A stretch of DNA of 61,229 bases, counting the filler, from Hausera hauseri (Eukaryota): assembly GCA_046269625.1 (NCBI GenBank). It is 10 parts of 10 records of this genome, joined end to end, with 100 filler letters (N's around TTAATTAATTAA, not from the genome) between each part and the next. Parts side by side here need not be neighbours in the genome. Positions count along the whole stretch, not along the records: positions 42,851 to 47,067 come from JBJURY010694438.1; 9 more parts are not named here. One strand, given 5' to 3'. The notes under the pieces are model-generated. The model had not been told where the DNA came from, did not search any database, and saw only the letters and a list, made by a program, of their open reading frames with translations. This document shows positions 1-61,229 of the stretch, in pieces (positions within the stretch are counted from its first letter, which is position 1; every line of letters begins with the position of its first letter). Made by a program: the position numbers and the translations under genes.

Positions 1-63
1 AATTAGTTGAAATTAAATAGAAGTTAAAAATAATGTTCCTAGTCTTTGAATATTTACTTTTCA

Positions 64-473
64 GGTGAATTGTGTCCCATTTGCATAGAAGTTTCTACAG
101 ACCGAACCACTCTACCATGTAACCATCAATATTGTCCGACATGAATATTTACGTGGTTAAATGAACAGAATACATGTCCATGCTGCAGAAGAATGTGGAA
201 ATTACAGGATGTTTAAACTTAGTAACTAAAACAATAGTGACACTTTTCTGTCGGCATATGTTTTGTCAAATTTGTATAAGTGAACATTTGCGAAGTAGTT
301 GGTTCTGCCTAGTATGCGATAAATGTATAGAATTCTGTTCCCTGGGATTACTGAGAGTGTACACGGACGTTGATGACAGACCATCAAGTACGTTAATAAT
401 AGATGAAGATGAAGAGGATTGGCCCGAAGAGTGGAGAAATCTTAGACCATTTGTAACCACCGAACACTTATAA
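64..473 (+). pseudogene. Tandem RING-finger (C3HC4) protein, disrupted
   Basis: After an acceptor-like ttttcag (ends 63): CPICIE..LPCNHQYCPT*IFTWL..TCPCCR, with a stop at a Cys position. A frameshifted second RING follows (CRHMFCQICI..WFCLVC), then an acidic tail. AATAAA at 485-490. Confidence 0.75.
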
Positions 474-588
474 TTGTGAGTATGAATAAATATAGTAGTT
501 ATTTTGTTATTGAAAGAATTAATGTTAATTTTGTTAAGATACCCAACTTACCTATTCTACATATAACCATCAAGGAAAGTTTATAGCA

Positions 589-783
589 GTGGGACTCCTT
601 TTTGCTATCTGCTTGAACCTATACTCAATCAACCCCGTTACGTTGGCAAATTGCACCTACGAATTTTGCCGAGCCTGTCTTAAAAAATTATTTAAGGTGT
701 CGGTTTCTTGCCCATATGCCGAAGCATCAATAGGATTTGTAGAAATGGACACAAATATTTTACTACTAAAATGTTGTAGATAA
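589..783 (+). pseudogene. Degenerate RING-finger ORF
   Basis: AICLNL..PVTLANCTYEFCRACLKK..VSCPY matches RING spacing with several ligands lost. AATAAA at 783-788. Confidence 0.6.
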
Positions 784-856
784 ATAAAAAATTTTGTATT
801 TGTGATATGAATATGCTTAAATAAATGTAAATATTTCAGTTAAACTGGAGGAATCA

Positions 857-1300
857 ATGATCCTAAGCACAGAATTCAAAACACCTGAGCAGTATGAATG
901 CACAGGCTCATTTCAACCTAACACAATACAATATCTATTACATTATCAAAACAGACAACATGGACCAGCGTCATTTGGTAAGAGAATAATAAACTACGCT
1001 AAATTAAAAGTGTTAGATGATTCCATGAAGGATACTCAAAATAGGAAGATATCATTTCTAAGTCACCCAGACTTACACATCCCAGGAGAGTTAGCACAGC
1101 TGTACGCGAAAACCGGATTATTCCGAACTACAACAGGACGGATCAAATGTCTCCATTGTCAAGGGGAATTCCAATACGAACAGATGAAAGATCGACAAAA
1201 GGAAGTGTATAAGAAATTGTATTCCACTTGTTCTTACTTACTGGATGTTAATGTAAGTAACATACCTGGTAGCAGAGCGTGGTTTACGCTACCCTTGTGA
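857..1300 (+). CDS. BIR (baculovirus IAP repeat)-like protein, divergent
   Basis: NRKISF..HP..LYAKTGLF..IKCLHC..D..YKKLYSTCSYL..VSNIP follows the BIR pattern R..SF..P..LA.AGF..V.C..C..EH..C.F..NVP. The His ligand is replaced by Tyr. Confidence 0.65.
   Translation: MILSTEFKTPEQYECTGSFQPNTIQYLLHYQNRQHGPASFGKRIINYAKLKVLDDSMKDTQNRKISFLSHPDLHIPGELAQLYAKTGLFRTTTGRIKCLHCQGEFQYEQMKDRQKEVYKKLYSTCSYLLDVNVSNIPGSRAWFTLPL
1267..1284 (+). promoter_or_regulatory. Primer-binding site (tRNA-iMet) of BEL/Pao element 1
   Basis: TGGTAGCAGAGCGTGGTT is complementary to the 3' end of metazoan initiator tRNA-Met. It lies 4 nt after ..TAACA (1262), a typical LTR end. Confidence 0.8.
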
Positions 1301-2899
1301 TCCGGGAGTGTAAACCACGACTTCTGATCGTCTTGAGAAGTTTCCATGTCCTTTTCCTTGGCTCCAGTACTTTTTATCTTCGTTATTTTAATGTTGAACA
1401 AGCGAAAATCTTCTTAAGAGACACCAAACTCACAGATCAAGTCGGAGAAGGTTGTGAAAGTGCTTCTGTGAGTTGCGGTGAAATTAAAGAAGTGCCGCCT
1501 TATAAGAGAATGGTTCGGTTTTGGGCAGAGTGCCCATTAAAATTAGAACAAATGGCCATAGTTCTTAAAAGAACTTGGCTTGATACTAGAGTGACGGAGA
1601 ACCGAAAATTGAAGAGTTTCAAAGAGTTGGAAAGGCACTGGATAAGGAAAGAAGAAAGTCACGCTTCCCAGATAAAAAGAGTTATTGAAACGAGTAGGTG
1701 TGAAGATGGAAATACTAAGGAAGTCTTGACAGAAAAGGAGAAGGATGCTAGTTTTAAACAGGTCTATATAAGAGTTAAGGAAGACGTTTTGATCCTATTA
1801 GATCTAGAAAACGTTAAAACGGTAAGCGTCTTAAGTAGCGAAATAGAAAGCAAATTGAAAATACCAAAAGAACTGTTGAAGTTGATTTGTTGTGGTAAAA
1901 GGATAATAACAGATAAGGACGTAGAGGAGTTAGCTCATGGGACCACTATACATCTAAATTTTGGATTAAAAGGAGGAAGCAAAAAGTCAAATAAAAATTA
2001 CGAGAAGAAACTTAAGGCGAGCTCAGAGAGTTCAAAGAGATTGACAAAGGAGTTTAAAACAAGGTTTTTAAGGAAAGACAAGTTGAAGTCCCGGTTGGAG
2101 AATATACATGGAAGATTATACGTCGACAACTCTGAAGAGAGAATTCGGAAGACCTATGATGAATTCTGTGCAATCTATGAAGAAAGCGTCTCAGAAATAT
2201 TGAAATTTCAGATTGAGGCAAAACAACAAAACAGGCCCGACGAATTAGAGTACCTAATTCAAGACAGAGAGGTCTTAAGTCAACTAAATGCCGATATAGA
2301 AGCTACCAGAGGCATTAATTAGTCAATGGAAAAGACATCGTAAAAGTTATAGAAAATATGAAACAGTCGGCGAGTTGAAGAATTGGTTAGAAGAAGAAGC
2401 TGATATTCGCCGTGTATCTGCAGAATCCGCGCATGGTATAGACGTTCTAGAAAAGAAAGAGCAAAGGAGTGTAAAGCCCGATGATTATCGACATAACAAA
2501 GGTAATGACCACCGTCAAAAACATAGTTCGGAAGAAAAAAGAGTAAACCAGCATTACAATCATTTAACTGAGGTCAAAAGGTTCCAAAATACTAAAAGAA
2601 CGTGTTGGGCATTTGCAAAAGGGAATTGCACTTTCGGGAAGCAATGTAAACATTCGCATGGGAGTAATGAAGAAAAGGGTGGAAACCAAAAGAGAATATG
2701 CAGATATTACCAGCATGGGAACTGCAGAAACGGCGATAAATGTCAGTTCGAACATGAAACTACAGAATCAGATATACTGAGGAGTAAAAAACAACACGTT
2801 CTGGGACCTGGCAATCGGAGACAGACGTCAGATGACATTAGTCAAGAGAAGCTGAGAGAACCCTCATTAAGTGGGAGTCAGAGAAAAGTGAACGAGTAG
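1279..2899 (+). pseudogene. Gag-position ORF: ubiquitin-like domain (1756-1977), coiled coil, two CCCH zinc fingers (2603-2755); one stop/frameshift
   Basis: KQVYIR..TVSVLSSEIESKLKIPKELLKLICCGKRI..GTTIHLNFGLKGG is ubiquitin-like. CWAFAKGNCTFGKQCKHSH and CRYYQHGNCRNGDKCQFEH are both C-x7-C-x5-C-x3-H. Confidence 0.8.
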
Positions 2900-2967
2900 G
2901 AGAAGCTCGAGAGTGGTCAAAATAAGAGCTACGTAACGGAGACACAGCACAGAAGAGAAAAACGAAA

Positions 2968-5900
2968 TGTCTTTGAGGACAATTTCGGTGACTGTGCGCA
3001 ATGGGAAGTACGAGGAGAAGATTAACATCCTATTAGATGATGCGAGTACTGACAGTTACATTAGTACTTAAGTAGCAGAAAAGTTGCAGTTAGAACAAGA
3101 ACCAGAATCGATGTCGGTAGAAGTCTTAGGTGGTGAGAAGAGGAGGAGAAAAGCAACAAGGGTCGAATTTCACCTTTGTAGTTTAAATAGAAAGTTAGAA
3201 GTGAAGGTCTCAACACAAACAATAGAGAATGTTGTAGGTAATCTAAACGCGACCAATTGGAACAGATCGAGAAACAAATGGAACCATTTAAAGGAAATAC
3301 ATTTCCCAAAGGTGATAAAATCAGGAAAGGTCGATGGGTTAATAGGAGTAAATTATATTCAGCTTCACCGAGCAATAAGAGATATCCGGGAAGGAAGGAA
3401 AACCTGTGACTCGATTAACACCCCTAGGGTGGACCTACATTGGAGCAATATCAACAACGAGATCATTGCAGAAGCGAACCAACTTTGTTATATGTTTCTT
3501 CTCAAGTGGAGAAGAATTAAAGGATGATTTAGAGAGGTTATGGAGACTAGAAGATATGTTAGAAAAGAACCAACAGTGGACAGAGGAAGAAGAGGGAATA
3601 ATGGAGAGATCTAAGGAAGATATGAGGTACGTTAATCACAGGTACGAAGTCAAAATTCCATGGAAGAAAGACCCACAAGAGTTGCCAGATAACAATAGAA
3701 TTGCTAGGAGAACAAACTAGCAAAGGATTTCAAATTGAAGGAGGGGTACCAGAACCAAATAGACGAACACGAAAAGAAAGGATATATAAAGGATGTCACA
3801 GACGAAGTGGAAAACAATACGACCGGATGGACTCTACCACATTTTCCAGTTGTAATGAGAGATTCCGAGATGACAAAGATTAGAATAGTGTTCGATGCAG
3901 CTGGAACATATCAAAAAACAAATGGACTCACTTAAAAGAAATACTTTTCCCAAAGGTGATAAAGTCGGGAAGGGTCGATGGGTTAATAGGAGTAAATTAT
4001 GTTCAGCTTCACCGAGCAATCAAAGAGATATCCGGGAAGGCAGGAGAACCTGTGGCTTGATTGACACCACTAGGTTGGACCTGCATTGGTCCAACAATAA
4101 CAACGAGACCAATACGTAAGCGCTCCAATTTCACTCGATGTTTTTTCTCGGGAGAAGCGGAACTGAAGGATGATTTAGAACGGTTATGGAACCTTCAAAA
4201 TATGTTAGAAAGGAACCAACCGTGGACAGAGGAAGAAGAAAGAATAATGAAGAAATCCAAGGAAGACATGAAATATATTAATGAGATATGAAGTTAGTAT
4301 TCCATGGAAGAGGAATCCACAGGAATTACCAGGCAATAACCGAGTTGCTAAGCGACGATTATCACTGTTGGAGAACAAATTACAAAAAGATGTAGAATTG
4401 AGAGAAGGATATCAAAAGCAAATAGATGAGCACGAAAGAAAAGGATATGTAAAACAGGTCACAGACGAACTGGAAAACAATACGACCGGATGGACTCTAC
4501 CACATTTTCCAGTTGTGAGGAGATTCCGAGACAACAAAGATTAGAATAGTGCACGGGTCTTAGTTTAAACGATATGATTCATCAAGGGCCAAAGTTGCAA
4601 TTAGACCTAGTAGATATATTAATCAGGTTCAGAAAATACAAGATTGCTATGGTGTGTGATATTACAGAAATGTTTCTACAAATTTGGGTGACACAGGATG
4701 ACCGAAGATACTTAAGATTTCTTTGGAAAGAAAAAGATACTGAGAAAGTCTATGAATTTCAAAGATTTGTATTTAGATTGAATACATCACCATACCTAGC
4801 ACAATTAGTGAGTCGTGTAAACGTTAAGAAACACGCCAAACGTGTACCTAAAGCGGCATGGGTAGTTAAAAACGCTACGTACATGGACGATAGTTTAGTG
4901 TCTGTTAGGACAGAAAACGAAGCAGTAAAAATGTACCGTGATCTAAAATGGTTGTCGAGTCAGGCCAGTATGTTAGCGAGAAAATGGGTCTCAAATTCCG
5001 AGAGATTGCGAGAAATCATACCGGAAGATAAAAGATAAGCGTGTTACCAGATGGTAAATGAAGAGACCAAGACAAAAGCTCTAGGTATGAGGTGGAACGC
5101 TAATAGTGACGTATTCTCCTTCGATAAAAAAAATCCAATTAGAAGAAATTACTACAAAAAGAAATTTTTTGAGCTCAGTAGCTAGAATATTTGATCCATT
5201 AGGGTTTCTTAGTAGTTATTTAATGAAAGGAAAGTTGATTATCCAAGAAATGTGAACGTACGGTGCAGATTGGGACGAACAATTCCCAGACCACCTAATC
5301 AAGCGAGCGAAAGAATGGGTATCATAACAGGGTTTAGATAAAGTTAAAATAAGACGTGTCCTAATAGCCTCCCAGGCACCGTATGAAATACATATTCTGT
5401 GATGCGTCCAAGGATGTTTATAGAGCCGTGGCTTACCTGGTCACCACGGGAGATAAAAGAAAGGGTAACATAATCGTAGCAAAAAGTAAAATATCGCCTA
5501 CAAAGGTAGTATCGGTACCACGAATGGAGTTACTAGCTGCAGTAACAAGAATAAAAGTAGGACAGAAGATTTCGATGGCACTAGAATACGATAACAAACA
5601 GTTGTGCTATTGGAGTGACAGTATGGACGTACTACATTGGGTAAAGCAACACGGGAAGTTGTATAAAATCTTCGTAGCAAATAGAATCAGTTATATACAA
5701 GAAAGGTCAAAAGGAGCGCAATTGAGGTACATACCGACTAAAATTAACCCTGCAGACGTTTTAACTAAAGGTTCCACAATAATTCAGTTATCTGAGAAAC
5801 AGTTATGGTGGCAGGGACCGGAATTTTTAGTAAAGGCCGAAGAAAGTTGGCCAATACAGCCGACCATAAAAGAAGAATTCGATAAAGAAAAGAAGAAATT

Positions 5901-7466
5901 GACGCTACACACGAATATTCCGATTGAACAAATTATCTCAGAAGAAACAGTGCAAGAAAACTCAAGATGGAGCCAACTTATAAACATGAAGGCTAGAGTT
6001 GAAAAACAATCAAACGGATAATCAAAGTGGTGGAGATGAAAGCCAATTATTCAAAAAGGCTAGAGTACTGATATTGAAGGAAAATCAAAAGAATGAATTG
6101 GCTGAGGATTTGAAAGCATTGGAAAGAGGAATAGAACCAAAAGGAAGAAGTTTGATTCGAAAAGCCAACCCAATAATCACAGAAGATGGACTAATTAGGA
6201 GTAATAGTAGGCCGGTAACAAGTGAGTTCTTGCTGTGGGAGTTCAAATACCCAGTAATACTACCAAACAAAAGTAAAATAGCCAAACTCATCGTGGAACA
6301 TTACCACATGAAGTTAAAGCATTGCGGAGGGATAAACCATCAAATAGCGGAGATTTCACAAAAGTATTGGATCCCCGGGTTAAGGAAATTAGTGAAAAGT
6401 TACAACACTTATTGTAAGAGATGCAGAGAATATAATGCAAAAGGAATGAAAGTTGAAATGGCACCAATCCCAGAATTTCGATTGCGAGAGCCTTTAAAAG
6501 CCTTCGATAAAGTAGGAATAGATTATGCTGGTCCCATATTTACGAAACAAGGACGAGGTAGACCTAGAGGAAAAAGATATCTGCTTATTTAGCTGCTTGA
6601 TGAACAGACAAGTGCACTTAGAAGTAGCTACAAACTTGGAGACAAACGCCTTTATAAGGGCCTTTCAAAGATTCATGGCCAGGCGAGGAAAACCATCTCT
6701 TGTGATAACAGATAACGGAACCAATTTTGTAGGCGCCAACAAAGAAGTTGTAGAAATACGGGTCGACTCATATCGAATAAAGCAGGAGTTAGAAAAAGGG
6801 GAGATCAGATGGATATTTAATCCGCCTTCAGCACCACATTTTGGAGGAGTATTTGAAGCGATGATAAAAGCTACCAAAAGAGCACTATATAAGGTACTGT
6901 CAAATGCAGACGTTAATGACGAAGAGTTAAACACGGTATTGATTGAAGTTGAAGCAATCTTGAATTCAAGACCCCTAACTGTATCATCTGGAGATGGAAG
7001 AGATGACGTTCTTTTATCACCCAATCATTTTATAATAGCGGGATACCAAGGGGAGATGGGTGATAGCCTAACCGGGACTACAAAAGCACAGATGAATAGA
7101 CGCTGGAGATATATACAGAGCTTAGTAGATCAATATTGGATAAGATGGCAAAATGAATTGCTAACGAAGTGGAGAGATAGGACAAAATGGGATTCTTGTG
7201 GCGAAAGCCTAATGGTAGGGGAAGATGTTTGGCTACTAGATGGAAACAGTAAAAGAGGGCAATGGCCAGTGGGAAAAATAACAAGAATATTCCCGGGAAC
7301 GGATGGACAGGTTCGGGTCGCTGAGTTGAAAATTGGAGCAGAAACGATGATAAAATCCGTGAATAAAATGTGTAAGATCAATGAGAGGCTAGAGGACTGG
7401 ATGGATAATGATACAGCTATAGTCCGGATTACCCCAAGGAGGAGGGAAATGTTGGAACCCGACTGA
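2968..7466 (+). pseudogene. pol: BEL/Pao pol (PR-RT-RH-IN), multiply frameshifted
   Basis: Ordered Pao motifs across ORFs 3084-7466, including TPLGW, YMDD, FDPLG, FCDAS and integrase DDE motifs. Confidence 0.93.
3273..4550 (+). repeat. Diverged tandem duplication of ~640 bp inside pol
   Basis: About 3273-3890 and 3918-4550 both run from aacaaatgga..tttcccaaaggtgataaa to gattagaatagtg and encode parallel TPLGW..TTGWTLPHFPVV peptides. Confidence 0.85.
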
Positions 7467-8289
7467 CTAGTTGGGTAATCCGGAAGACTTGAAGTATAGA
7501 TAAGAAAGGTGTATATAGTATATATAGAGATATGCGTGCGAGCATGCGTGTGTTTATGTATAGAACGGAGTGAGTGAATGGTAGCGTTGAATATAAGTAT
7601 ATTGTACATATATATTTTATGTTTATCATGTGAATTTTGTGTGGAATTGAGATTGTTTGAGAGAAACCTGCGTGCATGAAGATGTCAGGTATGTGCGAAT
7701 ATTTAAAAGAACAATGTGATGTAATAAAAATGCAAGTGTGACAATTCCTGTCAGCATTCGGAGGACCGGGGGGGCAGGGAAATCGTTGTGGGAGCATTGT
7801 TTTCGCTGCGATTGCATTATTCGTGAGCTACATCATGAAGCTATTGACAGTCCATTGCTACGATTATGTATCTTATACCATCTCCATAGGATGCTAAAAC
7901 AACTGCGTTTAATTCAAACGTATTGATAGGTCCAATTACAATGTTGTATAACAAAAGATGGTTAACTTGCACAGTCCGGTAAGGACCCTCGGGGATAATA
8001 CGACGTGTTTGTGATAACAAAGAATTAAGGTGACGGAGTTTCTAAAGAATTAAAAAAGTATGATGAAAATCGCGTCGAGGCTTCATCAAAGTTGACGAAT
8101 TTCGATGAGACAATCACTATGAAATGACAAGAACAAATATCAAACAATGTCTTAAAATGGATAAAGGTAGTAGAAACAAAATGGAGAATGAACTTGATAG
8201 CTCATTACTCACCGAAGCCTTCAGAATTTATCCTAGGAGTTTATTTTAGGGAAAATTGTCGAATAGGTGGAATGTATAGCAAAATCCAA
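7436..8289 (+). repeat. Polypurine tract (7436-7449) and start of 3' LTR (TGTTGG at 7450), truncated by contig end
   Basis: AAGGAGGAGGGAAA followed by TGTTGGAACC. The same junction occurs at 31063-31086. Confidence 0.8.
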
Positions 8290-8389
8290 NNNNNNNNNNN
8301 NNNNNNNNNNNNNNNNNNNNNNNNNNNNNNNNNTTAATTAATTAANNNNNNNNNNNNNNNNNNNNNNNNNNNNNNNNNNNNNNNNNNNN
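8290..8389. other. Artificial contig spacer (N-run/TTAATTAATTAA/N-run); repeated at 12628, 20045, 26799, 32019, 42751, 47068, 51573, 56324
   Basis: Identical 100-nt spacer with a six-frame stop linker, nine times. Confidence 0.98.
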
Positions 8390-9679
8390 TCACTGATTTA
8401 ATTCTTTCAATGATGACTACAATTTTATACTTGGAAATAATTATTTCCCTTTAACTATTAATTGCTTACAACCCATTACTCTACAGTTACCATTTTTGAA
8501 AACAACCAAAGTATATTTGTCCAATCTCAGTACATATTGTTGCGGTTTCCATTGATTGAATTGTAAATGTTCACGATAATTTATTGTTAAAATCATATTG
8601 CTTACATTTACTTTTTCCTTGCATCTAATATATTTTTTACGTGTGACGCATACTCCATAAAATTCGATTTTTACCTAAAATATTTCTCTAAAACCACATA
8701 AAGTTCATGTGTTCAAAGTTCACATGTACGTAGAAAATTCGTTTTCCTCTTCTGTACAATGATGGAGATGCGTAAAAACTTTGCGACACACACACACATC
8801 CATAATCAGTAACCGATGACCGATCGATTAAACCCGATTATGTTTAATTTGGATGAAATTTTTTCCAGTTTCCACAGGGTATGCCCGATTTTAGATGTTT
8901 CTCATCGCACTTCCGTTCCGGATTGGGTTATTTACATTCGGACACCGTGATCGAATAGCCCGCGTCTTGGGCTTTTGTTTGATATGCTACTCTACACTAG
9001 ATTCCATCATCAGTGCACACACATATGGGTCTTTGGGACGTAATCGGTGCATAGTGCTGCTTTCTTCCAGGTACNNNNNNNNNNGGCTACTCTTCGCCCT
9101 ATTATTACGGGATCGGTGCCGACTCACCGATAACATTTTCCAGTTCCTCATAAACCATATGCCAGCCCTGGCGAACCTTTTTGCCCTCGCCTCGTTCCTT
9201 GGGCTTTCGATGTGCCATTGCTGTCCTATCATTTCTGTGCCATACATGACCGTACACCATTTCCTTCTAACATCCGCTTTTTTCGTGTACTTCCCCTGCT
9301 TCCGGGGTGCACCGTGCACTTTGATGGTGTTTTTTGAAATCTCCGTCGACGATTCTTCCTAGCCAGTGCCTGTGCGCATCAAGCACGCTTCGGATTGGCT
9401 GCGTGGTGGGAGGTGGTGAGCCAGGACCGGCATTTTGCTAATACTGACCACTAATACCAAAAATTCGAAGGAGACTTAAACAATTGAATAATGTTCATAA
9501 ACATCTCAAATCAGTGACTAAGCGGTGCGTAAAGAATACAAAGACGAAGGACATTTACTAAAAACGCATATAAATAATCGCACTATACTAAACAGCACAA
9601 AGATAATCACCGGTGGGTACGTAGAATATCCTGTACAATATTGTTTACTTACTCGAATGTAATATTGTCTGGTGATATC

Positions 9680-12383
9680 TAAATTCTGAATAAATTGTGG
9701 GACAAATTAACACGTTCAATCACCTTGATTTCGTTCCCGAATAGACTTTCGATTTTCTTCCGCAGTCCTTTCAGTTTCTCAATAGCAACAGTTCCCTCGG
9801 CCCGACAATCGTTCATTGTCTGAATACCAATATTCGACACAAATCGACAATAGTCATACTTTATTCAACTCCTTCTCGTAACATGCAATAAACTCGCTAA
9901 TTGGAAATGCAGCACGTTCAGTCGGTGTCAGATGGCCAATTCGATCTTTGTTCGGCCAATCTGACGATAGGAAGTACATTAGACAGGACCTATTATGTAA
10001 CATCATAGATCGTGCGTCACATTATCCAATAATTCACCTGAAATTTTCCCAAATATCCGCATCACAAAACGGACCATCTGACCGATGCCGGATATCGGTA
10101 CTACCGAGTGGCAGCCAAATGTCTAACTGATGGTCCTGATTGTCAATTCGTACGCAACACTCATCGGTCCTAAATTCTTGTACATATCCGTTCAGCCAGC
10201 TGCCGTTGACGAGCACCTGTACATGACGGATAGTGGAACTGTACGGCAGTACGGTGTCTGTCTACAACAAAATATGACTGTGTATCGCCAATTAAACATC
10301 AAATACGACAGATTCCTCTTTAATTCGGACTTCTGTTGATTCTGTCGTACGGTCGTCACCTGTTGATGGAATATTTGAATCGGTATTGTAGCTCATTGAG
10401 TACGACTCATCGGAATGTGCTAATGGTAACCAACTGATTTCCGTTGTATCGTTATTTCCCTATGTAACGTCAGCCAGTCACTTGAACAACAATGACATAC
10501 GTCAGATGAATCCATTTTACGCATTTTCTTGGACCCTGGCCCGCCATAGGTTGAAGACGAATACGCCCTTCTGCCTTTGCGATACGCGAAATTGCGTGTG
10601 TTGTCTATTGACGATGAAGTAGGTTCACTATCAGTTGATGTGTTCTTGTCATCAGAACTGCCATCGTCGGACGAGTCATTAATCCTCAATTGACTGTCTA
10701 GTTGTTCAATTATCTGTAAGGTCCAGTTCGTCAATTTCTCCATCCGATGAGGTTCCAACGTCTTCATGGGAATGTCCAATTGTTGCTCCACATCTTCACA
10801 TCTGGATGGTGACAATTGGTTTCATAATGTGTTAGACTTTACTAACGTGTTGCAGTCTTCATCGGAATTATCCTCACATTGCCAATTCAACGGCAATTCT
10901 GTATCGAGGTCATCATCAGAGAACGACAGCAACCGGCATTTTCCGCATTTGTCTACGAACAGCACAATCAAAGCACCATTATTGAACATGACCAACCGCA
11001 TTGCACACTGCGTCTGACATTCATGGCTCGCACCCTCCTGTAATGCCAGTCGTTATTCGGCGAGATCCGATAGTCAGCGGACAAATACCCAAACCCTGTC
11101 CACATACAATCAACGACGGTGCCAAACATACCAATGTGCACACAATACTGTTCCATATACAGCTCCATCACCCACAGTAATTCATTAAGTTGTTGCTGGT
11201 CGACGAAGTCCTGTCGGTCATCAGTGGGCTGCAGCGCCATAGCGGGCAAATCAACAATGCCAACAACTCCGCGATACGTCAAACCTGGATCCTTCTGTGG
11301 ACCAATGCGCAAATGCATCTTGACGAGACGAGAACAACTATACACATAAACTCCATCACACGCACGGCTTTCCAAATTAACCCCGTAGTGAAATGTGATA
11401 ATTTTCGACTTATCAATGGCAAACTGCTTGAATTTGTAAATGATCTGCCTGCCTTGCAGCTTACGACGGCAATCTGCTACCGACGGATCGTCTTCAGCTT
11501 GGTGATTTGATGAGTCAGATTCACTATCGCTCTCATCCCACTGATTCACTTCTGCCCGAAATAATGCAATTTCCGCTATAACAGAATCAGCATTAGCTTT
11601 CCTAGCGAATTATATACCTTTTCTCAATTCTTTTTTCTCCTTCCGCATTATCGATTCCGTACGACGTGCGAAAATTCTATTGTCATACTGATACATATGG
11701 GGTTTATATAGACAATTGATAAGCCGTCGAGGTTGCACTTTAATACCGTTAAGATAAATTTTCATGCGCGGAACCAGGTAGAGAATGGATACGTATTCAC
11801 GCAAACTGTACCGTTCCGACCACGGTCTAACAATGGAAAAAATCTTTAAACATAAAAAATGATCGTACTCATTGTCGGCACCTGGATGCATTAGAATTAT
11901 ATCTTGACTATCGCTGAGAACATCAAGTTCAGGAACACCGCAATCAAGCACACGTACGTTGTAAACAACGACTAAAGTACCATTCGGCTCTTTTATTCTC
12001 TTAAACTGAGACAACAGATTCTCCAATCGTTTGTACGGAGAATATTTAAGAATAATGGACACCTCTATCTCGTGTCGCTGTTTTTCTTCGGATGTTTCTA
12101 CGACGGCCGAATTATTCGATGCTCTGAACGACGGCAACGGTACGACAACTTCTGATATTTTTTCCATTGAGTGAAATGTGTTTGACAACAACATGCATGT
12201 TAAAATTCCGTCTTTCTTGGTGAAAAGAATCATGTCATCACCAATCCGCAAAGCGCCACTGTAGACAGCCGATAAAGGCACAAGGCAAATGGATACTCAC
12301 GATTTCAAACTGATTCCGTTTATTCCAATAGACAGTAAGTCATTTTGGGGCTTTTTGAATTCAATGAGGTCGTGGATCTCATC
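9680..12383 (-). CDS. MORC2: MORC-family GHKL ATPase with CW zinc finger (MORC1/2 type), spliced, 5' exons missing
   Basis: LKSGALRIGDDMILFTKK..VVVPLP, SLREYVSILY..PRMKIY, GVVGIVDLP..QDF, CW finger VQCDKCGKCR..WQC..N.D..C, and a C-terminal coiled coil. The frame is restored by GT-AG introns at 12259-12300, 11827-11868, 11576-11617, 10953-10996 and 10802-10846. The 3' end is approximate. Confidence 0.85.
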
Positions 12384-14314
12384 TGAAAAGATAAATAAAC
12401 AGTTCTAAACACCTTCAATTTAAAATAGACAAAATCTATCGTATAAATTAGTGAAATATAGTATCTATTTTGCCTACATATACAACCTCTCATTCAACTA
12501 GAAGTTGATTCATTACAGAGTGAAGTGAAATTTGATTTCAACGTTAACAAGAACGCAATAAATGTAGAAAAGATAATCTTTGCATTATTTATTACAACAC
12601 AGTTTGTATTTTTATGAAAATCAATACNNNNNNNNNNNNNNNNNNNNNNNNNNNNNNNNNNNNNNNNNNNNTTAATTAATTAANNNNNNNNNNNNNNNNN
12701 NNNNNNNNNNNNNNNNNNNNNNNNNNNGGCATTTTGAAAAAGAAAAAACGAATGCTAAAATTGACTGACATTTTGGAAATTGCGTGACTGAATAACTGGT
12801 GAACAGAAAAGGTTAATAAAAAATTCTGATTGACATTTTGAAAATCACAAGGCAAATACTATATAAACCACAGTAACTGAGATACAATAACCATAAAATT
12901 TAATCTCAAAGTAATATTACTTAATACGAAATTAGTGCGTGGAAGAATATTGGTGAGTAGTTTTTCGTCAATAATGATAATAAATGAATAGTATTATACA
13001 GAAAACAAATACGAAAGTTTACTACTCATAAAGAATTTCTGCTACTGCCGGATTGAAGGATATCTCTGTCATAACATAACTTCGCTGAACGAAATTCTAT
13101 TTATTACCTGATCAGAAGATGATGAATGACCAAGAAAGAAATGGAAATCAACAAGTAACAGAAGAACCTATTGGTAAATTTATCATTAGCAAATTATTTG
13201 ATTGAAAGATTTTGTTCTATATTGAATGTATTGATTTAAGTCATTAGAGTGTTTCTTCATAATTGTGGTTGATGTTTTTACCTTTATGATTAATAGTCGA
13301 ATCATGATTTATAATTAACACTGCGGAAAAAATAGAAATATTGATAATGATAATTCCTAATAGTTCAAGTTAACGAAAATATTCCCAAATGATAAGTACA
13401 AAGAAAAAGAGATTTGAATTTATTAATACATTATTGGATTATTGGGATTAGATCGGTTGCTTGAAGATGACGGAAGGTAGTGAAATTCGTAATAACAATG
13501 ACCTATTTTTGAATTGAATAGTTATGAAAAATAACATGGACGACTGAATGAAAACCTTATGCGTAGAGGAAACGAATGAAATTACTACTGTCAGTAAATT
13601 CTGTCTCATATTCATTATTATACTGTAAATAAGATTATCGATGATCGTCAGGGAGATAATAGAAGATTAATGGTATCACGATTGAAGTGAATGTGAATTT
13701 TCTCGAATATTTAAGGAAGAAATAATTCTATAAGTGGTATTGGGTGAAGCAAAGAATAAATCTGAAATAAATCAAATGAAAGATGTCGATGTTTGGAAGA
13801 TAGAATGTCAATATTGCAATTGTGTCAATATTTAAAGTGAAACTTCTCTAAGAAATTAAATATCGGATAAAGAAGTTATATACTAAATTAAATGATGGCC
13901 GCTATATTTATATGTATATATATATTTTGTACATTGTATTTATTTGTTATACAATAAATTTTATTACTGTAAATGATGTCCATCATAATTATTCGAATTG
14001 TTGATTATTATAACATTAAAACCAATAATTGGGATGTCGTAAAATCTCTCAAAGTTGAAGGAGTAGAGAACGTTTGATTAATTAATATTAAACAATATGT
14101 TTAAAATAATTAAAAATAAATTAAATACGTATAATCAATAATTGACTTGGGAAATCATGAAGTAAATTTAGCATAGTGCGAAAGAAGATTAATGATGTAG
14201 ATGAATTAATACTAGTGAATGGACGCAGATTATTTTTATGATCGAACCGTCCGCAAACTCACCCTTTCAGAACACACAATAAAATATTTATCATAAGAAT
14301 GTTTTTACTCGCCG

Positions 14315-15151
14315 ATGACTACATACATGAAAAGTACGTATTATTTATCATCATTTAATAGATTGTTTATCGATCATTTCATCAGGCGAGTAGAAACATC
14401 ATTAATAATCCTGGCCGAAAGTAATAAGAATTGGACAACCATTCTTCCTTTTGTTTTACTGGGGTGGCGCAACACGCTGTCTACTACCACCGATTGCGCA
14501 CCCGCTGAAGCACTCTTTGGTGCCACAATTTATGCACTGTTTGAGCTCACCGATTTTGACAACACACCGACCGACGAAACTATTAAATCTGCACAAAATC
14601 GCTTTGTTCAGTTAAGTCAGGACTCTTTCGGCAAAATAGTATATGGCGATAAAACATATTTACCCGATTCACAATTCAACGCAAAATTTGTTTGGTGGAA
14701 AAACCATTCACCTGCAGGATTACAACCAAACTATTTAGGACCATTTAGAGTCCTTAACCTAAGTTCACACACAGTTACAATACTCAAAAATGATAAAGAG
14801 CAAAACGTACACATAACTAACGTAAAACCTGCATTCTTCGTCGATGGCACACCGGAATTTTCAGCTGAATCCACACAAAACTTTCTTGATTCCTTCAATT
14901 CTTTCTCCATTCTACCTACAGGGCAACCTGCTACTCCAAAAACTGCATCAATTCAAAAGACTACGCAAAACGACATAACAACTAGTTCTCAAGCTGCTGA
15001 CACGTCAAATCAAAATTTAACTTCCTCTCAACCAACTCAGCAAACAATCAAACAACACAGTAAGAAACATAAGACGGTTACCTTCAGCAAATTCAACAGA
15101 GAACAGAATGTCGACAAAATTCAATGCCTTGTCCATACAAAGATGCAATAG
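14315..15151 (+). pseudogene. Ty3/Gypsy integrase C-terminal fragment, related to the contig 6 element
   Basis: NWTTILPFVLLGWRNT..APAEALFG..YLGPFRV closely resembles 35800-36180. Confidence 0.85.
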
Positions 15152-15989
15152 CTCATTAAAAGTATTCTTTCCACGTTATTGTTTCAATCACATCAAAAAT
15201 TTGCTTCTTTCAATAGTTTGCCTACACCTCACTGCTTTGTCTTCTTGCTTTCGCCCCGACAGTGTCATATTATAACGCGGACTCGGACGCCACCACAATC
15301 CACTACAATCCGCCACAATCCCCAATGGGTGCTATTAATTCTTTAATGAATGATTACTACAATCAACGACTAAATTTATTTGTTGTTAGCTATTCGAAAA
15401 TAATTCCATCGTTTTTGTAAAGCAAAAAATATGAACAACTTTTGGAATGTAAAGGTTTCATGCAATTTCCTCAATTATCGGAAGATATGCAAATTACCCT
15501 AACATTTGGCTATCATTTCAGAACCTGTGTCAAAACTATCAAAAAAAATAAAAAAAACCAAAACGAAATCAGTGGACAGTCAATTTAATTTTTCTGAATT
15601 CTCAATGAATTCGAAGGACATTTCGTCGGTCTCACCAACGATTTCTCAACAATCATCATCATTATTATCACTTCAGTTTTCCTTATTTGGCCTCTCGTCA
15701 CTTTAGTAATCAATTTCTATTGTATCTTTAAATGTATTTTGGTATCCCATTACATTGAGTATCCAAGGAAAAGGTTCAAATGGCACATTTCTTTCTCATG
15801 CAAGACGAAATATATTTAAAACGTAAACTTAACATGTAAAAGAATTTAATTTTTTGACGCAAATAATTATCATCAATGTGATATTTATTTTGTAGCCAGA
15901 TTTTATTAAGCTATGATCAGCCATAATGATACACAAATATAAAGTTTTGTAATGGTAACAAAAGATTAGTGGAAATCAATTTTTAGAGT

Positions 15990-18900
15990 GTTTTAAAATT
16001 TTGAACTAAAGATTTGTTGTTTGCATCTGTTCGTTTTTCTCTTACGGAGCAAACCATTTAAGAATATCTTAGAAATAACACCCAACATTAAATTTCGTCG
16101 CTCTAGTACAATTACTCGTTCGATTTCGATACCGTAAAACGATTTCTTCTCTTCATCTTGTCCAATAATCATTTGCCAGTCTCTGTATATATCTCCAACG
16201 CGCAGCCAAAGAGCATTGACGAGTAAAATTAACTTAATTATTAATCCCTCCATTATAACTTGGTATGATGAAATGATTTGGTGATAATATGACATCATAT
16301 TTTGTGTATATTACAGTACTTGTAATAGGCCTGGAATTGATAATTCCATCTACAATAGTTATCACTGTGCATAGTTCTTCTTCGGTTATATTGGCATTCG
16401 TCAAAATTTTATACATAGCTTTCTTAGTTGCTTTTATCATAATCTCGAAGACCCCTCCGAAGTGTGGAGTCCCTAGTGGAGTAAATATCCATCGAATCGC
16501 GCTCTTCCCAACTGTTACTTTGCGGCATATGTATCAATTCTTACTTCACAAAGTTCGCTATTTGCACCTACGAAATTGGTCCCATTGTCGCTCACGATAG
16601 TATTCTGTTTTCCGCGACGGTTCATAAATCTCAATAAGGCTTGTACAAAGGAGTCTGTAGATAGATCTACAACCAATTCCAAATGAATCGCTCTACACTT
16701 CAAGCATGTAAATAAACATATGTATCTTTTTTCTGTCGACATGCCTCTGCCTTTCTTGACTGGGATTGGTCCTGCAAAATCTATTCCCACAACACTAAAT
16801 GCTCTGAGTGGTTCTTGAAAATGGAATTCTGGCAATGGTACCATTGGTTGTTGGACTCCTTTGGCACTATTTTTACGGCACACCTTACAATCATGTTCAA
16901 CCTTCTTTATTAACTTCCTGAGTTTGGGACACCAATACGATTTGCTTATTACAGCGTATATGTGAATAATCCCAGCGCCATATTTATGTTGTACATGATA
17001 GTGTTCTATTAACCACTTGGTAATTTTCAATTCTTCTGATAGTACTATTGGGTACTTGACAGACCAGTCTAGGTACTTTATCAACGACAAACGACTATTG
17101 CTCCTAATTACTCCATCACTGCCGAATATAGGGGCAGCTTGTTGAATATTGCTACTTCTTTTTACTTCCTTCCCATTTTTAAGTTAATTGATTTCCTCCT
17201 TGAAGTGTTCTTCTTGTTCGTTTTTTATAATATTGATAAAAACATCTTCCCTAGTTAAATCTTTACTACATTCCTTTAACATCTGCTCCTCGCCATACCT
17301 ACTCCATTCAGAATTTCTTTCAATATCCGTTAATATAGCATTTATGTTTTCATTTGTTTGGGTTGAATATGTTTTTATAACTCTCTTTTCCTCATTTCTG
17401 CCTCTTCTAGGATTTTTGGTTGTTCTGGCCAAAGTTTTTCTTCCAACTTCAGGAACATAAATCCTTCCCACCATATATCCAATTTTGCGACTTCTTCCAC
17501 AGTGGTTCTTCTTCGAGAGATAGTCTGCTGGGTTCTGTTTAGTGTTAATATAATTCCATTTTGACCCTTCACTTTTCTCCTGGCTGAAACCTATTCTATT
17601 TGCAACATAGGGTTTATAGCACTTCGAATATTGTTTGATCCAAAAGAGAACATTCATTCTGTCATTACAGTATGTTATTTTTACATTTGCTACTTGTAGA
17701 ACCTTCGCCACCTTCATGCACAGTTTCACTCTTATGCACACAGCCATCAATTCCAACCTAGGGATTGATATAGATTTTATAGGGGCGACCTTTGACTTTG
17801 CCGCAATTATATTTGTTAATGTTTCTCTGTCACTTATACACCTAATATAAGCTACTGCTCCATAAGCTGTGCTGGATGCGTCACAGAATACATGAATTTC
17901 TTTGTTATTGGTACTATCTATTCCTAACCACCTTCTTATTTTTTTTTGCTAAAGCACTTAGGACGTTTCTTTTGGTCAATCCACTTTTGCAATTCCCTAC
18001 GCCGTCAAAAGTTAAACAGTCTTCTTTTGCATTCCACTTAAGTCCTAAAGTTTTTGACGTACAATTGACCTCACTTTTGGAGGCGTATTCCTTTGCTTTT
18101 TCGTTTTCCGGTATCTCGCGATATAATTGGTCAGAATTCGATAACCATTTATGGGTCTTCATTTTTGCTGTTCCCCAGATTTCTTTCAACTGGTAGTATA
18201 AATTCATAGCTTCACTTTCTGTTTCAATGGAATCTATGCAGGCATCCATATATGTTGATTGTCTAATTGTTTCAACTGCCCGTGAATATTTTTTCTCAAA
18301 TATATCTGCGTTTACTTGACTCACAAGTTGTGCCAAGAATGGTGAGGCATTCAATCTGAATACAAGTCTTGTGAACTGATAGGTTTCGATCTTACCATTT
18401 CTTCTCCACAGGAATTGTAGGAATTTTCTGTCATCTGGTGAAACACTAATTTGTAGGAACATTTCAGCTATGTCACAAATTAGTACGATTTCATTTTTTC
18501 CTCATTTGGATTAGGATGTCCACTAAATCTTGCTGCAACTTTGGCCCTGAGTGTAACAAGTCATTAAAACTTTTACATTTTAACTTCGCAGCTGCATCGA
18601 ATACTATTCTAATTTTTTTGGTGGATCTATCCGGTTTCAGAACGGGGAAATGTGGCAACGTCCAATAATTTGCTTCGTTTTCCTTCTTTTCTACTAATTC
18701 CACATATCCTTTTTTATATGATCTTTAATCACTTGTTTATAATCTACCTTCACCGAGTTATCTGAACTTAATTTCTTCTCCAGATATTCAAGCCTTTTTC
18801 TGCCATGTATCTGGGCATTGGTATCTCTTCTCTCTTGCTTTTCCAGGGTAGAGAAATCTCATACCTTCCATCTTCGGTCTTCTTCATCTTATCTTTTGTA

Positions 18901-20044
18901 ATTTGGAAAATTTCTTTGTCCAATTTCGACTAGGTTTCTTTTTCTTTAACCGAATTCTCTATCTCCCACAATCTTTTTATATGTTCATTCATTTCGTCTA
19001 CCCTCGTCCAGTATGTTCTTACTAAATTGTTACTTACTAAACTGCCTTTTCGTTCATTCAGAATTACGACACATGTCCAACCAAGGGGAGTCAATCTAGC
19101 TATTGATCCTCCCGGTTTCCCCGAAACTTTGTTTATGGATTTATGAAGGTGTAGGTAATTTGCACCTATAATCCCATCTACTTGCTCATTTTCTCCCACA
19201 CCTACAAATTTAATCCCTTGTAAGTAGGACCATCGTTTTTTTCTATTGTCCAGTTGACAACATTCATGTTTCCTGTTGGCCTTCTAATGGGTAGTGCGTT
19301 GAACTGTTCACAAATGCTATTGTCTAAACTTTGCAAGATCATGTGAACTTTTGTCATTTTTTGCTTTTGTTGCATACCCACGACCACTGCCACTGTAATA
19401 TTTTCTTCTTTCCCACTGAGCTTCAATTGTCGTGCAATATCTTCTTCCAGGAAACTATCAGTACTAGCGTCATCCAATAGCATGTTCACTTTAATATTCT
19501 TGTTTCCGTTAATTAGGTATACTGATATGGTCCTCAAGGCTATTTTGTTTGGCATTTCAGATTTTTCTTCCTTCATCTTCGTCATGTAAATTCGTTTTTC
19601 TGAATAATCGCATTTATTTGTTTGGTAAGAAGTATCGTTCGATTGTGATTTTGTTCCGTCGGTATCTGTAGAGGTTTTGAGTTTTTCGTCTTTATGTAAA
19701 TTTCCATAAAGAATTTTTGAGTAATTGACTTCTTATCTTAAAACGTTTGGGGAATTTCCATGTTTAAACCAACAATTTCTACCGTACCTGCAATCTCCAC
19801 TTTGAAAATATAGACAAGGTTTCTGATTTATAGTCTTATAAAAACTCTGATCTTTCTTTTCATGTCGGTATGCACATGATTCACCAAACTGGCATTTGCC
19901 AGCTAGGAAATATTTATAAGGTCTCCGTTGGATCTCCTTATTTTTCCAACAATTATCACTTCTTTCAATTCTTTTTCCTTTAGTACTGAACCAATCTTCT
20001 CTGTTGACTTACTCCTTTCCTCCTTTTTCTCGGTAAAAAAGGAA
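15990..20044 (-). mobile_element. BEL/Pao retrotransposon copy 2 (decayed, partial) with tandem CCCH fingers
   Basis: Minus strand: YKYFLAGKCQFGESCAYRH and CLYFQSGDCRYGRNCWFKH (~19758-19920), then LLDDAST, TPLGW, KIRIVFDA, YMD, GIDFAGP, DNGTNF, SPNHFI. Confidence 0.92.
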
Positions 20045-20144
20045 NNNNNNNNNNNNNNNNNNNNNNNNNNNNNNNNNNNNNNNNNNNNTTAATTAATTAA
20101 NNNNNNNNNNNNNNNNNNNNNNNNNNNNNNNNNNNNNNNNNNNN

Positions 20145-20634
20145 ACCGGATTTTACATGCATCGTATTTCAATCGGGAAAGTGTCGTATTATGGGTTGTC
20201 GCAAACCAATCACAGCTGACAGACAACTACCATTCGGAATTGTCATCGACAAAATCCAATCAATAACGGTAACGACTCAGTTAGGCTACCACCAAACAAT
20301 CAATCTGTACAAATTAGCCATGGCCACTGAGTGTGTTTATGAGCCCGAACTGTTTCCTGCACTGAGACTGACATTGTTTCGGCCACTCTGTGTCAATGTT
20401 TTTAGCAGTGGAAAAACTGTTGTACTCGGTATTCGGACAGTAGCCTATGAACCGATTATTAATCAAATTAAAAACCATATAAATGTTTTAGTGAATCAAA
20501 ATAATGTACTCTGCATAACAACAAACCATAAATATCATTCCCATGCTCATTCAGACATTACTGCCATGGAAGATGATGACGACAAAACGATTCTACTCAA
20601 TGATGGTTGTGAGAATGATAGAAGTGCAGATTAG
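20145..20634 (+). CDS. TATA-binding protein-like ORF (5' truncated, divergent)
   Basis: Both TBP repeats are visible: TCIVFQSGKCRIMGCRK and INLYKLA..YEPELFPAL..VNVFSSGKTVVLG. Confidence 0.8.
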
Positions 20635-21350
20635 TCGTGGTTGCTTGGCTACAAAACGAACAATTCTAATGTCAAATTTCTGGAAACGAAAACACAACCT
20701 GTCCAACAAATAACAAAACCGTTTGATTGCCTTTAGGGCGATTATATTGAAACGAAAAAGGAACTTGCTCAGAAATCATCAGCATCAAAACCGACATTAA
20801 AAAGGCAAATGGCAATGATTGGATTACGTAAACGAAAATCAAAACCATCGCGTCAAACAGATATTTGTACCGAAACGAATTTTTTGCAACTGTGAAATGC
20901 ATTTTGTGCAAACGCCCGTACTGATTTCATTGAATGATCCCGTGTCTCTATGCGCCACATGTACAGCTATCGTGTAGAACGGCTTTCGGGTAAAAATTTG
21001 GATAAACGTTCTGATGCACTGTATCAATCAAACATGTATTTAAAGTTAAACGAAACGATCGTGCAACAGCAATCTGTCGTTTTACCGGCGCAGAAAACCA
21101 AGTTGTTTGATTTTATCGGTCGCGAAATTTCTAATGTACCCGTTGATGATTTAAAGTGTCGAATATTGAATTACAAGGATATAAGGAAAAGCCGGTATCA
21201 GAAGCCCGATTTGGCGTGTAGCTGAAGCACATTTTAATAATTAATTAATATTGTAGTTGGTTTGTTTTGTTTTACCGTTCTTTTTTCATTAACCCAATTA
21301 ACGAGTATAAATATACGTGTAATTTTAATATTGGTATAAGAATAGTGATA

Positions 21351-21815
21351 ATGAATAATGTAAACATTATCTTAACAAACGAATATGCCGTTGTACCATG
21401 ACGTGTTACTTTAAATAGTGCAGGCTACGATGTGTTTTCCAATGTCAATGACAATTTCGGACAGCACAATTAAATGCATAAGGACTGAGATTCGATTGGC
21501 GATTCCACCCGTTTACTACGGCCAACTTTTATCTAAAAGCGGATTGGCAAAACTGGTACTTACGGTTGTGTGCGGTGTCATTGATTCAGACTTTAGTGAT
21601 GAAATTAAAGTGTTTCTGAAAACCAATCCGGGAAACCGTATGCTGTTTGGAAAGGCAGTGCAATCGCACAAATCGTTCTTCTTCGATGTGAAGAGGCGGA
21701 ATTCAGTGTAATGTTACCTGAACAATGGGGATTCTTTTGCGTCAATGAAGCAGCAACAACACGAAATGAACGCAAAGAATTTGGCTTTGGTTATATGGAC
21801 AAAACCACCTGTTTA
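21351..21815 (+). pseudogene. dut: dUTPase pseudogene
   Basis: Motifs in order across stops and frameshifts: SAGYDV, SKSGLA, GVIDSDF, IAQIV, R..GFG. TATAAATA at 21306. Confidence 0.85.
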
Positions 21816-21894
21816 ATGATTTGTGGTGATAATAATATTAGTTAATTGTTTTGCTTGTGTTGTAAACAAAAAACGATTTTGTACCACATAAGTA

Positions 21895-22386
21895 ATGGCG
21901 ACTGGATTTATAGATATTGAAGGTTTCCAAGATGATAATGCCCAGTACATAATAAAGGAAATATGCTCTATGGACGTCGGTAACATTTTCGAACCGCTTG
22001 TGTACATATTCAAGCCCGGTATTTTGTGGAAAGACCTGACGGAAAAAGCGAAATTTACAAGTGGATTTCTCTTTTGACATCGTCCTGGACTTCACTGGTA
22101 TGAAGGCAATTCAATTTTTTGTGTTGCATATATTCTGGGAGGGATTTGTGATTGTTTTGACATTGAAAATACAATATTTTACATTAAAGATCAAATTGGC
22201 GGACAAAAGTTTACACAACTCCATTCACAGTTTCCTTATTTGCGAAAGACGACGTATTCTACAACATCGAGCAACTAGCTGACCATGGTACCTGACAATA
22301 TCCGATGTTCGTATCGTGATCATGATCCACATAGTGCTTACAAAAAATATCTACGGCTTTGTGTTGACTATATTTCATGGAAATAA
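21895..22386 (+). pseudogene. DEDD-like nuclease typical of Polinton accessory genes
   Basis: FIDIEGFQ..YIIKEI..FKP..W..L..(H)GLHWYEG, frameshifted. Confidence 0.55.
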
Positions 22387-22490
22387 ATAAATGTATTTCT
22401 GTTTCTTTTTTCTTTCCGTAAATAAAGTAGGCCGTATTGGTCAGTTGAATAATTCAAAAACTATAAATACGGGTAGGAAATAATATCATC

Positions 22491-22709
22491 GTGGAAACAG
22501 TTATTCAACTAAAGCATGTGCAAAATTTTGATGGATTATCAATTTCAGAATTGGTACGATGGTGGCAAGTACTTGATAATGAGTTGGTGGCGAGAGATTT
22601 TGGTGATTTTGGATGTAAAGAAGATTTAGTGTCAATAGCATTGATGACAACAGATTGCAGCTCTATAGAAAATCTAATTATTGTGTTAAATCAAAAGTAC
22701 ATTCACTGA
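22491..22709 (+). pseudogene. Small unknown ORF in the viral array
   Basis: Follows TATAAATA (22462) in a gene-dense array. No recognisable motif. Confidence 0.3.
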
Positions 22710-23883
22710 TAGTATGATACCATTTACTTTAATACTGTTGAAAGGGTACGCGGTGAATTAAAGAACTTAAAAAAATAATGGAAAAAGTACAAGACTGTCA
22801 CTTTATGTGTAAAAGAGTTTATGTAAACAAAGAAAAGTAAATACTGTATTCTTAATGTGCGGTCATCTCGTTGTTTGTCAAATGTGTTCCACCAAAGTAA
22901 CTCACCAGTATCCAGAATGTAAATGTGCTATAATGGAAATTGTACACATTCATTACTAATGACTTCTTCAATGACGGAACATGCGCTTCAATGACGTGGA
23001 GGTTATTTGTATCATTGTTATAATAGACAATACTCACAAAGTAAATATTTATTGTTTACAATGAAAACAAACCGGTGTAAACAAATTTGATATAAATATG
23101 CATGTAGTTTCGTTTCACGTTTGTCTTATTTAAACAGTGTCTTTGGAAAACAATTAAGTAGGTGACAGTCTCTCAAAAAGCCACGGTATAGCGAATATTT
23201 GCTCGAAAATTCCCGATTGTATAATGCATAAAACTTACATTACCTGCGCAACGCTATTCAATTGTCATTGACGCGAACGGTCAAAATCAAACCGGTGAAA
23301 TATTGTCTATTGCTAAAAGAGATCAGCGACGATGATTTGGATACAATGGAAGACACCATTTGAAAAGTTGACAGTAATTTGGCTTTGAGTAACAATATCC
23401 GAGATACATCGTCGATTTTTCTAAAAGGAAATATGGCGAAAATTGTCAGTTCACATGGCGGAGAAACAGCAGCAGCAGTTTTTCCACCGGAAAGAGCTAA
23501 AAGCTACCTGACATTGAAGTTCATAGGATTCAAGGAAAGGAGCGGCGTCAAATCCCCAATATGAAAAATGGGAAAGTTTACTATGATTTAACTGACTTGC
23601 TTTGTGTGTTTTTGTGATGTTAGTGATTCTCCGATCAATAAATAAATGTATTCATGTTACATATTTTGTTTTCTCGTGCAAGGTTATTGTTTTACTTTTA
23701 CTTCTATCATAATAATAATAGGTTAAATAACCGAAAACAAAACACAAAAGACACCGAAAAAATACCTTATTGGAATATAGGAAACAGTACACATCGGATA
23801 ATTGTCAATGATTGCCACAGTAATTGAAATGAACTGAACTGATTTGTCTGAACCGACAGAGCACCAATTGTTTGGAGGTGCGT

Positions 23884-26460
23884 TTATTTCAGCCGCCAAT
23901 GTCCATACGCCTAACTCTTATTTCGCCGCACTCACTTTCGCTTATCATCGTTGAATGACAAAGCGATTTTCGCACTAGTTATTGTGTACAGCTGGTGTTC
24001 AATTGATCGGTGATCGTTTGAGACACAACAGCCACTGATTGTCCTCCTTCTGCCGCTCCTTCATATATACGGCGATAATCACGGTGGTAGATTTCCGTCT
24101 GTCTTAGCTGGACTCATTTTCCCGCATTTTCGGTCCACAGTTCATGAGAAGACTGCAGCACTGTGGGCGTAGGAATATCCATTCCCAATACTGAACCCTG
24201 CCTTCACTTTCATCCTTAAAGCAGCCGATTTTGTTGATGATCGCGCTGCAGTACAACGGATGATCCGGTGGGTAGTTGGACGTGTCCAGTAATCCATCTG
24301 ACTGAATTTGCTGCAGTAGCTGTTTGCAATTGACTTTTTTCAGCCGCAGGAAAAAACTGTCTGTGTCACCAGCAATTATATTAATGTCACAGCCGTCAAA
24401 CATTTCCGGTAATGTGCCAAGTCGCGATACTGTTGCTCATACATCCGCAACTTGCTCAGATCCAATACCACTTGCCCTATATAACTTGGCCAGTCCAGAA
24501 CGAATTCTCTGTTTAACAGCACCGCAACCAATCCATCGACAATGTGCATTAACCGCCGAAACTGCGCCTTTCTCGTATACGTGACCAACCGCTTTTCGCT
24601 ATTGCTTATGGATACAATGAGCCGCTTTTTCAGATTCTCCACTGCCTTTTCCTTATAGGGAATTGTTTTTCAACTTGTAATAGTCCTTTTCAAATTTTGT
24701 ACAAGTTGCCGCTCATTTCTCCGAATTTCCATCTATGTACGCCTTGAATATGGGAGCTTGAGCAAATTGGATTTCACGATGCAGCTGTGCAACACGAACA
24801 CAGAGCTGCCTGTAAAAATTTAGCAGACGCCAAAGGACCACTTAATTCAACTTCGATTCATGCGCCATGAGCAGTTTCTTCACTTTCGAGCCTTGTGGAT
24901 AATGGTTAAATGGTGCGATCGGCAAATCGTCCAAAACGTCACGCAGCTCATCTGGTATCTCAAGATCGACCTCCATTAGGTATCCAACTGAGCCCGTCTT
25001 GTCAGCTCGTGGTTGATTGACCATTATGTCGTCCAGATCTTGTCTGTCGACTATCCATTCGAATGGACCGTACTCAAGGGTTGCAAATAGGTCCAGCCGT
25101 ACAGGTTATTAATATCAATATACAGCAGTGATGTGGTATCGGTATCACTGATCTGATGCTTGTTGACAAATGTTATGCCACGTCGAATACCAATTTCCTG
25201 GTCTTGCAGCAGCTCAACGTCTCGATCCAATGACATTAGAGCTGACGCAAAACTCATTCCTGGTATGGAATAAAAGTTGAGTGGCTCCAACCTATCTTCA
25301 GCCAACGCTTTCGCTTGAAACGCTTGAAACGCTTGAAACTCATAGGCTAATAAGTACACGTCCAGTTTAAGATACTAGAGCATGTAATCCAACATGTTTC
25401 TATAGCCGAGTTCCATCCAACATCTCTGTGTTATCCGATATTTATCCTCTGCGATACCTATCCATCGCGGCGGTAATTCCTCTGCTGTCCGGAGTCGCTC
25501 ATACAATGTTGCAAAGTCATATGGGAATATGCCTTTGCTGTGTGCGATATGTGCAGGGAACTGCGCCAGTGCTATCGGAACATCCGGCAATGCATTTACG
25601 ATGTTTGCTAGAGATTCATTGAGAAATTGCAATGAGTCGAGAGAGCATACCTGGAACCGATTTATGCTTGCTGCCAGGGACAGGTATTTCTCCATTGTTG
25701 TTGGGATTACTGACAGTTCCCAGTTGGGAAATCCATTAATGGCCCACTTCAGTTTACGGTGACAATCATAAACTCGAAAATTATGAAAGATCACCGGTAA
25801 GAATAGCCGCACACGCCTTGCCAAATTTTATGAATTACACGCTGCTCCGAGATATCAACCAGTAAAATGATCGTGATCCGGTACGAGCTGTTCCAGTGCG
25901 TGAAACGGTAATATTTTGTTGCACAAGTAACATTTATCTGTGACTTCAAACGTCAGACGTTCGTCTTCATCTGTCCACATCAAGGGTTTATTGCTATTTC
26001 TACTGTACCAGGGTGCGATTTCAGTTTCCACTAAAGTTTGCAACTGCTGCAGGAAATCATGTACACAGTTCCAGACGTGAAAGGCATAATACTGCGTCTG
26101 ACTGACCGCTTTTATTGGGACAACCAACATACCAACGGCTATTGCAACGTGTTTTTGATCACATACGTTGTGCAGTGGTAGAATTGCCTCAATATCGGCA
26201 TATACCACATATGCCGGACTGTCCGTTTTCGACCAGTCACTGAATCGGGGCTCCTTATTGAGTGGCATGACGTACATGGTTGTTCCCGATGAATTCCGCT
26301 TGCACAGCGTCACATGTTTCTCCCATGCTGTTTTTGACCTGAATTCTTGCAGACATACAGGACACCATTTGCATTGTATTCGCTTTTTGATGAACTGATC
26401 ATGTTCCATGTTCAACAGTCTATTCAGATTTGTCATTGCCACGTAATGAAAATCTTCATT
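23884..26460 (-). pseudogene. polB: Polinton-type family B DNA polymerase with zinc finger and endonuclease VII-like insert
   Basis: VVYADIEA (ExoI), DHDHFTG, VIFHN..YD, LDSLQFL, KGIFPY, YIDINNLYG, GKAVENLKKR, PSYIG..LDLSKLRMY, GDTDS, GCFKDE, terminal YGH. Many frameshifts. Confidence 0.9.
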
Positions 26461-26898
26461 TTTATATGTTAGTGTGTGTAGTGGTCATAATTTAATAACA
26501 CACTGTTGATTTTGAAAACAGTGCTTCTAAAAAACAACACAGTCTCGACTTCAAATGTCCAGTATTTTGGGAATGAACTTTACACTAAAGAGCGAACAAA
26601 TCATGAGAAATAATGTGACCTTTTCATTAATGTGAGCTTTACAATATTTCTGTTACACATTTGGTGGTGGTACTCATTATTAGTATGTAGGCACACGGTC
26701 ACCACCTCCTTGTGAGTAATAGTAGTACTCAATTATGAGCTCGTGGTAATTTGTGCGTCGTCGTCGTCGTCGTTGTCGTTGTACAAAATAAAATTCACNN
26801 NNNNNNNNNNNNNNNNNNNNNNNNNNNNNNNNNNNNNNNNNNTTAATTAATTAANNNNNNNNNNNNNNNNNNNNNNNNNNNNNNNNNNNNNNNNNNNN

Positions 26899-29800
26899 AA
26901 CTGTAAATATTCTCACAAATCTAGTAAAGACGATCAGGAAAGGATATGTAAGTACTTTGAAAAAGGAAGATGTAGATATGGGAAGGATTGTAAGTTCCTA
27001 CACAAAAAGTTGGCAAAAAAAAATAATAATAACAACAATGATAACAAAAATAGACTGGAGCATGAAGCCAGAAAGCCTTATGAAAGAATGGCGAATGTAG
27101 ACACAGAGGTATCGTTGCTTGGCAAGTTAAAGGAGAAAGACAGAGGAGGGGTTGAAAATCAGCAAAAGGACGTTAGAACCTATGTAACCCAAGGCTTTCA
27201 GAAGATAAATGAAGAAGAAGAGGTCGTAGCTCTGAGGACAGTGGAAGTATGACTGAAAAACCGAATGAAGAGACAAAAAACAATAATGTTGTTAGACGAT
27301 GCAAGCACGGAAAGTTTCATCGATTTAAAGATATGCGATGAATTAGACGTTGGCAGAAAAACGGAGAGATTGACGGTGACGGTTGTCGGAGGGAAACAAA
27401 CAAAGATGTCTATCGACAGAGTAAAATTGGGACTGGAGAGTATAGATCAATCTATAGATATTAAATTCGAGGCGTTGGCCATAATAAATCCAACTGGGAA
27501 GATGAAAGCCGTGAACTGGTCCATAGAGAAACAAAAATGGCCTCATCTGAGGTATCTGAAATTCGCCACAATGTCCCACAAATTGCAAGTAGATGATATC
27601 ATAGGGGCGAATTATATAGAGCTACACCAGTCAATCGAGAAGGTCTAGGGCAAAAAAGGTGAACCAGTGGCACGGTTGACTCCCTTGGGCTGGACCTGTA
27701 TGGGATTGATAAAGAAAGGAAAAAGAAAAATAAATGGTAATTTTGTGAAGACCTTCTGGACTAGAACCGAAGAGATCCAAAATGACTTGACCCGTTTGTG
27801 GGAGATCGAGTTCAACTTTGACTCAAAGGTGTCTGAGAGAAGCTTACAAGAAGAGGAGATCATAGGACGGGTATTTGAAGACACGACCTACGAAGAATGT
27901 AGGTATTGCGTACCATTACCCTGGAAAGGGGGAAGATGACCGGAAATCGAAACAATTAGTGGTTGGCACAAAAACGACTAAATATTCTAAGGAATAAGTT
28001 GGATAAGAATGAAAAGGCTAAGGTGGCCTATGATAAGGTAATAACAGCCCATACTGAAGAAAAATATATTCGAGTGGTGGAAGAGCATGAGGAACGGGAA
28101 TCAGCTTGGCTCTTGCCGCATTTCCGTCATGAAAATTGACAGGGAAACCACAAAATGTCGAATAGTTTTCGACGCCGCTTCGAAATATCGGGGACAATGT
28201 CCAAATGACTTTTTAGAACCCGGTCCAAAATTACAACTGGACATTGTGGATATACTATTGAGAATGAGAAAACGTCAAGGGGTAGTAATATGTGACATTC
28301 AAGAAATGTTTTTGGGAATTAAGGTAAAACCAGAAGATAGGAAATACTTGAGATTCCTATGGTATAAAGATGGAAGACTCAAAACGTATGAGTTTAACCG
28401 GTTGGTATTCGGGTTGAATGCCTCTCCGTTTTTGGCGCAATTGATTTCAAGGTATAATGCCGAAAAGTTTAAGGATAAGTACCCTAGAGCTGTAGAAACA
28501 ATTGAGTGTTGTACATACATGGATGACTGCATCGATTCAGTCAGTACTGAAAGGGAAGCTGTATTACTGTATAACGAACTAAACGAGATTTGGAAAACAG
28601 CTGGAATGGAACCTCATAAATGGTTGTCGAATTCTGACGAGTTGATAAATTTAACACCCATTACAAGTCGAGCAAAAGAAATCAATATAGTAAAAAAGAC
28701 GGACGTAATTACCAAAACGTTAGGCATGAAGTGGAGGGTTGAAGATGGTGAATTCGAATTTGAAGATAGAGACAAGCAAGGATTGGAAATAACGAAAAGG
28801 ACATTGTTAAGTGTTCTGGCAAAGGTTTTCGATCCGCTGGGTTTTCTTAATTGTTATACGTTGTTAGGCAAGATGTACTTACAACAACTGTGGATAATGG
28901 ATGTAGATTGGGACAAGAAAATTCCGAAGGAGTTGAACGAAAAAATAAAAACATGAGTGAAGGGAATGGAGAGATTGAGTATAATTAAAATACCGAGGAA
29001 CCTACAGTTTAAAAAAGATGGTAGCAGTAAAATACACGTATTTTGTGACGCCTCAAGATCGGGATATGGGGCGGTAGCTTACTTAAGGTCAACTATAAAA
29101 GAAATTCATGTAGTGATCATATGTTCAAAAGACAAGGTGACGCCAGTAAAGTCCATCGCTATACCTATCCTGGAACTAATGGCAGCATGCATAGGGATCA
29201 AATTGGGAAAGAAAGTGGGGAAGATCTTATGCAAAAGCAAGGATGAGATACGGTATTGGATGGATAGTATGAATATACTGTATTGGATTAAAGGATGTAG
29301 CAAATATTATAAGACGTTGATAGCGAATAGAGTTGGATACATTCATGAGGAGTCAATTGGAAGACAATGGAACTACATGAAGTCGGAACAAAACCCGGCA
29401 AACTACCTATCGAGAGGGCTGGGTATCGAAGAACTCCAAAGTAAAATAGAGTGGTGGAATGGCCCGGAGTTTCTCAAGAAAACAGAAGATCAATGGCCAA
29501 ACCAACCAAACGAGTTACCAAAGCCAAAGGACGAGGAAAGAAGAAAAGACATTTGCATTTATGTCTTCGAGAACTATATCGCGCAGGGAGGAGCATAAAA
29601 ATCAAGGCAATGAATACGATACGGAACAACTTGTTGGATCCCGTTGGGAAGAAATGGTCAGACGGAAGGCAGTGGAGATATCACAGATGGATGGAAACGA
29701 TTCTTTAAAAGTAGAATTATAGAGGAGAGCTAAGATGGAAATAATTAAAGAGGATCAATGGAAGGAATTTTCCCGGAAATAAAGGATATACAGACAAAAT

Positions 29801-31076
29801 GGGAAGTCAGTATCAAAAGTACTTTCGTGAAATTCAACACCATTTTGGATGATGAAGGGATACTAAGATCAAGTAGTAGACTAATCACAACTTCCTGGTT
29901 AAATTGGGAGCAAAAGTATCCCATAATTCTATCTGCGAAGAGTTTTCTAACGAAGTTAATCATAGAAGACGTTCATTTGAACTTACAACATTTAGCGGGA
30001 GTCAATCACCAAGTTTCCGAGTTAAGTAATAAGTATTGGTTCCCCAGAATGAAAAAGCTAGTCAAAGCTTATCAAAATTACTGGAAGGTATGTAGGAGGG
30101 CGAATGCAAGAGGAATACATACAATAGGAGCTCCATTACCAACGTTTAGGACACGACTACCTCTTAAAGCTTTTGACAAAGTGGGATCGATTTCGCTTGG
30201 CCAGTGAAAACACGACAGAGACGGGGACAAACTCAAGAGAAAAGGTATATCTGCTTAATCACGTGTCTACTCTGTAGGGGTATACACGTTGAGATGTTAG
30301 TCGGGTTAGATATGGATTCCTTCTTAAAAGCTCTGAAACGCTTCATGAGCAGGAGGGGGAGACCTTCGTTGATAATCTCCGGCAACGGGCGAACGTTCAT
30401 TGGAGTAAATAATGAGATATGCGAGTTCCAAATCGACACGTATACCCTTAAAAAGGAACTCAAGGATACAGAAATAAGGTGGATATTCAACCCCCCTGCC
30501 GCTCCTCACTTTGGAGGCGTGTATGAAGTAATGGTTAAATCAGTAAAAAACTCACTAAATAAATTATTTCCGGAAGCTTCCGTGACGGATGAAGAATTAG
30601 GGACATTGCTGATAGTAATTGAAGGGATAACCAACAATCGACCATTAATAAGAGCTATTGACGAGTGTAAGAATGATATCGTCTTATCTCCTAATCATTT
30701 CATAATAGCCGGACACAACGGGGAAATCTCTTCGGAGTTGACAGGGATTAGGAATAGTAGTTTGGCTGACAGATGGAGATATATACAAAAATTAGGGAAG
30801 GAATACTGGGATTGTTGGAGACATGAACTTTTGAGAGAATGTAGAATTGAAACCTGGGGACAAATTATGGTTGTTAGAGAAAAATGAAAAATTTAACCAC
30901 TGGCCCGTCGCAGAAATTACAAATATATTCCCTGGGACAGATAACGTGGTGGAGATAAAACTTAATGGGGAACTTTACAAAAGACCGGTGAATAGGATGT
31001 GTAAAATTGGGAACAATTAGATTGGATAGAAATTGAAGAAGGGTCGACAAACCGGATTACCCAAGGAGGGGGGGAA
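26899..31076 (+). mobile_element. BEL/Pao retrotransposon copy 3 (decayed, 5' truncated) with tandem CCCH fingers
   Basis: Starts NCKYSH..RICKYFEKGRCRYGKDCKFLH, then LLDDAST, TPLGW, KCRIVFDA, YMDD, FDPLG, FCDAS, PHFGGVYE. PPT at 31063-31076. Confidence 0.93.
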
Positions 31077-31400
31077 TGTTGGAACCGACCGTTTTGTTGG
31101 GGAATCCGGTCAAACTTCAACGGGAGAGGTATAGTGGATATAAAAGATGTATATAGTGTATATAATACATAAAACATATATATATAGGTATGTGTTTATA
31201 AATGTATATAAGAGTGCTCACATGTTGATCGAGTGAAATGTATAATGGCTGATACTATGATTGCATCGTGTCTAAGAGCTGTATCAAAAATTAGATTGTT
31301 AAGGGTACTAAAACAATGGTGAATGCAAACAACTCCTGGCGGCATTCGCTGGGACGGGGGAATGATGACTGTGACCAAAAGTAAAAAAGTATAACGTGCA
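31077..31400 (+). repeat. Start of 3' LTR of BEL copy 3 (right end undetermined)
   Basis: TGTTGGAACC after the PPT. The TA-rich tract and the motif at 31329-31360 are shared with copy 1. Confidence 0.7.
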
Positions 31401-32118
31401 TTCTGCAGAATCAGCATAAGAAGTTTTCAATTATTCTGGCTTATTTAACAATGAAGAATGTTGATCGTGACGCCAAAGATAATGACATAGAGGTTGATGA
31501 AGGTGGCTACGTTGTAATAAGTTCGACAACACTTCTCAATGTAAGAAGCCCTTCGTTGGAAAAATCTATAATTGACAAAAAGAAGATATGTCAGTAGCAG
31601 TTAGTGTCGAAGAAAAGGATGGAAGGCACGTAATACATGTCTGAAAGTATGATGGTAGCCATCAGAATATTGAACAAGAAATATCCCAGTGGCACATAAC
31701 AGCTCTTCGATATTTGGAGCCTACATTGCTTCAATTCTTCCTATGTGTATGATGTTAGATATTGTTACGCCTCCTTTGTCAAAAATTTCATCAATTACTA
31801 AAAGGTTCGTACATTGACATGCGATTAAACACTGGTTATTATTTGGCAATAAATTACGAAATGGATGTATAAAACAAACAGCAAACCGTAATTGCACGCA
31901 AAATATCGAAATTGAATCAAAATAGCAAAACATGTCAAACAACAGACCACAATTGTATTCAAAATAACGGAGAAAATAAAGTTCGTCTTTGCAACCAAAT
32001 TCAAAATTACTCAAGATCNNNNNNNNNNNNNNNNNNNNNNNNNNNNNNNNNNNNNNNNNNNNTTAATTAATTAANNNNNNNNNNNNNNNNNNNNNNNNNN
32101 NNNNNNNNNNNNNNNNNN

Positions 32119-35100
32119 CGGATCCAAATCCATCCTGCTCGGATGACAAATCCACGAATACGGGCAACATCTATCGTTTGCCACACTCCCAACAGACCCG
32201 AGTTTCGCTAAATTTGCCTTGTATGGAGTTTTTCTTTGATAGAACAACTCCAGCAAACCATGGCTCCAATTCCACCAACAGTGGCTAAAATCGAACAACA
32301 TCACTAATTCTTTTGTGCGAGCCAATAGCCTTTTAAATTTTCTGCCTGCCAACTTCAAGCAGCAGATTAATAATATTTCCGAGGTGTTACAATCCTCGAC
32401 ACCTTACGAGATACTCCGCGAAGCTGTACTGCATGTCACGGATCCTTCGATTGACAATATAATACAAAAGTATTTTAATGACCACGCAATGGGAAACCAA
32501 AAGCCATCCGACTTTTTGCAAACGGCCATTTTGCAGCTCAGGGCGCTAGGAGTGACCCCTGCAAATAACGCGGATTTAATTCGCCGTTATTTTTTATCGT
32601 CTCAGCCAACTTCAATCAGAGCCTTACTAACCATTGTCGACGAATCCACTGCTATCGAAAATCTGGCAATAATGTATGACAAATCCTTTGAGATTCTTCA
32701 CAATAACAGTTCTTTCCCTGTTGATGCTGCAACCACGTGCTCCAACTACAAATACAACATTTTTTACTCAACAATTGTAAATGATGCAGCAACAGTTTGG
32801 TATGCTACAACAATCGATTTTGGCCATATCCACCCAACTAAATAATCTTAACGGGCCTCGACGAAGTGAACGCAGACGTTCACGAGAGCGAGGCACTTCA
32901 ATGCACTCTTCTCGGTCCATTTCACCTGGCGGACGCATGATTTGTTTCTACCACACGCGTTTTCGAAAGGAAGCAAGGAAATGTTTCTTGGGCTGTCGAT
33001 TCTTTAGTGAGCAATGCGCTGTAAATAACACAATTTGTATATACCACAACAAATATCAATCACAGGCCAGATCATGTGTGCCTGGATGTAGATATTACAA
33101 CAAAAAATCTCCTAGCTTTTCTTCCTCTTCTTCCTTTCTTCCAAATCCTCCAAAAAACTCATAATGCCGCCAGATTTTACAGCACCTTCTGGCGCAGGCA
33201 ATATCGTGTAATCTTCTGGCCGTTTCAATACCGCCTCTGCAATCTTTCTGTTGAAGGCTGCACTTTTATGCAGTGATGCTTTTCACATCGACTTCCTTAT
33301 AGACTCAGGAGCTGCCTTTTCACTCCTTCAATTGTCTTTCACCCCTACATCCACTATAACTTCCCGTCCTCCACTTTTCACTGCCAGTGGACAACCGTTG
33401 CACGTTTCAGGAACCACGGAATTGATTTTCACATTCTTCAACTTGCCAGATAAGTTTGTTTGGAAGTTCCACATGGCTAACATTAAATCTCCAATAATAG
33501 GCTCAGATTTTCTTGCCGCACATGATCTATTGGTATATTGCAAATACAGCTGTCTTCTCAGGAGAAATTTGATTTCAAATTCAAACATGTGTCTCTCAGA
33601 CAATCTAGCAAGCAATTCATTGCACCCATCTGGAAACATGCTGACCGTTTCTTCATCTATTAAAAAACTTCCGATGAAGTCGGTACGCCTTCAATTATGA
33701 ACGACAATCCTATATCTATTCTGAAACAGAAATGCAAATTAGGTGTCGACAGCAGCGATGCCAGTTGCCTCTCTTCAGTCACTGCAGCTGTTCTTTTCAA
33801 TGATACGCCTCAATCATTCTTATTTCCAGACTCCGATCTTAGATCATATGTCACAACATCATGCTTTCCAATAGTTAAAAAAGACATCAACTTGAAGCTC
33901 TCATCCTCAACTTATCATAACATAGTAACAGAGCATCAGAAGCCGATCAAACAAAAGGTTAGACCTTTGTCTCCACGAAGACGTAAAGCTGTGGAACAGG
34001 AGTTTAATAACCTGGAAAGGTCTGGCATCATTCGGAGGTAGAATTCGCCGTGGACGTCTCCTCTTCATGTAGTGGTAAAGAAAGATGGAACCTATAGGCC
34101 ATGTGGCGACTATGGACAATTAAACAATCTAACTATTACAGATGCCAATCCACTACCACTCATTAAGGATATTCTTCATGGCCTCAGCAACACCAATACT
34201 TATTCTACTATTTATCTGCACAAGGCCTACCATCAAATCCCTGTTGCGCCTAATGACATTCCAAAAACTGCTGTCATTACACGTTTGGTCCTTATGAATA
34301 CATTTTCATGCCTTTCGGCCTACGTAGTGCATCTCAGACCTTTCAGCGCCACATTGACACCTTTCTTTCTGGACTTGATTTTGCTCACCCATACATAGAT
34401 GACATATTAGTCGCTTCCAGCTCTATAAAACAACATCATGAGCATCTTAGAATTATTTTCTACAGATTGCATCAAAGTAACCTGCAAATTAATTTTGACA
34501 AATGCAATTTCTTTCAGAAACGCGTAAACTTCCTAGGCCAAATAATTACTCCCGAAGGGCATTCGCCCCAGCCTGATCGCTTACAACAATTAAAAAATGT
34601 AGAGTTGCCAACTACAACTACCGATATGAGGAGTTTTCCTGGGACTTAGCATTTCGTACACAAATACGTCACACACTGCTCCGAACTAACGGCACCGTTC
34701 GTACACCTCTCATCTGGGAAGAAAAGATAATTAATCCATTGGACTCCCGATCTGGTAAATCAATTTGATCGCCTTCGTGAAGGTCTAAAAACTGTAGAAA
34801 TCTTGGCGTTTCCAAAACCAAACGCCGAACTAATATTAACTACCGATGCCTCTACTACAGTAACTGGTGCGGTATTACACCAAATATACAATGGCGTCGA
34901 TGAACCATTAGAGTTCTATTCTCGAAATCTCACTCAACCGGAAAGCCGATACTCCACATTCGACCGTGAACTCTTGGCTGTAGTCTTAGCGGTGAAGCAC
35001 TTCAAACACTTGTTTCTTTCACGTCGATTTACCATTCAAACCGACCACAAGCCTTTACTTCACATAATGACCTTGAAACAGCCATCATCCAGACAATAAC

Positions 35101-36770
35101 GACAGATATGATACCTGTCGACGTTTACTTTTTCCATGAAATATATTTCAGGCACCGAAAATCTAGTAGCGGATTTTCTTTCGCGGTCGGTTAACTCAAT
35201 TACAATTTAGCCACTTTTCTCCTCTGAGGTCCTGAGAAGCAATCGGCCATCATCTGACATTCTCCAAGCTTTTAAATCTGTTGAAATCATCGATGGCATT
35301 GCTTATGACACTTCTAACTCGACCAACAAAAGGATCATTCTTGCTTCATCGCTACAAAAAACAGCTTTCAACCACTTTCACTCTTTTCATCATCCAGGTT
35401 CAAAAGCCACATTTTGCCTACTGCAACGCCACGTTGTATGGCCAACTATGCGTACAGATATACATATCTGGGTCAAGGGATGTGCAGCATGCCAGCAATA
35501 CAAGGTGCACAAACTCCTAAACCACCACTTTACCACTTCCCTTGTACGTCCCGTTTTGACACTGTGCATTTGGATCCTGTCGGCTTTTTTCCGTCCGACA
35601 ACGGCTATCAATACATCTTATCCATGATGGATCGTGCTTCCCGCTGGCCTGAAGCCGTTCCACTTCGATCAACCAACACTGACTCAGTAGCAGACGCATT
35701 TATCAAGATATGGGTCAGCCGTTTTGGTTCACCACGTCGCATCATAACGTACAAGGGTCCGCAATTTGAAGATGACTCTTTAAATCTCTAGTAAAGCACT
35801 TGGAAATAGCCCACTTCCATACGACACCGCACCATCCCCAAGCAAATGGCTTTCTTGAGAGATTCCATCGCATCATGAAGATTTCTTTAAAAATTTTTGC
35901 AACCAACAATCGTAATTGGACCTCGATTCTTCCTCTTGTCCTACTTGGTTGGCACAACACGCCATCCATTACCACAGGTTGTGCCCCGGCTGAAGCTCTC
36001 TTTGGGACGCCAATTCGTGCACTATTTGAGCTTTCCAATCTGGATGAAAGTCTATCAGATGAAGTCATTCGTGCAGCACAGTCCCACTTTGTAGAGGTAA
36101 ACTCAAACGCATTCTGCCGTCTTATAAACAAAGACAAATCTTATATCCCAGAGGACATATACTCAGCCAAGTTTGTATAGCTGAAGGATCCGTTATCTTC
36201 TGGTTTTCGGCCTCAATACGTTGGATTTTACAAATTACTCAATCTTTCTTCGCACACTGTTACTGTTTTACGCAAGGACCAACCCCATAATGTACACATT
36301 TCTAATCTTAAGCCAGCCTTCTTCATTTATGATGATTAGGATAACAGCATTGTTTCAAATCCCAACTCTAACTTCGTCACCCTCAAGCCATCATCCAATT
36401 TCCTTGATGATTTTAATCCTTCGCAGCCATCACTATCGCGTGACGACCAATTCTCTGCACTTCCGTCATCATCCAGTGCTCCTTCACCATTTGCTTTTCC
36501 ATCATCGCCTGCACATCCACTAATCATTTCACCTTCATCGCAGAATTCGCTGCTATCTCCAATCTCGTCTTCGTTGCGTGATCCTTTTCCGTTTTTAACT
36601 TTTTCTCCACCTTCACCTCTTCATGAAACATCCTCCAGCACCACAAAATCCGCAGTATCTTACTTTCAAACGACTCCACAAGTACCAGTAACCTCTAACA
36701 GATCACGTCATGTGGCGTTTAGCACCTACAGAGGAGAGAGAAATTCATAGATGGAGTCCAACGTCTAACA
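32119..36770 (+). mobile_element. Ty3/Gypsy retrotransposon, CsRn1/Kabuki-like (gag-PR-RT-RH-IN), decayed
   Basis: Gag with Cx2Hx9Cx3C fingers, FLIDSGA, YRPCGDY, MPFGL, YIDD, TTDAS, TDHKPL, RWPEAVP, HPQANGFLERFHR. Confidence 0.92.
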
Positions 36771-37501
36771 TGTACCAAAACCGAATAGGTATAAGTCCTT
36801 TTTCCTACTATAATTTTTATTCGTTTTCTTCTCTTCATAGTGTTTGGCTTGCCACATGGGGTGATATAGTGCCTGGGATGTGACTACAGTGTTTGAGTCT
36901 GTCGAATCGGTAAGAGAACTTTCCCCACCATTTGATTATGCGACGCAAAAGCTGTAATTTCTGACAAAGGTGTGACAGCGACATTTAGCTCGAACGATTT
37001 GTAAAAGCAATCAAAAGCAATCAAATCGACAGAATGTTTTAGACAAACAATTTGTATCCTCACCATATGCTACTCGAATGGATATAGTAGTCGTCGATTT
37101 TGAAATTTCACTTAGAGGAAAAGTTTGTCTTTATCCAGTAATCAGAAAAGCAGGGAACTCTCACAAAAGAACAAAGTCGTGGGTTTTGCCGCTGTTCTTC
37201 TATTTTGCTCTGAAAATGTATACGATCATTTTGCGTATCTGATTTTACTTTATCTCCTTTGTACATAATAGGACTGTCTCTATGTTGCATTGATATACGC
37301 TTTTGTGAATGTTTTTACAGCTCAAGTTCAAATGCAGATGTACTATACTCATTTCGACACATACAGAAAATGTTACGTCATTTCACACTTTACTATGCTT
37401 TCTGTTCAAGTCGAAGTTCACCTCAATTCGCAGGTTTTCTCATTTCACACGTCCGCAATATTCATTGGACGCCTTTCTGATCGAGGGACGTTTAGTTGAA
37501 C

Positions 37502-37706
37502 TGTAGAATCTTACTGTATAATTGTAAATATAATGTTTATATATTGTATAACATGTATAAAAGAATTGATAAGTAATTATAGATTGATAATTGTAAATTT
37601 TTGAAGTTTGAAATTCAAAAACATTTTATCTTTTGACTCTTGGATTTTATCTTTTTTTGGAATTTATGCGTCTGAAACTGCTCCAAACGACATTGGTGTC
37701 AGAAGT
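37502..37706 (+). repeat. Short putative LTR (TGT..ACA, 37502-37692) plus tRNA-Leu PBS (37694-37706)
   Basis: TGTAG..CGACA-T-TGGTGTCAGAAGT, the complement of the tRNA-Leu(CAA) 3' end and a common Gypsy PBS. AT-rich body with TATAAAAG. No second copy in the window. Confidence 0.6.
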
Positions 37707-37710
37707 TCAA

Positions 37711-40480
37711 ATGGAAAATTTTGTTCTCTATCATGAAATTTATAAGATGTAATGACTGTGTACAAAGGGAGAAAGAAATTAACGATAACGTACGTCGCCG
37801 TGTCGTGCATTGACAAAAATCAGCGAATTAAAGTCACAAATCATGTGAGAATTGTGTTTGAGTTGGACAACAAACACGTTGTTAAATTCTACGAATGGTA
37901 TGAAACGAGTAATCATTTATGGCTGGTGACGGATTTGTGTGTCGGCGGCAGTTTGCAGCAGATATTAAGTGAGGACGGCAATTGGCCAGAGAGTTCAGTA
38001 AGGCATTTTGGTGTACATTTGGTTCGTGGTCTGCATTACATTCACTCGTGTGGATTAATTTTTATCCATTGGACTCCGACTAAGATTGTATTAGACGGAG
38101 AAGGCATTTTAAAATATTTCGATTTCTCCGATTCCAGAAAAGTCGATGAAGATTATGAAGAACTAGTTCAGCGGTTTTTCAGCGGTCTTAGTATTGAATT
38201 GAAAGACGTTGAGGAGCTATTTGATTGTCGTCGACCAACTCCATACATAGCACCGGAAATACTCAACGGAAGTCAGCCGGGATTTTTGGGCTGGGTTGCA
38301 TATTTTATGAAATGTTCACAGGCTGTGCTCCGTTTAGTGGACGTGATGAGAGTGAGATGATACAAAACATCCTCAACAATCCCTTCTTAATACCAAAAAT
38401 GCAAGGATCACGAATGTGTGGTAGAGCTTCCTCAGAATTTGATGATTTACTAGAGAAATTGCTGTATAAAAATGTTGACAGTCGGATTAATATGTTTGAT
38501 TTATGTCGTCATCCATTTTGGCAAGGTGCTCTTTTGGATCTATCACAGCAAGCTAAGGCAATTTCCGCTTTCATGACTTAAGAGAAAGTCGTTCGACCGA
38601 AAACCATATCCGAAGACCAAGACGGATCTAGTAGCACCGTGGACGATGTAAGTTTCACTCTGCATCTCGGCTCACGAGCAACTGATGTCAATGAATCGTC
38701 GACAAATCGAAATAAACGCAATAAATTCCAACTCGAACCTCAGGAGAAAATTATTCAATTGTCGGAAAATGCAGAATCCATCGGCAAACAGGAAATATTC
38801 ATTCGCATTGCGAGTTGCACGGCTTTTGAACCCATTCGTTGGCAGATTGATGACTATGCTCGAATGATGAAAGACGGTCGATTGAAATTCAACGCAAAAC
38901 TAATCGCATTACGCCGTTTTCCATTGTCAAGTTTCGTGGCTTACGGAAGCCAGAGACAAACATTTGAAACAGCTCGAAACATCATTAAAAGCCATAGAGA
39001 AGGGGCCTCCAAGCCAGAAACGACTTTACATGATTAATTATTTGGGTCAAATCTCCATGGCACCCGAAGTGTCTACCTTCCTCATTGAGGCTAATTTACC
39101 AATGGAAATCTGTCGACAGATAAAATCATCGTCTAGCCAAGAACTAATAGTTCGATTATGTCAATTGCTAGCCATAATTGTTAATTTCAGTCCACAAGTA
39201 GAACCGAATTTGTATGACGAAATGCTCCTTGTGTTGGCCGAAATACTGAGAGATCAATTTTGATGTACTCGTGTAAAACTGGCATGTCTCACCGTGTTAA
39301 GGGCAGTGTTACTGAAACATGCCCAGTGCACTGAAACGTCTGATGTTTCTCAATCTCAAATACCGACATTAGGACTCTGTGCTACTCTTCTTCATCGATG
39401 TCTCTATCGTTCAGAAGACGTATCTAGGAATCTCGCAGCAGCTCGAACCATAGAAATCGTTGCACAATTCCCGAAATGTCCACTGACAAATCTCATCACA
39501 TCATCTGAAACCATGCAGCAGTTGTACACCGTTTATAAACATACTAGTTTAGACCTACTCAAAACGAGCTCCGTAGTTGCATTATCTCGTCTCACTCATG
39601 TTGACGCGACGTTATTTTGTAATCTCATCGAAAAAACTGGAACCCAAGGGCTTTTAAAAAATCTTCATGTTGCTCTGTTGTCAGTTCAAAAAGCCATTTT
39701 AGAAATGTTCACCATTGCTGTGCTTGCCCAACAAAATTCACCGGTTATTCTTAAACTTATCCAGGATGCAAATTTCATCTTTATCATAATGAGGTTACTT
39801 GAAACACCAGCTGTTGTTGTTTGAGCGAAAGTGTTTCTACTTCTTTTGCTTATTTGCAAATGCGAAATATCTCAACTTCGTCCAGTAACTGATAATCGTC
39901 TGGTGTTGTATTTGAAACGGGAGCTCAAACGGACGAACGTCGGCGGCACCGCGAACAGCACAGGATTGGTGGAAACTTGTTTGAAACTCTGGAGAGCATT
40001 TCTGGCAACACATGCTGTTCCGACAATCTTATCCGAAACATGTATTTCACTCCAAGCAATTCAGGGCCGTAAACATCCATCGTCTGCTCAAATGAAGGCA
40101 TTGAGAGCCATTATGCATTTATTAGAAAGCATATCTAGCTTGAGTCTCTCATCATCTCTTCGGGGTTACCTCCTTTCTCAGTCCTTTTTTCAATCCCTTG
40201 GTGATCTAATAGCCCATGCTATTCGATTGGATGCTGATCAAATCGCTCTCGGAACTGACATTTCTCCACAATTCATGTGCGCCGTTTTGTCACTTGTTGA
40301 GACAGCATGCCATACTGATGAAACACCCAGTCTCTTATCATTCATTTTCGTCCCATTGGCCACTCTCAGACATCAGCACCAATCCTGATGTTCGTATCAC
40401 TGGTCGTAAACTCTGCAATGATATTATACAATCATTGGACAGCGATACGGACAATCTCGATACATCTGCCTTGGTTCGAG
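37711..40480 (+). pseudogene. ULK4: Intronless ULK4 pseudokinase copy (kinase plus HEAT/ARM repeats) with stops and frameshifts
   Basis: MENFVLYHEI / VYKGRKK..KVTNHVR..HVVKFYEWYETSNHLWLV..GGSL..PESSVRHFG, followed by helical repeats including GRKHPS. Several in-frame stops and no introns seen. Confidence 0.9.
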
Positions 40481-40481
40481 C

Positions 40482-40870
40482 CACAGATCACGTTCCTGAA
40501 TATTCGGAAATTCTTGTACCTAATGTCGATAATGTAAGGACTGAAACTCTTATTGATACCATTGCCAAACAAGGGAAATCTGTCTCACTGATTGGTGAGC
40601 AAGGAACAGTTAAGAGAGTTATGGTATCGAAATTTATGGCAAAATATAATCCTGAATCTCATGTTTTTAAATCTTTTAATTTTTCATCTGCTACTACTCC
40701 AGCATTAATTCAGCGCACAATTGAAAGTTTTATTGAGAAGCCAGTAGGCACAACATTTGGGCCGCCGGCTGGTAAAAAATTGTCAATCTTTATTGATGAT
40801 ATAAATATGCCGTTGATAAATGAGTGGGGTGATCAAATTGCAAATGAATTCGTCCGTCAAACATTGGAAG
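40482..40870 (+). pseudogene. DNAH5: Axonemal outer-arm dynein heavy chain (DNAH5/DNAH8-like) AAA3 fragment fused to ULK4
   Basis: [83 protein letters not shown]. Confidence 0.88.
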
Positions 40871-41859
40871 TCAATCATTTGACCACTCGGGAAAGTAGCA
40901 ATGAACTGTCATCACATTATCGCAACAGTGGTGAACATACCATATCAATGTCCTACACCAAATCTGATAAAACTTTTACTAGTTACAAACTGTTGTGTCA
41001 TTTTGTTGTCGAACGTTTAACACAGACTTTCGATTATGTAATGGCTTCTTTTATTCGATTGATCGTTAGATCTCGATTTCACAAACGAAAACAAATTATC
41101 CAAGGATTATTTCTTCAATAAACAGTTCCTAGCATAATGACGAAAGAGATCAACGTCCTGATGGTGTCCACGGATATTGCAATTGTCATTGAAATTCAGG
41201 ATGGCATAACCAGTAGTGATATGTCTAATATCACTGTGAACACAACTGATAACGTCTTACTGATAATCCCTATATCGAGTATGCTAGATGAATTACAAAA
41301 GAAACAGGCCGAACAGAACAAAGAACTGGAAAAAACATTTGAGATGTGGCCAAATTCTACATCCAGGACTCAGATATTCAAACACAGGTGGGTGAAATTC
41401 TTTTTATTGATTTATGCCCACCGGTGCGGCCGCATCCTTTGCATTTGCAAATCCTTCATATCTCCCATCCTTTTTCACTTTAAAAGGTTCTTTAGCTCAT
41501 TATCTTTGCACATTCCTTTACTCCATTCATCACTTAACACCGCTATCCCGACTGCACGCCCATATCTCTTGTTAAGACTGAATCAAACCGCACAAGCATT
41601 TTACCATTCTCCTGGAATTGCTTCGCTGCAACTCTCCTTCCTTATTTTTAATAACAATAAACACATAACGACCATTAAGGTTCCACTGAATACCACGGCG
41701 TAGCTACTATACACCTCTCTATCCTCCTCACTCGACACTGCCAATTTCTATTTCACACATCGAGGCATCACTGTACATCCCGTCGACTCACTTTTGTCTT
41801 TTGCATGCCATGAACGTCCACTTATCCATCTTATGCTCAACTTGCACCTCCGGGGTGTA

Positions 41860-42750
41860 TCAGATACAAATCCATCCTGCTCGGATGATAAATCCACGAA
41901 TACGGGCAACATCTATCGTTTGCCACATTCCCAACAGTCACCAGGTTCGTTAAATTTACCTTGTGTTGAATTCTTCCTTGACAAAAACAACTCCGGCAAG
42001 CCATCCTCCAATTGCACCAACAGTGGCTAAAATCAAACTACATCATAGATTCTTTTGTGCTAGCCAATAGCCTTTTAATTCTTCTTCCTGCCAACGTCAA
42101 GCAGCAAATTAATAATATTTCCAAGCTGCTACAGTCCTCGACGCCTTACGAGACACTCTGCAAAGCTGTACTGCATGTCACGGATCCATCGATTGACAAC
42201 ATAATACACAAGTATTTTAATGACCACGCAATGGGAAACCAAAAGCCATCCGACTTTCTGCAAACGGCCATTCTGCAGCTCAGCGCGCTAGGAATGACCT
42301 CTACGAATAAAGCGGATTTAATTTGCCGTTATTTGATATCGTCTCTGCCCACTTCAATCACAGCCTTGCTGACCGTTGTTGACTAATCCACTGCAATCGA
42401 AAAACTGGCAATAATGGCTAACAGTTTTTTTCCTGTTACTGCTGCAAGCACATGTTATCTAACTACAGATACAACACTCTTTACTCAATAATTGCAAATG
42501 ATGCAGCAACAGTTTGATATGCAGCAACAATCGATCTTGGTCATTACTAGCCAACTAAGTAATCTTAATGGGCCTCGACAAAGTGAAACCAGACGTTCAC
42601 GGGAGCGAAGCATTTCGATGAACTCTTCTCGGTCAATTTCACCTGGCGGATGCATGACTTGTTTCTACCACATGCGTTTTCGAAAGGAAGCAAGGAAATG
42701 TTTCTTGGGTTGTCGATTCTTTAGTGAGCGATACGCTGTAAATAACCCTA
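41860..42750 (+). mobile_element. gag: Second gag copy of the contig 6 Gypsy family, truncated by contig end
   Basis: High nucleotide similarity to 32119-33030 (for example TDPSIDNII.KYFNDHAMGNQKPSDFLQTAILQL). Confidence 0.9.
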
Positions 42751-42850
42751 NNNNNNNNNNNNNNNNNNNNNNNNNNNNNNNNNNNNNNNNNNNNTTAATT
42801 AATTAANNNNNNNNNNNNNNNNNNNNNNNNNNNNNNNNNNNNNNNNNNNN

Positions 42851-43324
42851 GGTCAAGCAGTTTCCGGTTTTCTAGCTATATATTTTATTATTAGCGCCAT
42901 ACGGACAGTATTTACGGCACTAGGTAAAGCCTATGGAATACATGCAGCAGTAGGATGCTCATGGAAAATCCTAATAGCGGCAATACCTGCAGTAGCAAGT
43001 TGTTTTCTAGCAAATCACGATGCACGATGTGAAAGGAAGATATTACAGAGGAAAGACATAAAAGAATCCCCGTATAGTATACCTGACGATAATGATGCCG
43101 AATATAGTCAAATGAAAGCAAAGAAACGAGTACCTAGTATCAAACAACTAGTACTAAAGACACGGAAACCGAAGTATAGACAGAAGTTAATAACGGACTT
43201 ACCCCGTCTAGACCCAGTGGACGAATATCATGGGCAAATGTATAATGAACAACCATTAATAAATCCTTCAGCTCCTCGATACGTAGTACATGCAGGATTA
43301 TATCCTACATATGAAGTTCAATAG
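42851..43324 (+). pseudogene. C-terminus (TM region and tail) of a chuvirus-like glycoprotein, in frame with downstream protease
   Basis: Open frame from contig start, not in the ORF track: GQAVSGFLAIYFIISAIRTVFTALGKAYGIHAAVGCSWKILIAAIPAVASCFL.., then a tail containing PSAP. Homologous to 58014-58170. Confidence 0.65.
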
Positions 43325-46300
43325 ATAAAACAAAGTTTTGATGAAAATCTGACCTCCTATAAACGTGAATCTACGTACAGTGTTGACGATAAAAATGAAA
43401 GACAACCACCTCTAAGACCAGAAATAGAAATAGAGGTGAACGGGTATCCTATGACGACTTTACTAGACACAGGATATACAACAACGATAATGGGAAGAAG
43501 CCAATTACCAAAGGAGTTAAAAAGGAAGTTACAAAGACCAACTACCACATTAGTAAACGTAGGAGCATTTGGTACAGAAGAGGAACGCAAGATGATCTTA
43601 GATGCGGAAATTAAGATCGGTGAACAAATGTTGAAACATACCATAAGAATAGCAGATAACTGAACTAACGAAATATTAATTGGATGAAATATATTAAAAC
43701 AGTTGGAGAACGCTTACATAGATATGAAAACGTGTCAACTTAAGATGTTCAGTGAAGATCGTAACTAAGGAATGGTCTCACTAAAAAGAGACATCACAAT
43801 CCCACCACGATCTGAGATAGTAGTTCCCGGAAAAATAGAAAGTCAAAACGTTACCAGAGATTATATATTTTGAACCTTCCCCACAGGTTATGGAAAAATA
43901 TGAAGTTCTAATCGCCTCTCACGTAGACAAGGTTAGAGATGGAAAAGTCCACTTACGAATTTGTAATACAACAAAAAAGAAAAACGATTACGGAAGAATA
44001 CTAGAATGGGAAAAATAACGATCACTGAAGAAATAATGAAAGAAGAAATCTGCTCAGTAATATCAGATGTAGACAAAATAGAAAAGATAATGGCGGAAAA
44101 GCTGAAAAAGAAACTAGATGAAGACAAAAGAAGAAATAAAACCAGGAATATCGACTAGAACAAGAGATTACAAAAATGCGAAATTCTAAGTAAGGAAGAG
44201 AAGGAAATGCTAATTGAATTATTGGAAAAGAATAACAGTCGATTTGCACAAACTGACTATGATCTAGGCACAATGAAAGTAATACAGCACACCATCAAGT
44301 TGAAGGGTGGACAAGACAAGCCAATTAAGAAAAGACCGTATCGATTAGCATACGATAAGAAACAGGAAGCGCGTAAAATAATAAAAGAGATTAGGGAAAA
44401 TAAGATAATTCGACGAAGTTGCTCCCTTTGGACAGCGCCAATAGTGATGGTCAAAAAGAAAGATGGAACTATGAGATTTTGTATAGACTATAGAGTCTTA
44501 AACGAAATAACAGAGACGGATACATATTTTCTATTAAGAATTGATGAGATACTAGATAAACTATACGGATCGACCATATTCACAACCATCGATCTACAAA
44601 AGGGTTATTGGCAAGTGAAGGTCAAAGAAGAAGATAAACCAAAGACAGCATTCGCAATTGGAGAAGGGTTGTGGGAGTTCAACATGATGCCGTTTGGGTT
44701 AAAGAATGGACCGCCAACATTCCGAAGAGAAACAGAACTTCTATAGATGATGTAATAATAGCGTCACCAAACTTTCGACAACATCTAAAGGATCTACAAA
44801 ATTTCTTTGACAGATGTGAAATAATGGGTCTAAAGATAAATTTCAAGAAATGTTTATTTGCTCAAGCAGAGGTAGATTTTCTCAGACATAAAGTGGATAG
44901 ACACAGTGTAAAACCTCAGGACAAGCTCTTAGGAAAAATAAGAGATTTTCCTAAGCCAGGTACAGTTAGAGAATTACGTCAGTTTCTAGGTTTAGCAAAC
45001 TATTACCGAAGATTCATAAAGGATTTTAGCAAAATTGCGAAACATTTGTATGAATTATTACGTGAAGACCTCTAAAAAGGCATCTGGACAAATGAATGTC
45101 AAAAAGCTTTTGAATATTTAAAAGATAGACTATTAACGGCTCCTATGTTAATCTATCCTGATATAACCCAACCATTTATTTTGGCAACAGACGCAAGTGA
45201 TTGTGGAGTAGGAGCAGTATTATCACAGAAGGGCGAAGATGGAAAGGAACACCCTGTAGCTTATGCTTCACGAAAACGTAATAAGCATCAGAAGAAATAT
45301 TCTGTAATAGAAAAAGAGTTATTAGCAGTAATCTTTGCCTTGGAAGTATTTTTACCCCATATTAGTGAAAATAAACCGCTCTTGATTTATACGGATCATA
45401 GACCGCTCCAAAGGCTAAAGCAGCATGAGAATCCAAATAGTACACTACTACGATGGGCTCTAAAGTTGCAACCGTACACATTAAATTTCCAGTATAAGCC
45501 TGGATCGCGAAATGCCAACGCCGACTACCTATCGAGAATACCTTATAAGTCAGAAACAAAGGCAGTAGTCGCAGCCGTATGGAGTATGGATGGATCAGTC
45601 GAGAAAATTAAGGCAAATCAATATGAAAATGTAGAAATAAAGGCCATTAGAAAATACATAAAAGATAAAACCATACCAGTTGACAGAGAGCTAATACGCC
45701 ACTTGGCTCGATTCAGCGAGGCTACGAGGAAAAAGAAGGATTTCTATATTTTATTAATCAAAACGGACCTGCATTAGTAATTTCTAAGAAAAATAGAGCA
45801 GTTTTACTGACCCAGTATCATGATAGATTACTTAGTGGACACCAATCGGCCAATAAAAAACTAAACAAACTAAAACGAAAATATTTTTGTCCCACGATAA
45901 CGAAGGATGTACAGGAATGGTGCGAGAGCTGCAAGCTTTGTGCTACACGGAAAACACAGGATCAAAATTCAAAGCACCATTAAAGGTATGGGACAACCCT
46001 ACAGCGCCATTCGAATTTACCGCCATGGATATAACAGGGCCATTGCCGTTGATACGAAATGGAAACAAATACATTTTAGTCTTCATTGAGTATTTCACTA
46101 GATGGGTTGTTGCTCTACCAATGCCTGATTTAAAAGCAGACACAATCGGTGAGAAATTTGTAAAAAATATAGTATATAATTATGGAGCTCCAATAATCCT
46201 CTTGACCAATCAAGCGTCAAATTTAACTGGAACTGTAATGCAGTCCATATATGACATCATGAAGATATTAAAATTACGATCCACGCCAGGACACCCAGAG

Positions 46301-46900
46301 AATAATGGAATAGTTCAGAGATATATTGGAGATTTAAAAGGGAAATTACAAACGGTAGTAAATACTAGGTAAGACGATTGGGACGAATATATCAATACAT
46401 GTGTTTTCGTAAATCGGACATCGGTTGATGAAGCTACTAAAGAGACACCCTTCTACTTAATGTATTTACGGGGTGCAAGATTACCAATCGATCTAGATTT
46501 TAATGTAAAACCAATTTCACATTTAATGGAAATAGAAGACTATAAGCAATTCATGCAGGAACGCCTTCAGTTAGCACATAAAATGATTGGCGATAACCAG
46601 AAGGATTATAAATTAAAATAAAAAAGTACTACGACCAAAATACCAAGCAGCCTAAAATTAAGATAGGTGACCAAGTAATGCTGTATTCTCCGGCAATTAA
46701 AAAGGGTAAAACGTCTAAGTTAGACCATATAAAGGACCATGTAAAGTAGAAAAAGTAGACTTACCGAATATTTGTTTGAGAAAGAATAATACTTCAGTGA
46801 AAGTCCACGTAAATAGATGTAAACCCTCTGCCAAGGAGAGCGAACTAAGAAAAGGTGAAAAAGAGTCGGTATGTAGCATCAGTGAAAAGGTAATCGAAAT
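42851..46900 (+). mobile_element. Ty3/Gypsy element (G-like tail, PR, RT, RH, IN), decayed
   Basis: LLDTGY, RFCIDYR, DLQKGYWQ, MPFGL, IDD, ATDAS, TDHRPL, AMDITGPLP, HPENNG. Confidence 0.92.
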
Positions 46901-47167
46901 AAGTTCAACAAGTAAACTTCAGATAAAGGAGGTCCTACTACTAATTATTATCTTGTGATAGGACCGGTGACGAATTCGGAAATTGAACGAGCAAAAATAA
47001 GACATGCCATAGCTATACAAGAAGATTTGTTAATGAAAGCTTTACGGTACAAAATAACATATTCAGANNNNNNNNNNNNNNNNNNNNNNNNNNNNNNNNN
47101 NNNNNNNNNNNTTAATTAATTAANNNNNNNNNNNNNNNNNNNNNNNNNNNNNNNNNNNNNNNNNNNN

Positions 47168-50100
47168 TTCTTCACGTGATATTACATCATTGGTCACGTG
47201 GTGTTCTGTGATTGGTCACGTGACGTCATATGGTTTGTCACGTGCAATCTGTGATTGGTCACGTCATTTGTCATATGTTTGGTAAGGAGATTCTTCAAGT
47301 GATATCACATCATTGGTCACGTGGTGTATCTGATTGGTAACATAATGTAATTTTGCTGGTCACGTTATATCTGTGATTGGTCACGGGATTGGTCACTAGA
47401 TTTGTCACGTCATGTCACAGGATTGGTCACGTGATTGGTCATGTCATTTGTCATATGCTTGGTCACGTCATTCTTCAAGTGATATTACATGATTTGTCCC
47501 GTGATATCTCTAATTCGTCACATAATATAATTTCTCCGGTCACGTTATATCTGTGTTTGGTCACGTGATTCTTCAAGTGATAATGCATCATTGGTCACGT
47601 GATGTCTGAGATTGGTCACATGATATCACTTCGCTGGTCACGTTATAATTGTGATTGTTTACGGCATTGGTCACTAGATTTGTCACGTGATGTCACAGGA
47701 TTGGTCACGTGATTAATCACGTCATTTCTCATATGTTTAGTCACGTGATTCTTCAAGTGATATCACATCATTGGTCACGTGGTGTTCTGTGATTGGTCAC
47801 GTGACCTCATATGGTTTGCTACGTGATAATTGTGATTGGTCACGAAATTCGTCATTAGATGTGTCACGTGATGTCACAGGATTGGTCACGTGATTGTTCA
47901 CGTCATTTGTCATTTGTTTGGACACGTGATTCTTTACGTTATATTACATCATTGGTCACGTGATGTGTCTGATTCGTCACATATTATAATTTCGCCGGTC
48001 ACGTTATATTCGTGATTGGTCACGGGATTGGTCACTAGATATGTCACGTGATGTAACAGGATTGGTCATGTGATTGGTCACGTCATTTGTCATATGTTTG
48101 GTCACGTGATTCTTCACGTGATATTACATCATTGGTCTCGTGGTGTTTGTCATTGGTCACGCGACGTCATATGGTTTGCCACGTGATATCTCTGATTGGT
48201 CACGGGATTGGTCCCTGATTTGTCACGTGATGTCACAGGATTGGTCACGTTATTGGCCACGTCATTTGTAACATATTTGGTCACGTGATTCTTTACGTGA
48301 TATTGCATCATTCGTCACGTGTTGTATCTGATTGGTCACATAATATAATTTTGCCGGTCACGTTATGTCTGTGATTGGTCAGCGGATTGGTCACTAGATT
48401 TTTCACGTGATGTCACAGGAAAGGTCACGTTATTGGTCACGTCATTTTTCATATATTTGGTCACGTGATTCTTCACGTGATATTACATCATTGGTCTCGT
48501 GGTGTCTGTCATTGGTCGCGTGACGTCATATGGTTTGCCACGTGATATCTGTGATTGGTCACGGGATTGGTCACTAGATTTGTCACGTGATGTCACAGGA
48601 TTGGTCACGTGGTTGGTCACGTCAATTGTGGCATATTTGGTCACGTGATTCTTTACGTGATATTACATCATCTATTGTGACTTGATGTCTGTGATTGGTC
48701 ACATTATATCATTTCTCTGGTCACGTGAACTCTGATATTGGTCACGGGATTGGTCACTAGATTTGTCACGTGATGTCACAGTATTGGTCACGTGATTGGT
48801 CACGTCATTTGACTCATATTTGTTCACGTGATTTCTCACGTGATATCACATCATTGGTCACGTGGTGTTCTGTGATTGGTCACGTGACGTCATATAGTTT
48901 GCCACGTGATATCTGTGATTGGTCACGGGATTGGTCACTAAATTTGTCACGTGATGTCACAGGATTGGTCACGTGATTGGTCTCTAGATTTGTCATATGT
49001 TTGTTCACGTGATTCTTCACGTGATATCACATAATTGGTCACGTGATATCTGTGATTGATCATGGGATTTGTCACTAGATTTGTCACGTGATGTCACAGG
49101 ATTGGTCACGTGATTGGTCACGTCATTTGTCATATGTTTGACCACGGGATTATTCACGTGATATCACATCATTGGTCACGTGATGTCTGTGATTTGTCAT
49201 ATTATATAATTTCCTCGCTCAAGCGATATCTGTGATTGGTCAAGGGATTGGTCACTAGATTTGTCACGTGATGTCACGGGATTGGTCACGTGATTGGTCA
49301 CGTGATATAACATCATTGGTCACGTCATGTCTGTGATTGGTCACATAATATAATTTCGTCGGTCACGATATATCTGTGATTGGTCACGGGATTGGTTACC
49401 AGATTTGTCACGTGATGTCACAGGATTGGTCACGTGATTGGTCACGTCATTTGTCATATGTTCTTTCTCGTGATTCCTCACGTGATATCACATCTTTTGT
49501 CACGTGATGTTCTGTGATTGGTCACGTGAGGTCGTGTGGTTTGTCACGTGAATTCTGTGATGGGTAACCGGATTGGTCACTAGATTTGGCACCTGATATC
49601 ACAGGATTGGTCACGTGATTGGTCACGTCATTTGTCATATGTTCGTTCACGTGATTCTTCACGTGATATCTCATCATTGCGCACGTGGTGTTCTGTGATT
49701 GGTCACGTGACGTCATATGGTTTGTCACGTGAAATCTGTGATTGGTCACGGTATTGGTCACTAGATTTGTCACGTGATGTCACAGGATTGGTCCCGTGAT
49801 TGGTCACGTCATTTGTCACATATTTGGTCACGTGATTCTTCATGTGATATTACATCATTGGTCACTTGATGTCTGTGATTGGTCACATTATGTCATTTCT
49901 CTGGTCACGTGATATCTGTGATTGATCACGGGATTGGTCACTAGATTTGTCACGAGATGTCACAGGATTGGTCCCGTTATTGGTCACGTCATTTGTCACA
50001 TATTTGTTCACGTGATTCTTCACGTGATATTACATCATTGGTCACTTTATATCTGTGATTGGTCACATTATGTCATTTCTCTGGTCACGTGAACTTTGAT

Positions 50101-51572
50101 ATTGGTCACGGGATTGGTCACTAGATTTGTCACGTGATGTCACAGGATTGGTCACGTGATTGTTCACGTCATTTGTCACATATTAGGTCACGTGATTCTT
50201 CACGTGATATTACATCATTGGTCACTTGATGTCTGTGATTGGTTACATTATGTCATTTCTCTGGTCACGTGAACTCTGTTATTGGTCACGGGATTGGTCA
50301 CTAGATTTGTCACGTAAAATCAGAAGTTTGGTCACGTGATTCGTCACGTCATTTGTCATATGTTTGGTCACGTGATTCTTCACGTGATATTACATCATTG
50401 GTCACTTGATGTCTGTGATTGGTCACATTATGTCATTTCCCTTGTCACGTTAACTCTGTTATTGATCACGGGATTGGTCACTAGATTTGTCACGTGATGT
50501 CACAGAATTGGTCACGTGATGTCACAGAATTGGTCACGTCATTTGTAACATATTTGGTTACTTGATTCTTCACGTGATATTACGTCATTGGTCACTTGAT
50601 GTCTGTGATTGGTCACATTATGTCATTTCTCTGGTCACGTGATATCTGTGATTGTTCAGTGGATTGGTCACTAGATTTGTCACGTGATGTCACAGGATTG
50701 GTCCCGTGATTGGTCACGTCATTTGTCACATATTTGTTCACGTGATACTTCACGTGATATCACATAATTGGTCACGTAATATCTGTGATTGGTCATGGGA
50801 TTAATCACTAAATTTTTCACGTAATTTCACAGCATTGTTCACGTGATTGGTCACGTCATTTTTCACATATTTGCTTACGTGATTCGTCACGTGATATCAC
50901 ATCATTTGTCACGTGAATTTCTGTGATTGGTCACGTAATGTCATGTGGTTTGTCACGTGATATCTGTGATTGATCACGTGATTGGTCACTAAATTTTTCA
51001 CGTGATGTCACAGGATTGGTCACGTGATTGATCACGTCATTTGACATATGTTTTTCCACGCGATTTTTCAGGTGATATTACATCATTGGCCGCGTGATTT
51101 CTGTGATTGGTCACATAATATAATTTAGCCGTTCAAGCTATATCTGTGATTAGACATGGGATTGGTCGCTAGATTTTTCAAGTGATGTCACGTGATTGGT
51201 TCCGTGTATGGTCACGTCATTTCTGACATATTTGGTCACGTGATACGTCACGTGATATCACATCATTGGTCACGTGGTGTTCTGTGATTGGTCACGTGAC
51301 GTCATATGGTTTGTCACGTGAAATCTGTGATTGGTCACGGGATTGGTCACGTTATTGGTCATGTCATTTGTCATATGTTTGATCACGTGATTCTTCACGT
51401 GATATCACATCATTGGTCCCGTGATGTCTGTGATTGGTCACGTGACGTCATATGGTTTGTCACGTGAAATCTGCGATTGGTCACGTGATTGTTCACTAGA
51501 TTTTTCAAGTGATGTCACGTGATTGGTTCCGTGTATGGTCACGTCATTTCTGACATATTTGGTCACGTGATA
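47168..51572. repeat. Satellite DNA, ~180-bp monomer built from ~12-bp GATTGGTCACGT subrepeats
   Basis: The landmark gtcactagat and its variants recur at about 47851, 48031, 48211, 48390, 48570, 48753 and 48934. Confidence 0.95.
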
Positions 51573-54180
51573 NNNNNNNNNNNNNNNNNNNNNNNNNNNN
51601 NNNNNNNNNNNNNNNNTTAATTAATTAANNNNNNNNNNNNNNNNNNNNNNNNNNNNNNNNNNNNNNNNNNNNTGAAAAGCCAGAACTAAGTAAGTTCTAT
51701 TTTGGGACTTCAGCGTTTTACCTTCAACAGAGTCATCTTGCAGCCTGGTTTTGCACAACGGATTTTCCTTTTTAAGAAAAAATGCTCAATTACATAAAAG
51801 TGAAACTCTTCAGTTAACACTACAAAATCCAATTCTCTCCACTCATTGCATAAAATATTATTCTGAAAACAATGTCCTCAACTTTGTAAAAGGATAAGGC
51901 AGCATGATTAAATGTAACCACTGCCTACTATACACTAATCTGCAAATTTGTCCAGTTAATAACCATGTTTGTTCCCTGCATCCTAAAAATGCTTGTAATT
52001 CAATTCAATTAAGACTATTTATTCAACTCCAAAACATCCCAGAGACTATTAGCACTGCACAAAAACATCTACATGCACCTTTGTTCACAAAGCACAATCT
52101 CATTAACTCATAATGTTCTTATGGTTCTTCTTATGCACCCATATGTCCTGTGTGCAATCTCAAGATGTGTAAAGTAGTTTTATCCAACAATTCGTAGAAG
52201 GAAACAGCTCTTAAAATCTAAATAACATTTACAATGTGTAATAAAATCAATTAATCGATTAATCTAAACCAAGTGTTCCTATTTAAAGTGCATTTAAATA
52301 TATTTTTATTTCCTCTATTTTAAATTAAAAGGTTCCTCTTTTTATTTTATTATTTATTTTTTTTTCTTAGTCAAATTGATAAACTAACATTATGGTTAAT
52401 TCTAAGAAGAAATTTTGCTAATTTGTTCAAAATGTGTCATCCAGAAATGCTCAAACTGAACTGGACCTGTTCATGGTGGTAGTTAAATCGCTGAGCTTTT
52501 TATTAAATTTTGAATAGTAGTTTAATTCAGTGTCGTAATTATCCAGCAATGCAGACCTGGTCCTGTTTCTACATCCGCCTTGTAATCTGTCTATTTCTCT
52601 ACTTTGACATCTGTTTTATCTCATTAAAGAATCTATATACCTTTCTCATGATTGTCTATTGTTGATGGATTGAAAATCTACTGTTGCTGTTTTCATCATT
52701 CCCAGTCTGTAGCCAGGTCTCTCGTTTTTGTGTGCAATACTTCATCCGCAATTGTTGTTCACTGTCCCTCCAAACGATACCAGAAGTCACTCGCATTACT
52801 GGGTGCACTCCAGCAGGGGGCGCCGTTGGACAGGTCTAAGAAGACGCATAGGGCTAAGGTTTTTCCCCATGCAAGCTTCATTAAAGTTTCATAAGCTGAC
52901 TTCTCTTCATCTTATATTGTGACGAGCTGGTTCAACACTACTTTCATTAGTTCCTCTATTAATTCTTTAATTTGTAATTAGTTGTTTTAAAGTAATTAAC
53001 GCATTTGCTCATGACTTCCAAGTTATCAATTCTTCCTTAATTTCCTAAATTTGTTTGTTTTGACCTTTCACATTGTCTCAAATTAATTAAGTAATTAAAA
53101 CCAACTTCCCCTCTCAGATCTACCCTGTAGACTGTTGTCCACAGGAGTCCCATTTCTCATTTATGAGCTCCCTACCTGTTGACGTTCACACCTTTTTTAT
53201 GCTCATCCAACCACACACATACACCTAAATAACTAACCCTTCACATACACACACAAACAGCCACACACACAGACCCATGCAGGAGCCACTCACTTCCTGC
53301 CCTCCATAATCATCTAAACCCATGAGTTTTTGTTCCAACATTTTCTTGTCTTTTTTGTTTCCGGCTGTTAAGGCGATGTTTTCTTTTTTTTTTTTTTCTT
53401 TCTTTCCCTCTTCACAGCAGTCGGTCTTATAGGTTGGGACAGAGCCTCACCACTTTCGTGGAGAGACAAACATATGACAGGCCAACTTTCATTCACACAC
53501 ACACGCACGCGACTCAGAACACAGTTATTGACCCCAATAGAAATATTATTTTGTGAAAATGTATGTTGACTCCGTTTCCGTGCAGGAAAGGTATTTTATG
53601 AGTATTCTGTGACTATTTTCATATCATAAAATAACAATAAATATAAAAGTTATTTGTTATTATTATTTGTTTATTTATTTTTTATCGATCGGCGTACGTT
53701 TTACGTTTCAGCGTTTTATTCTTTCATCTCATCAACAGTCCCGCTCTCGCTTAATAAAACCTCTAATTTTAAGCGAGTCTAATATGACACTGTTTTAAGC
53801 GAATTACCAATTTCGCAAGATAACAGTAAACTTGGTCTCTAGGGTTACAGGAGCTGGCGGCGAATACGTCACTATATTCTAAAACCCCGCTCCCCCTGCC
53901 CGGAACTTCGTCAAGTTCCGGTTGGCGCGACCACTGCGTAATATTCTGGGACTGGTTTCACTTATTTCATTTATTTAATCTCTTTGCGCGCTTCCCGAAG
54001 CTAAAACGTACTTTTCCACTATTTATATGAGTTCAACACACTGATAGGAATTTGCCTATAAAAGCCCAATTACAGAGTTTCGGTTAAACAGGAATACTGC
54101 GTACCTTTATTTTGAAGTTCTGGCGCCAGTAAGGTCAGTGTGAAGAACCCAGCTTCCCTTCCTGCCTGTCGGATCAAACC

Positions 54181-54200
54181 ATCTCGGTGGATGACCTCCA
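54181..54200 (-). promoter_or_regulatory. Retroviral PBS, tRNA-Gln-like (imperfect)
   Basis: Minus strand ..GCTACA-ATT-TGGAGGTCATCCACCGAGAT, compared with the Gln PBS TGGAGGTTCCACCGAGAT. Confidence 0.7.
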
Positions 54201-54203
54201 AAT

Positions 54204-55382
54204 TGTAGCGTTGTCGTCTCTTCTCCGCCAGAGTTCGTTGTTGGCTTGAAAATGAACGAAGTAGGAAAGAAAAGCTTCACTTAATAGATGACAGAGTCGC
54301 TGTTAAAGTTCACACGTTATATTTAATAGTCAATAATCAAATAGTTACAGAATACATCTTTAGGAATACAATTTTGGTTAGTAATTATTGCAAAAACAAA
54401 ATAAAAGTTATTGATGCATTATTAAATGATTTGAAGGCGCCTTCATTAGACTATACGACCTGCAACAGTTGTTATTGGGTTGTGCTGCTGAGCTGCTGCT
54501 GTTTCTGCTCTGGTCTGGTCTGCTTCTGCCTGCCTCTTCTTCTTGGTGAGACGCACTCAAAGCTCTTATAACCTTACATGGGTGCAGCCCCTTTTCCAAA
54601 ACAGCACACGAATCTACAACCCCCCAAAGATGTTCCTTTGTCTAACTTTCAGAATTTCTTCTGAGTCCTGTTAATTTCTCATATCTTCATATATCTTAAT
54701 ATCTCCTATGAAGCATATCAATGTCATACTTATAAAGTGTATGTTTGTTTTTATTCAAAGGGTTTCACTATAATTAGAATACTTTAATCATTTATCAAGT
54801 TAATCTACTTTTATATAATTTCATTTGCTAAAGATCAGCTTACACCATAATATTTAATTCATCTAACAATTTGGGTACAGGTTGGACACTTATCTGTTAA
54901 AGAGAGCTTTGTTCAGCAATGGAGCTGGTCTGCTCAACACACCCACTAAGTAACTTCAATAACTCATTCACTACATACATATTTTTATACTAAATAAATT
55001 GACTAAGTGAATCTCTCAAGTTTCTTTCTTGATATTAAGTGTTCCTCAGGCTGTAAAACAGCGTCATAAATTGACCCCTGTCAATGAAGGAATGTGTAGT
55101 GTCCTGCAACCCCCCAGGGTTTCCATAGCAACACAGCTTCTGAACCAATCAGAGAGCTTATACCTTTAAACCATTACCAGATGGCCGGAAACACACACAC
55201 CCACCTTTTGGGTCAAAACTTCTCTGCAGAACCTCCTTGCAATTCTTACAAACCTGTTAACACATCTTATTCATGCAAATCTATGTTACCAATTAAAAAC
55301 ACAGAGTAAGCAGATCACCTGAAAAGACACAAACATAATATAAAGCATCCATCATTACAAAAATAGATTTTATTTCACAACA
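54204..55382 (-). repeat. ERV LTR (~1.18 kb)
   Basis: Begins TG after PPT AAAGGGGGAA (55384-55393) and ends CA before the PBS. TATAAGAG near 54570. Confidence 0.8.
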
Positions 55383-55447
55383 ATTCCCCCTTTGGACCTA
55401 ACGACCTTAGGTCCACACATAAAAATAAAATCATAAAGTCAACACCA

Positions 55448-56323
55448 TCACTCATGCGGTGCAGACATCTGAAAATCATTCAGATCGTATCCTTTCTGCA
55501 GAAATAACTGTCTAAACACCTCTGGGTCTTTCTTCTCCAGGGTGGACGTGATAAGTCTCACAGCTAATGATCTCATGCAAGGAATACAACAACATCCACA
55601 AGTTACCAGAATTGCAATAAAAATAGACAAAGACACTATCAAAGATATAATCACTTGTCTCCAAGGGCCAAAAACTCTCAAGAGCCAATCTTCAAAAGGG
55701 TTGTCAATACCCGAATGACTTTGCATCTCATTAGAGAGTGTCCTAAGGCCTTCCAAGGCTCTAGTGACCTTACCATCAGGAGCGGTGTTGTTTGGGATGA
55801 AACTACAACAGAGATCTCCAAACATACTACAAACACCACCTCTCTCTGCCAACAACATATCAAGCGCCATTCTGTTCTGCACTGCCATCAAAGATGTAGG
55901 AGCTAACTGTTCAGCTAATCCTTCTACCGCATCTCTCGTCAAATTGGACAGACGCATAACATTATAATGTATATAATTTATTCTGTCCACATTTTTGTTT
56001 GGAGTAACTGGAAAAAGTGCTGAGATAATAGGTATATTTTCAAAACCAGCTGCCACTTGGTCTGCCAGTTTGTGTTCATTAGGTACGCCTCGAGGTATTC
56101 CTATGGCATCAATGTAAGTGGGCGAGCCTACAGTGGGATCAAAGTTATGTGTAGACCTCTTTGACCTAGACATAGTGGTGGTGAGATTCAAATGCTCCAA
56201 TCTAGGGCCTATCAGTGTAAGCGGGGCAGCTAATCGCACCATGGCACAAAGTCCAACGGTGTTGTCCAAGATGCGAGTTAGCAGCCTTTTGTCACCACAA
56301 AAGTAATATAGTCCTGCTCTGAC
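55448..56323 (-). CDS. env: Endogenous retrovirus envelope (end of SU plus TM), teleost gamma/epsilon type
   Basis: Furin site RSKR, immunosuppressive domain VQNRMALDMLLAERGGVC, CX6CC motif, TM helix and Cys-rich tail. Confidence 0.93.
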   Translation of the reverse strand, partial: VRAGLYYFCGDKRLLTRILDNTVGLCAMVRLAAPLTLIGPRLEHLNLTTTMSRSKRSTHNFDPTVGSPTYIDAIGIPRGVPNEHKLADQVAAGFENIPIISALFPVTPNKNVDRINYIHYNVMRLSNLTRDAVEGLAEQLAPTSLMAVQNRMALDMLLAERGGVCSMFGDLCCSFIPNNTAPDGKVTRALEGLRTLSNEMQSHSGIDNPFEDWLLRVFGPWRQVIISLIVSLSIFIAILVTCGCCCIPCMRSLAVRLITSTLEKKDPEVFRQLFLQKGYDLNDFQMSAPHE

Positions 56324-57806
56324 NNNNNNNNNNNNNNNNNNNNNNNNNNNNNNNNNNNNNNNNNNNNTTAATTAATTAANNNNNNNNNNNNNNNNNNNNN
56401 NNNNNNNNNNNNNNNNNNNNNNNGAGAGATAATACGAACTTACTTAAAGTTGTTGTTGTCGACCATAATGCTACCACAAATAAATTAGTGAATAATAACT
56501 TAGAAATGAAACATGATTTTAATTTGTCGCTCGTTTAAATTTTTGAGTCTTATTAGCTGTATATATATCTAATTTTCATTTCATTGATATTGTAATTTAT
56601 TCTAGAAGACTGATTGGTTTTATGTATAATTTTGAATTAAATAAGTTTGTATTATAGAAGGAAATTTAATGCTTTGTCGATTAATTGTTGAACATATATC
56701 TTGAATTGATAAAGGTGAAGAGTAAGGTACATTATATATCAGTACATGCATCATCAACCGATACAGAATTGAAAAATGAAATCCCTCATATCATACTTAA
56801 ATGTATATGTATGCGTGAAGGGTAAAGTCAATTTAATAGTAATATACAAAAATACCTCTGATTGAAGGCATGTAGTAAAAGATGGCCTCTAATGGAATAA
56901 TGCTTATCTGAAAAACACGAGCAATATTACCAACATGAGGTCAGTGAAGCATATACCTTTTCAAATTTTTAACTTTGACCTTAATGGGTATTTATTACAT
57001 GATAATACGAATTAATAGATTTTATGAATATATATGAATTTTATGAATGTAGAACTATAATTGAACTCGAGTAAGTCATTCAGTTAAAGCAGAAAGGTAA
57101 AGTATACCATTTTCAAATGTAAGATTGAAAAGTAAAACTATAGATACTGTAATTCCTATTGTCGAAGTAAATGTTGGTTTCGAGAGTGTGTCTGGTAGTT
57201 CATCAATTAAATCTCATTCGTCGTAAATCAATTGTATTGAAGATAAAAGTAAGATGCGTTATCTATCAATATATATCTCTTTACCCATATAGAATTAATA
57301 AGTGAAATTTTAAATGACGCCGCAATTATCATACTTTTGTATGAATATATATTTATAGTTGAATATACGTATAATAACCTTTAAGGATACGTAATGAGAG
57401 ATGACCTTTGATAGAATAGCATTTATTTGGAAGATATGAATAGTGTTATCAATGTCATTTCTTGGTCCAAAAAATATGTATTCCTTTTAAGCATTACCTT
57501 AGGATTAATAACAATGACTTCAAGTTATATGCTCATTTTGGGTATCAACGGGATTAATCCCTAGTTACTTTAGTCGCTGTTGAACCAGTTATAACTTTCA
57601 AGAATATTGCCATATAGACATGATAGTTTGAGAACATGCTCGAACAGAAGATAGATAACTATATGATCCGCCGTATACTCACAAAACCTTTAGATAGGAG
57701 AACGGTACGGTCTAAGATGAAAGAGGTTAACAGTAAAACAAAAGCGGACATAAAATTTATATCAATTTATATGTTAAGTACTACTTAAGGTTAATAATAA
57801 TAACCC

Positions 57807-58415
57807 CTGTACTATCAACACGGGGAGATCGAAGCCTTCAGAGAATTTCTCATTTTTCCACGACAACGAACACATGAATTAAACCGAGCCATGGCCTCTG
57901 TGGTAGACGATACTCGATACGAAGCCAAATGGGAATCTTTACTGGGTGTTAACCACTATCAGAGGGTAACTTCCGAGATATTATACATGATTTGAGGAAG
58001 ATTTCTAATTTTTGGGCAAGCCGCATCCGTATTTTTGGCTATCTATTTTTTGATCCAATTAGTCAATGCAGTGATTCAAGCTGTTATAAACGGATACGAA
58101 ATATTCACGCTAACAGGATTTTTTTGCAAGATTTTAACTGCAATTATCACACCCTTCGGGAAAATGCTAAAGGCTTACGAAGGAAATTTTTGGAAAAATC
58201 ATGTAGAACGACATGTCCGATATTATAACCGTAAACGACGAGGAAGGCCCTCGATTTTTAACAAACGCAAAAACAAAAGGATAATAATGAGGAAAGACGA
58301 CCCAGATGATAAGGAGCCTAAGGGAGGAGAAATGAATTCTAGAATGAGGATGCAGAAAGTGGACTCAGCGAAAAACACGCCATTACCAATCATGCCTACC
58401 ACAGCACCAATATAG
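57807..58415 (+). pseudogene. C-terminal part of a chuvirus-like glycoprotein (membrane-proximal region, TM, tail)
   Basis: One frame: LY..GEIEAFREFLIFPRQRTHELNRAM..SLLG..YMI*GRFLIFGQAASVFLAIYFLIQLVNAVIQAVINGYEIFTLTGFFCKILTAII. The TGA at 57993 sits at a probable Trp codon. Confidence 0.7.
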
Positions 58416-61229
58416 AAAGATTGCGACCACAAATCAATAGTATCATGTAAGTCAGAAATCTATCAGAAACCTATCCAATACGAGGATCCGTACGAAAAAA
58501 CAAAACAATACGGNNNNNNNNNNCTAATTGAAAACAATTACGGAATATTATATTCAAAAAGAATACCGCGGCACATAGAACCAAAATCAACCATTTTGGG
58601 AAACCAAAAGTTGTGTTCGACTTCGAGTGCACTACGACATGAACCGCTCTTCGACAGCCGCCTTACTGAAATAGCAAATAATGACTTGTACCGGAATGGA
58701 AAACTAAGACAATTAAGGCAGGATATCATTTCATCACCAGAAATTACGATAAATGGACATACAATCTCTACGATAAAATGGTCAAAGATAGTGTCAAATT
58801 GCTACGAAACAGTAGCGGAAGGAAGACCCTTAGCTAAAATACACATCGAAGACTGGGAAGTGTATGCATTAATCGACACCGGATCAGAAAAATCATTTAT
58901 AAAATACGAGTCTATACCAACCACATTGCGAGACCAGTTATGTCCACCCGCATCATCAGACCCGGGCAGTGTAGGAGCATTTGGACAAGTATCGAAGCCA
59001 AAATTTAAATGGATTCCTACGGTTTACATGATGGGTCAAGCGTTGCAACACGAATTTGCCATAATGGATCAGTTAACAGACGATGTATTACTAGGTTGCG
59101 ATATAGTGAAACAGATACCAGGTATGGCGATAGACGTACACAATGGAAAATTAGTTGAGCTCGAACCAGTAAAAGGGAAAAAAGTAATAAAAGAAAGGAA
59201 ATCAGACGATGTATGGATTTCGGTAGATGAAGACATTCCGCCCAGAACCGAATTGATAATTTTCGCACAGATCAGACAGGACGAGGATTTGCCAGTATAC
59301 TTTGAGCCTCAAGAGAATATCGATCCGAACCTCATGCTTAGCAATATATTATGTAGAGTAGTGACGGGACGAATAACTATTAGATTAGTAAACAATGCTT
59401 CAATTCCCGTGCTATTACATGCTAACACTACTCTAGATCACACGTGCAGAGCATCGGCGTTAACAATCGAGGAAAAACCTTATAAGTGTGCTGAATTTCC
59501 ACCTCACGTAGAAACCAAATTTTTGCCAGAAGCGTATTGCAAATTTTGTGAATTATTGTGTAAATACCGTTCAGTCATCGCACAAAATGAAGAAGACATT
59601 GGCAGGGCAAAAATATTAAGACTAACGATTCCGTTAAAAAAGAAACCGGGTTCAAATGACGAGATCGACCTAGAAGAACAGAAAATGCCTAAATGGTATC
59701 CGCCTCCTCACTCATTGAGACCAGAGATAAGTAAAGAAGTAGAGCGAATGTTAAAGGCCGACATAATTCGACCAAGCTACCTATCATGGTACTCGGCTAT
59801 ACTTATGGTTAAGAAGAAAGGAACTACAAAATATAGGTTTTGTATAGATTATCGAGCATTGAACACACTGATGATGAAAGATTCATTTCCATTACCATCA
59901 GTAAAAGAGGCATTAGATAGACTATCAGGAGCAAAATGGTTTATCACTATCGACTTACAATTGGGATACTGGCAAGTGGAAATTGAAGAAGAAGATGGAT
60001 ACAAAACAGCGTTCAAAACACACGATGGCGTGTACGAGTTTAATGTTATGCCTTTCGACATCACCACAGGACAGCTATTTTCACTAGAATGATGAATAAG
60101 ATGCTCATGGGACTTGATCACGCTTTTGCGTACTTAGATGACGTGATGATAGCATCGAAAACGGAAGAGGAACATTTAAAGGAAATTGAGGATACACTCA
60201 TGCGATTAGAACAGGCAGGGTTGAAATTAAATCCAAAGAAATGTAAATGGGCAAAAAATGCCGTATCATACCTTGGACACATAGTTGGTGAAGGAGGATC
60301 AAAACCGGATAAATCCCTGCTGGATAAAATATCTGATTGTATGGAACCACAGAATCAAAAAGAACTAAGGCACTTGTTAGGCCTATGTGGGTATTATGCC
60401 ACTTACGTTTCAGACAACTCAAAAATAAATGCGCCGCTATATCGCTTACTCAAAAAAGGGACTAAGTGGAGATGGACGGAAGTGGAACAGAAAGCATTCG
60501 ATGAACTAAAGAACATTCTGACAAGCGAACCAGTTTTAAGATATCCAGATTTTAACTTACAATTCATCATTAAAACGGATGTAAGTAAAGAAGGGATAGG
60601 ATACGAATTGGCTCAAAAATGAGGGGACGAAGAATTAGAACATCCAATAGCCTATGGAGGACGTTCGGTAAAGAAAGCGGAAAAGAACTATTCGGCTACC
60701 GAACTAGAAACGTTAGCAGTCAAAGAAGCATTACGGCACTTTAACGTCTACGCATATGGGCAAAAGATTATCATAGTAACCGATCGCAAAGCAGTTACGA
60801 CATTGAAAGGACGAACTGATAATCCAACTTGTAGGCTAAATCGTTGGATAGAGGAATTCTCACGAAATAACATTGAATTTCAATACAAACCGGGTAATAA
60901 ACATGTCGACGCGGATTCAATGTCAAGATTAAAAACAAAAACAAGTGCAATCACTACGCTAAAGAGACCAAAACTCGAACAACTCACTGAATAACAAAGA
61001 ACCTTGATTTCGGATAAGACAACTAAAATTACAGTTGAGCAAGCTAAAGATATGGTTATTCAGAAAATTATCGGATTCGTAAGAAATGACGAAATACCAA
61101 AGGGACGGCAACTGAAAAAGCGCCTACAGAAACACGGACGTAAATATTACGTATCGAATCAGGATAATATTTTGTATTACGAGCGAAAAGAAAGAAGATT
61201 AATATTTATTCCAAAAGTATTACGTATCG
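57807..61229 (+). mobile_element. Ty3/Gypsy element (G-like region, PR, RT, RH; truncated before integrase core)
   Basis: ALIDTGS, YRFCIDYR, DLQLGYWQ, YLDD, KTD.S, YSATELE, HVDAD.MSR. Confidence 0.92.

Follow-up and report, generated by a model that had tools for sequence, protein, structure and literature searches.

Elements of the Belpaoviridae (BEL/Pao, Semotivirus) are characterized by the pol order PR-RT-RH-IN with Peptidase_A17 and DUF5641 domains, a primer binding site (PBS), a polypurine tract (PPT) and LTRs starting with TG; the ICTV describes a PBS for tRNA-Arg or tRNA-Gly and LTRs of 0.2-1.2 kb (PMC8742986). The available part of a survey of 7,861 elements gives a median LTR length of 383 and a maximum of 2,427 (PMC3118150). 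LTR elements gain foreign sequence via 5' transduction or abnormal template switching, as exemplified, in the text available of PMC13317346, by Wis-2 in the BARE-2 LTR. The giant planarian gypsy-type elements Burro and GYPSM1 are LTR elements with BIR, RING and ubiquitin/SUMO-like motifs, and the accessible portion of the source places those of Burro in a 4,873-aa ORF1 of the internal region (PMC6431247). An anti-apoptotic role of Burro1 has been reported, according to the accessible text of PMC13465017. BIR and RING are also the domains of the IAPs, which include XIAP and cIAP as well as proteins of baculoviruses, nudiviruses and nimaviruses. In cytopathic pestiviruses (BVDV Osloss, CP1 and CP Rit) a ubiquitin unit follows host-derived sequence in the polyprotein, and host hydrolases cut after this unit, giving the authentic N-terminus of the next protein, as described in the available part of PMC8310069.

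We analyzed 61,229 nucleotides of Hausera hauseri DNA (GCA_046269625.1), here called the window, which consists of ten unrelated contigs joined by linkers (44 N, TTAATTAATTAA, 44 N). The element described here lies on the first contig (1-8289), which is cut on both sides; the remaining contigs contain decayed retroelements, a DNA-virus-like element and a tandem repeat. The body and the 3' end of the element comprise the following features.

1273-2322, plus strand: ORF with an open linker, a ubiquitin-like domain (Ubl) and a helical Gag N-terminus (sequence, Pfam)
1759-1977, plus strand: ubiquitin-like domain ending in L-K-G-G, directly 5' of Gag (Pfam ubiquitin, E 2.9e-5)
2603-2755, plus strand: two CCCH zinc fingers (Pfam zf-CCCH_4, E 4.7e-13)
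2952-7466, plus strand: degenerate BEL/Pao pol with protease, RT, RNase H (Peptidase_A17), integrase and DUF5641 (Pfam)
7436-7449, plus strand: polypurine tract, flanked by the inverted repeat CCGGATTACCC / GGGTAATCCGG and conserved in a related element
7450-7780, plus strand: 3' LTR head with a TGTTGG start, TA-rich, common to the related element at 31077-31362
7781-8289, no strand assigned: rest of a long LTR, or flank, running to the contig end

Judged by the domains of its pol, the element is a BEL/Pao element, with which it shares the domain order, Peptidase_A17, DUF5641, a PBS, a PPT and the TG start of the LTR. The order RVT_1, Peptidase_A17, Integrase_H2C2, DUF5641 is colinear with that of four related proteins (P0024-P0027). 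The pol region is decayed: about 645 nt are duplicated internally (3258-3860 / 3902-4523), and frame breaks and stops are numerous. The capsid domain is mostly missing after the ORF at 1273-2322; an alignment to the relatives is limited to the end of this region and is weak, and DUF1759 is present in P0024-P0027. The element differs from described BEL/Pao elements in its Ubl-GG before Gag and in its CCCH fingers, which stand where the relatives have CCHC-type knuckles and which are common to the related element at 26899; in addition, the relatives have an ORF whose start lies 5' of the PBS. The element is not a Burro element: its pol is Pao-type and not gypsy-type, and its BIR and RING modules lie 5' of the PBS, are truncated and broken, and are not found throughout the clade.

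The ubiquitin-like domain had been overlooked in the preliminary description of this DNA. Its best PDB matches are Rub1 and ubiquitin (E about 4e-4), with the alignment running through the GG. A domain that ends in GG directly before Gag has the layout of a ubiquitin-type processing signal, and the same arrangement is found in P0024-P0026. The first Met of the ORF is at about 1510. A search for longer relatives of this ORF among 4178 candidates of 612-2000 aa found none, which is weak evidence.

Upstream of the PBS, the contig contains an array of RING and BIR coding sequences.

73-186, plus strand: RING finger 1, C3HC4 type (Pfam zf-RING_2, E 9.4e-8, read with X at the stop)
165-473, plus strand: ORF with RING finger 2 (201-317) and an acidic tail (Pfam E 1.7e-4; Atlas RING clusters 0.93)
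538-783, plus strand: ORF with RING finger 3 (601-720) (Pfam zf-RING_UBOX, E 1.7e-6)
784-856, plus strand: AT-rich spacer, 20% GC, with an initiator-like TCAGT at 836
857-1267, plus strand: 5' third of an intronless BIR and RING IAP gene with its own ATG (protein search, tblastn, fold)

The three RING fingers that had been reported for 1-1262 are indeed present (best Pfam E values 9e-8, 1.7e-4 and 1.7e-6), and all three are defective. RING1 has a stop codon (142-144) at the sixth ligand and keeps seven of eight zinc ligands, RING2 lacks the first Cys and likewise keeps seven of eight, and RING3 keeps five of eight, with the first Cys, the His and the last Cys missing; none of them has the full set of eight zinc ligands of a C3HC4 RING E3 ligase. 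AATAAA signals are located after the RING2 ORF (485) and at the end of the RING3 ORF (783). The spacer at 474-537 is similar to that at 784-856, with 17% GC, compared to 35-37% GC in the ORFs of the array, and TCAGT at 836, upstream of the IAP ORF, is what we take to be an initiator-like motif. Short AT-rich spacers, AATAAA after two ORFs and TCAGT give the array a layout that appears to resemble compact viral gene arrays. Like pol, the array is decayed.

Alternatively, the spacers 474-537 and 784-856 could represent short introns. A host gene joining RING and BIR by splicing was considered on account of GTGAGT at 476, GTAAGT at 1253 and the AT-rich spacers, and splice phases fit for only one candidate intron. 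This gene model is not favored because the IAP begins with a Met of its own that corresponds to the start of an IAP relative (P0144) and because the relatives are uninterrupted ORFs.

The BIR ORF, starting at the ATG at 857, corresponds to the first 137 codons of a family of 370-480 aa IAPs with BIR and RING. A search of 1.84 billion representatives with the IAP fragment gave 16 matches, all 16 with a BIR, the best being P0001 (E 1.4e-21). P0001, P0002 and P0005 are unnamed proteins of 370-480 aa with an N-terminal BIR and a C-terminal RING; P0144 was found by a later profile search (42%), and its start aligns with the window Met at 857. The nearest relatives (P0001, P0002 and P0144) are unnamed, intronless-looking and 370-400 aa long. 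Pfam detects the BIR with an E value of 0.005-0.007, which is under the gathering score, so that from the proposed Pfam scan the three RINGs came out as matches and the BIR only below threshold. The predicted model (pLDDT 80) nonetheless has the BIR fold of IAPs, with XIAP BIR2/BIR3 as best PDB matches in Foldseek (probability 1.00) and further matches to viral IAPs. The fragment also shares with known IAPs the motif after the BIR and differs from them in having one BIR, an altered zinc site and no C-terminal RING. The Cys-Cys-His-Cys zinc site of IAPs is incomplete in the window BIR, with the zinc-site His, present in at least 90% of 13 aligned sequences, replaced by Tyr (1208-1210).

For P0002, P0003, P0004 and P0007 the tblastn similarity stops at 1267, the first base of the PBS. 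Immediately before, GTA AGT AAC ATA CCT encodes V-S-N-I-P, matching the motif V-x-N-[IV]-P of the IAP relatives, of which the Asn is kept in at least 90% of the 13 aligned sequences. The C-terminal half of the IAP including the RING was found neither in the contig nor after the 3' LTR head. From these alignments the BIR ORF is a cut IAP gene, severed exactly at the PBS. Neither an intact IAP nor an intact E3 is present in the cargo. The BIR-like ORF reads on through AACA and the PBS, as had been noticed before, and ends with a stop at 1298-1300.

At the junction, three features lie close together.

1259-1262, plus strand: AACA, candidate LTR end, with a 4-nt inverted match to TGTT at 7450 and forming part of the IAP Asn-Ile codons
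1267-1284, plus strand: PBS, TGGTAGCAGAGC, one occurrence in the window
1278-1319, plus strand: strong RNA hairpin over the 3' part of the PBS (z -4.05; 0 of 200 shuffles as stable)

The PBS at 1267 is present as described and unique in the window, where this word is expected 0.04 times by chance. We take it to be of the tRNA-iMet type, which by this assignment of ours sets it apart from the tRNA-Arg and tRNA-Gly sites of the family; no tRNA genes for a comparison were found in the window. In the IAP frame the PBS reads GSRAW, and this frame is the polyprotein frame of the intact relatives. In this copy the IAP ORF and the Ubl-Gag ORF are in different frames, one frame break apart. TAACA, which ends 4 nt 5' of the PBS, does not prove an LTR end, since it codes for residues conserved in IAPs and since AACA is found 0-5 nt upstream of 4.8% of the positions in 1-1262. 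For the earlier argument that TAACA followed by a PBS makes the upstream sequence a 5' LTR, TAACA is weak evidence; the conclusion, a long LTR, is still the likeliest one on other grounds, namely the ORFs of the relatives. Since all three complete relatives with a Ubl start their ORF upstream of the PBS, the likeliest assignment of 1-1266 is to the element, as part of a long LTR.

These relatives were identified by an integrase search among proteins of 1134-3611 aa, which yielded 667 relatives; the figures that follow are from the best 120 of the 667. Among these, 82 are 1700 aa or longer, DUF5641 is present in all 120, and Pfam ubiquitin is present in three, which are the top three matches and intact polyproteins (P0024, P0025 and P0026; E 1e-11, 3e-9 and 2e-15, respectively). 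P0027 begins at the last residues of the Ubl. P0024-P0027 and the BEL elements of the window stand on one side of a branch in the integrase tree (SH-aLRT 99, 122 rows), and the same grouping is obtained in the RT tree (SH-aLRT 82, 122 rows); both are quick trees with midpoint roots, and the RT tree was made without P0116, which has no RT match. GSRAW or GSRAC is located 60, 130 and 135 codons after the predicted start in P0024, P0025 and P0026, respectively, and 151-224 codons ahead of the GG end. The chance of such open frames at 40% GC is about 2e-2, 2e-4 and 2e-4. In the remaining 116 of the best 120, a PBS-like peptide near the start was found in four, each with at most 26 codons before it, when searched with peptide patterns for two tRNA types that we assumed. 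Three deep PBS-like peptide matches (P0056, P0076 and P0134) were set aside as chance, and one protein with a match to the GG pattern (P0129) has no ubiquitin match and lies outside the P0024-P0027 group.

The sequences ahead of the PBS peptide differ between the three intact polyproteins and are mutually unrelated. The leader of P0024 matches DNAJA1 (E 7e-5) and by eye is DnaJ-like nearly up to the PBS peptide. The leader of P0026 matches Peptidase_C48 (Ulp1-like) with an E value of 0.004, which is under the Pfam cut-off, and Ulp1 was not found in a PDB search with this leader. The third leader is a tandem repeat. P0024-P0026 are singletons (one member and one contig each) from three sources and are known as proteins only. 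A BIR or RING was found in none of the best 120 of the 667 relatives; the ubiquitin feature that the clade has in common is the Ubl-GG before Gag.

A scan of prokaryotic genomes (GTDB) yielded 42 candidates, of which seven were distant BEL loci (34-37% identity); none of the Ubl region of P0026, the IAP and the LTR pieces of the window had a match. BEL-type contigs within bacterial MAGs (L001, L002, L003, L004, L006 and L007), likely eukaryotic contamination, have an additional long ORF (400-980 codons) downstream of pol.

At the 3' end, the PPT and LTR start match those of the related element (blastn E 1e-13). The alignment of the LTR head beats shuffles for 7451-7600 and marginally for 7651-7800, and an AATAAA is located near 7722. 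The two related 3' LTRs are alike for about 330 nt and then diverge completely. No match was found for 7781-8289 in the related element, 1-1266, the C-terminal half of the IAP or Pfam; in six frames of 7700-8289 and 31300-32018 Pfam gave nothing below E 0.1. Hairpins near 7745 and 31335 are no more stable than shuffles (z -1.0 and -0.6). As stated in the preliminary description for 1-1262, 1-1266 does not match the visible 3' LTR region (7451-8289), neither by blastn nor by alignment (score 265; shuffles, 264 on average), and blastn found no copy of the conserved LTR head 5' of the PBS. Between the two ends of the contig 1-8289, which is cut on both sides, no repeat was detected by blastn and alignment; a second copy of 1-1266 and a target-site duplication are not visible because the contig ends on both sides. 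Comparing 1-1266 and both LTR tails to the window by tblastx gave nothing at E 0.01, and an Rfam scan of 1-8289 gave two matches, both far under the gathering score. The LTR is either about 330 nt long with its 5' copy missing, or over 2.1 kb; the latter length, if the upstream sequence is part of the LTR, would be unusual and not unprecedented.

Two further BEL elements of the same group are located in the window (12728-20044, minus strand, and 26899-32018), and neither contig reaches a PBS. The one at 26899-32018 has the CCCH fingers, the PPT inverted repeat and the LTR head in common with the element described here. About 300 nt into the LTR, where the similarity ends, both have a second G-rich PPT-like run (7766-7781 and 31352-31362). 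The tail of the related LTR (31721-32017, minus strand) contains one frame with only 4 stops in about 218 codons and no Pfam match, possibly a decayed gene.

We propose, at about even odds, that a subclade of BEL/Pao initiates translation in captured sequence that lies 5' of the PBS and varies between elements, and that the RING/IAP array is dead cargo. The element on this contig would be an old, decayed copy of a subclade with Ubl-GG before Gag-Pol. Translation would start upstream of the PBS in foreign coding DNA specific to each element and run on through the PBS (GSRAW) and the linker into Ubl-Gag-Pol. By analogy to the ubiquitin insertions of pestiviruses, host deubiquitinases may cut after the GG and free Gag-Pol with a fixed N-terminus, whatever the leader. 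Such a cleavage would make captured leaders harmless, and the leader would supply a start codon and perhaps a promoter. The pestivirus insertions are recent acquisitions of host ubiquitin in an RNA virus; here the Ubl is diverged, clade-wide and part of a retrotransposon, and cleavage is predicted.

The leader is probably located in a long U5. During reverse transcription the sequence 5' of the PBS is copied first, so that a leader that persists would be U5 and present in both LTRs; a U5 is preferred over a lost LTR because it is unlikely that the intact relatives all lack a 5' LTR. The LTR would then consist of the conserved head of about 330 nt and a long variable U5, together over 2.1 kb in this copy. 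Capture may have occurred by 5' transduction or template switching, with the captured AACA as new integrase end. Compared to Wis-2 in BARE-2, the captured piece here adjoins the PBS and, in the arrangement of the relatives, is in frame with Gag-Pol. The leader in this copy would be a compact RING-RING / RING / IAP array of a kind known from DNA viruses or giant retroelements, a passenger cut at AACA inside the IAP and not a working IAP or E3. The domains, the truncation point, the Ubl-GG, the clade and the frames open across the PBS in relatives are direct observations; we infer the U5 location, the start of translation in the leader, the GG cleavage and the route of capture.

Several observations weaken the proposal of captured leaders. 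No second copy of 1-1266 is visible on the contig, and the IAP and Ubl-Gag ORFs are out of frame with each other, in a copy in which frame breaks are frequent. P0024-P0026 are protein records, and one of them could derive from a chimeric transcript. Each has a Met 16-43 codons after the PBS, so that initiation upstream of the PBS is not forced. Furthermore, the AATAAA signals at 485, 783, 820 and 988 in the array would tend to truncate the genomic RNA, which counts against it.

The junction might instead be a one-off, with an element that lost its 5' LTR, or was made without one, situated in the IAP gene of an endogenous array of DNA-virus-like or giant-retroelement type. The LTR proper would then be short, and 1-1266 would be flanking DNA. 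Such a junction could stem from failed plus-strand transfer, leaving a cDNA that stops at the PBS, or from a deletion that occurred later via AACA microhomology. This would fit the break at exactly the first PBS base with TAACA accounted for by IAP codons, the compact array with its short spacers, own ATG and polyA signals, and the two related 3' LTRs being alike over only about 330 nt. In addition, the window contig 20145-26798 is a decayed DNA-virus-like element with an IAP-type RING, and endogenous nimaviruses carry BIR genes, according to the accessible part of PMC10871703. Left unexplained, however, is the in-frame, coding-like read-through of the PBS in three of three intact relatives, and a simple insertion predicts the remainder of the IAP after the 3' LTR head, which was not found in the window. 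We therefore regard a one-off junction as unlikely, if still a serious candidate. Far less probable is an assembly chimera of two unrelated pieces fused through a short repeated word close to the PBS: the assembly is fragmented and its contigs are repeat-rich, but the junction, which is free of gaps and tandem repeats, repeats the in-frame GSRAW layout of three independent proteins from three sources.

That a working IAP/E3 toolkit is maintained by selection in the LTR and suppresses apoptosis of the host, as has been reported for the planarian Burro1, and has merely decayed in this copy, appears improbable to us. The BIR and RING modules are real, the available parts of the sources provide a precedent in the gypsy-type Burro elements (PMC6431247) and a function for Burro1 (PMC13465017), and intact full-length IAP relatives exist on contigs of 1.9-16 kb. 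In principle, the BIR could be spliced to a RING exon of the 3' LTR from the candidate donor GTAAGT at 1253, but the phase of this donor does not fit the acceptor before RING1. Moreover, of the roughly 400 codons of the IAP the first 137 remain, without the RING, each zinc finger is short of ligands, and leaders vary by element, with BIR or RING in 0 of the best 120 of 667 relatives. The working apoptosis and ubiquitin toolkit that had been suggested is thus not supported: the IAP is truncated without its own RING, its His ligand is lost and the RINGs are all broken.

Other contigs of the window also contain genes or gene fragments. The contig at 20145-26798 encodes, on the minus strand, a TBP-like protein, a dUTPase, an IAP-type RING (22813-22959) and a type-B DNA polymerase; it has no significant tblastx match to 1-1266. 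In a gypsy-type element at 32119-42750, an apparently intronless ULK4-like kinase gene is joined to a dynein AAA_7 fragment; this insert stands between two copies of the gag region (87-90% alike) and looks like mRNA capture by an LTR element. Two gypsy-type elements (42851-47067 and 56424-61229) contain a fragment of a Monjiviricetes-type fusion glycoprotein upstream of protease and RT, which corresponds to the env-before-pol order of Burro, as given in the available part of PMC6431247. An intronless MORC-like gene with an internal stop (10968-12296, minus strand; Morc6_S5, E 8e-18) is possibly a retrocopy. A retroviral-type env fragment (55448-56323, minus strand; TLV_coat, E 1.5e-8) is unlike the other elements of the window, and 47168-51572 consists of CACGTG-rich tandem repeats of about 180 nt each.

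For the gypsy-type Burro, LTR-element cargo with an anti-apoptotic role has been described before, and in the copy studied here the cargo is dead. What looks new is the fusion of a Ubl to a BEL Gag together with a reading frame that begins before the PBS in exchangeable foreign DNA; a description of a Ubl in a BEL/Pao Gag polyprotein was not found in the literature searched, which did not cover Repbase, Dfam and subscription journals. Tentatively, and with somewhat less than even confidence, we suggest that in a BEL/Pao lineage not described so far the U5 end of the LTR is repeatedly replaced by host or viral gene fragments (IAP with RINGs, DnaJ, Ulp1-like). Translation would begin within these fragments and continue through the PBS, and the lineage-wide GG cut site of the Ubl would leave Gag-Pol unaffected by the choice of leader. 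Confirmation, at the level of DNA, of the Ubl fusion and of the frame that begins before the PBS would show how genes can be picked up at an LTR end without loss of Gag function, and it would provide a testable route for the origin of retroelement accessory genes and a natural parallel to the ubiquitin insertions of pestiviruses. If the swapping of leaders is true, these elements would be built-in shufflers of gene fragments with LTRs over 2 kb, and a leader that helps the host, for example an intact IAP, could be kept, as in Burro1.

Follow-up and report, generated by a model that had tools for sequence, protein, structure and literature searches.

For LTR retrotransposons, polyprotein processing is assumed to be the work of the element's own protease. 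The locus described here raises the question of whether an element of this kind could leave an early step to a deubiquitinase of its host. In the window, by which we mean the whole 61,229-nucleotide stretch of Hausera hauseri DNA that was analysed, the position just before Gag in one retroelement is occupied by a 74-residue segment that ends in HLNFGLKGG and continues with SKK. The original prediction held that this ubiquitin-like domain (UBL) may let host deubiquitinases (DUBs) process the polyprotein, or may be released as a conjugatable modifier working with RING ligases of the element itself.

Architecture of the element

The window is made up of separate contigs chained by N44-TTAATTAATTAA-N44 spacers, and the UBL was found in the first of them (1-8289). 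A Pfam profile search shows it to contain the remains of a BEL/Pao retrotransposon in + orientation, with pol domains in the order RVT_1, Peptidase_A17, Integrase_H2C2, rve (weak) and DUF5641; the protease was located by tblastx to relatives. The features of the contig are collected in Table 1.

This copy is dead. It carries stops, frameshifts and a 630-base internal duplication, and about 150 codons of the capsid (DUF1759) are gone, as deduced from the distance between GG and KLP, which is only 107 codons here compared to 254-280 in six relatives. Relatives have both the DUF1759 capsid of Gag and nucleocapsid fingers, whereas in the window copy the capsid is gapped and the fingers are of the CCCH type instead of the usual knuckles. 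Such CCCH fingers occur in all three BEL/Pao elements of the window (2600-2755, 19760-19930 on the - strand and 26899-27030), where they are an apparent nucleocapsid replacement; the relatives carry the usual zinc knuckles. Two of these elements also share about 100 bases around the polypurine tract (PPT) and LTR start (7424-7526 and 31052-31164), with an inverted repeat bracketing the PPT, and then diverge.

Table 1. Features of the UBL-bearing BEL/Pao copy in the first contig of the window
Feature	Position	Strand	Evidence
RING finger remnant 1	43..213	+	Pfam zf-RING_2 E 9.4e-8, X read at in-frame stop 142-144
RING finger remnant 2, in a different frame	165..473	+	Pfam zf-C3HC4_2 E 1.7e-4, below cut-off
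RING finger remnant 3	538..783	+	Pfam zf-RING_UBOX E 1.7e-6
Open frame before and across the primer-binding site (PBS), first Met at 857	821..1300	+	148 open codons upstream of the PBS vs 2-3 in the other frames
Degenerate BIR-like domain	~1103-1240	+	Pfam BIR E 0.005, below cut-off; XIAP BIR E 0.08
PBS	1267..1284	+	Same 18 bases in L001-L003; polyprotein frame gives G-S-R-A-W
Variable leader	1285..1755	+	Stop-free in the UBL frame only; no Pfam match
UBL ending in L-K-G-G	1756..1977	+	Pfam, phmmer, AlphaFold2, Foldseek
Gly-Gly, predicted cleavage point	1972..1977	+	Among copies, variants listed are synonymous only
Gag N-terminal helical region	1978..2322	+	Alignment with P0120 after the UBL of P0120
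End of capsid domain and two CCCH zinc fingers	2300..2899	+	tblastx to L001-L003; zf-CCCH_4 E 4.7e-13
Aspartic protease region, broken	2967..3527	+	tblastx to L001 and L002 at 40%
Internal tandem duplication	3258..4551 (3258-3890 / 3902-4551)	+	The two parts are 79% identical
Reverse transcriptase piece	4550..5038	+	RVT_1 E 3.6e-9
RNase H piece (Pao Peptidase_A17)	5368..6021	+	E 1.6e-17
Integrase (H2C2, core, DUF5641), two frames	5990..7466	+	Pfam
PPT (7436-7449) and probable 3' LTR start (TGTT at 7450)	7436..7800	+	

Identity and fold of the ubiquitin-like domain

The Pfam ubiquitin profile (PF00240) matched the window UBL with an E-value of 2.7e-5 and 24.3 bits, just missing the curated cut-off of 25.4, and matched the UBLs of relatives with E-values from 3e-9 to 1e-32. 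Using phmmer against the PDB, residues 2-74 were aligned to residues 2-76 of ubiquitin with a single 2-residue gap and with the GG in register. The best single-domain chains were RUB1 (E 2.9e-4) and ubiquitin (E 3.6e-4), the identity to ubiquitin being 26%. AlphaFold2 gave no usable fold for the lone sequence (pLDDT 42). With a 10-row alignment a strand-strand-helix-strand-helix-strand model was obtained at pLDDT 75, but six of these rows were ubiquitin-type proteins, so that the model is biased towards this fold and is confirmatory only. Foldseek matched it to ubiquitin and NEDD8 chains (TM 0.72-0.76), with 443 of the 500 best matches at E<=0.001.

The L[RK]GG motif occurs four times in 122,454 translated positions of the window and so proves little by itself; the evidence lies in its register with the domain. 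Additionally, the alignment to the relative P0120 continues past the UBL into the N-terminal helix of Gag (E 0.002). The profile match, the phmmer register and the predicted beta-grasp fold thus bear out the original description of a ubiquitin-fold-like segment ending in LKGG, and the alignment that crosses into the Gag helix bears out its placement at the Gag position. We conclude that the window UBL is a ubiquitin-derived beta-grasp domain.

Distribution among BEL/Pao elements

A search of long proteins with the integrase part gave 1339 matches, and the best 120 were compared; 119 of these 120 carry PF05380. PF00240 was found in five of the best 120, at ranks 2, 3, 4, 5 and 8, and in none of the other 115; a local UBL HMM agreed, with the same count of five in 120. 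The five carriers are full Gag-Pol frames of 1987-2536 amino acids, with the UBL-GG placed ahead of the Gag helix and DUF1759. In four of them 129-150 residues separate the GG from the capsid match, and in P0122 the spacing is the same by alignment. P0123 retains at its N-terminus an 8-residue UBL remnant that ends in LKGG. A metagenome scan reduced 468 pattern matches to four loci (L001-L004): L001 and L002 encode P0121 and P0125, and L003 is a new UBL member. L004, which lacks a UBL, was considered as a counter-example and dropped, its best matches being outgroup proteins.

In an integrase tree of 121 rows, built by a quick method, the window element, six UBL proteins and P0133 (available without its N-terminus) formed one branch with an SH-aLRT of 100, the window row sitting on a long terminal branch. 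A short reverse transcriptase (RT) tree, with 37 rows drawn from three window pieces and 34 of the 120 relatives, was weaker: there the window row stood only beside the group, together with one outgroup row (support 93). Two further BEL/Pao elements of the window, 16400-20044 (- strand) and 26899-32018 (+ strand), nest among the UBL clade in this tree with a support of 92; their 5' ends are cut by contig ends and both are predicted to carry a UBL.

Outside the clade, no UBL was found in the 79 relatives with a capsid match (85 of the best 120 have such a match), although 65 of these 79 have at least 127 residues before it. Besides the window element, the same layout is present in five intact polyproteins, one fragment (P0123) and one new locus (L003). 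These eight members come from four sources and are kin, not independent cases, and the relatives are single metagenome-type contigs in which chimeric joints are possible. Altogether, as judged from these alignments, a UBL directly before Gag is a clade-wide feature of a BEL/Pao group, and the L-x-G-G ending is retained in all eight members. Neither of the two outcomes that would have spoken against the original prediction, a missing beta-grasp fold or absence of the domain from all other family members, was observed.

Word-index searches with the 349-residue UBL frame gave no matches. When 1.84 billion proteins were searched without a profile, 115 matched, most of them in several stretches of the UBL part; no retroelement was among the 12 examined, which were polyubiquitin-like, Ub-S27a or an unrelated UBL fusion. 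Viral contigs contained neither a relative nor an exact PBS. We also observed an unrelated 310-residue protein, P0089, in which a UBL ending in FGLKGG, the tail seen in the window, is fused to a helical domain.

Conservation of the C-terminal tail

The seven full UBLs are highly divergent, with pairwise identities of 18-55% (median 25) and identities to ubiquitin of 25-76%. Only L43, G47, L73, G75 and G76 are invariant among them, and the diglycine is in register with G75-G76 of ubiquitin. The GG is followed by Ser in three members, by Gly in three and by Met in two, and never by Pro; these three residues make up 9% of following residues. Pro after the GG blocks DUB cleavage, and Ser, Gly and Met are stabilising N-termini according to the classical N-end rule. 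The two arginines of the ubiquitin tail are treated differently: position 72 reads G, R, G, G, R, Q, V, G, with Arg in two of the eight members, and position 74 reads K, L, L, Q, F, F, V, K, basic (Arg or Lys) in two of the eight and never together with Arg72. The binding surface (8, 42, 44, 68, 70) varies freely, in contrast to the invariant L73/G75/G76; the Ile44 patch is intact in the window UBL and lost in P0119, P0125 and L003.

To describe variation among copies, 110 contig pieces of run X1, which may be the window's own sample, were compared over 1900-2040. They showed 16 replacement variants over 59.7 sites and 16 silent variants over 15.3 sites (pN/pS 0.26, p 2e-4; 0.16 at a 5% share floor). 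The UBL-Gag junction region is therefore under purifying selection among the run X1 copies. No variant was listed at 1963-1976 and no replacement in G-L-K-G-G, where the 1% listing floor for variants is higher than upstream; the only changes listed for the last Gly codon are silent ones at position 1977, in 28 and 9 contigs. Since 13 of the 25 codons are without a replacement variant, two given codons would both be so by chance with a probability of 0.26 (hand calculation), and the invariance of the GG within the genome is weak evidence if taken alone.

Two of the UBLs have a mosaic appearance. Over residues 1-41, identity to ubiquitin is 88% in P0120 and 90% in P0125, but over residues 42-76 it is 63% and 29%; moreover, P0120 carries the tail of a second, canonical ubiquitin ahead of its UBL. 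These mosaics would fit repeated recombination with host ubiquitin mRNA. P0120 could be an assembly chimera, its polyubiquitin piece being identical to canonical ubiquitin. In the case of P0125 a simple assembly chimera is argued against by differences from canonical ubiquitin even in the 1-41 half. The basic tail that follows the GG had pointed to Ub-S27a as a possible source, but this was rejected, shuffling giving p 0.05-0.58 over all eight tails.

Reading frame across the primer-binding site

The PBS at 1267 is, we assume, of the initiator-Met tRNA type, and the clade would in this respect differ from the tRNA-Arg or tRNA-Gly priming given in the ICTV profile. In all six intact members that reach that far, it is read as G-S-R in the frame of the polyprotein. 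Ty1, with a PBS that may lie inside GAG, would be a parallel.

In the leader between PBS and UBL, the UBL frame of the window copy has no stop in 154 codons, against 13 and 14 stops in the other frames, and none of 20,000 shuffles was stop-free. In all four DNA loci this frame is stop-free over 98-176 codons, with 4-14 stops in the other frames and shuffle rates from 0 to 0.002. The open stretch of the polyprotein frame ahead of the PBS extends over 85, 135, 148 and 539 codons, the first two reaching the contig start, compared to 2-24 in the other frames. In the window copy the frame is broken by a frameshift somewhere within 1273-1300, where the family contigs differ in length.

The LTR ends of L001 match in inverted orientation, and the stretch ahead of its PBS is assigned to the LTR because its end is the inverse of the beginning of the 3' LTR. 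L002 begins with the 3' end and PPT that are also found in L001, followed by 1.8 kb up to the PBS, a stretch that we read from this arrangement as a collapsed LTR. The open frame ahead of the PBS in the window probably lies in the 5' LTR. Two local features of the relatives may be added here: the end of the 5' LTR in L001 (1-288) is a 30-base tandem repeat that is stop-free in the polyprotein frame, and in L003 (240-270) the first 7 bases of the PBS recur, perfectly inverted, immediately ahead of it.

Two outgroup proteins have the Met of Gag within about 7 codons after the PBS. Since the outgroup Met comes so soon after the PBS and the frame of the clade is open ahead of it, the start seems to have shifted upstream in the clade, with a UBL set at the old start of Gag. 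P0122 and P0123 read M-D-E/D directly after the GG, as if the UBL had been joined to that old start. The original prediction had overlooked a frame that starts upstream of the PBS, and it is this frame that would give the cut a purpose.

Host-like sequences upstream

Several of the upstream regions resemble host proteins. The 1.8-kb stretch of L002 encodes an intronless TRAF-like frame that continues into Gag-Pol (RING E 0.008, zf-TRAF E 5e-8), and the N-terminus of P0119 contains a DnaJ-A fragment (E 6e-5). No known domain was found by Pfam upstream of the PBS in L001 and L003.

The three RINGs of the window (43-783) are separate, broken frames upstream of the PBS; a RING in frame with the polyprotein is found in L002 only. 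Neither an LTR repeat pair within 1-8289 nor any match between the 3' LTR start at 7450 and the sequence upstream of the PBS (1-1266) was found. Because nothing is shared between the two, the RINGs could be LTR cargo, the LTR then exceeding 2 kb and being near in size to the 1.8 kb of L002. That they are host flank beside a truncated LTR is equally possible. Summed contig depth was lower over the RINGs (28-75) than over 832-7756 (249-12,512), but, as contig depth is not copy number and run X1 may be the window's own sample, it does not discriminate between the two readings.

Proposed processing and alternative explanations

Taking sequence conservation as a guide, we consider it likely that a host deubiquitinase cuts after the GG and leaves Gag-Pol with a defined N-terminus. 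Such processing is supported by the invariance of Leu73 and the GG in otherwise very divergent UBLs, by their location at the Gag boundary and by the lack of Pro in the next position. On these grounds the first half of the original prediction is supported; its second half, a modifier acting with the element's own RINGs, is not, as Arg72 and Arg74 are never present together. Translation would begin in the part of the RNA that derives from the 5' LTR. During or soon after translation, and before the element protease matures the particle, a host DUB or UBL protease would cleave after the GG. Gag would then be left beginning with Ser, Gly or Met whatever had preceded it, and the freed leader-UBL piece, ending in GG, would be degraded or be briefly active as cargo.

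The UBL would serve as a cleavable linker, by analogy with FUBI or SDE2, rather than as a conjugated modifier. FUBI (FAU) and SDE2 are cut at a diglycine, after which the N-terminal piece is cleared by KLHDC2 (PMC8013793), and the ubiquitin insertions of pestiviruses are cut by cellular hydrolases (PMC8310069). As Arg72 and Arg74, which many DUBs use, are mostly lost, general DUBs may cut poorly. Cleavage of SDE2 needs the equivalent Arg (PMC13572447), and in FUBI a non-polar residue at the position of Arg72 restricts cleavage to USP16 and USP36 (PMC10611586). By the same analogy, the cut proposed here may need a specific enzyme or be slow.

If the UBL instead stayed attached as a binding domain, for recruitment of the proteasome, ESCRT or p97 or as a solubility aid, the GG would be structural or a recent relic. 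The loss of most Arg72 and Arg74 residues would agree with this, and in P0120 and P0125, which are partly young as judged by their 1-41 half, the GG may be inherited and not selected; the Burro element of planarians provides an internal Ubi2/SUMO-like motif for which the relevant passages of PMC6431247 report no cleavage. Against this, the binding surface varies freely while L73/G75/G76 are kept even in UBLs only 25% like ubiquitin, and the GG of the mosaic P0125 lies in its diverged half. We therefore regard an uncut domain as unlikely. Cleavage could, on the other hand, free a working modifier, which E1 would activate and the element's RING ligases would help to conjugate. The cut would indeed expose a C-terminal GG, RING remnants lie upstream in the window, L002 has its TRAF-type RING in frame, and the G72/K74 of the window UBL presumably resembles the tail of NEDD8. 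Conjugation has also been reported for FUBI (PMC10611586). Nevertheless, the tail recognised by E1 is not conserved: no UBL has both arginines. K48 is kept in three and K63 in one of the seven UBLs, the modifiers of sister elements would differ from each other by 45-82%, and RINGs accompany only two of the eight members, those of the window being broken and out of frame. Altogether this makes a conjugated modifier very improbable.

The junction might also be cut by the aspartic protease of the element or by a protease carried as cargo, the GG being merely a flexible site. Retroviral-type proteases favour hydrophobic sites, and such enzymes would need neither a folded UBL nor Leu73. Belpaovirid polyproteins are assumed to be self-processed (PMC8742986), and the N-terminus of P0122 resembles an Ulp1/SENP8 fragment by eye, a likeness that neither PDB nor Pfam supported and that was set aside as a candidate. 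Overall, processing by one of these proteases seems quite improbable. Finally, the UBL could be a passenger or an assembly artefact, a scrap of host ubiquitin in one dead copy; the decay of the window copy and the canonical polyubiquitin piece of P0120, perhaps a chimeric joint, point in this direction. Against it stand eight members from four sources with one layout in one clade, the purifying selection among copies, and 110 contig pieces that span or reach into the junction region, among which no joints were listed, so that this is an extremely improbable explanation. Cleavage by a host deubiquitinase thus remains our preferred reading. If it is true, the clade relies on a host enzyme for an early step, which would be a point of host control, and the element would be free to alter its 5' end.

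Relation to known systems

A close precedent is found in cytopathogenic pestiviruses (BVDV Osloss, CP1, CP Rit), where a host-derived ubiquitin likewise lies inside the polyprotein and immediately precedes a viral protein. There it signals processing by host hydrolases, and it is captured by RNA recombination (PMC8310069). These insertions are recent, near-canonical and short-lived and belong to an RNA virus, whereas in the BEL/Pao group the domain is clade-fixed, has diverged to 25-76% identity with ubiquitin and precedes Gag. If cleavage occurs, the clade would have kept over deep evolutionary time what pestiviruses use only briefly, and the ubiquitin fusion technique would have a counterpart in nature.

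A diverged UBL with a diglycine junction is likewise known from FUBI-eS30 (FAU), SDE2 and the ubiquitin-ribosomal fusions (PMC10611586, PMC13572447, PMC8013793). FUBI also lacks Arg72 (PMC10611586), and the fragment cut off ends in a diglycine degron (PMC8013793). They are host genes in which the UBL comes first in the protein and the proteases are proven; in the elements a leader of 76-183 codons and LTR-coded sequence precede the UBL, and cleavage is predicted. With the UBLs that keep only L-x-G-G as a test set, one could ask which minimum of ubiquitin is required by a DUB.

Among retroelements, the giant Gypsy-like Burro/GYPSM1 of planarians also combines an LTR polyprotein with a Ubi2/SUMO-like motif and with BIR, TRAF-related and RING-related domains (PMC6431247). 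It is a Gypsy element with an N-terminal Gag and the UBL downstream, and the passages on it in that paper describe no diglycine junction or cleavage, whereas the present group has a Pao-type Pol and the UBL upstream of Gag. With canonical BEL/Pao elements (Belpaoviridae) the group shares the PR-RT-RH-IN order, Peptidase_A17, DUF5641, PBS and PPT, in the relatives also the DUF1759 Gag, and probably the LTRs; no UBL is mentioned for them (PMC8742986, PMC3118150). The ICTV profile of the family gives a non-coding region before the PBS, tRNA-Arg or tRNA-Gly priming and LTRs of 0.2-1.2 kb (PMC8742986). In the UBL clade the region before the PBS would be coding and one putative LTR has 1.8 kb.

In the literature searched, with Repbase reports, GyDB, subscription journals and supplements outside its scope, no description of a UBL-GG-Gag fusion in BEL/Pao was found. 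The word ubiquitin has no occurrence in the main texts of PMC3118150, PMC6238403, PMC8556966 and PMC13524379 and is absent from the ICTV profile (PMC8742986); PMC9289625 deals with extra domains in plant elements and, in the portion consulted, has ubiquitin only in a reference. As far as the excerpts of PMC6431247 go, the closest published parallel is Burro, which carries its Ubi2/SUMO-like motif downstream of Gag.

Regarding the host-like pieces, LTR-mediated retroposition likewise captures pieces of host mRNA by template switching, often in sense and in frame (PMC5131818). It is described there as replacing internal sequence of a defective element; here the pieces lie upstream of the PBS of complete Gag-Pol frames. 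We tentatively suggest that the LTR may act as a swappable coding cassette, in which captured host mRNA pieces (TRAF, DnaJ, BIR and possibly the RINGs) provide a start codon and N-terminal cargo. The ubiquitin-GG might then be an adaptor through which host DUBs release effectors of cell-death and ubiquitin pathways, the UBL being refreshed at times from host ubiquitin mRNA.

Other features of the window

In the remainder of the window, two adjacent Morc6_S5 frames with a stop between them were seen at 10968-12296 (- strand), and 47168-51572 is a contig of complex tandem repeat. On other contigs, 40213-41121, 44159-45777 and 58416-60622 hold a dynein-motor-type AAA frame and two more retroelement pol remnants, and 55448-56371 (- strand) matches a retroviral-type envelope family (TLV_coat, E 1.7e-8).

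Follow-up and report, generated by a model that had tools for sequence, protein, structure and literature searches.

A decayed Ty3/gypsy retroelement family with a chuvirus-type envelope gene directly upstream of pol

Positions 42851 to 47067 of the window very probably hold a decayed Ty3/gypsy LTR-type retroelement in which a chuvirus/herpes-gB-type envelope gene (env) lies directly upstream of pol, a grading that covers identity and gene order alone. The whole statement, in which env and pol also share a continuous frame and are made as one polyprotein, we consider evenly balanced. The window is the complete stretch of 61,229 nucleotides that we analyzed, and it consists of ten contigs of the Hausera hauseri assembly GCA_046269625.1 joined by 100-base artificial linkers. 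The element occupies the contig at 42851-47067, and a comparison element on contig 10 (56424-61229) has a matching layout of env tail, linker, protease (PR), spacer, reverse transcriptase (RT) and RNase H. The env-before-pol Gypsy family is real and inherited, and it is decayed in both copies.

Layout and decay of the two elements

The first element reads, in order, env C-terminus, one-frame linker, PR, pseudo-dUTPase, RT, RNase H and integrase (IN). Position 42851 is the first base past an artificial contig linker, and this copy is seen from the env tail onward only. Its features are as follows.

42851..43096, + strand: C-terminal end of a chuvirus/HSV-gB-type env (PF24664 positions 548-626 of 653, E 1.9e-6, 26.6 bits; hydropathy)
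43004..43411, + strand: linker and predicted cytoplasmic tail, with the env-PR frame as its only coding frame
43265..43276, + strand: PSAP motif, matching P(T/S)AP (0.005 expected by composition; function putative)
43322..43324, + strand: in-frame TAG between env tail and protease, either decay or a programmed stop
43415..43708, + strand: retroviral-type aspartyl protease (RVP E 8.6e-9, with X at stops; DTG at 43466-43474)
43769..43982, + strand: degenerate dUTPase-fold spacer (spacer profile match over its first 25 positions; fold taken from the contig-10 counterpart)
44159..45072, + strand: reverse transcriptase (RVT_1 E 1.5e-16)
45076..45480, + strand: RNase H (RT_RNaseH E 1.4e-35)
45953..46722, + strand: integrase core and C-terminal part, broken (rve E 7e-8)

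The contig-10 element has the following features.

57813..58172, + strand: C-terminal ~120 residues of env, same envelope family (PF24664 positions 479-600, E 8.5e-13, 47.6 bits)
58173..58814, + strand: basic tail and linker (PTTAP at 58395, in-frame TAG at 58413, 10-N gap at 58514-58523)
58818..59117, + strand: protease (RVP E 8.8e-6)
59190..59459, + strand: dUTPase-fold spacer without catalytic motifs (profile and fold model)
59550..60931, + strand: RT and RNase H, frameshifted near 60060 and with a stop at 60620

The domain order PR-RT-RNase H-IN is that of Ty3/gypsy pol, and the element groups among Gypsy RTs. The env tail lies well within 2 kb of pol: tail and PR are about 0.4 kb apart in the 42851 element and nominally about 0.65 kb apart in contig 10, where the distance is measured across the N gap. 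Neither copy has the intact open reading frames (ORFs) by which the published survey of such elements admits its members; both carry stops and frameshifts. In the 42851 copy, further in-frame stops lie at 43661, 43685 and 43766, the first two of which break the protease; the spacer is frameshifted near 43872 and 43980, and the RT near 44730-44743. The contig-10 env fragment is broken by a stop at 57993. No further gene was found before the contig end at 47067, as no relevant family was matched by the three pieces examined, which cover two of three frames over 46621-47062.

The spacer between PR and RT carries the motif IPPRSE in one element and IPPRTE in the other. A profile built from 26 PR-RT spacers had 42 matches in PDB, the best 26 of which are all dUTPases or dCTP deaminases (best E 8e-5). 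The contig-10 spacer was modeled with a pLDDT of 89, and all 36 of the Foldseek rows listed for it are dUTPases, with a best E of 3.4e-3 and none at or below 1e-3. Profile, model and Foldseek together point to the dUTPase beta fold. Pfam returned no dUTPase match for the contig-10 spacer. An active trimeric dUTPase has a set of five catalytic motifs, and these are absent from the spacer by eye when it is set against the intact dUTPase of a control locus (L048). Judged from its residues, the spacer is likely not an active enzyme. Contig-10 PR plus spacer had no relative at E 1e-3 among 482 candidate longer proteins, and a single-sequence fold of PR plus spacer gave no usable model (pLDDT 38).

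An inherited env-pol arrangement

The first-pass annotation had read the start of the 42851 contig as a glycoprotein tail, and PF24664, the Monjiviricetes (chuvirus-type) fusion glycoprotein, bears this out in both copies as a viral fusion-glycoprotein C-terminus. Both match the C-terminal end of the family only, and the score of the 42851 copy falls 0.4 bit below the PF24664 cut-off of 27. Hydropathy of the 42851 env piece gives two hydrophobic stretches followed by the start of a tail. We equate PF24664 with the HSV/gB type of Chary and Hayashi because their survey likens that env to Chuviridae envelope genes (PMC13524379).

Both peptides that the annotation had quoted are present, from 42851 and from 58014. 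Their alignment has a local score of 70, which none of 5000 composition-preserving shuffles reached (mean 22.6, maximum 56). The two tails are identical in 22 of 57 columns, with a pairwise BLASTP E of 8e-11. The tail match is therefore more than shared hydrophobicity. When the contig-10 peptide was compared with the whole window by tblastn, 42851-43141 was the only non-self match under E 0.01. The tails differ in charge: that of contig 10 is basic, with 16 K/R against 3 D/E, whereas the 42851 copy has only 10 against 8.

Database searches returned little for these tails. The env tail had no relative at E 1e-3 among 345 candidate longer proteins, nor did the tail-linker-PR piece among 292 candidate shorter proteins. 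A representative protein search returned three proteins, all WD40-repeat-like by eye and unrelated; viral contigs searched with the tail and with RT gave no match, and a PDB sequence search with the tail gave a single match that we judged to be chance. Atlas matches of the spacer and of the env fragment are unnamed clusters. Upstream of the contig-10 env fragment, 1.4 kb contains no env, gag or other family in three frames (scan of 56424-58412). This region has a host-like composition and lacks the A-rich bias of the element, so the contig-10 copy seems to be cut at its 5′ end.

The annotation had also proposed that the arrangement is an inherited lineage trait and not a chance juxtaposition. 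This is upheld: homologous tails lie in the same place, the pol proteins are 27-44% identical and fall in one clade, and two public runs contain the family in abundance. Identity between the two elements is 27% over PR plus spacer, 43-44% over RT and 37% over RNase H, with almost no match at the DNA level. Their linkers show no alignment beyond chance (141 of 2000 shuffles). Low pol identity and unalignable linkers indicate two families that are old and separate. In an RT-RNase H tree with 29 rows, namely the two elements plus 27 loci out of 28 chosen (the remaining one was too short and was dropped), both elements group with L001 and L002 with support of 96/93. Constraining the two elements to be sisters is not rejected (AU p 0.185), nor does the tree show them to be so. 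In a quick RT tree of 83 rows, both fall in one 12-row group with support of 87. The contigs of L001 and L002, the two nearest loci, end just upstream of PR.

Our control set was 80 Gypsy loci from metagenomes. Neither env tail matched any of them by tblastn at E 0.05, and PF24664 was found in none of 85 control ORF pieces (76 of the 99 upstream pieces, from 48 loci, and 9 of the 16 downstream pieces). Most of the control pieces have gag before PR, and two have an F-type env after pol. The same controls bear on the dUTPase-like spacer, which the annotation had counted as support for common descent. As a domain it stands in both elements; as a lineage marker it was rejected, since 25 of 42 control Gypsy loci carry it, none with this env upstream. 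The 42 are the loci with enough open frame upstream of RT, and the profile used on them was iterated, so that its E-values are inflated by construction. With the fold in so many controls, the spacer says nothing special about the two elements.

We compared the 42851 stretch with two public runs, X1 and X2, from differently labeled organisms. The family is abundant in both: matching contigs number 15,416 in X1 and 1,839 in X2, and 30 of 30 bins are covered in each, where X1 may be related to the source of the window itself and summed depth is not a copy number. Most run contigs are less than 95% alike to the stretch, with transitions making up most of the differences. Positions 43020-43516 are tiled by three X2 contigs, one of which, at 43186-43516, bridges the TAG and the protease start; among the pieces listed, none alone spans tail to protease. 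Depth in the tail bin is about four times that of the following bin (35,542 versus 8,151 in one run and 741 versus 176 in the other), which could reflect faster divergence of the linker or tails unlinked to this pol. The stop at 43661 is specific to the copy: of the family-contig depth at this place, 1519 of 1529 in X1 and all 40.6 in X2 differs from it. A 12-row indel table has no row between 42851 and 43847; its rows sit at the frameshifts of the 42851 copy, of which the one near 44735 is missing. No common indel thus shifts env against PR, and the shared env/PR frame seems to be that of the family. The TAG at 43322 is absent among the 40 of 1259 difference rows listed; as just one of six known decay stops is listed there, this absence carries no weight either way.

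The junction stop and how pol would be made

According to the annotation, the first element stays in frame from tail to protease with no assembly gap. Positions 42851, 43112 and 43436 do share a frame, and no N precedes the LLDTG of the protease, but the frame is not open, being closed once by the TAG at 43322-43324. Over the 136 codons of 43004-43411, the env/PR frame has 1 stop, and the other two have 13 and 18. Stops in the contig-10 linker by frame are 1, 8 and 8 before the gap and 0, 8 and 5 after it; because of the 10-N gap at 58514-58523, it is not established that the contig-10 frame continues through the junction. In the 42851 copy, 43325-43451 lacks an in-frame ATG, the first after the TAG lying inside the protease, and contig 10 has none from the gap to well inside its protease. 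With no ATG of its own and the other frames closed, pol has neither its own start nor an overlapping frame to shift from. A start of pol at its own ATG was rejected because the first in-frame ATG sits within the protease. Frameshifting into pol from an overlapping frame was rejected likewise, as the other linker frames are closed throughout and the 42851 linker has no slippery heptamer. Since only one frame of the linker is coding and no ATG is usable, pol is likely made as an env-pol fusion.

The reading that we favor is that env and pol would be translated as one continuous polyprotein, with gag presumably upstream of env (GAG-ENV-POL). A membrane anchor would hold the glycoprotein so that its basic tail points into the cytoplasm, a putative topology. 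Pol would be attached to this tail and freed by its own protease, here as under readthrough, after travelling with the tail to the budding site. The TAG at 43322 would then be one of many decay lesions of the 42851 copy. Two hydrophobic stretches could also give two membrane passes, a point against simple anchoring. A copy with an open env-to-PR frame was not seen among the copies examined.

How ordinary is such a stop under decay? Among the 1014 pol codons mapped in the 42851 copy are 6 other stops. At this load, decay would leave 0.92 stops in the 42851 linker and 0.71 in that of contig 10, so one stop per linker is ordinary; the probability that both linkers have at least one is 0.31. TAG makes up 0.20 and 0.26 of the expected decay stops. 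Exactly one stop in each linker, both TAG, has a probability of 0.0067 under decay; given a programmed stop, the probability that no other stop occurs is 0.196. Without regard to codon type, the two are nearly equal, at ~0.13 and ~0.20.

These numbers bear on the alternative that best survives, which we hold to be possible and still improbable: env truly ends at the TAG, and occasional ribosomal readthrough gives an env-pol fusion with envelope in excess, while PSAP/PTTAP recruits the budding machinery. The motif P(T/S)AP is a late-domain (budding) motif. PSAP stands 19 codons and the contig-10 PTTAP 6 codons upstream of the respective TAGs, as if the tails ended there, and these proline motifs just upstream of the stops would suit readthrough, as would a single in-frame stop, TAG both times, in each of two deeply diverged elements, a frame open on either side of the stop, and a pol without an ATG. 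Against this, decay by itself expects one stop per linker. The TAGs lie 157 and 133 codons past a shared glycine, so that neither their positions nor their contexts match; the base after both is A, and no stable RNA structure follows either TAG (z 0.78 and -0.66). Missing signals of this kind do not exclude readthrough, because pol of the yeast element Tca2 is expressed past an in-frame stop even though the sequence around that stop did not by itself direct readthrough (PMC2194720). The motifs and the agreement of the two stops in being TAG were, however, noticed post hoc. Late-domain motifs occur 3 times per 111,122 residues in the controls, and the PTTAP of contig 10 is not a true P(T/S)AP. 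A bolder form of the proposal, which we would entertain more hesitantly still, has a programmed UAG end env, PR, RT and IN follow by readthrough from the tail, and the late-domain motif drive budding; env, not gag, would then set the enzyme ratio and ferry pol into the particle.

Splicing is an unlikely route. Here env would be a gene of its own, closed by the TAG, and pol would come from a spliced gag-pol RNA from which env is removed, landing just upstream of the protease. This accounts for the stop in both copies and for a pol without an ATG, and the nematode Gypsy element Cer1 does use splicing, though not for this purpose (PMC3315495). It requires, however, that two things be due to chance: the common frame of env and PR (1 in 3) and the open state of the 29 codons past the stop (0.11). 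Very unlikely, finally, is a linker that is a short gag (ENV-GAG-POL), or an env tail of another element placed beside pol by chance or nesting: ENV-GAG-POL elements with a short gag exist in two mites (PMC13524379), the contig-10 gap could hide sequence, and env-tail depth is about fourfold that of the linker, but the 136-codon linker is ungapped, has no gag, capsid or zinc-knuckle match and is coding in the env/PR frame only, the order recurs in a second element with pol in the same clade, and family contigs tile the junction in the second run.

Comparison with known elements

Domains like the spacer have precedent at this position. A dUTPase lies between PR and RT in the bdelloid rotifer Gypsy elements Juno, Vesta and TelKA (PMC5408684) and at the PR-RT position in the fungal Gypsy element PosPlaTy3-5 (PMC2864245). 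The position of the dUTPase fold matches that of our spacer; the spacer differs in lacking a Pfam dUTPase match and the motifs seen in the L048 dUTPase. Capture of a chuvirus-like glycoprotein by an LTR retroelement is also found in the Anakin elements (Dezordi et al. 2020, PMC7642597), which have a BEL/Pao pol and occur in mosquitoes, whereas the pol here is of the Gypsy type.

Both elements studied here have a single coding frame with one junction TAG per copy. Nematode elements with env before pol reportedly have a continuous gag-env-pro-pol ORF. We liken the two by description only. Like our elements, the nematode endogenous retroviruses carry env ahead of pol, following acquisition of a glycoprotein from an RNA virus (Sacco et al. 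2022, J Gen Virol 103:1739); both of our copies have a TAG in the junction.

The env-before-pol gene order is itself already published (PMC13524379). In that survey (Chary and Hayashi, eLife 2026), errantiviruses of Nematoda, Bryozoa and Platyhelminthes have an env of the HSV/gB type only and the order GAG-ENV-POL, in several separate clades; two mites have the order ENV-GAG-POL, and a nematode GAG-ENV-POL case is credited to Sacco et al. 2022. Its main text, figures and sequence files apart, has nothing on env-pol fusion, on readthrough, frameshifting or splicing at the junction, or on dUTPase. Here the env tail and protease lie in one coding frame, a point that the survey text leaves unaddressed. 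On readthrough of an env stop or late domains in such elements, we found nothing to the point in the literature at the level of titles and listings; should the shared UAG be programmed, these elements would make pol in a manner of which we found no published account. Should the host prove to be neither nematode nor bryozoan nor flatworm, GAG-ENV-POL elements would be more widely distributed than is known.

Compared with the GAG-ENV-POL errantiviruses of the survey (PMC13524379), our copies are broken and known from the env C-terminus to pol only. They are alike in having a Gypsy pol of the order PR-RT-RH-IN, a chuvirus-like/gB-type glycoprotein directly upstream of it, and multiple copies. Intactness apart, the family has the testable features of these errantiviruses, though it is seen without gag, LTRs and ectodomain, on contigs that both end within an element. 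Both copies are decayed relics of the GAG-ENV-POL errantivirus kind, not intact members. They add an abundant, old, two-lineage family to the recently described env-before-pol class of Gypsy elements, an addition of modest, specialist interest.

The dUTPase-fold spacer and its reach in Gypsy elements

When the control Gypsy loci from metagenomes were examined, the stretch between protease (PR) and reverse transcriptase (RT) proved to be a dUTPase-fold domain of about 90 residues, without catalytic motifs, in 25 of 42 loci (L005, L007, L013, L016, L018, L021, L023-L027, L029, L031, L034, L044-L046, L049, L050, L052, L059, L064, L076, L001 and L002). Pfam dUTPase gave any match in only 3 of 26 aligned spacer members, and for this reason the domain may, judging from these sequences, be widely overlooked in Gypsy elements.

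Two loci, L001 and L002, are the nearest pol relatives of the env-before-pol elements:

L001, 3-8482
L002, 1-8075

Each has one ORF of 2,200-2,370 residues that extends past pol to include ankyrin repeats (E 1e-11 to 1e-12). The long ORF of L002 has weak Fn3-like matches; in that of L001, inspection by eye shows another protease-like stretch and, at the C-terminus, a hydrophobic helix. The long ORF is followed by a 405-residue ORF that looks exonuclease-like by eye and has no Pfam match. L001 and L002 represent an unusual retroelement.

Other elements in the window

821-7463, 16237-20008 and 26899-30884: three decayed BEL/Pao-like elements (by eye)
10423-12296 (-): MORC-like sequence in broken pieces (Morc6_S5, E 7e-9 and 4e-7)
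20145-26798: TBP-like domain (E 3e-14) and dUTPase (E 9e-8)
32119-36750 (+): distant, separate Gypsy element, gag-like sequence and then directly PR-RT-RNase H-integrase
37746-42750 (+): protein kinase (Pkinase, E 1.6e-20) and dynein motor (AAA_7, E 3e-39) fragments, then partial Gypsy gag
47168-51572: complex satellite, core 12 bp, higher-order repeats 180/359 bp

No env was seen upstream of pol in the separate Gypsy element. The kinase and dynein fragments are broken and apparently lack introns, and the partial gag directly after them is 85% identical to 32121-33029; they are possibly a retroelement capture of host RNA. The MORC-like fragments likewise have no obvious introns. With pieces of a protein-primed DNA polymerase recognized by eye, 20145-26798 looks like a Polinton/Maverick-like or DNA-virus-derived segment. 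Parts of the three BEL/Pao-like elements are 64-76% alike, and the first contains a tandem duplication (3258-3890 versus 3902-4551, 79%).

A retroviral-type env

55451-56323 (-): vertebrate-type retroviral env, transmembrane part (TLV_coat, E 1.5e-8)

Read by eye, this env shows a stretch resembling an immunosuppressive domain, along with a furin-like site. It is possibly DNA of host or prey within the assembly. The rest of the window, in contrast to this vertebrate-type env, is invertebrate-like. The herpes-gB-type env of the main element (42851-47067) and this TLV_coat env are unrelated; the latter looks like those of fish ERVs.

Follow-up and report, generated by a model that had tools for sequence, protein, structure and literature searches.

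A truncated Ty3/gypsy retroelement copy with a chuvirus-like fusion glycoprotein region ahead of protease and reverse transcriptase

Retroelements in which an envelope gene precedes pol have been described before. According to the parts of an errantivirus survey considered here, in the errantiviruses of Nematoda, Bryozoa and Platyhelminthes the only ENV is of the HSV/gB type and the gene order is GAG-ENV-POL (Chary & Hayashi, eLife, PMC13524379). The same parts list nine flatworm GAG-ENV-POL elements, from the free-living Macrostomum, Prostheceraeus and Schmidtea, and, for 50 genomes of cestodes, monogeneans and trematodes, give no annotated element, three of these genomes having a single ENV match in an ENV-POL search (PMC13524379). 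They also record the order ENV-GAG-POL in two mites, the chuvirus-like glycoprotein of mosquito BEL/Pao elements beside a gypsy POL in 114 elements, and a nematode case, credited to Sacco et al. (2022), of ENV before POL in a metavirus (PMC13524379). The Anakin elements, going by the portion of their description used here, are mosquito BEL/Pao elements with a chuvirus-derived glycoprotein (Dezordi et al., 2020, PMC7642597).

The window, i.e. the whole 61,229-nucleotide stretch of DNA analysed, is made up of short contigs and nine linkers (44 N, 12 bases and 44 N), sequences on opposite sides of a linker not being genomic neighbours, and it includes two gaps of 10 N. PF24664, protease, RT and RNase H were found in the same order in two unrelated contigs, the final one (56424-61229), in which copy A is located, and an internal one (42851-47067) containing copy B (Table 1). 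It is considered highly probable that the copy A segment is a dead Ty3/gypsy copy of a multi-copy family, cut inside env, with the env gene lying ahead of protease, RT and RNase H, and that intact members would likely encode a single Gag-Env-Pro-Pol polyprotein, as their relatives do. Copies A and B are further members of the published env-before-pol gypsy type, and the layout itself is already known. The initial annotation had proposed an independently derived, new architecture; this could not be upheld, as GAG-ENV-POL gypsy elements with a gB-type env have already been published for three phyla, on the evidence of those sections of the survey (PMC13524379).

The resemblance to the GAG-ENV-POL errantiviruses lies in a putatively class III-type env located 5' of a Ty3/gypsy pol in the same element, in the multi-copy state and in a probable flatworm host, the comparison being by description only and with part of the source (PMC13524379). 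Near-identical intact copies are a further errantivirus trait; the family found here is multi-copy and both copies in the window are broken. Like Anakin, these are LTR retroelements carrying a chuvirus-like glycoprotein. Unlike Anakin, as characterized in the available portion of its description, they have a pol that is Ty3/gypsy-like rather than BEL/Pao by its matches and domain set, and an env closer to fused polyproteins than to the PF24664 proteins recovered as stand-alone proteins (PMC7642597). Of the Ty3/gypsy pol order (protease-RT-RNase H-integrase), all four domains are present in copy B and the first three in copy A, where the window ends (61229) ahead of the integrase core. Both copies nest among LTR-element Pol proteins, mostly with RT_RNaseH and Integrase_H2C2/rve, and the Ty3/gypsy assignment was made by this nesting, without GyDB profiles or a BEL or copia outgroup. 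The NERVs of Sacco et al. (2022) reportedly have a continuous gag-env-pro-pol ORF, and are said to occur in nematode hosts and to form a NERV RT clade. No named NERV sequence was present among the matches and, in contrast to the NERVs, a nematode host is unlikely here, given an axonemal DNAH5 piece in the window (see below).

Table 1. Coordinates of the two element copies and the flank of copy A within the window.
Feature	Position	Strand	Basis
Low-copy AT-rich flank, outside the element	56424..57790		Depth; no Pfam family in six frames
Copy A env, C-terminal quarter (PF24664, putatively class III-type)	57807..58415	+	PF24664 match, hydropathy, phmmer relatives
Copy A TAG, private to this copy	58413..58415	+	Other family sequence without a stop there
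10-N assembly gap	58514..58523		Sequence
Copy A retroviral-type aspartyl protease	58818..59117	+	RVP E 7.6e-6
Copy A RT, split over two frames near 60070-60095	59808..60286	+	RVT_1 E 1.6e-12 and 9.3e-15
Copy A RNase H	60632..60862	+	RT_RNaseH E 6.9e-20; stop at 60620-60622 just before
Copy B env anchor and tail, cut by contig start; TAG 43322-43324	42851..43324	+	PF24664 E 1.9e-6
Copy B protease, RT, RNase H and integrase; numerous frameshifts and stop codons	43415..46297	+	RVP, RVT_1, RT_RNaseH, rve

The motifs of a membrane-protein C-terminus that had been noted from position 57807 are present in the translation of a single plus-strand frame. Only one stop had been counted ahead of the gap, whereas two were found, the residue left in brackets at 57993-57995 being a TGA; the other is the TAG at 58413-58415. 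Together with the frame change in RT near 60070-60095 and the stop at 60620-60622, these lesions mean that copy A is dead. Within 58524-60089 lie the protease and the initial half of RT (E 1.6e-12), and the proteins of relatives align along copy A to 61225-61228 by tblastn. A Gag domain had been reported as absent between env and protease, in agreement with the Pfam search, which detected no capsid or CCHC family there.

A translation of 57807-58412, with X at the stop, matched PF24664 (Monjiviricetes_fusion) over 57813-58172 with an E-value of 8.6e-13 and 47.6 bits, the cut-off of the profile being 27 bits. The reading of this tail as a chuvirus-like fusion glycoprotein, which depended on some similarity to viral fusion glycoproteins, is thus borne out. 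The match spans profile positions 479-600 of 653, i.e. the last quarter only, and the remnant consists of the membrane-proximal region, a membrane anchor (about 58005-58090) and a basic cytoplasmic tail, with a 19-residue hydropathy peak of 2.17. On a profile of the env of relatives the tail scored 87 bits (best of 500 shuffles, 2.8). The full env of a relative was nearest in the Atlas to PF24664 clusters (0.95), followed by rhabdovirus G and herpes gB (range 0.91-0.95), which serves as a lead only, as does the best value of 0.85 obtained with the 90-aa anchor region. These neighbours are as expected of a gB-like class III fusogen, and the env of copies A and B may, as a lead, be regarded as one. 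PDB sequence searches with env gave no relevant match, a word-indexed search with the env tail retained none of 204 candidates, two IMG/VR scans gave no match, and there were no Rfam matches. Between anchor and protease, YPx(1-3)L/I occurs in 7 of 13 relatives, with PSAP in the env tail of copy B and a PTAP-like stretch in that of copy A; these motifs, which we take to be of the ESCRT late-domain kind, are leads without a chance control.

Contigs of two public runs, X1 and X2, were aligned onto 56424-61229, the summed contig depth not being equivalent to copy number. This depth was 5-24 over 56424-57711 compared with 1461-65767 over 57712-61229 in X1, and 0-4 compared with 24-720 over the same intervals in X2, with high depth unbroken from env into pol in both runs. 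The env tail and pol of copy A are thereby shown to belong to one high-depth repeat family, and the glycoprotein is not free of retroelement pol, as that of a solo chuvirus glycoprotein EVE is. In X1, 10776 contig pieces aligned to the copy A contig, only 391 of them at a level of at least 99%. The same profile shows that the low-copy flank meets the repeat family inside env and that copy A begins abruptly at about 57790. Because copy A is cut there, it lacks Gag as well as some three quarters of env, and their joint loss fits a 5' truncation. Upstream of 57807 no Pfam family was detected in six frames, and no further env was matched by our own env profile. Searching with the N-terminal regions of five relatives by tblastn gave no Gag match upstream of copy A and two weak ones elsewhere (E 0.09 and 0.88). 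Long direct repeats were absent from both element contigs and from the two metagenome loci, L001 and L002, introduced below.

Copy B has the same env-before-pol order as copy A, and its protease (RVP E 4.9e-9) is in frame with env with no gap between them. Its env scored 26.6 bits with PF24664, just below the cut-off of 27, and an iE of 4e-12 with our own env profile. Downstream of the integrase no env match was found up to the contig end at 47067 (Pfam, three frames of 46373-47067). As the tails of the two copies are only 28% identical and their RTs 43%, copy B represents a separate family; in env there is no nucleotide match between them.

A phmmer search of 1.84 billion proteins with the copy A tail returned 20 matches, of which 18 had PF24664; the remaining two, WD40 proteins, were false and were dropped. 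Ten of these 18 proteins continue from env into an aspartyl protease, three of the ten also having RT, and a single chain with env, protease, RT, RNase H and integrase is found in the cluster members P0114 (4844 aa) and P0117 (3003 aa). Two related loci were identified by a JGI metagenome scan. L002 consists of one 3703-aa ORF that contains two CCHC motifs, env, protease, RT, RNase H and integrase; the ORF of L001 (3426 aa) is open at its 5' end and has the order of L002 from env onward. On the Gag side of the GAG-ENV-POL order, a CCHC ahead of env was found not only in L002 but also in P0095, P0099 and P0107 (three of the nine relatives checked by pattern, several of which are 5'-incomplete), copies A and B being cut inside env. 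In the relatives a single ORF thus comprises Env, protease, RT, RNase H and integrase, preceded by a CCHC Gag wherever the sequence extends to the 5' end. Five of them have a hydrophobic stretch just ahead of env (read by eye). An env-before-pol order in a Ty3/gypsy element, as initially annotated for copy A, recurs in copy B and in these relatives, and the Env-Pol polyprotein suggested at the same time is a likely product, judging from the relatives' single ORFs.

The metagenome polyproteins P0095, P0098, P0099, P0100, P0114, P0117, L001 and L002 resemble the window copies in having Env followed directly by protease/Pol in one ORF, and share with them the same membrane-proximal motif. Their env tails are only 25-32% identical to those of the window copies, and their RT-RNase H identity reaches 45% with copy A and 53% with copy B. 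All of them group with both copies in RT-RNase H except P0099, which is without RT. Unlike the window copies, several contain additional proteases and a long extension beyond the integrase; in L001 and L002, both with such additional protease domains, this extension has hydrophobic stretches. Further downstream, each of these two loci has a distinct ORF for an RNase_T-type exonuclease, at 10617-12107 in L001 and 12085-13473 in L002 (E 1.4e-5 and 0.0011, respectively). P0095, an animal-type retroelement polyprotein, is filed under a Flavobacteriaceae MAG as a hypothetical protein and is likely a binning contaminant.

The env-bearing polyproteins were originally recovered via the env tail, and in a comparison of 118 proteins the same polyproteins ranked first against the protease, both RT pieces and the integrase of the window copies, but not against a gypsy RT at 33982 that served as control. 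An RT phylogeny, which had been called for at the outset, was built from RT-RNase H (36 rows, 415 columns; 26 of 47 other rows used) and placed both copies and seven env-before-pol relatives in one group (99/96). Under a mixture model this group was recovered at 90/92, with copy A on a long branch and only the eight-row set without copy A starred. A shorter tree, built from the RT 3' part and RNase H (280 columns) with 40 of 59 non-redundant other rows, left copy A without a placement, and the group required three changes. P0052 (1838 aa), an env-before-pol polyprotein with a Borna-G-like glycoprotein match, is a weak sister of the group (92/68). Env and pol, independently pointing to the same relatives, are shown by these comparisons to descend together. 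In the env-tail tree, both copies fell outside a 16-row polyprotein group and outside a 4-row free-env group, so that they form a divergent arm. The env of copy A is closer to the env of retroelement polyproteins than to any free glycoprotein found, and a fresh capture from a chuvirus is therefore not indicated. That env belongs to the same Ty3/gypsy element as pol, as was initially held, accordingly agrees with shared depth, order and relatives alike.

Two other explanations turn on the short interval between env and protease. In one, env would be a chance neighbour, i.e. a solo chuvirus glycoprotein relic or a foreign env joined to an unrelated pol by a misjoin at the N gap. There is indeed a gap between env and protease in copy A, and no contig crosses it letter by letter: one X1 contig links 58453 to 58532, the intervening letters not being given, and loose contig ends of X1 and X2 extend beside the gap on both sides with letters unlike those of the opposite side, on which basis the true gap at 58514-58523 is probably longer than 10 bases. 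However, that X1 contig does join both sides, copy B has the same order without any gap, and env and pol independently indicate the same relatives; a misjoin was rejected on these three grounds and is taken to be exceedingly improbable. Of the same-frame continuity from env to pol that had been claimed across the gap, the order is supported by the joining contig, but the frame would be kept only with a gap of exactly 10 bases. The other explanation is a programmed leaky stop, by which Env (or Gag-Env) would be made in excess and Pol by TAG readthrough. Readthrough of a conserved TAG was considered since an in-frame TAG separates the env tail from protease in A and B alike. When X1 and X2 contigs were aligned on 58360-58612, however, the codon at 58413-58415 was without a stop in 1394.1 of 1402.8 summed depth in X1 (22 contigs) and in all 48.2 of 48.2 in X2 (10 contigs). 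As other family copies have no stop there, the TAG is private to copy A and is its own lesion, not a readthrough signal of the family, and readthrough of this TAG was rejected for family A. The env frame of copy B, moreover, has nine stops in 631 codons and the frames of the relatives are open, so that a leaky stop is rated very improbable.

More weight was given to the possibility that the families are truly Gag-less (Env-Pol only), with capsids borrowed from another element, or that env stands at the very front. Neither copy has a remnant of Gag upstream of it in the window, both branch outside the seven relatives, and gene order can vary, as the two mites with ENV-GAG-POL illustrate in the sections of the survey referred to (PMC13524379). 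Nevertheless, both copies are cut inside env (A by unique flank, B by the contig start), which leaves the upstream part invisible, and their closest relatives carry a CCHC Gag before env; a Gag-less family is very unlikely. In its fullest form, copies A and B would be a deep-branching, heavily amplified env-before-pol gypsy arm in a parasitic flatworm that has dropped Gag and starts with the fusogen, giving an Env-Pol polyprotein only. This too is very unlikely, the loss of Gag being without support. Where the initial annotation had placed Gag either upstream of env or nowhere, the upstream position agrees with the relatives, and absence is unsupported, copy A being simply cut inside env.

For the preferred Gag-Env-Pro-Pol polyprotein, a route of synthesis can be proposed. 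In intact members Gag would be made first, in the cytosol, after which an internal hydrophobic signal just before Env would direct a class III ectodomain to the lumenal side of the ER. Transfer would halt at the membrane anchor, so that the tail and the enzymes behind it (protease, RT, RNase H and integrase) would remain tethered on the cytosolic face. Cleavage by signal peptidase and by the element's own protease would afterwards release Gag and the enzymes. Capsid, enzymes and fusogen would in this way be brought to the same membrane, from which an enveloped particle able to move between cells could bud. Copy A is capable of none of these steps. A single ORF of this kind raises the question of how a particle is assembled when capsid, fusogen and enzymes are produced in equal amounts and threaded through a membrane, for which an intact natural member is better suited than the copy A relic. 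The two families are divergent and lie outside the known-sequence relatives found here, one of them being strongly amplified.

Clues to the host came from other contigs of the window. Nematodes are without motile cilia, and the window has an axonemal DNAH5-like piece (E 1.8e-58), so the host is probably not a nematode. The best of 320 matches to this piece was from Trichobilharzia regenti (75%; proteins of only 74-238 aa, most of them unnamed), and the host is probably a flatworm. The contig 51673-56323 has a retroviral env C-terminus at 55451-56323 on the minus strand (TLV_coat E 1.5e-8) and a CpG ratio of 0.54, compared with 0.85-1.19 elsewhere; it may derive from vertebrate host DNA, suggesting a parasite. 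From the trematode best match and this vertebrate-type retroviral contig, a parasitic flatworm is given about an even chance. Should the host be one, env-before-pol elements would be extended to a group in which the survey, in the parts considered, annotated none among 50 genomes (PMC13524379).

Several further features were observed in the window. At 37746-41121 (plus strand) an intron-free, stop-ridden ULK4-like piece (E 1.1e-43) and, directly after it, the DNAH5-like piece together look like a two-parent retrocopy, and an intron-free, broken MORC-like piece (Morc6_S5 E 3.9e-7) is located at 10968-12296 (minus strand). A TBP-like piece (E 3.4e-14) was identified at 20146-20631 (plus strand), and an organellar/viral-type DNA polymerase B (E 4.4e-5), probably a Polinton relic, at 25378-25827 (minus strand). 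The entire contig 47172-51571 is a satellite with a 12-base unit and higher-order periods of about 180 and 359 bases. BEL/Pao-like relics were recognized by eye from the ORF list at 1-8289, 16515-19732 and 28045-30887, and the env-less gypsy relic that was used as the control is found at 32243-35791.
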